Shown here: one piece after another, positions 1 through 32,000 of the stretch
How the letters are laid out: the number at the start of each line of letters is the position of its first letter
How positions within the stretch are numbered: the first letter of the stretch is position 1
Source of the DNA: Candidatus Nanoarchaeia archaeon
GTDB lineage: Archaea; Nanobdellota; Nanobdellia; Woesearchaeales; JANQNC01
Length of the DNA: 32,000 nucleotides
Direction of reading: 5' to 3'
Assembly: GCA_028279745.1 (NCBI GenBank)
Contig: JANQNC010000001.1
Location: 390,001 to 422,000 of the forward strand
Notes under the pieces: model-generated
The model's database searches: none
What the model saw: only the letters and a program-made list of their open reading frames with translations
What the model was told of the DNA's origin: nothing
Translations under genes and position numbers: made by a program

Positions 1-74
1 ATACAAACGATGTACCCCTTTTCACAGATGACTATGCACCTATCAACCTATTTGAGGAAATAGGTGAGAATTAG
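1..74 (+). CDS. 3' end of a CDS that begins upstream of the window (partial, unassigned)
   Basis: The frame in phase with position 3 reads TNDVPLFTDDYAPINLFEEIGEN, then TAG at 72-74. Only 23 residues are visible. The TDDYAP tail resembles C-termini of spermidine-synthase-like proteins, but this fragment cannot support that. Confidence 0.3.
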   Translation, partial: TNDVPLFTDDYAPINLFEEIGEN

Positions 75-83
75 AAAAAAAAT

Positions 84-395
84 TCATTTCTTCTTTACTA
101 CGAAAAACCCTGCAATTGCAACAACTATGATTATAGCAACAATTGCTGAAGCATTTATCTCGGGGATTTCGCTACTGGGCTCAAGCGGAGGGTCGCAAGG
201 ACGTTCAGGTATGCAAAAACCATCATCCCAATCACACTGAGTACCTCCAAACTCTGCACCCCAGTGATTAAGACAGGCAGACTGGTCTCCGTTAAAATTC
301 CGACAGCTTTCATTCATTTCTCCCTCGCACTCTGCTGCACTCCCAATTCCAACAGCAAACAATGCTATCAGCACAAACATAATTATTCTTTTCAT
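84..395 (-). CDS. small Cys-rich secreted protein with a PEF-CTERM-like C-terminal anchor (IPEI + TM helix + KKK)
   Basis: The ORF spans 84..401. GAGGTGA abuts the first ATG (401), so the ATG at 395 (MKRIIMFVLIALFAVGIGSAA, signal-peptide-like) is the likelier start. The mature part has six Cys. The tail reads SSEIPEINASAIVAIIIVVAIAGFFVVKKK. Confidence 0.6.
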   Translation of the reverse strand: MKRIIMFVLIALFAVGIGSAAECEGEMNESCRNFNGDQSACLNHWGAEFGGTQCDWDDGFCIPERPCDPPLEPSSEIPEINASAIVAIIIVVAIAGFFVVKKK

Positions 396-485
396 TATCA
401 TTCACCTCAAACTAATATAATGTTGATTATAGTAAACTTAGTTTAAAAATTTTACCTAAAAAAATTAAAAGGTTTAGAAAAACAA

Positions 486-1235
486 CTATTCTTTCTTTTC
501 TTCAGCAGCACCTTCAGCAGGAGCAGCTCCGCCCGCAGCAGCAGCTTCAGCAATCAACTTTTCAGCAAGCTCAACAGATACTCCTGCTTGTTCCATCTTA
601 GTTCTGATCTGTGCAGCAGGTTTGCCACCCATCTCAGCCATAATCTGTTTAGCAGTCGCTTCTTCTTCAGCATGTCTCTTAGCGCTTTCTTCAGCTAGTG
701 CTTTCTTCTCTGTTTCTAGCTCTTTTAATTCTTCAGCTGAAAGTTCTGTCTTTTCTGCTTTAATCTCTGCATCAAAGACTCCCTGATCAATAGCTTGAAT
801 AGATTCAGTTCCAGGAACTCCTTCAACCATAACACCCATTGAAACACAGGTTCCAACAATCTCTTTAACTCTGTTTTTCATGTTAACGCCTAGAAGGTCT
901 CCCTCTTTCATCTTAGCAATCTTAATAACCTGCTCGATCCTTAGATCTGCAACTTTATCTTTTAATGGGTTTCCAGCACCTTTTTCGATTCCAGCTTCTT
1001 TCTTGATTAAAGCTGATGCAGGAGGTGTACCTACAGTAACCTCAACTTCTTTTGTGTCAGTATCAACAATAACCTTGATAGGAACTTGCATGCCTTTGAA
1101 AGCTGCAGTCTTCTCATTGATCTTGTTAACTACTTCACCAATATTAACCTTTAAAGGTCCTAGAGCAGGTCCTAATGGCGGTGCAGCTGATGCCTTTCCA
1201 CCTTCAACCATTGCATCTATTGATTCTTTACCCAT
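486..1235 (-). CDS. rpl11: 50S ribosomal protein uL11 (archaeal type) with a ~90-aa Ala/Glu-rich C-terminal extension
   Basis: Residues 1-160 carry the uL11 signatures: GGKASAAPPLGPALGPLKVNIGEVVNKINEKT, VPIKVIVD, VGTPPASALIKKEAG, LRIEQVIKIAKMK. Archaeal uL11 is normally ~160 aa, but this ORF runs to 249 aa with no stop. Confidence 0.9.
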   Translation of the reverse strand: MGKESIDAMVEGGKASAAPPLGPALGPLKVNIGEVVNKINEKTAAFKGMQVPIKVIVDTDTKEVEVTVGTPPASALIKKEAGIEKGAGNPLKDKVADLRIEQVIKIAKMKEGDLLGVNMKNRVKEIVGTCVSMGVMVEGVPGTESIQAIDQGVFDAEIKAEKTELSAEELKELETEKKALAEESAKRHAEEEATAKQIMAEMGGKPAAQIRTKMEQAGVSVELAEKLIAEAAAAGGAAPAEGAAEEKKE

Positions 1236-1260
1236 ATTAGTGTTGAGAATTTGGAGGTGG

Positions 1261-1269
1261 TTTTTAAAT
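1261..1269 (-). promoter_or_regulatory. TATA-like box for rpl11
   Basis: TTTTTAAAT (ATTTAAAAA on the minus strand) lies ~26 nt upstream of the rpl11 ATG at 1235. Confidence 0.35.
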
Positions 1270-1288
1270 GTTTTGGTATTCGAAAACG

Positions 1289-1296
1289 TTTATAAA
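1289..1296 (+). promoter_or_regulatory. TATA box for the glycosyltransferase gene (leaderless spacing)
   Basis: TTTATAAA lies 23 nt upstream of the ATG at 1319. Confidence 0.4.
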
Positions 1297-1318
1297 CACA
1301 GTTCCATAAGCAGCTAGT

Positions 1319-2566
1319 ATGAACATAGCAATAATACACACACGTTTATTTTGTATAGATGGGGTGAGTCTAGAGGCCTTGAAGTGGATTGAAGCTTATG
1401 AAAGATTAGGACACAAAGTATTCTTAATAGCAGGACATTATGATGAAGAACCCAATTATGCTAACTTAAATGTTCCAGAAATAGATTACTCACATGAAAA
1501 AATAAAAGAAATAAAGGATTTAGCGTTCAAACAAGAGATAAATGATGATGAAAAGAAAGAATTACTTAGTAAAATAAGAAAAATGGCTAACTTTCTAAAG
1601 CCAAAAATAAAAAAGTTCATCGAAGAAAATAAAATTGATGTCTTAAGCGTTGAAAATGCTTTCAGCATCCCAATCAATCTGCCACTGGGAGTTGCATTAA
1701 AAGAAATAGTTGAAGAAACAGGGATAAAAACTATTTGCAGACATCATGATTATGCATGGGAAAGGGTAGCATACACAAGAGTAAATAATGTGCCCGCCAT
1801 AGTAGACGAATACTTTCCTCCAGATTTACCTAACATAAGACACATAAGTATAAACAAATCAGGAAAGAGAGGATTAAAGAGAAAAAGAGGATTAATTTCA
1901 AAAGTGTTCTATAATGCGTTTGATTTTACAAGTGTGAAAGAAGCAAACCCCAATACAAGTAAAGTTAGAAAGTTTTTAGGTGTTGCAGATAACGAATTAT
2001 TATTTTTACAACCTACCCGGATTGTTAAACGTAAGAAAATTGAAAGAACAATTAAACTAATATCAGAAGTTCAGAAAAAAGTTGATAAAAAATGCGTCTT
2101 AGTTGTTACAGGTACACCTTTGTTCCCCAAAGGCAAATATTTGCGTGAATTAAAAGAATTAACAGAAGAATTGAATGTTAAAGTAATATTCGGGATGAAT
2201 AAACTAGATATTGAAAGGGATGGCGATAATTGTATAATGGATGATGCTTATTTAGCAGCAGACATGATTACATTCCCTTCAAGCAGAGAAGGATTTGGAG
2301 ATCCTGTGTTTGAAGCATGCATGTACAAAAAACCATTATTTGTAAACAGGTATAGAGTGCTAAGAGAGATATTAAAACAGAACGATTTTGATTTTATTTC
2401 TATATTCAAAGAAATTTTACCTGAAACCGTTGATAGAACGGTTGAAGTTCTGACAGATTCTTCAGTTAGAACTAAAATAGTTGAACACAATTACAAGATA
2501 GCTAAAGAAAACTTTTCAATTAATGCATTAGTCGAGAAGTTAAGAAAAGTTATTGAGAGTTTTTGA
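1319..2566 (+). CDS. GT-B fold glycosyltransferase (group 1 / GT4-like)
   Basis: 415 aa. The N-terminus (IAIIHTRL..DGVSLEALKW) is typical of GT-B enzymes. The C-terminal half has the group-1 sugar-donor region: ...ADMITFPSSREGFGDPVFEACMYKKPLFVN (E-x7-E-like). Confidence 0.75.
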   Translation: MNIAIIHTRLFCIDGVSLEALKWIEAYERLGHKVFLIAGHYDEEPNYANLNVPEIDYSHEKIKEIKDLAFKQEINDDEKKELLSKIRKMANFLKPKIKKFIEENKIDVLSVENAFSIPINLPLGVALKEIVEETGIKTICRHHDYAWERVAYTRVNNVPAIVDEYFPPDLPNIRHISINKSGKRGLKRKRGLISKVFYNAFDFTSVKEANPNTSKVRKFLGVADNELLFLQPTRIVKRKKIERTIKLISEVQKKVDKKCVLVVTGTPLFPKGKYLRELKELTEELNVKVIFGMNKLDIERDGDNCIMDDAYLAADMITFPSSREGFGDPVFEACMYKKPLFVNRYRVLREILKQNDFDFISIFKEILPETVDRTVEVLTDSSVRTKIVEHNYKIAKENFSINALVEKLRKVIESF

Positions 2567-2983
2567 TTACCTTTTCTCCAACTGCAATTCATCATCCAAC
2601 TCTTCTGCCATAGCCATCAAGTCTTTCATAACTCTGTCTAAATCATCCTTGATCTCTTTGACAACATTCTCTAAATTGCCTTCACGAAGAACATATTTCC
2701 CTCGGTGAGGAACAACTAAACCTGTAGAAATCAAGTTTCTAAGATGGTGGACAACAGTGCCTCTAGACAAGCCAGTCAGATTAGCTAACTCGTCAGAAGA
2801 AAGCGATTTTCCCTTACGCGTGTGTCTCAAAAGCTCGATAAAAACCCTAAAACAACTAGAATTACGATCACGGATGTTAAATAATCCTAAACTAGAGCAA
2901 AACCACTGTAAATCGTCGTTTACGTTCTTTTTAGGGGGTTTTTTAATCCTTACTACTGTTACTTTTGTGAATTCATGAATCAT
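2567..2983 (-). CDS. winged-helix (ArsR/Phr-like) transcriptional regulator, divergent from grpE
   Basis: 138 aa. The HTH reads LSSDELANLTGLSRGTVVHHLRNLISTGLVV, followed by a wing (HRGKYVL). It has a leaderless spacing from the TATA box at 3006-3013. Confidence 0.75.
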   Translation of the reverse strand: MIHEFTKVTVVRIKKPPKKNVNDDLQWFCSSLGLFNIRDRNSSCFRVFIELLRHTRKGKSLSSDELANLTGLSRGTVVHHLRNLISTGLVVPHRGKYVLREGNLENVVKEIKDDLDRVMKDLMAMAEELDDELQLEKR

Positions 2984-3005
2984 ATTAGTATGTAGGATAG
3001 AAAAG

Positions 3006-3013
3006 TTTAAATA
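3006..3013. promoter_or_regulatory. shared TATA box (TTTAAATA) between the divergent regulator and the grpE operon
   Basis: It lies 23 nt from the regulator ATG (2983, minus strand) and 56 nt from the grpE ATG (3069), which also has a GGTGA Shine-Dalgarno at 3059-3063. Confidence 0.45.
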
Positions 3014-3031
3014 GTTTTTGTTGCTTCTAAA

Positions 3032-3056
3032 TCAACATGGTTGACTTTAGGTCAAC
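3032..3056. promoter_or_regulatory. overlapping inverted repeats, candidate operator of the hsp70 locus
   Basis: TCAAC-ATG-GTTGAC-TTTAG-GTCAAC forms two overlapping palindromes (3032-3044 and 3040-3056) that share the central GTTGA(C). They sit where a TSS is expected downstream of the TATA box. Confidence 0.45.
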
Positions 3057-3068
3057 AAAGGTGATAAA

Positions 3069-3554
3069 ATGGACAAGGCAAAGGCTGACAAGAAAGAAGA
3101 GAAAAAAGAACTTACCGATAAAGAAAGATTAGTCGAAATGACAGAGATGGTGAAAAGAGTACAGGCAGATTTTGAAAACTACAAAAAAAGAACAGACAAA
3201 GAGAAAGAAGAATTCTCAAAGTATGCTTGCAAAAAAATCATACTAGAACTATTACCAATAATGGATCACTTTGATCTAGCAATAAAACACAAAGAAAACA
3301 AAGAAGAGTTTGTGAAAGGCATGGAGATGATCTACGCACAAATATACTCAATGTTAGAGAAGGAAGGAGTCAAAGCAATAAAATCAGAAGGAGAAAAATT
3401 CGATCCACTAAAACACGAAGCGATGATGCAAGACAAACAAGAAGATAGAGAAGATGATGAGATTGTCGAGGAATTTCAGAAAGGGTACACATTACACGAT
3501 CAAGTAATAAGACCAAGCAAAGTAAAAGTAAACAAAAAAGAGGTTAACAAATGA
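3069..3554 (+). CDS. grpE: nucleotide exchange factor GrpE
   Basis: 161 aa. RVQADFENYKKRTDKEKEE, LLPIMDHFDLA and VIRPSKVKV are typical GrpE motifs. The gene lies upstream of dnaK and dnaJ. Confidence 0.9.
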   Translation: MDKAKADKKEEKKELTDKERLVEMTEMVKRVQADFENYKKRTDKEKEEFSKYACKKIILELLPIMDHFDLAIKHKENKEEFVKGMEMIYAQIYSMLEKEGVKAIKSEGEKFDPLKHEAMMQDKQEDREDDEIVEEFQKGYTLHDQVIRPSKVKVNKKEVNK

Positions 3555-4051
3555 AGATCACAAAAAACACCCCCCTAAAAACTGTATTAAAAATTGGTGA
3601 TAACTGTGAGCAGTGCGGACACTGCTGCAGTTACTCATCAGGTTTTGCAACAGAAGAGGACATAACCAAAATATCATTGCACTTAGGAGTTACAGAAAAC
3701 GAACTAAAGAAAAAATACTTTGAAGAAAAAACAAAGTTCAACACAAAAATGCACAGACCAAAAACAAAAAAAGAAGGGAAACAGTATGGCCCTTGTGTAT
3801 TCCTAAAAAATAAAAAATGTTCAATACATGAAGTGAAACCATTACAGTGTAGAATAGGGAACTGTTCAGAACACGGAGATGCACTTAACCAGTGGTTTGA
3901 TCTAAACTTTTTTGTTAACGTAAACGATGGAAAATCAATAAGAGAATACTGGGGCGTTTTGAATGCAAGAAAACCAATAGAAGGTGGAGAGCTAAAAGAT
4001 CTAGTCAAAAGTAAAGAAAGACTAAAGAAAATGCTTGACGGAGAAGATTAA
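3551..4051 (+). CDS. YkgJ-family CxxCxxCC zinc/iron-chelating domain protein
   Basis: 166 aa with CEQCGHCCSYSSGF and CVFLKNKKCSIHEVKPLQCR, the two Cys clusters of the CxxCxxCC (UPF0153) family. It overlaps grpE by an ATGA. Confidence 0.75.
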   Translation: MKITKNTPLKTVLKIGDNCEQCGHCCSYSSGFATEEDITKISLHLGVTENELKKKYFEEKTKFNTKMHRPKTKKEGKQYGPCVFLKNKKCSIHEVKPLQCRIGNCSEHGDALNQWFDLNFFVNVNDGKSIREYWGVLNARKPIEGGELKDLVKSKERLKKMLDGED

Positions 4052-4052
4052 A

Positions 4053-4397
4053 ATGGAACAGAAAATAAACGTAAATGTAGACGATGGAGAAGCATTCTAC
4101 TCAAATGAAGCATCAATATCACACAACCCGATGCAATTTGTTTTAGATTTCAAACAAATAACCCCAAGAATTGACATGAGGCAGCAACCACAGTTCAAAC
4201 TAAAACACGATGTTGTGTTATTGGATCCAATTCACGCCAAACAATTCTCAGAAATGCTGAACCAAGCAGTGAAAGAGTATGAAGAGAAAAATGGCAAGAT
4301 AGATTTGAAAAAAGCAATGAAAAAGATGCAAAAAAAAGCATCAAAGAAAAAGAAGAAGAAAGCAAAGGTGACAGAATCACCAAGCTATTTTGGTTAG
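4053..4397 (+). CDS. DUF3467-like small protein with a Lys-rich tail
   Basis: The tracked ORF starts at a TTG (4035). The ATG at 4053 has a GGAGA 8 nt upstream. NVNVDDGEAFYSNEASISHNPMQFVLDFKQITP resembles the DUF3467 core. This is a motif-level call only. Confidence 0.5.
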   Translation: MEQKINVNVDDGEAFYSNEASISHNPMQFVLDFKQITPRIDMRQQPQFKLKHDVVLLDPIHAKQFSEMLNQAVKEYEEKNGKIDLKKAMKKMQKKASKKKKKKAKVTESPSYFG

Positions 4398-4402
4398 GGC
4401 AA

Positions 4403-4421
4403 CAGCTGACCCTGTCAGCTG
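4403..4421 (+). other. perfect 8-bp stem / 3-nt loop hairpin in a GC-rich spacer upstream of dnaK
   Basis: CAGCTGAC-CCT-GTCAGCTG, followed by GGGC-ATAAA-GCCC at 4433-4445. It lies between the stop at 4397 and the dnaK GGAGG at 4474-4478. Confidence 0.35.
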
Positions 4422-4489
4422 GCACCAGAAGCGGGCATAAAGCCCACTAGTTAAGATAAAAAAAAGATAATACGGAGGAAAAAAGAAAA

Positions 4490-6352
4490 ATGGCAAAAAC
4501 AATAGGAATCGATTTAGGAACAACATTCTCAGCAGTAGCTGTAATGGAGGCAGGAAAACCAACAATAATACCGAGCGCAGAAGGAGGAAGAACTGTGCCT
4601 TCAGTAGTCACACTAAAAGATGGTGAGCAAATTGTGGGAGAGGTTGCAAGAAGACAGGCAATCACAAATCCCGAGCACACTGTAAGAAGTATCAAAAGGA
4701 TGATGGGTACAAACGAAAAGATAACCATAGAAGGCAAGGATTACACACCACAACAAGTATCTGCAATGGTACTGCAAAAAATAAAGAAAGATGCAGAAGC
4801 ATACCTAGGAGATAAAGTAGAAGAAGCAGTAATTACTGTGCCAGCATACTTCGATGACGCACAAAGACAAGCAACAAAAGACGCAGGAGAAATTGCTGGG
4901 CTAAAAGTTGCAAGAATCATAAACGAGCCAACAGCAGCAGCACTAGCATACGGAATGGATAAACAAGAAAAAGATCACACTATCTTAGTATTTGACTTTG
5001 GAGGCGGAACATTTGACGTATCCATCCTAGAACTAGGCGAAGGCGTATTTGAAGTAAAAGCAACATCAGGAAACAACCATCTAGGTGGAGATGATATTGA
5101 TGACAAACTAATCGACTTCATAGCAGACGACTTCAAAAAAGAAAATGGGATTGACCTAAGAAGCGATAAAGTTGCATTACAAAGACTAAAAGAAGCAGCA
5201 GAAAAAGCAAAAATAGAACTTTCAACATCACAAAAAGCAACAATCAACATACCATACATAACTGCTGACGCATCAGGACCAAAACATCTGAATAAAGATA
5301 TAACAAGAGCAGAATTCGAAAAACTAATCGATGATATCTTACAAAAATTAGATGGACCAACAAAACAAGCACTAAAAGATTCAGGACTGGATAATGTAAA
5401 TAAAGTAATATTCGTAGGCGGAAGCACAAGAATTCCAGCAGTACAAAAGATAGTAAAAGACATAACAGGAAAAGATGGAGACAAAAGCGTAAATCCAGAT
5501 GAAGCAGTAGCAGTAGGAGCAGCAATCCAGGCAGGAGTTCTTGGAGGAGACGTAAAAGATGTACTATTGCTGGATGTTACACCATTAACACTAGGAATTG
5601 AAACACTTGGCGGAATAAGGACTGCATTGATCGAGAGAAATACAACAATACCAACAAAGAAATCTCAGATCTTTTCAACAGCAACAGACAATCAAACTGC
5701 AGTAACAATCAACGTACTGCAAGGAGAAAGACCCATGGCTTCAGACAACAAAACACTAGGAAGATTTGACTTAGTGGGGTTACCGCCAGCACCAAGAGGC
5801 GTTCCACAAGTAGAAGTTACATTCGATATAGATGCAAACGGAATTGTTCATGTTAGTGCAAAGGATCTAGCAACAGGCAAAGAACAAAAGATCCAAGTGA
5901 CTGGATCTTCAAATCTTTCAAAAGATGACATAGAAAAGATGAGAAAAGAAGCTGAAAGTCATGCTGCAGAAGACAAAAAGAAACAAGAAGAGATCGAAAC
6001 AATAAACCAAGCGGATACTTTAGTTTACACAACTGAAAAGATGTTCAAAGAATTTGAAGGCAAAGTAGACAAGAAAGAAGTAGAACCAATACAAAAAGAC
6101 ATCGATGAACTTAAGAAACTGCTTGAGCCAGAACAGAAAGATGTTGAGGCAATTAAGAAAAAAGTAGAAGAGATAAATGAAAAAGTCCAAAAGATAAGCA
6201 CCGAAATGTACCAAAAAGCACAACAAGCACAGCAACAGGCCCAACAAGGTCCTGCTGGCGGAGCTGAAAATGTACAAGATGCAAAGGCAAAAGATGAGAA
6301 AGTAGTAGATGCAGAGTACGAAGAAGAACCAAAAGAAAAGGGGAAGAGTTAA
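4490..6352 (+). CDS. dnaK: molecular chaperone DnaK (Hsp70)
   Basis: 620 aa. [26 protein letters not shown] and [14 protein letters not shown] are the Hsp70 signatures. A GGAGG Shine-Dalgarno lies 12 nt upstream. Confidence 0.97.
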
Positions 6353-6365
6353 AAACCCCTAACTC

Positions 6366-6371
6366 TTTTTT
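6366..6371 (+). terminator. oligo-T tract downstream of dnaK
   Basis: A T6 run begins 14 nt after the dnaK stop. Archaeal termination commonly uses oligo-T tracts. Confidence 0.3.
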
Positions 6372-6392
6372 AATAAAAAAGAGGAATACCCT

Positions 6393-6566
6393 ATGGTTGA
6401 AGATCACAAAGTAGAAATATACGAACTAGAGAAGAATAAGGTACAGGAGATGCTTCATACTATAAAGAAACTCTGGAAAGAATTTCTCGTCAAAGCCAAA
6501 ATCAACAAAGAGAAAAAGATAGAGAAGAAAATAAAAGAAAAGTTTGATATGCAAACTTACAAGTGA
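6393..6566 (+). CDS. possible 57-aa Lys-rich micro-protein between dnaK and dnaJ
   Basis: It falls below the ORF-track cutoff. The ATG at 6393 is preceded by AAGAGGAA. It reads MVEDHKVEIYELEKNKVQEMLHTIKKLWKEFLVKAKINKEKKIEKKIKEKFDMQTYK, then TGA at 6564-6566. I see no homology, and A-rich sequence keeps frames open by chance. Confidence 0.25.
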   Translation: MVEDHKVEIYELEKNKVQEMLHTIKKLWKEFLVKAKINKEKKIEKKIKEKFDMQTYK

Positions 6567-6613
6567 AACACAGTCACGCAGTTCCTGTGTGATAAACATC
6601 GGAGATATTTATC

Positions 6614-7705
6614 ATGGCAAAAGACTATTACGAGACATTAGGAATAAGTAAAGATGCGTCTAAAGACGAGATTAAACGAGCTTATAAAAAATTAGCAAAA
6701 AAATATCACCCTGACTTAAACAAGGCAGACGGTAATGAAGAAAAGTTCAAGGAAATTAATGAAGCACACAAAGTTCTATCAGATGATAACGCAAGAGCAA
6801 ATTACGACAGATTTGGAACTGCAGGAGAAGGATTTGACTTCAATGGAGCAGGAGGCTTTGAAGGGGGTGGATTTGATTTTGGAAATATGAATGATATATT
6901 TGACATGTTCTTCGGCGGCGGAGGAAGAAGAGGCGGCAGATCAGGACCAGTAAGAGGCTCAGACTTAAGGTTTGACATGGAAATCAAGCTAGAAGATGCA
7001 GCATTCGGGGCTGAGAAACACATAACGATCCCAAGAACAGAATCATGCAAAAAATGCGAAGGAAAAGGTGTAGAAAAAGAATCAGACATAGTAAGTTGTG
7101 ACCAATGTAACGGCACAGGAATGATGAACCGAACACAAAGAACACCTTTCGGGATGTTTTCTACTTCACACCCCTGCAACAAATGTAATGGAACTGGAAG
7201 ATTCATAAAAAAACCTTGCAAAAAATGTGATGGTAGAGGGGTTGAAGATGTAAAAACAAAAATCAAAGTTACAATACCTCCAGGCGTAGATACCGGAACA
7301 AGACTAAGGATTGCAGGAGAGGGAGAAGCAGGAATAAGAAACGGAGGAAATGGCGACTTATATGTTGTGATGCACGTTATGGAGCACGAGTTATTTACCC
7401 GAGAAGGAAATGATCTAAACATAGACATGCCAATCAGTTTTGTACAAGCGGCGATGGGTGCAGAGATAGAAGTTCCAACACTGGATGGGAAAGCTACTTT
7501 GAAGATCCCATCAGGAACACAAACAGATACTGTCTTCAAAATGAGAAACAAAGGAATACCTTCGCTTAGAGGGTATGGAAAAGGCTCAGAGAATGTCAAA
7601 GTTGTAGTTCAAGTTCCTAAGAAGTTAAGTAAAAAACAAAAAGAAGCACTAATGGACTTTGAAAGAGACTCAACAAAGAAAAAGAAAGGATTATTTTCAT
7701 TCTAG
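6614..7705 (+). CDS. dnaJ: co-chaperone DnaJ (type I)
   Basis: 363 aa with a J-domain (YYETLGISKDASKDEIKRAYKKLAKKYHPD), a G/F-rich linker and four CxxCxGxG zinc-finger repeats. Confidence 0.95.
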   Translation: MAKDYYETLGISKDASKDEIKRAYKKLAKKYHPDLNKADGNEEKFKEINEAHKVLSDDNARANYDRFGTAGEGFDFNGAGGFEGGGFDFGNMNDIFDMFFGGGGRRGGRSGPVRGSDLRFDMEIKLEDAAFGAEKHITIPRTESCKKCEGKGVEKESDIVSCDQCNGTGMMNRTQRTPFGMFSTSHPCNKCNGTGRFIKKPCKKCDGRGVEDVKTKIKVTIPPGVDTGTRLRIAGEGEAGIRNGGNGDLYVVMHVMEHELFTREGNDLNIDMPISFVQAAMGAEIEVPTLDGKATLKIPSGTQTDTVFKMRNKGIPSLRGYGKGSENVKVVVQVPKKLSKKQKEALMDFERDSTKKKKGLFSF

Positions 7706-7744
7706 ACAAAACATTTAAAACTGCATAAATTAAAGAAAAGGTAG

Positions 7745-8398
7745 ATGAGAGAACATTTACATAAAATAAAACATCATGTAAAGAAACAGTTAGCACTTAG
7801 AAATGTATTGATCGTAATACTTGCAATTACACTTCCTTTTGTGATATTGCTTGATAACACAAAACAAGCAATGTTCTATGAAGGTTATGATGATATTCTT
7901 GAAGAGACTGCAAGAGTAGAAAACTTTAGCCAGATAAACCAAAACATACTGAGTTTTTTTGTGTTTAGTGATGATTTAGAAGGGTTTACTGCAAGAGAAG
8001 TTTCACACATGGAAGATGTGAGGTGGTTAGTGCAAAATGGGTATAATACTTATAGAATCTTGATACTTGTAGCATTTATTGCATTTTTTGTTTTGATTAC
8101 CAGATACACAATACAAGATGCAGCATATGCACTGTTTATAGCATCAATCGTCTCAATAGTAAAACTTTCTCTATTAGGATTGGTGAACTTTGGAGTCGCG
8201 TTTGATGTGTTTCATAGACTGTTTTTTGAAGAAGGCACATGGCTATTTAACCAGTTTGACTTACTGATAAGAATGTACTCATTTGAATTCTTCCAAACAA
8301 TCTCAAGAAGAATAATAGTTAATACTGGGATACAGGCAGCAGTTCTAGGGTTTTTTGGATTCATGTTAAGACACACAGACTTGAAACGAAGATTTTAA
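7745..8398 (+). CDS. DUF1461 / TIGR01906-family integral membrane protein (Lit-like)
   Basis: 217 aa. An N-terminal TM is followed by an extracytoplasmic region with HMEDVRWLV, then TMs flanking FDVFHRLFFEEGTWLFNQFDLLIRMY. This resembles the DUF1461 signature. Confidence 0.55.
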   Translation: MREHLHKIKHHVKKQLALRNVLIVILAITLPFVILLDNTKQAMFYEGYDDILEETARVENFSQINQNILSFFVFSDDLEGFTAREVSHMEDVRWLVQNGYNTYRILILVAFIAFFVLITRYTIQDAAYALFIASIVSIVKLSLLGLVNFGVAFDVFHRLFFEEGTWLFNQFDLLIRMYSFEFFQTISRRIIVNTGIQAAVLGFFGFMLRHTDLKRRF

Positions 8399-8426
8399 AA
8401 ATAGGGGGTTAGTTAGTTCTATTAAA

Positions 8427-9080
8427 ATGAATACACCATTAATCGCAATCAACCTAAAGACTTACGCTGAAGCGACAGGAGAAAAAGCTGTAGCATTAGC
8501 TAAGTTATGTGAGAGTATAGACAAAGAACATATAGCACTAGCGTGCCAGGCAACAGACATAAATCGTGTGAGTTCTGTTGGCATTGATGTAATGGCAGAA
8601 CATGTAGATAGTGCAAAGCAAGGACAAGGCACAGGACTGGTAACACCTGAAGCAGTAAAAGAAGCAGGTGCTGTTGGAACTTTGTTAAATCATTCTGAAC
8701 ACAGACTAGAAAGAGAAGAGATGGAAAAATGTATCGAAAGAGCAAAAGAAAATAATCTAAGTATCATCCTTTGTGCAGAAGATGATAAAGAAGCAGAAGA
8801 ATTTGCTAACTTAAATGTTGACTTTATTGCAGTAGAACCTCCAGACTTGATTGGAGGAGATGTTTCTGTAACAACAAGACCAGAATTAGTATCTGACTCA
8901 GTTAAGAAAGTCAAAGCAAAAAACCCAGACATGAAAGTATTAGTTGGCGCAGGAGTAAAAACAAAAGACGACATAGTTAAAGCACTAGAGCTAGGTGCTG
9001 AAGGAGTGTTATTAGCATCAGGAGTAGTGAAAGCTGCAGACCAAGAAGAAGTACTGAATGATTTAGTTGATGGATTATAA
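8427..9080 (+). CDS. tpiA: triosephosphate isomerase, archaeal type
   Basis: 217 aa. INLKTY, LLNHSEHR, VEPPDLIGG, VLVGAGV and GVLLASGVVKA match the short archaeal TIM. Confidence 0.9.
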   Translation: MNTPLIAINLKTYAEATGEKAVALAKLCESIDKEHIALACQATDINRVSSVGIDVMAEHVDSAKQGQGTGLVTPEAVKEAGAVGTLLNHSEHRLEREEMEKCIERAKENNLSIILCAEDDKEAEEFANLNVDFIAVEPPDLIGGDVSVTTRPELVSDSVKKVKAKNPDMKVLVGAGVKTKDDIVKALELGAEGVLLASGVVKAADQEEVLNDLVDGL

Positions 9081-9796
9081 TGCAAATCAGCAAAGGAATA
9101 CAAATCAAAGACTTAGCCCTTTTTATTGAGAATTCTAAAACGCTAATTTTAGGAGACATACATCTAGGATATGAAGAAGCCTTGAACAAACAAGGCATAA
9201 TGGTTCCAAGGTTTCAGTTTAAGGACATCATGGAGAAGGTTGAGAAGATCATAAACGAGGTTAAACCTTCAACAATAATCTTGAATGGAGACATAAAACA
9301 CGAGTTCGGACACATTTCTGAACAAGAGTGGAGAGATATTTTACAGTTGATAGATTATCTGAACAAGAACTGTTCAGAATTAGTGTTGGTTAAAGGAAAT
9401 CACGACAAAATAACTAAAGTGATTGCCGCAAAAAGAGATATGGAAACTGTAGATCATTATTCAGTTGATGGAATCTATGTATGTCACGGAGACTTTATCC
9501 CAACAGACTTGGAATTTCATTCTTCTAAGCTTGTTGTTATAGGACATGAACATCCTGCTGTAAGCTTAAAAGAAGGAGAAAGAGTTGAGAAATACAAATG
9601 TTTCCTGAAAGGAAAATATAATGATAAAGAATTGATTGTAATGCCTTCACTAAACCCTTTAACTGAAGGGACAGATATTTTACAGGAAGAGATTTTGAGT
9701 CCTTTTTTGGAACAAGATTTGGGTTCTTTTGAAGTTTTTATCGTTTCAGATGAAGTTTACCAGTTTGGAAAGTTAAAAGAATTAATGGAAAAATAG
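9080..9796 (+). CDS. calcineurin-like metallophosphoesterase (archaeal SbcD/Mre11-related small phosphoesterase)
   Basis: 238 aa with GDIHLG, NGDIKHEF, KGNHD, CHGD and GHEHP, the metallophosphoesterase motif set. It overlaps tpiA by 1 nt (TAATG). Confidence 0.8.
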   Translation: MQISKGIQIKDLALFIENSKTLILGDIHLGYEEALNKQGIMVPRFQFKDIMEKVEKIINEVKPSTIILNGDIKHEFGHISEQEWRDILQLIDYLNKNCSELVLVKGNHDKITKVIAAKRDMETVDHYSVDGIYVCHGDFIPTDLEFHSSKLVVIGHEHPAVSLKEGERVEKYKCFLKGKYNDKELIVMPSLNPLTEGTDILQEEILSPFLEQDLGSFEVFIVSDEVYQFGKLKELMEK

Positions 9797-9815
9797 CTTT
9801 TGTAACCATTCTGGA

Positions 9816-10451
9816 ATGAAAACATTTTTAAATAATTTACCAATTCTTAATAATATGGAGTTGGGGGAAGTAAAAAGCTTAGAACATTCTGTATCAAGCC
9901 TTGAAAAGACAGTAAGCAAATCAAAAATAGCTAAGCTTGAACCCGATAAAGTAGTGGAATACCAAAATTTCTTTACAGCTTATGCAGTAATAAGGGGAGT
10001 AATGGAACGAAGAGTGGATGAGGAAGACCCCACAAACCGATATGGCGCATTGACAAATGAGTTCAAAAGCACAGTAAAACATGTAGACATGCTAGACAGA
10101 GGCATAAGAACGAAAAAGTTCGGACCAAAAACACTTGACACATTCATAAAAGACAAGATAAAAGTAATACTCAACTATAAATCAAGAGAAACTGAAACAA
10201 ATCCAAAAAGATTAAGAAAAATAAAAGACAAAAAGTACACAAGAAACGGATTAAGATATAAAGTAAATACCTATTTACAAGGCATAAGAAAAAAGTCTGA
10301 CTACTTCTCAAAACTTTGTGAGATCGGAAGCTCTGTACGAAAAGAGCTCGAAAGAGTAAAAGAAGAGAACGCGAAACAAGAAAGACTTAGACCAAACTTC
10401 TTTGCGGAGATCGGTGCAGTGTACAAAATATTCTCAAAGGACAAAAGATGA
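9816..10451 (+). CDS. hypothetical basic protein (no recognised domain)
   Basis: 211-aa ORF. The alternative ATG at 9855 (MELGEVKS) lies ~20-25 nt downstream of a TTTTTAAATAAT TATA-like box at ~9825-9836. It overlaps the next gene by an ATGA. Confidence 0.55.
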   Translation: MKTFLNNLPILNNMELGEVKSLEHSVSSLEKTVSKSKIAKLEPDKVVEYQNFFTAYAVIRGVMERRVDEEDPTNRYGALTNEFKSTVKHVDMLDRGIRTKKFGPKTLDTFIKDKIKVILNYKSRETETNPKRLRKIKDKKYTRNGLRYKVNTYLQGIRKKSDYFSKLCEIGSSVRKELERVKEENAKQERLRPNFFAEIGAVYKIFSKDKR

Positions 10452-11917
10452 AAAAGAACAGCGCTAAGAAACGAAGAAATGGATACCGAAGGATGGGTAG
10501 AGAGATCAATCACGGATTCTTAGATAGGAGGTTCTACGATTTGGTTCCAAGAGATTATGACTTATTCCAGAGTGAAGTTAATACCGCAACAACACCAAGA
10601 CATAAAGAAATCTTAGGAGCTAGATCAGTCCACGGACACGCAGTCAATGGAGATAAAGAATTCGCAATAGGACTATATGAAAAACAAGTACACCACAACT
10701 ACATAAACGCAACAATACCTGACGTAGTTGACGCAATTATAAGAGCTAGACCCGAATATGCAAGAAGCGTACAAGCATATAAAGAAGAATGCCAAGCATT
10801 ACTAGATGAGGTAAAAGGATGGATAGATGCAGCGCTAGACTACATTTTACACGATAAAAAATCAGATGTTTACACTTTGGATAGTTTACTTGATTCAAAA
10901 GGAGAACCTTTGATGGGGATATCAAGATTTGAACACGACATAATAAAAGATCCTGTTGCAGTATTACAAGGAATCTATCTTGGAAGTTACATGGACAGCG
11001 AGGAGTGGAGACAATATACTGAAGATCTGTTTAACAGCCACCCATACAACCAAGACCTAAGAATACACCGAGGACTATGTACTGCTGCAAATGTAGAACA
11101 ACTAAAAATTGCGGGACTTAACATTCTTGACTTAGCACACATAGGAGTTAATGGTGAGCATGAAGACCCAAGAGGTCTAGCGGGTGCTTTCTCACTAAAA
11201 GAACTGAAAGAGATGGGTATTGTTTTGGATTACGACAAAGCAGATGCTAAGATAAGAAAAGAAGGCATCCCGAATATGTATCCGTGGACGCCAGTTTATG
11301 TTGAGCTGCAAAAAGGATACGGTTCAAGTGATGATGCAGCACACAACTTCGTAAGCTTAAGGCATGGAAAAGATGCAGGAAACGGATTAGTGCTGGCAGA
11401 TGCAGGAGACACAATAGACAAATGCACAGTAAACATAAAAGAAAAAGGAGAAGATGAATTGTGGGGCGATCACATAAAGAAAAGACTGGGTGGAGATGAG
11501 GGCGTCAAAAAACACTTAGGGATAACTGGACAAGACGTAGCAAACACTATCTTTGCAGCAGCAATAGACAAAAATCACCCTTACGCATGGCCTTCATGCT
11601 CACAAAGAAGATTCCTAGAAAAAGATTCAGAAGGACATTACGCATTAAGAACACACATAAACTATGTAAAACACATAGGTGAAGGAACACAGATGCCAAA
11701 AAGCACACAACTTAGTATATCAAGAGTTGAAAGCTCATTATTCTACAAAGTGTTCAAAGAAAGAATGAGATCTATGATAAAGATGGGCGTTATGAGAGAA
11801 GACCAGTTCCACTACAAAAGAAGTCTTGAATATTTCATAGGAAAAAAGAGAGTTAATGGAAATAAAAGACAAAGTAGAGATCTGGGTGAAGTGAATAAAA
11901 GATCTTCTAGAAGATAA
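10448..11917 (+). CDS. hypothetical 489-aa protein with strongly basic N- and C-terminal tails (no recognised domain)
   Basis: This is a long uninterrupted ORF of non-repetitive composition. It is translationally coupled to 9816..10451. I recognised no catalytic motif with confidence. Confidence 0.7.
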   Translation: MKKNSAKKRRNGYRRMGREINHGFLDRRFYDLVPRDYDLFQSEVNTATTPRHKEILGARSVHGHAVNGDKEFAIGLYEKQVHHNYINATIPDVVDAIIRARPEYARSVQAYKEECQALLDEVKGWIDAALDYILHDKKSDVYTLDSLLDSKGEPLMGISRFEHDIIKDPVAVLQGIYLGSYMDSEEWRQYTEDLFNSHPYNQDLRIHRGLCTAANVEQLKIAGLNILDLAHIGVNGEHEDPRGLAGAFSLKELKEMGIVLDYDKADAKIRKEGIPNMYPWTPVYVELQKGYGSSDDAAHNFVSLRHGKDAGNGLVLADAGDTIDKCTVNIKEKGEDELWGDHIKKRLGGDEGVKKHLGITGQDVANTIFAAAIDKNHPYAWPSCSQRRFLEKDSEGHYALRTHINYVKHIGEGTQMPKSTQLSISRVESSLFYKVFKERMRSMIKMGVMREDQFHYKRSLEYFIGKKRVNGNKRQSRDLGEVNKRSSRR

Positions 11918-11918
11918 T

Positions 11919-12452
11919 CTATTTTAATTTAGACTTAACAGCCTTATCAGAAATAATAGCGGAGTTGCCAGTAGGATCTTCTATCGTAATCTTTAATTTT
12001 TCATTGCCCCACATAACTTTTTGGAGTTTTTTAAGAAGGTTCTTTGCTTTCTTCTTATCAGCATTATCTTCAGCACTTTCTTTTGCATCTTCAATAATCT
12101 CTTTGACTTTAGTCAATATACCTTCAATGTTGGTTATTGCTCCATTAGATGCAGGACCAGGAGTTATTGTAGTGACGTGAGGAATCTTAATAGTTGCATG
12201 ACTGCTTCTTACAACCCTTATCTTCATATCTTCCTCAGAAGAAACTTCTATAACATACTTAGCAGGCTCGTGCGCTTCAGCAGCTTCAACATCCGCCTTA
12301 TGAAACTTACAGCTTGAACAAGTCATAGAAAAAACAAACATCTTTCCAAAGTAAGGAACTTCAGTATCTGACTCTCTTAACGTCAAAGTGTTCTTAGTAC
12401 ACATAGGACAAGGTTGTCCTGAAAGTTCTTCAACCTTTTCTTCTTTAGCCAT
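11919..12452 (-). CDS. ZPR1-type zinc-finger protein (archaeal)
   Basis: 177 aa. CPMCTKNTL...EVPYFGKMFVFSMTCSSCKF gives two CxxC pairs around the ZPR1 motif, followed by the ZPR1 beta-domain. Confidence 0.8.
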   Translation of the reverse strand: MAKEEKVEELSGQPCPMCTKNTLTLRESDTEVPYFGKMFVFSMTCSSCKFHKADVEAAEAHEPAKYVIEVSSEEDMKIRVVRSSHATIKIPHVTTITPGPASNGAITNIEGILTKVKEIIEDAKESAEDNADKKKAKNLLKKLQKVMWGNEKLKITIEDPTGNSAIISDKAVKSKLK

Positions 12453-12558
12453 ATCCTGTTTGGAGATAAAGTTCCTTAAAAAGGTTTCGATTACAAGAAA
12501 AACTTATAAAGAGCAGAATTAAAAGATGGGTTAACCATATCTTATGGAGGAAAACAAA

Positions 12559-13077
12559 ATGACACAAAAATTAAAAATTTTTGGCACCACTAACGTGGTG
12601 AGAAAACTAGTTTTAGGCTTAATGGTATTGTTTACAATTAGTGCAGTATTTGCACAAAATGGATGTCCGCATTTCAGCAGTACTGCAGTGGATTCACATG
12701 ACGGATTTGAAATAAATGGTTCAAATGACTACATAGGAAGTGAAGACTGGTCAATAAGCATCGACCAAGGAGAAGGAGACACTTTATTGTTTACATCAGG
12801 ACCATATCAAGGACAGACCTTTTACATACTAAATGCAGAAATACCTTGCTGGGATGAAATTCACGGGTGTATAAAACTTCAAGGTTTAGACATAACAAGT
12901 TTTCAGGGCCCGTCAGGAGATCCAATTGAGAATGGATGGCAGTTTGAAGTATATGATCCTGAATGCGAGATCATATTTGAACCGGAAGTTATCCCAGAGT
13001 TCAGCGGCGGAGCAATCGCGGGAGTGTTAGCTATCGTAGCAGTCTTAGGACTTATAGCAATAAGAAAAAGAGGATAA
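12559..13077 (+). CDS. secreted protein with a PEF-CTERM sorting signal
   Basis: The ORF runs from 12544, but the ATG at 12559 has a GGAGG 8 nt upstream. It has a signal-peptide-like N-terminus (…LVLGLMVLFTISAVFAQ). The C-terminus is EPEVIPEFSGGAIAGVLAIVAVLGLIAIRKRG (PEF + TM + basic). Confidence 0.7.
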   Translation: MTQKLKIFGTTNVVRKLVLGLMVLFTISAVFAQNGCPHFSSTAVDSHDGFEINGSNDYIGSEDWSISIDQGEGDTLLFTSGPYQGQTFYILNAEIPCWDEIHGCIKLQGLDITSFQGPSGDPIENGWQFEVYDPECEIIFEPEVIPEFSGGAIAGVLAIVAVLGLIAIRKRG

Positions 13078-13080
13078 CTC

Positions 13081-13095
13081 TTTTTTTATTTTTTT
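13081..13095 (+). terminator. T7-A-T7 tract after the PEF-CTERM gene
   Basis: TTTTTTTATTTTTTT starts 4 nt after the stop. An A6 tract at 13121-13126 gives T6 on the minus strand after the convergent sepF. Confidence 0.4.
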
Positions 13096-13134
13096 AATTA
13101 GTTCTTTTAAAATTATTAAGAAAAAATAAAGAAA

Positions 13135-13542
13135 TTACTCAATACTTTCATCAGCCTGAACTGATGGAGTTTGAGTGCTTCTGTGAATTCTTGCAAAGTT
13201 AGGCACAACTACAATATAGTCATCACCGAATCCTGCAATATCTCCTTCGATAGCGTCGCAAGTCTTCTTGATCTTATTGATTGCTCTCTTTAGTTCTATC
13301 AAATCTTTTTCTTTTAATGGCTTGATGTTAACTAGAGCAATCGTGTAGCCTTCTCTTAAGTCATCAAGAACTGTCTTAACATCTGCGAAGTCTTCAAGCA
13401 CAAAAGGTCTTACGATAACTTTAGGTTTTTCGCCTGCTTCTGGGCCAACCTCAACGTATTCTTGTTCTTCTGGTACGTCAACTTGTTCAGAGCCAAATGT
13501 CTTGCTCAGCTTGTTTTTGATATTTAGAAATGTTTCTTTCAT
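13135..13542 (-). CDS. sepF: cell division protein SepF
   Basis: 135 aa. VIVRPFVLEDFADVKTVLDDLREGYTIALVNIKPLKEKDLIELKRAINKIKKTCDAIEGDIAGFGDDYIVVVP matches the SepF/DUF552 core. A GGGAGGA Shine-Dalgarno (13551-13557, minus strand) lies 8 nt upstream. Confidence 0.85.
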   Translation of the reverse strand: MKETFLNIKNKLSKTFGSEQVDVPEEQEYVEVGPEAGEKPKVIVRPFVLEDFADVKTVLDDLREGYTIALVNIKPLKEKDLIELKRAINKIKKTCDAIEGDIAGFGDDYIVVVPNFARIHRSTQTPSVQADESIE

Positions 13543-13569
13543 CTTAACGATCCTCCCTCAGTTTAATAT

Positions 13570-15288
13570 ATGATTTCCCCTCTTTTTCTAAGGTTAACTG
13601 AGAAGAGGATATATTTAAAGTTTTCCATAAAACAAGTGATGAGAATCTTTATAAATCACACATTTAAACCAGTCTACATGGGGGTTTTCAAACTTGAAAG
13701 TCTTGAAAGTGAACAAAGACTTATACTTTTCACAATATTCTATTTTACAATAGTCAAGATAACGCTCCTTTTCAGCACTAAAATACTAACTGTTGCTGCA
13801 ACCTATGTTCAAGACTGCTTTACATTGATGGTTCCATTAGTTATCGCTATGCTATTGTCACGTTGGAAGATAGTTTCAAAGATAGCCTTTTATGCCCTTT
13901 ACCTCATAATATTCATAATCACATTTGTTTATAATAATCTACTAAGCGAACTATTACAGTTTGACGTAAAAGTTAACATATTCAATGTAGGGTGGGAGTC
14001 TGCAAACCACTTCTTCAACATGTTCATATCAAGATCAACAATAGCAATAATCTTCTTTTCGATAGTTGGGTTGGTAAGTGCTTCTGTTTTCATAACAAAG
14101 ATAAAACCTTCACTATTCAACAAGAAAATTTTAGTTGTTCTTGGTGTGCTGTTTATAATCTCTGTAGTGTACCAACCATTGAATCCTTTAGTTCATTCCA
14201 TCATGAAAGGCTCTCCCGAAAACAGTCTTAACGATCTGGAACCAGTAGAGAATATGAGTTTTGACTTTTTAGAAAAAGACATAGATGTGGAGATGAAACT
14301 CGAAACAGAATATGATAGGGTGTTGGTATTTGTTATGGAAACTGTAACACAAGATGACTTTCAGAATGAATCTGGGTTCTTTAAAACACTCAGAACAGAG
14401 TCAGTACAATACACAAACTACCACACTTTAAATCTTGACAGCCTGACAAGCCTAATCTCATTACTTTACTCCAAATTTGTACCTTACAAAGCATATGGAA
14501 CTAAAGCAACATACATGGAAGCAATGAAAAACAAAGAAAGCATAGTTGAAATGTTTGAAAACAACAACTTTACCACCGTATTTGTTGCATCTGAAGAAAG
14601 ACCTTGTGAGATAAGCAGGATGATAAACTGGTCTCACGTGATTAAAGAAGAAAATTATTCAATAACCAGACAAGATGTTATGTGTTTTATAGAAAGAGGC
14701 GGACAAAGAAGCTGTGAAGACATAAGTCTTCTGGATGAAGTTGTTGAAAACGTTGAAAAAAATGATAAAATATTCCTGTTCCAGGAGTTCTTATACGGAC
14801 ACTACCCTGGGAACGTATATGAAAAAGGAATCCCCCACGTAAAATATTACAATGATTACATGGAAGAGTTGTTTAATAGACTGGAAGAAAAAGAACTTTT
14901 GGATGATACTTTGATAATACTTGTAAGCGATCACGGCTCAAGAGAGGAGGGACCTCAGTTCGAGAAATCAAACTATAACCTGCCTTTACTATTCTGGGCA
15001 AAAGATGTTAGTAGTGGAGTTGATACTGGATTTTACTCACAAGTTGATTTTAACAATATTTTGCTTCACCACATGGGTGTGAGCGAGAAGCCTTCACCTT
15101 CAAAAGAGATATTCACTGTAGGGACAAGCACACAAAATGTGGTGTATGGCACGATCACTTCTGATGGCAGTTACGCATTCATCGAGACAGATTCGATGCG
15201 TGTAAAAAGTGAAGGGATAGATACAGACTACTTCTTAAGAAGGTTAAAAACATACCAAGATCATTTTGAAGAGTACAAAATGAGATAA
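13570..15288 (+). CDS. membrane-anchored sulfatase / LtaS-like alkaline-phosphatase-superfamily enzyme
   Basis: Multi-TM N-terminal region plus an extracytoplasmic domain with VFVMETVTQDDF and LIILVSDHGSRE. The start is uncertain. ATGs at 13639 and 13678 follow TATA-like boxes (13608-13620 and TTTATAAAT at 13648-13656). Confidence 0.7.
   Translation: MISPLFLRLTEKRIYLKFSIKQVMRIFINHTFKPVYMGVFKLESLESEQRLILFTIFYFTIVKITLLFSTKILTVAATYVQDCFTLMVPLVIAMLLSRWKIVSKIAFYALYLIIFIITFVYNNLLSELLQFDVKVNIFNVGWESANHFFNMFISRSTIAIIFFSIVGLVSASVFITKIKPSLFNKKILVVLGVLFIISVVYQPLNPLVHSIMKGSPENSLNDLEPVENMSFDFLEKDIDVEMKLETEYDRVLVFVMETVTQDDFQNESGFFKTLRTESVQYTNYHTLNLDSLTSLISLLYSKFVPYKAYGTKATYMEAMKNKESIVEMFENNNFTTVFVASEERPCEISRMINWSHVIKEENYSITRQDVMCFIERGGQRSCEDISLLDEVVENVEKNDKIFLFQEFLYGHYPGNVYEKGIPHVKYYNDYMEELFNRLEEKELLDDTLIILVSDHGSREEGPQFEKSNYNLPLLFWAKDVSSGVDTGFYSQVDFNNILLHHMGVSEKPSPSKEIFTVGTSTQNVVYGTITSDGSYAFIETDSMRVKSEGIDTDYFLRRLKTYQDHFEEYKMR
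13648..13656 (+). promoter_or_regulatory. TTTATAAAT box, possible promoter for a shorter sulfatase-like CDS
   Basis: It lies 22 nt upstream of the in-frame ATG at 13678 (MGVFKLES...). Confidence 0.3.
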
Positions 15289-15339
15289 CTATTTAAATGC
15301 TAAATCTCAGTTTAATCTTTAATAAGGAGGTTTATCAAA

Positions 15340-15651
15340 ATGAAACGATTAAAAGCTTTAATTTACGAGCTGATGGATGCAAACAAAGAAAGACAAAAAG
15401 ACGACAGTCCTGAAGCAAGAGAGAAAGTAAGAAAGATTTCTGAAGAAATAGAGATACACTCAAGAGAGTTAGTAAGAGAATTAAGCAATGAAGCGATAGC
15501 CAAACTAACTGAGATTGCTACAGCATCAAGAGAGCTAAGAACAAGACATAAGGATTTAAAAGGAAAAGATGTTACATACATCATACAAGCGATACAAGCA
15601 GACGAGATCTTCTTTAGAAAAGAAGTGGATCACATAAAAAAGGCTGCTTGA
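15340..15651 (+). CDS. hypothetical alpha-helical/coiled-coil protein
   Basis: 103 aa. AAGGAGG lies 10 nt upstream and a TATTTAAAT box sits at ~15290-15299. No motif recognised. Confidence 0.6.
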   Translation: MKRLKALIYELMDANKERQKDDSPEAREKVRKISEEIEIHSRELVRELSNEAIAKLTEIATASRELRTRHKDLKGKDVTYIIQAIQADEIFFRKEVDHIKKAA

Positions 15652-15657
15652 TTTTTT

Positions 15658-15864
15658 TTATTTTTTCATAACATAATCTACACATAGTGCTAACAATGCA
15701 GCGCTTCCCACCACTGCTGCAGCATATCCTATTTGTCTAGCATAGTAACGCCACCTAGGTATGTATTCTGTTGGTTCAGTAAGGCCAAAGTCAATGTCTT
15801 CCATATAGTTCAGTTCAATCTCTTCAGTCAGCCAGTCTTTAACTAACTTTTCTAGCTTTTTCAT
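15658..15864 (-). CDS. 68-aa tail-anchored membrane mini-protein
   Basis: An acidic N-terminal half is followed by a single C-terminal TM (IGYAAAVVGSAALLALCV). It overlaps the upstream kinase gene by an ATGA. Confidence 0.5.
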   Translation of the reverse strand: MKKLEKLVKDWLTEEIELNYMEDIDFGLTEPTEYIPRWRYYARQIGYAAAVVGSAALLALCVDYVMKK

Positions 15865-16427
15865 TTTACACCCTCAATATACCACACTTTATCATAATCC
15901 CTAAACATTTCAAAACTTCTGCAAACACACTCCAGGTATTCCATGTCTTTCTCATTGTATTTTATCCAGCTTGTTTCTTTCCATCTTTTTTCTAAATGTT
16001 TCTTGCATGTTTCAAAACCAGGATTAAGAACTATACAATAAGGAGTTAGAACTTCTTCTAGATTAAGAATCTTCAGTTTCTCTTCAATCTCCTTATCTTG
16101 TTCTTCAGTTAGCCAACCTAATTCTATCCCTGCAGCCCTATATGCTATCGCATCATAAACACTTCTATCACCTATTATCAGTTTATCTTTTTGTTTTTTG
16201 GCAGCAACCAAATACTCATAACTCTCAAATGCTCTCTGAGCATATTTCAGTGCTTGCCTATGGAACGTGTTTGTCTCTAAGACGTCTTCATCACCACCCC
16301 AATAAAATTGAGGGGTTCTAGTTTTTAATTTGGGAGAGATTGCATTAGGAATTGAGTCAACTAACTTTTTTATTAAGGTGGATTTTCCTGAACCGTGAGG
16401 TCCTGACACAAAAATTAAGTTATTCAT
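15861..16427 (-). CDS. P-loop nucleoside/deoxynucleoside-kinase-like protein
   Basis: 188 aa with a Walker A (FVSGPHGSGKSTLIKKL) and GDRSVYDAIAY (DRS motif of the dNK/dCK family). It overlaps the upstream CYTH-like gene by an ATGA. Confidence 0.65.
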   Translation of the reverse strand: MNNLIFVSGPHGSGKSTLIKKLVDSIPNAISPKLKTRTPQFYWGGDEDVLETNTFHRQALKYAQRAFESYEYLVAAKKQKDKLIIGDRSVYDAIAYRAAGIELGWLTEEQDKEIEEKLKILNLEEVLTPYCIVLNPGFETCKKHLEKRWKETSWIKYNEKDMEYLECVCRSFEMFRDYDKVWYIEGVK

Positions 16428-17284
16428 TTTAGGAAATCGTATTTTCTTTCAGATGTGGGTTTTAAACTTTTGATTTTGTATTTGTTAACTTTTAGTCCTG
16501 TTGCTTTCTTTTGTATCACTTTAGAAAGATTCACCAAATCTAGCGCTATCTGTTTCTCTGATTCAATCATAAAACCTTTGTATGAGTCTGAAAGATAGCC
16601 TATATACTCAACCTCTATCTGCCTTTTTTTTGTTGGCTCTTTTTCTTCTCTAAAAACATCACATATATCTAGAACAACTGTGTAGAATCTTCCTGTTTTT
16701 ATGGATATAAAATCTGTTCTTGCCCTGTTTCTTTGGATTCTGCCTTTAAACTCTGCACCCTCCAAAGTTACTCTCTGTATTTCTTTGAATACATCTTCAT
16801 TTGAACAGCCTCTATTGACCGTTTCTTTTCTTTTTAACATATGTTTTACTTTTTCAACTTCCGCAGTCAGAGACTCTTTATACTTCAAGCGGTTGTAATC
16901 TCTTTTTTTCATTACAGTCAATATATCTTCATCATCTTTTCCATAATAGAAGTTTTCAGAATCTCTTTTTAGTATTGAGTCTTCTTTGATGAATCCTGAT
17001 TTTATGTTGATTTTTTTTATAATTTTCATCAAGTATTCTTCTGGTTCTGGCTCTTGTCCTCTTTCTATCACTTGCAGATCATATTTTGTTTCGTATTCTA
17101 TCCCCTTGAACTCATTCGGAAGCTTTTTAGGCATTATCCTTTCAACAAATCCTGAAGGATCTGAGAACGCTTTGTATGCCTCCAATAGATTATATGCGCA
17201 GGGGTTCTTTATGAAACTTGATAAAGCAGATCTTGTTCTATTCCTTGGCTTGCATCTTGGTTCCCTTTCAAGTAGTCCCGGCAT
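16424..17284 (-). CDS. CYTH-like (triphosphate tunnel metalloenzyme) domain protein
   Basis: 286 aa. GIEYETKYDL gives ExExK at residues 63-67. Basic strands follow (KRKETV, RIQRNRARTDF), then TVVLDICDVF...RQIEVEY near the end, as in CYTH domains. Motif-level call only. Confidence 0.5.
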   Translation of the reverse strand: MPGLLEREPRCKPRNRTRSALSSFIKNPCAYNLLEAYKAFSDPSGFVERIMPKKLPNEFKGIEYETKYDLQVIERGQEPEPEEYLMKIIKKINIKSGFIKEDSILKRDSENFYYGKDDEDILTVMKKRDYNRLKYKESLTAEVEKVKHMLKRKETVNRGCSNEDVFKEIQRVTLEGAEFKGRIQRNRARTDFISIKTGRFYTVVLDICDVFREEKEPTKKRQIEVEYIGYLSDSYKGFMIESEKQIALDLVNLSKVIQKKATGLKVNKYKIKSLKPTSERKYDFLK

Positions 17285-17304
17285 ATTAAAAAGAAATGCG
17301 CAGA

Positions 17305-17312
17305 TTTATATA
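17305..17312. promoter_or_regulatory. shared TATA block (TTTATATA) for the divergent CYTH operon and trmB-like gene
   Basis: It lies 21 nt from the ATG at 17284 (minus strand) and 28 nt from the ATG at 17340 (plus strand). The whole spacer is 55 nt. Confidence 0.4.
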
Positions 17313-17320
17313 TACTTTAA

Positions 17321-17335
17321 GTACTCACTTAGTAC
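17321..17335. promoter_or_regulatory. inverted repeat GTACT-N5-AGTAC at the expected trmB TSS
   Basis: GTACTCACTTAGTAC lies between the TATA box and the trmB-like ATG. Confidence 0.3.
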
Positions 17336-17339
17336 AAAA

Positions 17340-18080
17340 ATGGATAAAAGAGACTTTTTCAGATCACTTGGGTTCTCTGAATATGAGACTGACTCAATTG
17401 TGACATTGATTAAACTAAAAATAGCAACACCAAAAGAGATAAGTATTGACTCGGGTGTGCCTCAAAATAAACTTTACGCAATCCTAAACAAGTTTGAGAG
17501 TTATGGCATATTATCATTAATCCCTTCAGGAACTAAAAGGTACAAATTGATCAATCTAAAAACATTTATTGATGCAAAAGTAAAAGAGAAAGAGAAAAGA
17601 TTGAAGGAAATAAAGAAGAATGCAGCAAACTTAGATGAGACAGACGAAGGAGAGTTTGTGTTTTCTTTGATCAAAGGACAGAAAACTGTAATGAACAAAC
17701 TAGCAGAAAATAACGTGAGGGTCAAAAAAGAAATCCTTGGCGTCCAAAGAAATTGGAAAATCTGGGGCGAAGGAATCAAAGTCATGAAAGACGCAGTGAA
17801 AAGGGGGGTTGACGTCAAGATGATCGGTGTTGTGAATGATAAAACTAAAAAAAGAGCTGAAGAATGGAAAAAAATAGGGTGTAAGGTTCGAGCGTATAAT
17901 AAAAAGTTTGGAGAGTTTCCTTTAAGGTTCACCATATTTGACAACAAAGAAGCAAGGATCACAATAGGCAAACCTGAAATACAAGACCCTAAAGAGTACA
18001 TCACAATCTGGACCAAATCGAAACCTTTGATAAATACTTTGAGATCTCAGTTTATGACAATGTGGGAAAGTAGCAGGTAA
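17340..18080 (+). CDS. TrmB-family transcriptional regulator
   Basis: The tracked ORF (16986..) runs antisense through the CYTH gene. The in-frame ATG at 17340 gives MDKRDFFRSLGFSEYETDSIVTLIKLKIATPKEISIDSGVPQNKLYAILNKFESYGIL (TrmB wHTH), then a coiled coil and a TrmB-type C-terminal domain. Confidence 0.8.
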   Translation: MDKRDFFRSLGFSEYETDSIVTLIKLKIATPKEISIDSGVPQNKLYAILNKFESYGILSLIPSGTKRYKLINLKTFIDAKVKEKEKRLKEIKKNAANLDETDEGEFVFSLIKGQKTVMNKLAENNVRVKKEILGVQRNWKIWGEGIKVMKDAVKRGVDVKMIGVVNDKTKKRAEEWKKIGCKVRAYNKKFGEFPLRFTIFDNKEARITIGKPEIQDPKEYITIWTKSKPLINTLRSQFMTMWESSR

Positions 18081-18137
18081 ATCTTTATAAATATCTTATC
18101 TATATTTCTAGTAAAAGAGGTTCTATAGGCTTGAAAA

Positions 18138-18614
18138 ATGGAAGATATAGTAAATAAAGAATATCAAAAAGTTAAGAAAAGTCCTTTCTTCATCAGAGCT
18201 ATCAAAAAAGCTTATGATTACAGTTCAAAACATATTAACTACAAAATTGGAGCTGCTGCAGGAGTAATTGCGGGCGGAATCGTTTTCTACATCAATAAAG
18301 ATCACAGCAGTTTATCTGCATTAGGCTCTGCAGGAAAACAATTTGCATACAATCTTTTTGTTGGAGGATACAACATGAAGTTGTGTGAGAAACTAGCTAA
18401 AGGTTATTCCAGCAGAAAAGTTTCGGTGGGTTTAGCCACATTTGTGCCTCCAGCCGTTGCTTTTCTTGTAACATACAGCATCCACAAATTTGGAGGAACT
18501 CCTGAAGCATTCAAGTCTTCAATCTGGCAAGTGCCTCTTAATCTATTTACTTCCGCAGCCTTCGGAACATATTTTAGGAGAAAGCATGAGAAGACTTTAG
18601 ACAACTATCTGTAA
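18138..18614 (+). CDS. hypothetical membrane protein (3-4 TM)
   Basis: 158 aa with hydrophobic segments IGAAAGVIAGGIVFYI, VGLATFVPPAVAFLVTY and LNLFTSAAFGTYF. TTTATAAAT sits at 18084-18092. Confidence 0.55.
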   Translation: MEDIVNKEYQKVKKSPFFIRAIKKAYDYSSKHINYKIGAAAGVIAGGIVFYINKDHSSLSALGSAGKQFAYNLFVGGYNMKLCEKLAKGYSSRKVSVGLATFVPPAVAFLVTYSIHKFGGTPEAFKSSIWQVPLNLFTSAAFGTYFRRKHEKTLDNYL

Positions 18615-18619
18615 AAAAA

Positions 18620-18628
18620 TTTATAAAT
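18620..18628 (+). promoter_or_regulatory. TTTATAAAT TATA box
   Basis: It lies 23 nt upstream of the ATG at 18651. Confidence 0.45.
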
Positions 18629-18650
18629 TACTTCAGGTTCTGCATCCTTG

Positions 18651-18983
18651 ATGAAACAAAAAACTCTCAAAATTTTATTCTTACTTGGCCTGTTCTTATT
18701 AGCCAACTTTATCTTACTTCTGATAGATAACCCTTTCTTTGTAACAGTTTCAATAATGGGCATATACTTCTTAGGTCTTGCATTCAACTTCTGGAACAAA
18801 AGAGACAATCTATTTTTTGTAGTTGGTGTTATGGTAGGAACATTTGTAGAACTTTTAGGAACATTTAATGGCAGATGGAGCTACATAGAACAACATTTCT
18901 TCTACATACCAATGTGGCTACCTTTCGCATGGGGATATCTAGTGGCAGTAGTTAGTAAGATGATGCTTACGATGGTTGAGTGA
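18651..18983 (+). CDS. hypothetical small membrane protein (3 TM)
   Basis: The tracked start at 18648 is a TTG, and an ATG follows at 18651. Reads LFLLGLFLLANFILLLI, VSIMGIYFLGLAF, FFVVGVMVGTFVELLG...IPMWLPFAWGYLVAVV. Confidence 0.55.
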   Translation: MKQKTLKILFLLGLFLLANFILLLIDNPFFVTVSIMGIYFLGLAFNFWNKRDNLFFVVGVMVGTFVELLGTFNGRWSYIEQHFFYIPMWLPFAWGYLVAVVSKMMLTMVE

Positions 18984-18987
18984 AAGT

Positions 18988-18996
18988 TTTATAAAT
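18988..18996 (+). promoter_or_regulatory. TTTATAAAT TATA box
   Basis: It lies 22 nt upstream of the ATG at 19018. Confidence 0.45.
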
Positions 18997-19017
18997 CTCT
19001 CTCATTTAGCCTAAATT

Positions 19018-19902
19018 ATGTTAGAATCATTAGTTAAAAAATACTTGTTTGGAAGAAATCCATTAGCACTAAACATTTACTTGACTTACAAATGTAATGA
19101 TGCTTGTTCTAGCTGCAGAGTAAGACAAGATAAAAGTCCTGAGCTTTCCACAGATGAATGGAAAAGCATCATTAAGCAATATTCAAAAAAAGGAGTTAGA
19201 CTTGTTACACTTGAAGGAGGAGAACCAACATTAAGAAAAGACTTACCTGAAATAATAGACTACTGCTCTTCTTTAGATCTGAGAACAATCCTAGTGACAA
19301 ATTGTTCTAATGATCTAGCACCTTATAATCCCACTGTGTTTTGGGCAAGTTTAGATGGAATTAATGGAAATGACGATTCAATAAGAGGTAAAGGACATTT
19401 TGACAGAGTAAGACAGAGAGTTTATGATAATCCTGACAAAAACATAGCTCTTCTTATGACAATAAATAAAAAAAACAAAGAAGACATAATCCCCCTACTC
19501 AATACCTTTGAAAACAACCAAGTCTTATTTAATTTCTATTATGACTTCCAATCTTCTAACGAACTCGCATTAACCAAAGAAGAAAAATTAGAAATTGCAG
19601 ATAAGCTAATATACCTAAAAAAAGAAGGATACAAAGTGTTCAACACAACAAAAGGAATATCAAGAATAGGAAAAGAAAAACCCTGCTACCCCCACCTAAT
19701 AAAAACAATAAATCCTATGGGTAAAGAAGTAGATGGATGCTTCATAGAACTTTTTGAGGATGATTGTAATTGTAATCAGTGTGATTTAGCTTGTTATATT
19801 GAATTGACTACATTTTATGAGCTTGACAAAGAAGCTTTGAGTACATGGAATGCTCATCTGAGTTTAGGATTACCTTTGAGAGAAGGTAGTTTGAGTAGGT
19901 GA
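19018..19902 (+). CDS. radical SAM enzyme with a Cys-rich (SPASM/twitch-like) C-terminal region
   Basis: 294 aa with CNDACSSC (Cx3Cx2C, residues 26-33), GGEPTL and C-terminal CYPH...GCFIELFEDDCNCNQCDLACYIE. Confidence 0.85.
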   Translation: MLESLVKKYLFGRNPLALNIYLTYKCNDACSSCRVRQDKSPELSTDEWKSIIKQYSKKGVRLVTLEGGEPTLRKDLPEIIDYCSSLDLRTILVTNCSNDLAPYNPTVFWASLDGINGNDDSIRGKGHFDRVRQRVYDNPDKNIALLMTINKKNKEDIIPLLNTFENNQVLFNFYYDFQSSNELALTKEEKLEIADKLIYLKKEGYKVFNTTKGISRIGKEKPCYPHLIKTINPMGKEVDGCFIELFEDDCNCNQCDLACYIELTTFYELDKEALSTWNAHLSLGLPLREGSLSR

Positions 19903-19947
19903 AAAGTAGAAATCCTTTTAAATTCGTTTTGTTTCATAGAGCGTAAT

Positions 19948-20952
19948 ATGGAGCTTTACGATCAGATACTCGAAAGGTCTGAAAAAGTAGATAATGATTT
20001 TAGTAATCTGAATGGATCTGAAATCGATTCCATTAAAATTAAATTTAAAGTACCTAACTTTCACCCTAGAAACAAAGAAGTAAAAGAGTATGTTGTTTCT
20101 GCACTGAAAATAGAAGACTTAACTTCACTAGAACTGTACAAAACAACAAAAAACAAAGTTTTTTTGATTGATAAAGTTGTAAGTGAACAAGGGTTTGTTA
20201 AGGAATTCTTAAAAAATAATGAAATAGAACCTTTTATTCTTGAATCTGTTGAAAGTAAGTTAAAGACAAGAAACTTTCTAAAGAAGTTCATTCAAGAGAA
20301 CAATCTTAAAAGTTCTTTAATCGTTGCAATGGGTGGAGGAATACTTCTTAATTCCGCTGCTTTCATAGCAGAACAAACATCTTCTAATCTAATCTCTTTT
20401 CCAACAACAGTGTTGGCTATGGCAGACGGCACAGGAGGCAAAGTAAGAGTAAATACGCTTGCTTTTGGAAGAGCGTATAAACACTACTACAAATCTTATT
20501 ATGAACCTAATGCATTCTGTATTGATGATCGGTTTTTAGATTCTTTGTCAGATCCGCAAATTTCGGTTGGATTGGTAGAAATAATCAAACATGGGCTATT
20601 CCAGTCTCCTAAACTTCATGAGTATATTATGCAATCTGGAAAAGAACTATTCGCTGATAAACAGAAACTTAAGAAAGTGATATATTGGGCAATAGACCTA
20701 AAAAGAGTTTGTTTAGAAATTGATGTAGAAGAAAATGAAAACGGCTCAAGAAAAATACTAAGAGCAGGTCACGATTTCTCAGACAGATTAGAAGAAGATA
20801 TGAAACTGGAAATAACTCACGGATATGCAGTTTCTATAGGGATAATTGAACAATTAGAATATGAAAAGGATGACAAGATGCTTGCAAAAGCGAAAAAGAT
20901 ATTTGACTTGTTTGATATTCCTAAAACTGTTGAAGAGTATGAGAATCTTTGA
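19948..20952 (+). CDS. 3-dehydroquinate synthase family protein (divergent sugar-phosphate-cyclase-like)
   Basis: 334 aa. VESKLKT...IVAMGGGILLNSAAFIAEQ...ISFPTTVLAMADGTGGKVRVN...VEIIKHGLF...LRAGHDFSDRLE...THGYAVSIG matches the DHQS motif order. The usual GHxxGHAxE second His is replaced (GHDFSDRLE). Confidence 0.75.
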   Translation: MELYDQILERSEKVDNDFSNLNGSEIDSIKIKFKVPNFHPRNKEVKEYVVSALKIEDLTSLELYKTTKNKVFLIDKVVSEQGFVKEFLKNNEIEPFILESVESKLKTRNFLKKFIQENNLKSSLIVAMGGGILLNSAAFIAEQTSSNLISFPTTVLAMADGTGGKVRVNTLAFGRAYKHYYKSYYEPNAFCIDDRFLDSLSDPQISVGLVEIIKHGLFQSPKLHEYIMQSGKELFADKQKLKKVIYWAIDLKRVCLEIDVEENENGSRKILRAGHDFSDRLEEDMKLEITHGYAVSIGIIEQLEYEKDDKMLAKAKKIFDLFDIPKTVEEYENL

Positions 20953-20954
20953 AT

Positions 20955-21899
20955 CTAATCAATACTAACTCTAATCTGATGTTCTTCTTGGATTTTAAGA
21001 AGTTCATAGCTTGAAAGAGAGTCTCCAAACATTTCAGCAAACTGTAACAGAATATTATGCACATCTTTGATAGGCATCACTAGTTCAACATGCATATCAT
21101 AAACTCCGATATGATTCATAATAAAAACGCAAGATGGAAGCTGAGTGAAATAGTTAGACACTGCTTGTTTCTTACCGTAATCACTTAAAGAGATAAAAAG
21201 ATGATAATATGCTAAGCCAAGCACGTCATGATTAATTCTTACCTTTAGTTTACTAATCAATTTGTTCTTCATAATTTTCTTAAATCTATAAGATATACTT
21301 TCTGCAGTTAGACCAACTTTCTTTCCTATCTCTGCAAAAGAACTTCTTGAATTCGTTAAGAGAACACTTATGATCTCTTTGTCAGTATCATCAATCTCAA
21401 CTTCCTCGTCCAAAAAATTCAGTTCAGTAGTTATTGGGTCTATCTGCCCATCGTACAAATATTTTTCATTAATATCAACTGCAGAAACAGTTTTCATGAT
21501 CTGCTTATCTTTGAAATGAGTGCCAAACTTGTTTTGTAGTTCTATCATCATCTTGGAAAAAGATGCATCTTCATTTACAACAGAAGTAATTATAAAATCC
21601 CAACTGCCTTCAACAGATGCCATCCACGCAACAGAAGGTTGTGATGTTAAAAAACTGACCAATTCCTCTTTCTTCTTTAGACCAAGACTTTTATTTTTTA
21701 TGAGAACTTTGTAAACTGTTGAACCACTATCAATTCTAGGGATTGCCCAATACTCTGTAATTGTATTGTTCTTTTCTAACTGTTTAATCCTGTACTGCAC
21801 CACTTCTTTGCTAAGTCTTGTCTTTCTTCCTATTGCTGAAAAGGAGGATCTTACGTCGGCATCTAACGCTTGCAGTATTTTTAGGTCTTTTTTGTTCAT
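20955..21899 (-). CDS. tandem (duplicated) Lrp/AsnC-family transcriptional regulator
   Basis: 314 aa with two HTH_AsnC units (DLKILQALDADVRSSFSAIGRKTRLSKEVVQYRIKQLE and DKEIISVLLTNSRSSFAEIGKKVGLTAESISYRFKKIM). Each is followed by a RAM-like region. Confidence 0.8.
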   Translation of the reverse strand: MNKKDLKILQALDADVRSSFSAIGRKTRLSKEVVQYRIKQLEKNNTITEYWAIPRIDSGSTVYKVLIKNKSLGLKKKEELVSFLTSQPSVAWMASVEGSWDFIITSVVNEDASFSKMMIELQNKFGTHFKDKQIMKTVSAVDINEKYLYDGQIDPITTELNFLDEEVEIDDTDKEIISVLLTNSRSSFAEIGKKVGLTAESISYRFKKIMKNKLISKLKVRINHDVLGLAYYHLFISLSDYGKKQAVSNYFTQLPSCVFIMNHIGVYDMHVELVMPIKDVHNILLQFAEMFGDSLSSYELLKIQEEHQIRVSID

Positions 21900-22022
21900 A
21901 TTTTAATCAAATGTCGATTATTATATATAAATATTTTTGTTTTTATTAAAAATTTTCTAGGAAAGTTAATATAACCAAAAAGATATACCATGTTACAGTA
22001 GTAAAAAAGGAGGTATTAAAAA

Positions 22023-22655
22023 ATGAAAACCAACGCAGACTATTGGCAGGATTACGTGCTTAATGACATTCCCGAATCTTATAGATTATTGTTTCAGGAA
22101 GAACAAAAATATCTGGTAAAACACATCAAAAAAGGTTCTAAAGTTCTTGAAGTTGCTTGTGGAGATGGAAGATCCATAAAAGAGATCCTCAGCATAACAA
22201 ATAATATCACAGGCATAGACCACGATGATAACGCAGTATCTGGTGCTAAAAAGAAGTTTCCAAACGTTAAAATCATCAATGCGGATGCTTCAAATATGCC
22301 CTTCCCAGATCAAGAGTTTGATTATGTCACATGCATGATCTCTTTCATGAACTTTGCAGATAAAAAGTATGAAATTCTTAAAGAGAAAAAACGAGTCTTA
22401 AAAGAAGGAGGCAGCATCATACTCAGCATCTTTTCTGAAGATGCATTCGAAGAAAGAATGAAAGTATACAAAGGCTGCGGAGTCAAGATAAAAGAGATAA
22501 AAGGAACAACTGTAGTTTTCGATGAAGACTTAGGAGATAACATTTCTGAACAGTTTTCAAAAGAACAACTAGTAGAGATATTTGATACTGTTGACTTGAG
22601 AATTGTTGACATCAAAAAAACAGGCATTGCTTACTTGTGCAAGTTAGAGAAGTGA
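22023..22655 (+). CDS. class I SAM-dependent methyltransferase
   Basis: 210 aa with VLEVACGDGR (motif I), INADASNMPF and GGSIILS. AAGGAGG lies 8 nt upstream. Confidence 0.85.
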   Translation: MKTNADYWQDYVLNDIPESYRLLFQEEQKYLVKHIKKGSKVLEVACGDGRSIKEILSITNNITGIDHDDNAVSGAKKKFPNVKIINADASNMPFPDQEFDYVTCMISFMNFADKKYEILKEKKRVLKEGGSIILSIFSEDAFEERMKVYKGCGVKIKEIKGTTVVFDEDLGDNISEQFSKEQLVEIFDTVDLRIVDIKKTGIAYLCKLEK

Positions 22656-22696
22656 TTGATTGTGAAAGAGGTATATGAGAAAATATGTTAAGAATG

Positions 22697-22714
22697 AAAA
22701 AACCTCAGTTTTTT
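22697..22714. terminator. A6/T6 hairpin between convergent genes (bidirectional terminator-like)
   Basis: AAAAAAC-CTCA-GTTTTTT lies between the methyltransferase stop (22655) and the ygjV-like stop (22719). Confidence 0.35.
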
Positions 22715-22718
22715 GGTC

Positions 22719-23258
22719 TTATAGTTCACTAATGGAAATATCTTTTTTCTTGCTTTTTCTTATGTAATGTCTGTAATATCCAATGAAATTACTGATTAAG
22801 AATGAACCCTCTACAACAACTCCCATCGGAGAAAAAATAATTAGATTGTATATCATTATTGTAAATGTTCCCACCATCATTAGTTTCCTCATTAGTTTGT
22901 TATCTTTTTGAAAGTTTCCGATGATAAATACAAATAATCCTGCATATACTATCAAATCATATATTTCGGCATATCTGAAAATCAAAACAAGAGTGTTCAA
23001 TATCAAAAATATATACAAGTATTTTTTATTAGTGGTAAAGTAGCATGTAATAAATCTTAAGACTGAAAAGAACACAATAACTCCTGCTACAATTTTATTT
23101 AACAAGAAATAATGTGCGCTAATTAAACTCGCAGATACAATAAGGCACAAAAAAGTATATTCTCTTTTCTTAAATTGAAGACTTAGAAAATCAAAGCCCA
23201 TCGCAATTATCATTATAATTTGCGAAATGATGAATGGAATGGTAAGTTGCATCATACT
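22719..23258 (-). CDS. YgjV-family inner membrane protein
   Basis: The tracked start at 23303 is a GTG. The ATG at 23258 (MMQLTIPFI) lies ~20-25 nt downstream of a minus-strand TTTTTAAAT box. QFKKREYTF and VVEGSFLISNFIGYYRHY parallel E. coli YgjV (…RDERRFKKQL…, MIEGSFLLMNGLNIIRFWR). Confidence 0.7.
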   Translation of the reverse strand, partial: SMMQLTIPFIISQIIMIIAMGFDFLSLQFKKREYTFLCLIVSASLISAHYFLLNKIVAGVIVFFSVLRFITCYFTTNKKYLYIFLILNTLVLIFRYAEIYDLIVYAGLFVFIIGNFQKDNKLMRKLMMVGTFTIMIYNLIIFSPMGVVVEGSFLISNFIGYYRHYIRKSKKKDISISEL

Positions 23259-23492
23259 AAAAAAATAATAAAGAGTATTTAAAAACCTTATCCAAAAACC
23301 CACTTATTTTTTGCTTTTCTAATTTATGATTCTAAAAATCTCTGAATCGTAAAGAAGGATTATTTAGGTTAGCTTGTTTGAGACATACTTCTTCAAAACC
23401 AATACAAAAAAGAAAAAATGGTAAAAGAGATATATGAAAGAGTATGTGATAAATAGAAAAGAATAAAAGTCTTGGAATATTCTGCTGATTGT

Positions 23493-24128
23493 ATGGTAAG
23501 AAAGAAATGGTATTTTTGGAGTTTGCTACCTAGTCGTTTGAGGCACTTCAAAAAAAGCAAAGATGCTGCAAAAAAGAAAAAATTCTTGGAAAAGGTTAAA
23601 GAAAATTTTGTTAATGAAAGAAAAGACGACTTGTCTAACATGATAAAGAGATACAGTGAATTAAAAGATATTAAATTCATTTTTGTTGAAGGAGTTTTGA
23701 TGGACAAACTAAAACAATGTATTTATACTTACACTGAAGGTCGTTATTTGTCTACTATTTCTTTGTGTGGAATTATGGCGGAGGATGTGACAATAGATGT
23801 TTTCGTTTCGTCTACTATTAAAGCAAATAAAAATGTGCTTGGACAAAAGGCAAAAAGAGAAGCCTTTCGAACTCTGACGCAAGAGCACAGAACTAAATTC
23901 TTGTTTGATCTTAAGCTAATAGATGAAGAAACAGCAGGTAAGTTAAATGAGATAAGAATCAAAAGGAACTCTCATGTACATCCCAAAGGAGGAGTCTCTG
24001 AAAAAAAGGATTCTTTAACAATGCTTAATCTTTTAATAGATCTATTGCATAAGGTTTACCGACCAAATAAAATACCTTTTGATGTATTTCTGAAATCATT
24101 AGGCAAAGGTAAACAAGAAGAAGCATAA
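23493..24128 (+). CDS. alpha-helical DUF4145/HEPN-like protein with an Rx4H motif
   Basis: The tracked ORF starts at a TTG (23472) and the first ATG is at 23493. The recognisable domain starts at the ATG at 23700 (GGAG 7 nt upstream). Core: RYLSTISLCGIMAEDVTIDVF...KFLFDLKLIDEETAGKLNEIRIKRNSHVHP (R-x4-H at 23964-23981). The N-terminal boundary is uncertain. Confidence 0.5.
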   Translation: MVRKKWYFWSLLPSRLRHFKKSKDAAKKKKFLEKVKENFVNERKDDLSNMIKRYSELKDIKFIFVEGVLMDKLKQCIYTYTEGRYLSTISLCGIMAEDVTIDVFVSSTIKANKNVLGQKAKREAFRTLTQEHRTKFLFDLKLIDEETAGKLNEIRIKRNSHVHPKGGVSEKKDSLTMLNLLIDLLHKVYRPNKIPFDVFLKSLGKGKQEEA

Positions 24129-24131
24129 TCA

Positions 24132-25154
24132 TTATTTTTCGATTATATTCACTGCTTCATCTCGTGCATAACTCTCTCTCCATTCTTCATATAAATTATT
24201 TCTAACAATTCTGAAGATAACAACAATAACAAAGCCGAACTCTTTTTTATGCCTAGTAACTTGCCCAGTCAATCTATCTAATTCTGATTTATCTGGCTTT
24301 ATTTTTGTCTCTATTGGCACTTTTTTATCCACAACAATATCTGCATCACTCTCACCTTTTTCTTCTTTGACATCTTTAAAGAATTTTCTTAGATACTCTG
24401 ATAGTTCTGCCTTTTCTGCTTCTTCATACCTTCTTGTTTCAGAGGGATTCCATCCATTAATTATTTTTGTTACACCCTCAAATGTTGCTTCACTGATTGC
24501 AGACGGAAAAGCTGTTGTGGAAATGAATAAATCTGCCCCAACAACATGAATGGGCATTTTGCCCTCGTAAGAAGCAGAGTTATTAGGTTTTAACACAGAA
24601 TTATCTATTTTAAGAGGCAGAAAACCATCATTAACAAGCCTGCCAGTTTCTTCCTTAATGTGATAAGGCAATACATATTCTTGCTCTGTCGCATGTTTAA
24701 TATCTTCTTCTTTTGTAGCAATAAATTTGGACACTTTTGTCTTCCTATTTTCTACGCCTCTGAAATTATCATAATCGACGGATCTTTGGACTGCCAGTTC
24801 GTTTAACTTAAAGTAACTATAAACTCTCTGCAAATCACAAGCTACAAGAAAAAAATCAGTATTTAGCTCTAAAATAATTTTCTTTTCTTCCAAACAAACA
24901 ACCCACATCCTTGATGTAAGTATCTCCAGGAATCTTGAAAAAGCAAACCAGTATTCTTCATTCTCTAAAACTGTTCCTTCTTTGACAAAACTGAAAATCT
25001 TGTGTATTTTTGCTAATGTCTCTCTAAACTCTTCTTTATCAGGGGTCCTTGCAGTTTCAGAAAGTGAAGTGATAGCTTCATATCTATCTTTTACATCTTC
25101 AATAACCCATTTACCTTGTTCAAAAGAATCAAGGATTTTAGTCAAAATTTCCAT
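24132..25154 (-). CDS. protein with an unrecognised N-terminal domain and a C-terminal PD-(D/E)xK nuclease-like domain
   Basis: 340 aa. Residues 240-312 read RRYEEAEKAELSEYLRKFF...ESDADIVVDKKVPIETK...LDRLTGQV, giving helix-E, D272, E282-x-K284 and Q298 in the order typical of restriction-endonuclease-fold nucleases (~24219-24437). Confidence 0.6.
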   Translation of the reverse strand: MEILTKILDSFEQGKWVIEDVKDRYEAITSLSETARTPDKEEFRETLAKIHKIFSFVKEGTVLENEEYWFAFSRFLEILTSRMWVVCLEEKKIILELNTDFFLVACDLQRVYSYFKLNELAVQRSVDYDNFRGVENRKTKVSKFIATKEEDIKHATEQEYVLPYHIKEETGRLVNDGFLPLKIDNSVLKPNNSASYEGKMPIHVVGADLFISTTAFPSAISEATFEGVTKIINGWNPSETRRYEEAEKAELSEYLRKFFKDVKEEKGESDADIVVDKKVPIETKIKPDKSELDRLTGQVTRHKKEFGFVIVVIFRIVRNNLYEEWRESYARDEAVNIIEK

Positions 25155-25167
25155 TCTATAGTAGCAA

Positions 25168-25194
25168 AAGATTTATATATTGTATATAAATCTT
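25168..25194. promoter_or_regulatory. perfect 12-3-12 palindrome forming two outward-facing TATA boxes (bidirectional leaderless promoter)
   Basis: AAGATTTATATA-TTG-TATATAAATCTT. TTTATATA at 25172-25179 lies 26 nt from the ATG at 25205. Its mirror at 25183-25190 lies 29 nt from the ATG at 25154 (minus strand). Confidence 0.55.
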
Positions 25195-25204
25195 ATGCTC
25201 TATT

Positions 25205-26200
25205 ATGGGGGAAAAACCACTAATACAAAAAGACGGTGAACGAGTCATCATAACCCTTCCTAGTGAAGAAGTTGCAGATAGATGGTTTCATGGTTTACAA
25301 GAAACAGATTTTGAAGTCCTTGATGACGGCCAGTGCAGACATACTTATTCTGTGTGTATGATTAAATATTTTAACCCAGAAAAAACACCTGAAGAACTGC
25401 TAGATCTGATTTATAAAAAAGTTGAAGGATACATGAGTTATCTAGACCGTATGCCCTCCGACTATCCAAAGATAAGAGAGTTAGAGAAGAACCCCAAATT
25501 AGTCTCATTCAAGTTTAGTAAAACAAAGAACAAAATAATAAAAAAAGTGCAGTCCGGAATAGCTCTTAAGACACCATCAACAACATTTGATACAGCAGTT
25601 TACTTGACACAAGAAGAAGATTGCGTTTCGCTTCTTATTACAAACTTTAATAGTTCCAACGGAACTGCCCTTTTCAAGCTGAAAAATATGATGAGCTTGG
25701 CATCCAACGGGAATGAAAGGTATGTTAGTTTTAAGGATAAACTGGCTGAAATAGCCTTAAACTTTGATGTTCTAAGACATGTTGCATTTGATCCTGAGTA
25801 CCCTATTCCCCCAGATCTTATGCAAAAGATACAAGATGAGTACGGGGATGCTATAGATGTGGAGAATTTCAAGATATCCAACGAGCTGAAAGTAAAGAAA
25901 GATATTGGACGAACCTTAGATCTAAAATCATATCCCGAAATTAGGAGTATGCTTAAAGGATTGATAGGTCATGAAAGCATAACTACTATAATGGGAATCA
26001 AAAAAGGAACAACAGTCAAGATTGTAGAAGAATCGGGAGAGCCCATGAAAATAATTTTTTATCCATTAACCAAAGAAGTAATAACAAAAGGGGAATACCA
26101 GTATATCCTTGATTTCATAAAAGGTCTTGGTGGAGACACAACAGTCAAAAAAGAAGCATTGCAGACTTCTTTGTCGAATGTGTTTGAAGAAGAAAAATAA
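25205..26200 (+). CDS. hypothetical 331-aa protein (no recognised domain)
   Basis: Long ORF of non-repetitive composition with an ATG at leaderless distance from the palindromic TATA. It is divergent from the nuclease-like gene. Confidence 0.65.
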   Translation: MGEKPLIQKDGERVIITLPSEEVADRWFHGLQETDFEVLDDGQCRHTYSVCMIKYFNPEKTPEELLDLIYKKVEGYMSYLDRMPSDYPKIRELEKNPKLVSFKFSKTKNKIIKKVQSGIALKTPSTTFDTAVYLTQEEDCVSLLITNFNSSNGTALFKLKNMMSLASNGNERYVSFKDKLAEIALNFDVLRHVAFDPEYPIPPDLMQKIQDEYGDAIDVENFKISNELKVKKDIGRTLDLKSYPEIRSMLKGLIGHESITTIMGIKKGTTVKIVEESGEPMKIIFYPLTKEVITKGEYQYILDFIKGLGGDTTVKKEALQTSLSNVFEEEK

Positions 26201-26266
26201 TTCTACAAAAACTTTATAAATGAAATGCGAATCCCAGTAGTTAAACTGTCAAAATACAGGTTTTGG

Positions 26267-26275
26267 TTTATAAAT
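26267..26275 (+). promoter_or_regulatory. TTTATAAAT box upstream of rpl10e (second of two exact copies)
   Basis: Exact 9-mers sit at 26213-26221 and 26267-26275. The rpl10e ATG is at 26322. Confidence 0.35.
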
Positions 26276-26321
26276 AACCCAAAATGTATGTAAAAACGGC
26301 AGATAAAACTTATAAAAGAAA

Positions 26322-26846
26322 ATGGCAAGAATAAGGAAATTCGTAGCATATAGGAGATTAGAAAGACCTTACACAAGAATCTCTAAATTTAGAAAGAAGG
26401 CTTTCATTAGAGTTAATCCTAACATAAAAATCCCAAGATTTAATATGGGGAATGCAAAGAAAACATACAAAACATATTTACATTTAGTTTCTAAAGCAGA
26501 CTTAAACATAAGACATAACGCATTAGACGCAGCAAGAATGACATGTAATAGACTTTTAGAAAAAACATTAACAACAGCAAACTATCATCTACTAATCAGA
26601 ACTTATCCTCATCATGTAATGAGAGAAAATCCTCTAGCATCAGGAGCTGGAGCAGATAGAATGAGTACAGGGATGAAGGCTTCATTCGGGAAAGCTATAG
26701 GTATGGCAGCAAGAATAAAGAAAGGACAAGAAATCTTCACAGTTGGTGTTGACACAAAAGAAGGAGAAGAGACCGCAGTTGAAGCATTAAGAAGAGCAAG
26801 ACAAAAACTGCCAGCAGGATGCACCGTAACAATTGAAAGAAAATGA
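26322..26846 (+). CDS. rpl10e: 50S ribosomal protein uL16 (L10e)
   Basis: 174 aa. ARIRKFVAYRRLERPYTR...RFNMG...HLVS...IRHNALDAARMTCNR...MRENPLASGAGADRMSTGMK matches archaeal L10e. Confidence 0.92.
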   Translation: MARIRKFVAYRRLERPYTRISKFRKKAFIRVNPNIKIPRFNMGNAKKTYKTYLHLVSKADLNIRHNALDAARMTCNRLLEKTLTTANYHLLIRTYPHHVMRENPLASGAGADRMSTGMKASFGKAIGMAARIKKGQEIFTVGVDTKEGEETAVEALRRARQKLPAGCTVTIERK

Positions 26847-27895
26847 TGTTACAAGTTCTACCGTTGTTAGAACAACCGTTTCTACAAAATAAATATGCAC
26901 AAGCGTTAACAATAGTAATAATCACAATAGTTGCAGCAACAATATTCACACTATTACTAAAGTCAGTAGTAAGAATCTTCACAAAAAAGACAAAAACAGA
27001 ACTAGATGATATGCTGGTGGATAAACTAAAAGGACCTGCATGGTGGTTCATACTATTCATAGGATTACACTTTGCAATAATACCACTAAATCTACCGACA
27101 GAATATGATGGGAATATAACAAAATCCTTAATCATTCTAATAATTACAGTAATGGTAGCAAGAACACTAGATGTGTTAATAGACTTCTTCGGACAAAGGA
27201 TAACAAAAAGAACAAAATCATCATTAGATGATGAGTTATTACCAATAATACACAGAACATCAAGAATACTTATCTACGTAATGGGAATTTTAGTAATAAT
27301 ATCATCATGGGGAATAGAGATAGGGCCTATGCTAGCATCATTAGGTATAGCAGGAATAGCAATCGGGTTTGCGCTAAAAGATTCATTAGCAAACATCTTC
27401 GGAGGAATCTCTTTACTGATGGACAAGACATTCAAAAAAGGAGATGTAATCAGGCTAGAGAACGGAACGATGGGAATGGTTCATGATATAGGGCTGAGAA
27501 GCACAAGAATCAAAACATGGGACAATCAGATAGTAACAATACCAAACGGAAACCTATCAGTAACTCAAATAGAAAACTGGAAACAACCAGATCTAAGCAT
27601 AAGAATAACAATAGACTTTGGGGTTGAGTACGGAACTAAAATTGAAAAAGTAAGAAAATTAGTTATGGATTTAATCAAGAAAGACAAAGACATAGCAAAA
27701 GACCCAGAACCAAGAGTTTTATTTACAGAGATGGCAGATTCAGCATTACTGTTCAAAGCAAGATTCTTTGTTGAGGATATAGCGATAAAATTAGACACAG
27801 AAGACAGGATGAGAACTAAGATCTATGATGCATTAAACAAAGCAAAAATTGGGATACCTTTCCCACAACGAACAATACATCTTAAAAAAAGATAA
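26843..27895 (+). CDS. MscS-family mechanosensitive ion channel
   Basis: 350 aa with N-terminal TMs, then GIAGIAIGFALKDSLANIFGGISLLMDKTFKKGDVI...GMVHDIGLRSTRIKTWDNQIVTIPNGNL, the MscS pore helix and beta-domain signature. It overlaps rpl10e by an ATGA. Confidence 0.88.
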   Translation: MMLQVLPLLEQPFLQNKYAQALTIVIITIVAATIFTLLLKSVVRIFTKKTKTELDDMLVDKLKGPAWWFILFIGLHFAIIPLNLPTEYDGNITKSLIILIITVMVARTLDVLIDFFGQRITKRTKSSLDDELLPIIHRTSRILIYVMGILVIISSWGIEIGPMLASLGIAGIAIGFALKDSLANIFGGISLLMDKTFKKGDVIRLENGTMGMVHDIGLRSTRIKTWDNQIVTIPNGNLSVTQIENWKQPDLSIRITIDFGVEYGTKIEKVRKLVMDLIKKDKDIAKDPEPRVLFTEMADSALLFKARFFVEDIAIKLDTEDRMRTKIYDALNKAKIGIPFPQRTIHLKKR

Positions 27896-28540
27896 TCATA
27901 TCTTTCTTAAAACACGTTCAAGAGCATACTGTTTACCTTCCAACCTTTCTTTGATAACATTATCAAAATTCCTGAAAGGCATAAGCCTAACATACATAAA
28001 CCTCTCATCCTTGTAAAACGAATGAAAATAATTCTTCTTAATCTCCAAAATTTTCTCCCGAGTGATCACTTCTCTCTTCTGAAGCAAAAGATTCTTTAAA
28101 ATCTTAAGATCATTCCTAACTTGAAGGCCCTCAGCAAGGAACAAAGGCAAAGTCTGAGGTTTGGGCGTATAATTTTTACATTCTCTCTCTAAAGAACCCT
28201 TAAACAACTCTTCCTTCGAATCATAAATCTCAATAAATTGCTCAGGCTCTCCACCATGAACAGTGTTAAACATATCATAGATGTTTTCATTAACATTGAC
28301 AAACTTAACTTTTTTTCCTACATTCTGACATCTACTCTTGTAAAAATTGTTAACAGAACCAAAAAACCAGCTCTGAGCAATTACTATTCCTTCCATATCA
28401 TAAACACAACTCCAGTCAACAGCATTAGAAATATTTTGTATTGCCCTATTCAGCTCCATAGCTGCATTAAACTCTAAATTTTTACCAGACCCCGGTCTGA
28501 AAACAGTATAGGGACCTACAAGAGAGATATCAAGCGGCAT
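27896..28540 (-). CDS. STAS-like (anti-sigma-antagonist fold) domain protein with a ~100-aa C-terminal extension
   Basis: 214 aa. LEFNAAMELNRAIQN...VDWSCVYDMEGIVIAQSWFFGSVNNFYKSRCQNVGKKVKFVNVNENIYDMFNTVHG follows the STAS layout. A GGAGG Shine-Dalgarno lies inside the 3' end of the PP2C gene, with an 11-nt overlap. Motif-level call only. Confidence 0.45.
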   Translation of the reverse strand: MPLDISLVGPYTVFRPGSGKNLEFNAAMELNRAIQNISNAVDWSCVYDMEGIVIAQSWFFGSVNNFYKSRCQNVGKKVKFVNVNENIYDMFNTVHGGEPEQFIEIYDSKEELFKGSLERECKNYTPKPQTLPLFLAEGLQVRNDLKILKNLLLQKREVITREKILEIKKNYFHSFYKDERFMYVRLMPFRNFDNVIKERLEGKQYALERVLRKI

Positions 28541-30167
28541 CTTTTTTCCTCCTGTAAGTTGCTACGCAAGTAACATCATCTTCTGACTGTTCTGTGTAAT
28601 TCTCACGATTCTTCTTGAAGTACTCCAACATAGCCTGCGCAGAACCAAAAGTTTTGTTTTCAGGCTTATCAAAAATGTACCTCTTGAATAATTTACTGTC
28701 CTCATCAAAGCACTCATAAAAACCATCAGTAAACATAACTATATGATCATCATAACCAATATTAGTCAAACCATCCTGCCAATAAGCCTTATCATCTGGT
28801 ACAAAATCTAAGTGTAAAAATTTACCTCTTGGCTCTTTCAAAACTTCAAAAGAACTTGTCTCGTGCCTATAGATTGCTGGACTCTCATGCCCCCCAGAAC
28901 AATAAGAAAAATCTCCATTCTTCACGTTAAGAACACCGATGAAAGCAGTAAGATAAGTTTCTATATTACTAGGATGTGTGCTTTTAAGATCAAGGAAAAC
29001 ATTACGCATTACAGAAGACAACTTTTTGTCAACACCGAAGTGCTTCACAAAAAAAGTCTTTGCGGAAGAGGCAAACAAAGCAGCAGGACTACCATGACCA
29101 ACAACATCAAAAACAATATAACCCAAATTGTCATCATCCAACCTGAACACATCGTAACAATCACCGCCAATACCTTCCATCGGCTCATACAAAGAAGCAA
29201 AATCCCACCCCTCAACAGAAGGCAAACTAGAAGGAATCAAACCTTTCATGATATGTTTAGTCCTTGACAATTCATCTGATCTAATCATATCAATAGTCTT
29301 CAAAGCTTCCTCCTTGTTCTGAATATTAAAGTAGTTATCAATGGCTAAAGCAGAATGAGTTACTGCTCTTTTAATCACATAAAAATCCTCATCAGAGAAT
29401 GGGGTTTTCTTAGTCAGATGAAAATAACCCAACGGAATCTTAACTTTCTTACCTCCTTCAATCTTATAAGTTGAGAGCAATGCACTTAGATGAGCCTTGA
29501 TCTCAAATTTAGTTGTTTTACTAATTTTATCTTTAACAGCTTCTTTTATTTCTACATCAGACATATTCTGAAAAACAGGCCCGAAAACATTTCTCAACAC
29601 AGACTCATCAGCGGTATCACTAACGTAAACAAAATCACTTACATTAACAGTTAAGAAAGAACTCTGTTTAATATCCTCACCTAAAATCTTCAAGTCTTCA
29701 GTTGAAAACTTAGACTTAGATTTATCAATAATGTCTTCAATAGACTTTCCCATAAAAGAATTATAACTCAACCCCGCAAAATTTCTCACACCTCTTTTGA
29801 AAACGTTAATCTCAGAATGTACAAAATCACCAGTCACCCTGAAAATGTTTGCGATGTCTTCAAGAATGCCATTAATGTCCTGTCTCTTAACCATACTTTC
29901 AAGAGCAGAATCAAACACCTTGTTTGATTTAGTCAAAAGGTTAAGTTTTTTATTAAGCTCTAAGTTCTCTGTCTCAAGGGACTCTGCCCTTTGCTTATAG
30001 AGTGCATCCTTCTCAATAATCTGGTTATAGAAAACTTTCTTTTCCTCTTCAGACATATCTTCTCCAATCAAACTATCAAAACGAGAAGCTTTTTCTTCTA
30101 CAGAAAGGTTTGTGCCAACTAATAGATCATACTGCCTAGCTTTCTCTTCTATACTCATATCTGCCAT
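28530..30167 (-). CDS. SpoIIE/RsbU-type PP2C serine phosphatase with an N-terminal repeat/coiled-coil and sensor-like region
   Basis: 545 aa. The C-terminal domain has GIGGDCYDVF, VFDVVGHGSPAALFASS, IVMFTDGFYECF and EDDVTCV, the SpoIIE-family PP2C motif set. Confidence 0.85.
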   Translation of the reverse strand: MADMSIEEKARQYDLLVGTNLSVEEKASRFDSLIGEDMSEEEKKVFYNQIIEKDALYKQRAESLETENLELNKKLNLLTKSNKVFDSALESMVKRQDINGILEDIANIFRVTGDFVHSEINVFKRGVRNFAGLSYNSFMGKSIEDIIDKSKSKFSTEDLKILGEDIKQSSFLTVNVSDFVYVSDTADESVLRNVFGPVFQNMSDVEIKEAVKDKISKTTKFEIKAHLSALLSTYKIEGGKKVKIPLGYFHLTKKTPFSDEDFYVIKRAVTHSALAIDNYFNIQNKEEALKTIDMIRSDELSRTKHIMKGLIPSSLPSVEGWDFASLYEPMEGIGGDCYDVFRLDDDNLGYIVFDVVGHGSPAALFASSAKTFFVKHFGVDKKLSSVMRNVFLDLKSTHPSNIETYLTAFIGVLNVKNGDFSYCSGGHESPAIYRHETSSFEVLKEPRGKFLHLDFVPDDKAYWQDGLTNIGYDDHIVMFTDGFYECFDEDSKLFKRYIFDKPENKTFGSAQAMLEYFKKNRENYTEQSEDDVTCVATYRRKKDAA

Positions 30168-30320
30168 CTTACACCAAACCTCAAAGAAATTGAGGGTAAT
30201 AAATACCTCTTTTTAATTAAAATTTAAGATTACTAATATTTAAAGGTTACTCTAAAAATTTTCCGACTTTAATCTGTAAACAGTTATTAAGCAAAACTGC
30301 CTATAAAGAGTATAGAAAAA

Positions 30321-30328
30321 TTTAAATA
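30321..30328 (+). promoter_or_regulatory. TATA box (TTTAAATA) of the toxin-antitoxin pair
   Basis: It lies 38 nt upstream of the ATG at 30366, with a GGAG at 30355-30358. Confidence 0.35.
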
Positions 30329-30334
30329 AAATAA

Positions 30335-30354
30335 ATGATACTAATTGATATCAT
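30335..30354. promoter_or_regulatory. TGATA repeats / inverted repeat, candidate TA operator
   Basis: ATGATA-N8-TATCAT contains the internal palindrome TGATATCA (30346-30353). TGATA copies are spaced 10 bp apart. It lies between the TATA box and the SD. Confidence 0.3.
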
Positions 30355-30365
30355 GGAGTCAATAA

Positions 30366-30569
30366 ATGTTCGAGATAGAAATAAGCAAGCATGCTTTCCT
30401 ACAGGCAATAAAAAGAGATATAACTCCAGACTTAGTTGAAAACACATTACAAACAGGAAAACAAACAAGATTCGGAAAAAACTACATAAGATTCACCAGC
30501 AAAAAAATAAATTGTGTTGGGGAAATCAAAGGAATGAAAATAAAAATAATAACCATAACAAAAAAATGA
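30366..30569 (+). CDS. DUF4258-like small toxin
   Basis: 67 aa. ISKHAFLQAIKRDITPDLVENTLQTGK resembles the DUF4258 N-terminal helix motif (H..R..eR.I). It overlaps the next gene by an ATGA. Confidence 0.55.
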   Translation: MFEIEISKHAFLQAIKRDITPDLVENTLQTGKQTRFGKNYIRFTSKKINCVGEIKGMKIKIITITKK

Positions 30570-30862
30570 AAAAATGCAGCTGCAATAAAAAAATGAAAGA
30601 GTTTGTAGGTAAAACTCCAGATGGAATAAAATACAAATACTTTAGATGCAACTCCTGTGGTGAAGAGATACTAGACATGAAACAGTTACATAAAGTTGCA
30701 GAAGAATACAGAATAATGAAAAAATATCACGCAAAACTCTCAAAGTGGGGCCTAAGCGTGGGGTTAAGAATACCAAAGGACATACTAAAAAAACATAACC
30801 TCAAACCAAACAAAGAAGTTACAATTATCGACGAAGAAAAAGGATTTAGGGTAATAAGCTAA
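30566..30862 (+). CDS. zinc-ribbon + AbrB/MazE/SpoVT-like antitoxin
   Basis: The tracked ORF starts at 30512. The ATG at 30566 overlaps the toxin stop. It has CSC...CNSC (zinc ribbon), then SKWGLSVGLRIPKDILKKHNLKPNKEVTI (swapped-hairpin AbrB-type motif). Confidence 0.55.
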   Translation: MKKCSCNKKMKEFVGKTPDGIKYKYFRCNSCGEEILDMKQLHKVAEEYRIMKKYHAKLSKWGLSVGLRIPKDILKKHNLKPNKEVTIIDEEKGFRVIS

Positions 30863-31827
30863 TATATCTCTTCAGAAATTTCTTTCCTTAAACTATCAAG
30901 ATCAGAAACAACTTTTACAGACAACTTAAGTTTAGACAATCTATCATCAGCATCATCAATCAGATCAGTCTTACTCAAATAAACAACAACTGGCTTATCA
31001 AACTCCTTCAAAGAATTAAACAATTTCAACTGATCTTTCAAAGGATAAGACGCTTCTGTCAAGTCAAAAACATAGACAATAACATGCGCAACATACTTCA
31101 AAGCCAAGTAAGCTTGCTTCTCGATATCATTAAGTTTCTCAAAACGATTTAAGCTTCCAGGAGTATCTAAAAGCTGGATCTTCTCTTCATCAATAGAGGT
31201 GTAAGCCATATTAAGCTGTTTAGTTGTGAAAGCATAGTTGCTGATCTTAGCTTTACTTCCGCCAAGCTTATTCAACAAAGTTGATTTTCCAACATTAGGG
31301 AAGCCAAATAAAGCAACACTAAACAGTTTAGTCTTGATTGTAGGGAAAGACCTCATATCTCTCCTAGCCAATTCTAAAAATTCAAGATGAACCTTCAACC
31401 TCTTTAACAAAGAACTTATCCTGCCATAATAAGAACTTTTAAGTTTATTAACCTCATCTAAACTTTTAGCCAACTTGATCTTATAAGAATAGTCTTTATG
31501 AAAATCTGCAAGCTTAGTTATGCCCCAATTAACTGAAGACAAAGCTTTCCTAAAATCACCAATAGAAAAATAACACTTGATAAGATGCATGTAAAAGTCA
31601 TCAAGCTGATCAATCGAAGGAAAAGTCTTAATGATCCTATTAAAGACTTCCTTAAGAGATGACTTAATGGACTTTAGCTTTGTAAGTTCTATGTTTTTCT
31701 GAATATTAAGCCTGTCACCTTTCATCTTAGAAGACCTCAAAGAAGAAGCTTCTTTAGTGGCTCTACTAAAAGCTAAGTCTAAGTAAAATTTAGCGGTTTC
31801 AACCTTTGGAATCTCATTAAAGCCCAT
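30859..31827 (-). CDS. NOG1-type GTP-binding protein
   Basis: The tracked start at 31875 is a TTG. The ATG at 31827 lies 23 nt from the TATA box. N-terminal NOG1-like helical domain plus a G-domain: GFPNVGKSTLLNKL (G1), FTT (G2), DTPG (G3), SKTD (G4). Confidence 0.85.
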   Translation of the reverse strand: MGFNEIPKVETAKFYLDLAFSRATKEASSLRSSKMKGDRLNIQKNIELTKLKSIKSSLKEVFNRIIKTFPSIDQLDDFYMHLIKCYFSIGDFRKALSSVNWGITKLADFHKDYSYKIKLAKSLDEVNKLKSSYYGRISSLLKRLKVHLEFLELARRDMRSFPTIKTKLFSVALFGFPNVGKSTLLNKLGGSKAKISNYAFTTKQLNMAYTSIDEEKIQLLDTPGSLNRFEKLNDIEKQAYLALKYVAHVIVYVFDLTEASYPLKDQLKLFNSLKEFDKPVVVYLSKTDLIDDADDRLSKLKLSVKVVSDLDSLRKEISEEIY

Positions 31828-31849
31828 AAAAAGAAGGTTCAGAAAGTGC

Positions 31850-31857
31850 TTTATAAA
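31850..31857 (-). promoter_or_regulatory. TTTATAAA TATA box for the NOG1-type GTPase gene
   Basis: This palindromic octamer lies 23 nt upstream of the ATG at 31827 (minus strand). Confidence 0.4.
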
Positions 31858-31882
31858 TGTATATACAAAAACCAAGCAAACC

Positions 31883-31891
31883 TTTTTAAAT
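31883..31891 (+). promoter_or_regulatory. TATA box for rps6e
   Basis: TTTTTAAAT lies 37 nt upstream of the ATG at 31928, with a GAGGT SD at 31913-31917. Confidence 0.4.
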
Positions 31892-31927
31892 GATGACTAA
31901 ATCCAAACAGAAGAGGTAATCAAAAAA

Positions 31928-32000
31928 ATGGTCGATTTTAAAGTTGTAATAGGACACAAGGACAAATCCTTCCAAAGGGAAGTTAAAGATGCAGACACAC
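31928..32000 (+). CDS. rps6e: 30S ribosomal protein eS6 (S6e), 5' end only (runs off the window)
   Basis: MVDFKVVIGHKDKSFQREVKDADT matches the conserved archaeal S6e N-terminus (M.DFKVVISDP..G..YQ.EVKD). Confidence 0.7.
   Translation, partial: MVDFKVVIGHKDKSFQREVKDADT

Follow-up and report, generated by a model that had tools for sequence, protein, structure and literature searches.

The window, i.e. the whole 32-kb stretch of DNA that was analysed, carries three adjacent genes, here termed A, B and C, between a YgjV-family gene and the gene for uL16/L10e:

22023-22655, generic class-I SAM methyltransferase gene, two genes from the three-gene island
22719-23303, YgjV-family gene, one flank (Pfam E 2e-34)
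23493-24128, plus strand, gene A, 211 aa, with an ATG start that is the same in the NCBI annotation
24129-24131, the 3 nt separating the A and B stop codons
24132-25154, minus strand, gene B, ORF of 340 aa, predicted nuclease subunit of a conserved pair
25155-25204, 50-nt spacer between the divergent genes B and C
25205-26200, plus strand, gene C, ORF of 331 aa, partner of B
26322-26846, uL16/L10e gene, other flank

ORF calling recovered A, B and C at the coordinates given in the initial annotation, which was likewise right about the stop-to-stop gap, the length of the divergent spacer, the identity of both flanking genes and the peptide motifs that it quoted from the translations. Its statement that there is no CRISPR nearby holds across the 32-kb window, which has neither CRISPR nor cas genes; the parallel statement on methyltransferases does not, given the class-I SAM enzyme at 22023-22655, although nothing marks it as a DNA methyltransferase. 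A proposed accessory insertion, read from an A-rich composition said to differ from the flanks, finds no reflection in the three genes together: the GC content of the island (0.337) lies within the spread of the window (mean 0.347, sd 0.018; 26th percentile) and its A/T content, taken gene by gene, is similar to that of the neighbours. The remaining genes of the window are housekeeping genes, with no T4SS gene among them, and no integrase, tRNA or repeat boundaries lie near B and C; the pair is present as a stand-alone copy among housekeeping genes. The term orphan, which had been applied to the island, is only partly apt, because homologues of B and C occur in five further lineages.

The AF2 model of B (pLDDT 92.6, pTM 0.73), a soluble protein with no TM segment, has three parts, the last of which contains the codons of the predicted catalytic residues:

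24759-25154, minus strand, N-terminal all-helical domain, aa 1-132, seven helices (AF2)
24510-24710, minus strand, middle domain, aa ~149-215, one helix and seven short beta strands (AF2)
24135-24491, minus strand, C-terminal PD-(D/E)xK domain, aa ~222-340
24423-24425, minus strand, predicted catalytic codon E244
24339-24341, minus strand, predicted catalytic codon D272
24309-24311, minus strand, predicted catalytic codon E282
24303-24305, minus strand, predicted catalytic codon K284
24261-24263, minus strand, predicted catalytic codon Q298

The C-terminal domain is modelled with the αβββαβ core fold of the PD-(D/E)xK superfamily (helix 244-255, strands 262-266, 271-275 and 279-285, helix 289-306, strand 309-314; pLDDT 83-98 across aa 230-340), and the motif residues are placed as in that superfamily, with an acidic residue on α1, the aspartate on β2 and ExK on β3, as well as a glutamine on α2. 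In an alignment of 56 sequences no variation is seen at W235, P237, E244, D272, K284 or Q298, and E282 is at least 90% conserved; the D…(D/E)xK motif is kept in 141 of the 152 members of the B nuclease family, the ExK glutamate being absent in ~8 of the family members and in the full-length homologue P0003. The profile of an annotated phage family, phrog_28707 ('nuclease'), matches aa 223-318 with an E-value of 3.5e-6. Weaker matches all agree in direction, i.e. recurrent but sub-threshold profile matches to PDDEXK_3 (6 of the 56 members), PDDEXK_10 and Mrr_cat, a match to Hjc (1gef_A, E 0.22), and local Foldseek matches to the ERCC4 domains of FANCM, MUS81 and XPF (prob 0.85-0.98) and to viral PD-(D/E)xK proteins, the E-values of which are not significant alone. 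The core topology, the conserved E/D/ExK/Q set and the phrog_28707 match support the assignment of the B C terminus as a restriction-endonuclease-like (PD-(D/E)xK) domain and predicted nuclease, as first proposed: the region does model with such a core, and its D/ExK residues are conserved. No Pfam or NCBIfam model reaches threshold on the domain, which belongs to a family of >300 clusters at 50% identity with the signature W-x-P…EE-x-YK…D-I-L-V…P-I-E-x-K-K-x-P…DRL-x-GQ. Members are often fused to SAP domains, and these DNA-binding fusions imply that the substrate is likely DNA.

The helical N-terminal domain of B is family-specific and co-varies with C; its invariant residues include E66, W69, R74, E77, K91, R124 and Y128, and it has neither a Pfam match nor a significant fold match in the PDB. 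The middle domain, in which H165, N175 and G177 are invariant, may be a nucleic-acid-binding module. A BFVD Foldseek search with B returned KilA-N proteins (prob 1.0, TMt 0.51-0.58) with high rmsd, E-values of at least 0.012 and the matched range of B not reported. Full-length homologues of B (P0002, P0003, P0005, P0006 and P0007) are 32-54% identical to it. A further protein, P0058, shares aa 21-201 of B but has a different, nuclease-like C-terminal domain (with a hint of PDDEXK_3, E 0.054), and a C homologue lies directly beside it. That C follows the N-terminal region of B even when the nuclease domain is swapped suggests that C binds or controls B through this region.

Gene C encodes a soluble protein with homologues at L001 (51% identity, E 4e-114), L008 (30%), L011 (24%) and L012 (24%), to which hhalign adds one at L014 (prob 99.2, E 7.7e-20). 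Residues W27, Y48, D86, P88, K89, P124, T126, F128, T130, L143, N147, N152 and A184 are invariant among them. No match to C was found in Pfam, NCBIfam, PADLOC, PHROGs or the PDB, and the protein is without a detectable relative outside its own small family; the earlier impression that C and the N-terminal region of B match no described family was borne out by these profile searches. In each of the six lineages in which they were found (the window, L001-7, L008-10, L011/13, L012 and L014/15), the homologues of B and C lie side by side, i.e. B and C are indeed neighbours elsewhere, and in five of the six they are divergent. These lineages, approximately six among ~15 billion proteins, were all found through B. 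The pairwise identities of B and C rise and fall together (e.g. 54/51, 36/30 and 33/24), and the window and the L001-type loci have nothing in common besides B-C. These observations support, at the level of sequence, a functional link between B and C, and are best explained if the functional unit is the divergent pair rather than a three-gene island.

The proposal that A, B and C form one compact defence or toxin system, with a HEPN RNase and a PD-(D/E)xK nuclease as its two effectors, was the original interpretation of the island. Defence systems commonly use HEPN and PD-(D/E)xK modules as effectors, the three genes lie side by side in the window, and A, a basic protein (pI 9.8), has in its C-terminal part the motif RNSHVH (within KRNSHVHP), which has the Rx4-6H form. 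Two HEPN-family profiles match A on this RNxxxH motif, i.e. DUF4145 (aa 131-180, E 0.02, 15.4 bits versus a cut-off of 23.1) and the PADLOC CARF_HEPN profile (aa 150-201, E 0.008), but both matches are sub-threshold, no HEPN/DUF4145 profile reaching its threshold on A, and no match to A was found in the PDB, plasmids or phages. The HEPN assignment made for A is retained only in weakened form, the protein being weakly HEPN-like. Counting heavily against the three-gene system, no homologue of A occurs at any B-C locus of the five other lineages; moreover, the convergent genes A and B meet at their stop codons, which makes co-transcription of the two impossible, and there is no compositional signal of insertion. 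We therefore consider a single three-gene, two-effector system very improbable; A is probably an independent gene, itself probably of HEPN type, and a chance neighbour of B-C.

The spacer from which B and C diverge contains the following features:

25163-25199, palindrome with arms 25163-25179 and 25183-25199 of 17 nt each, one mismatch and a 3-nt loop
25172-25179, plus strand, TTTATATA box, its centre 29.5 nt from the C start codon
25190-25183, minus strand, TTTATATA box, its centre 32.5 nt from the B start codon

The spacer had been described as almost entirely a perfect palindrome; the palindrome is real, but it has one mismatch and covers 37 of the 50 nt. It is far above chance expectation, arms of 17 nt being reached by one of 20,000 shuffles of the spacer, and in all other 50-nt windows of the 32 kb the arms are at most 11 nt. 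The palindrome consists of two opposed TTTATATA boxes with symmetric flanks, an arrangement which, from its sequence and spacing, suggests two interdigitated, leaderless or near-leaderless archaeal promoters; the palindrome is possibly also a binding site for a regulator or nuclease. At the homologous loci the B-C spacers are 34-53 nt long and AT-rich, with weaker opposed TATA-like palindromes, the predicted promoter palindrome of the window being the best preserved among all B-C loci; the palindrome sequence is not conserved between them.

A strictly conserved pair with a very short common regulatory region and a palindrome is what might be expected of a toxin-antitoxin-like addiction or stabilisation module, in which B would be a DNase toxin checked by C, with autoregulation via the tight divergent promoters. 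The location of the pair on integrated elements (see below), and its survival as an isolated pair in two genomes, would fit such a role. The sizes of the proteins (340 and 331 aa), their multi-domain nature and their divergent arrangement are, however, unlike those of typical type II pairs; neither B nor C has a recognisable DNA-binding antitoxin domain (no HTH, RHH or AbrB match), and the one homologue with a degraded active site is still full-length. Thus, an addiction module appears improbable.

The contexts of the homologous loci are informative with respect to the origin of the pair, which lies within one gene of VirB4 in three of the five informative loci, the gene orders of which are:

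L001: TrbL, B, C, VirB4, then a DrmD-like SNF2 helicase and a DUF2779-family protein
L011 (a Methanosarcinales MAG): type I R-M, C, B, a 68-aa ORF, VirB4, pilin, tRNA-Thr
L014: pilin, TrbL, VirB4, B', C', ArdA, an MmeI-like R-M enzyme, a PLD-SNF2 helicase

This adjacency to VirB4 had been overlooked in the initial annotation. The three VirB4 proteins are 44-47% identical and represent one family, which is closest to the MPF-FATA type of Firmicutes/Mollicutes (CD1110 and Mbov_0397 families) and carries a family-specific C-terminal extension of ~190 aa. The host clusters are minimal (pilin-VirB6-VirB4), lack a relaxase and a coupling protein (VirD4) in all three cases, and belong to integrated elements of archaea, where R-M and ArdA genes are their neighbours; R-M, ArdA or DrmD-like genes adjoin the pair at these same three loci. 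No CRISPR or cas genes were found at the related B-C loci. No T4SS gene occurs within 8-10 kb of the pair in L008/L009, and B-C is a stand-alone pair in two genomes, including that of the window; the stand-alone loci have toxin-like neighbours, i.e. A in the window and Fic in L008. The contexts are best explained if B-C is a portable module carried by integrated mobile elements of archaea, with a probable ancestral position beside VirB4 in a minimal pilin-VirB6-VirB4 cluster.

The position beside VirB4 opens a DNA-transfer reading that competes with a defence role, namely that B-C processes DNA for a minimal archaeal T4SS. In this case B would nick or cut DNA for transfer or import, acting as a relaxase-equivalent (cf. 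MOB_C) or an uptake nuclease, with C as its auxiliary or targeting factor and the palindromic spacer as an oriT-like site; the copy in the window would be mobilisable or a relict, and would use a T4SS encoded elsewhere. Although we consider it unlikely, this proposal is the main rival. In three of the five informative loci the pair is at most one gene from VirB4, always of a single T4SS family; despite rearrangements, B is followed by C and C keeps to the strand of the T4SS genes; and, by parsimony, linkage to a T4SS belongs to the deepest branches (L014 and L011) and to L001, the closest relative of the window. The B'C' pair of L014 lies between VirB4 and ArdA, the interval in which the relaxase and oriT of bacterial elements such as Tn916 sit, and a divergent gene pair flanking an inverted repeat is the layout of a classical oriT. 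The clusters have no visible relaxase or coupling protein, archaeal conjugative elements have no known relaxase (PMC9905601, PMC6563490, PMC12857230), and the MOB_C relaxases belong to the PD-(D/E)xK superfamily (PMC12857230). Against these points, neither the 32-kb window nor the 8-10 kb around the pair in L008/L009 contains a T4SS gene; the palindrome sequence varies between loci and is largely explained by two opposed TATA boxes; similarity to MOB_C was found neither with the A3 HMM (at most 0.1 bits versus all CloDF13 ORFs) nor by tblastn of B versus PLSDB (no match in 72,556 plasmids); exchange of the nuclease domain, as in P0058, is more typical of conflict systems; and the sample of T4SS clusters is biased, all having been found through B. 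Somewhat more doubtful is the specific version in which B-C, with a novel targeting region and a novel auxiliary protein, would be a 'relaxosome-equivalent' that readies DNA for transfer or uptake in an archaeal T4SS family that has no recognisable relaxase or coupling protein, the window copy being mobilisable or relict.

The pair in the window may also have lost its function, as a leftover of an integrated conjugative element that has decayed. Archaeal ICEs have been described that decayed into cryptic elements (PMC6563490), and no T4SS, integrase, tRNA or repeat boundaries occur nearby; the B and C ORFs are, however, intact and full-length, with all predicted catalytic and family-invariant residues kept, and their predicted promoter palindrome is the best preserved of all loci, making a relic improbable.

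The reading that we tentatively prefer, at somewhat below even likelihood for the role itself, is that B-C is a DNA-nuclease module of mobile elements with a conflict or defence function. B would be a soluble three-part enzyme, comprising the seven-helix N-terminal domain, the β-rich middle domain and the C-terminal PD-(D/E)xK domain with a complete predicted catalytic set, and C would be an obligate partner that co-evolves with it and binds or controls it through its N-terminal region. Expression of the pair would be driven by the 37-nt palindrome, read here as two interdigitated, near-leaderless promoters. A complex of C with the N-terminal region of B may recognise a DNA feature or signal, which would license the nuclease to cut DNA, so that the element would defend itself against foreign or competing DNA, or exclude it. 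The absence of any match to the PADLOC v2 defence profiles for B and C of the window, and for five B and four C homologues, counts against a defence role, as does the divergence of B and C in five of the six lineages, defence operons usually being co-directional. The VirB4 adjacency in three deeply diverged clusters also exceeds what is expected of random cargo and suits DNA transfer at least equally. Taken as a whole, the explanation that B and C form a portable nuclease module with a conflict function stands, in our judgement, at about an even chance.

The overall results define B-C as a strictly conserved but very rare two-gene module, in which C and the N-terminal region of B are without described relatives, and delineate a sizeable PD-(D/E)xK family, often SAP-fused, that lies beyond any Pfam model. 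Neither a relaxase nor any other enzyme that processes DNA is known from archaeal conjugation or DNA import (PMC9905601, PMC6563490, PMC12857230), a question on which the VirB4 adjacency bears and which would become testable if B-C processes transfer DNA. If, instead, B-C acts in defence or exclusion, it would represent a new archaeal system carried by ICE-like elements. On either reading, the right experimental unit is B plus C, not A plus B plus C.

Comparison with known systems places B among PD-(D/E)xK nucleases such as Hjc, the ERCC4 enzymes XPF and MUS81, PDDEXK_3, PDDEXK_10, Mrr_cat and phrog_28707, with which it has in common the αβββαβ core and the motif placement, the phrog match being significant; unlike those families, B falls below all Pfam and NCBIfam thresholds and has its own family of >300 clusters. 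Shedu (SduA/DUF4263) and the CARF nucleases Can2/Card1, to which B had been likened, resemble it in outline, having a variable N-terminal region and a C-terminal PD-(D/E)xK domain, but differ in that B needs a conserved second gene, C, and usually has T4SS neighbours and no CRISPR context. Identification of B with either was rejected: neither B nor its five homologues match DUF4263/SduA in Pfam or PADLOC, even at E<=1 or E<=0.1, B has no CARF match, and neither B nor C matches any PADLOC family. A has the R-N-x-x-x-H motif of HEPN/DUF4145 proteins, with profile matches to two HEPN families at that site; unlike members of those families it scores below threshold, and it is not linked to B-C. 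The MOB_C relaxases (TraX of pAD1 and MobC of CloDF13) are PD-(D/E)xK-superfamily enzymes, as B is predicted to be; their genes lie next to conjugation genes, and they work together with auxiliary proteins at a repeat-containing oriT (PMC12857230). They are bacterial, whereas B-C adjoins VirB4 in three of the five informative archaeal loci but not in the window, where there is no T4SS nearby, and no oriT is identifiable. Comparable to the B-C host clusters are archaeal ICEs and the Ced and Ted DNA-import systems of archaea; the latter are likewise minimal, consisting of a VirB2-like pilin, VirB6/TrbL and VirB4 and lacking both VirD4 and a relaxase (PMC9905601). The accessory genes of Ced and Ted are ParA, HerA and Rad50, and B-C is undescribed in their loci; the L001, L011 and L014 clusters, in which pilin, VirB6/TrbL and VirB4 lie beside the pair, differ from them in their VirB4, which is closest to the MPF-FATA type and extended by ~190 aa.

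The island that the initial annotation placed between a ygjV-like membrane gene and rpl10e comprises three open reading frames, present in the sequence on the strands and in the arrangement claimed for them.

Genes A, B and C and the palindrome between B and C
23493-24128, plus strand: gene A, HEPN-like neighbour, 211 aa
24132-25154, minus strand: gene B, predicted PD-(D/E)xK nuclease, 340 aa
25163-25179 and 25183-25199: arms of the spacer palindrome
25205-26200, plus strand: gene C, partner of B, 331 aa

The convergent genes A and B leave 3 nt between the two stop codons, and the divergent genes B and C are separated by a spacer of 50 nt. The flanking genes encode a YgjV-family membrane protein (Pfam E 2e-34) and uL16/L10e, the latter followed by an MscS gene; the remaining window genes are housekeeping (L11, DnaK, DnaJ, a NOG1-type GTPase and others), with L10e and NOG1 pointing to an archaeal genome. 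Other claims about the surroundings did not survive: the GC content of the island (0.337) does not differ from the window mean (0.347 ± 0.018), which rules out a compositional island, and a generic SAM methyltransferase gene, of a type said to be missing nearby, lies two genes away. Elsewhere in the window, a gene between a dehydroquinate-synthase-like gene and this SAM methyltransferase gene (20955-21899, minus strand) encodes a 314-aa protein with two tandem AsnC-type HTH modules, i.e. a duplicated Lrp/AsnC-like regulator. A 214-aa ORF without a family match (27896-28540, minus strand) overlaps by 11 nt the beginning of a same-strand gene for a SpoIIE/PP2C-type phosphatase of 545 aa (28530-30167, minus strand), which has repeated EEKA-like segments in its N terminus; the two genes may form a regulatory pair.

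B and C form a conserved two-gene unit. A word-indexed protein search returned two B homologues (53-54% identity) and none of C, although a full-length C homologue exists on a JGI/ENA contig, such that 'singleton' outcomes of this type of search can be false negatives; this C homologue (333 aa, 51% identical to C, E 4e-114), the gene of which diverges from that of P0002, a B homologue, was found via the gene neighbourhood. The B alignment, used as the profile in an exhaustive search, added three full-length homologues (P0005, P0006 and P0007) and P0058, which has in common with B only the N-terminal 200 residues of B. C homologues adjoin the B homologues of loci L008 (30% identity), L011 (24%) and L012 (24%), and the P0058 gene (B') of L014 (hhalign probability 99.2, E 7.7e-20). 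The two genes are thus neighbours elsewhere, with an adjoining C homologue in 6/6 lineages, a small sample that is biased in that every locus was found through B. The pair is divergent in five of the six, with an AT-rich spacer of 34-53 nt, whereas in L014 the two genes point the same way and are 1 nt apart; the pairwise identities of B vary in parallel with those of C.

Since the pair is kept in all six lineages, whereas neither A nor any other gene is shared across the B-C loci, the unit is B plus C, and the proposed three-gene system including A is essentially excluded. A is weakly HEPN-like: its RNSHVH motif carries matches to DUF4145 (E 0.02) and to a CARF_HEPN model (E 0.008), both below threshold. 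PDB sequence searches with A gave nothing meaningful, and tblastn searches of phages and plasmids found none of A, B or C.

The pair is rare in the material searched. Profile scans of genome contigs returned a single Methanosarcinales MAG with B profile A6 and nothing with profile A1, a metagenome scan recovered the L001 contig again and nothing else, and neither profile found B in viral contigs (IMG/VR). A transposon is ruled out, since in five loci the pair is bounded by neither inverted nor direct terminal repeats.

With a 3-sequence alignment the AF2 model of B had a pLDDT of 42.7, rising to 92.6 (pTM 0.73) with the 56-sequence alignment A3. The latter model has three parts.

Parts of B in the AF2 model
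aa 1-132: seven helices
aa ~149-215: helix and seven short strands
aa ~225-339: C-terminal α/β domain

The C-terminal elements are ordered α(244-255) β β(271-275) β(279-285) α(289-306) β, with E244 on helix 1, D272 at the start of strand 2, E282-x-K284 on strand 3 and Q298 on helix 2; as modelled, this domain is a restriction-endonuclease core, in line with the initial annotation. The residues W235, P237, E244, D272, K284 and Q298 are invariant in the 56 sequences, E282 is kept in ≥90%, and D…(D/E)xK is retained by 141/152 relatives, in support of an intact predicted PD-(D/E)xK active site in B. A minority of the family, including the full-length B homologue P0003 as well as P0020, P0025, P0033, P0036, P0057 and P0089, keeps the D and K with A or H in place of the ExK glutamate (IAMK, IALK, IHLK, IAIK); judged by their motifs, such members may have lost or changed their enzymatic activity.

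Annotation searches were consistent with this assignment. The one significant annotation was a match of B residues 223-318 to the PHROGs 'nuclease' phrog_28707 (E 3.5e-6); Pfam, NCBIfam and PADLOC searches of A, B and C gave sub-threshold matches at most, for B to sce7726_fam (residues 257-313, E 0.018). Further signals came from PDDEXK_3 (6/56 members), PDDEXK_10, Mrr_cat, an Hjc resolvase in the PDB (E 0.22) and, by local Foldseek, the ERCC4 nuclease domains of FANCM, MUS81 and XPF (probability 0.85-0.98) and viral PD-(D/E)xK proteins. These independent signals, though weak, all agree on a PD-(D/E)xK-type nuclease domain. PDB sequence searches with B, C and profiles A1, A2 and A4 gave nothing meaningful, and the N-terminal and middle domains of B have no sequence match and no PDB fold match; KilA-N proteins appeared in a viral fold search of B, with query coordinates not given, so no domain is implied.

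The catalytic domain of B is a new family inside a known superfamily, with more than 300 clusters, and is not reached by any Pfam model at threshold. It occurs alone or, frequently, fused to SAP DNA-binding motifs: by a loose pattern, at least 28 of 155 members carry one to three N-terminal motifs (PF02037 is precomputed for several), including P0012, P0024, P0045, P0073, P0086 and P0107. Relatives sharing only the nuclease domain (P0086, P0009, P0018 and P0110) lie in housekeeping neighbourhoods, as for SAP-fused P0086 in a Methanomassiliicoccales MAG, or on contigs that are too short.

C, a soluble protein lacking TM segments, has 13 residues invariant among five aligned homologues and has no relative beyond its own family in Pfam, NCBIfam, PADLOC, PHROGs or the PDB; kinship with B as a paralogue was ruled out by hhalign (probability 0.1). 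Because P0058 retains the N-region of B and a neighbouring C homologue despite a different, nuclease-like C terminus, C appears to be linked to the N-region of B. C may bind or regulate B via this region, and a B-C complex would target DNA. The combination of this N-region with C is undescribed.

The spacer between B and C had been described as an almost entirely perfect palindrome; the palindrome is real, with 17-nt arms and a 3-nt loop, but has one mismatch. Its arm length was matched by just 1/20,000 spacer shuffles, and arms above 11 nt are absent from every other 50-nt window of the 32 kb. Both arms contain TTTATATA, and the centre of the distal box lies 29.5 nt from the start codon of C and 32.5 nt from that of B, each in its own gene's orientation, distances compatible with archaeal TATA boxes of near-leaderless transcripts, so the two promoters would interdigitate. 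As opposed TATA-like boxes also occur, less symmetrically (arms of 8-13 nt), in the spacers of homologous loci, the symmetry is probably mostly promoter architecture; speculatively, the extra length in the window may be a binding site.

Five loci have flanks long enough to be informative; in three of them VirB4 is at most one gene away from the pair, which lies in minimal pilin-TrbL(VirB6)-VirB4 clusters of a type IV secretion system (T4SS) family, with restriction-modification (R-M) and anti-restriction cargo.

Gene order and features at the loci
L001: pilin, 436 aa, TrbL, B, C, VirB4 (5825-8902, minus strand), DUF2779-family protein, DrmD-like SNF2 helicase
L011 (Methanosarcinales archaeon MAG): type I R-M, C, B, 68 aa, VirB4 (9371-12406, minus strand), TrbL fusion, pilin, tRNA-Thr (15418-15489)
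L014: pilin, TrbL, VirB4 (4819-7911, plus strand), B', C', ArdA (10458-10961), MmeI-like R-M enzyme, PLD-SNF2 helicase
L008/L009 (1864-6668 and 6000-10228, respectively): islet of the pair, a conserved 290-aa gene, Fic and DUF1232, with uvrA and uvrB on either side

The clusters are of one family (VirB4 44-47%, TrbL 35-41% and pilin 39-43% identical), and their VirB4 proteins are distant kin of conjugative VirB4 of Firmicutes and Mollicutes; the VirB4 profile A7 found none in viral contigs. The VirB4 proteins beside B-C have a ~190-aa C-terminal extension without a Pfam match, which those of Firmicutes lack (matches end near aa 835), and its invariant H…D-I-I…A-I-E-x-E-T…K resembles another restriction-endonuclease-like motif. 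In L011 the tRNA-Thr gene, which abuts the pilin end of the T4SS/B-C/type I R-M island, is likely the integration site of the element; in L014, the anti-restriction gene ArdA, here part of an archaeal integrated element, lies a few small ORFs downstream of B'-C' on the strand of the T4SS genes, and the cluster adjoins FtsZ and a diphthamide-synthase gene. The two informative contexts without VirB4 are both small islets, i.e. L008/L009 and the window, where the pair and A lie between ygjV and rpl10e. B-C is associated with integrated elements that carry this one T4SS family together with R-M and anti-restriction genes.

Neither a relaxase nor a coupling protein can be seen in the three clusters, and no relaxase is known from archaeal systems (PMC9905601, PMC6563490, PMC12857230). 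With the persistence of VirB4 adjacency across deep divergence, the position of the L014 pair between VirB4 and ArdA, and the precedent of the PD-(D/E)xK-type MOB_C relaxases (PMC12857230), this would fit the main rival reading, in which B-C processes DNA for the T4SS and which we consider rather unlikely; against it, the window and L008/L009 are without T4SS genes, and a sequence link to MOB_C was not found. Searches of CloDF13 ORFs with the A3 HMM and of plasmids by tblastn were without signal, at the available sensitivity.

A role in DNA-level conflict, i.e. defence or exclusion, is ranked first, at slightly below an even chance, because the nuclease domain can be exchanged, evolution of the N-region and the partner is fast, genes for defence or toxins adjoin the pair, and the pair also persists alone. 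Readings of B-C as an addiction module or a relic are minor. Our overall statement, which we hold to be evenly balanced, is that B-C is a mobile-element DNA-nuclease module. The finding is rare and coherent, and it bears on the question of how DNA transfer works in archaea.

Profile searches place B and C outside the Shedu and CARF-nuclease families, and neither is a member of any PADLOC family. A nuclease-based mobile-element module is of a kind already known; neither the N-region of B nor C matches a described family.
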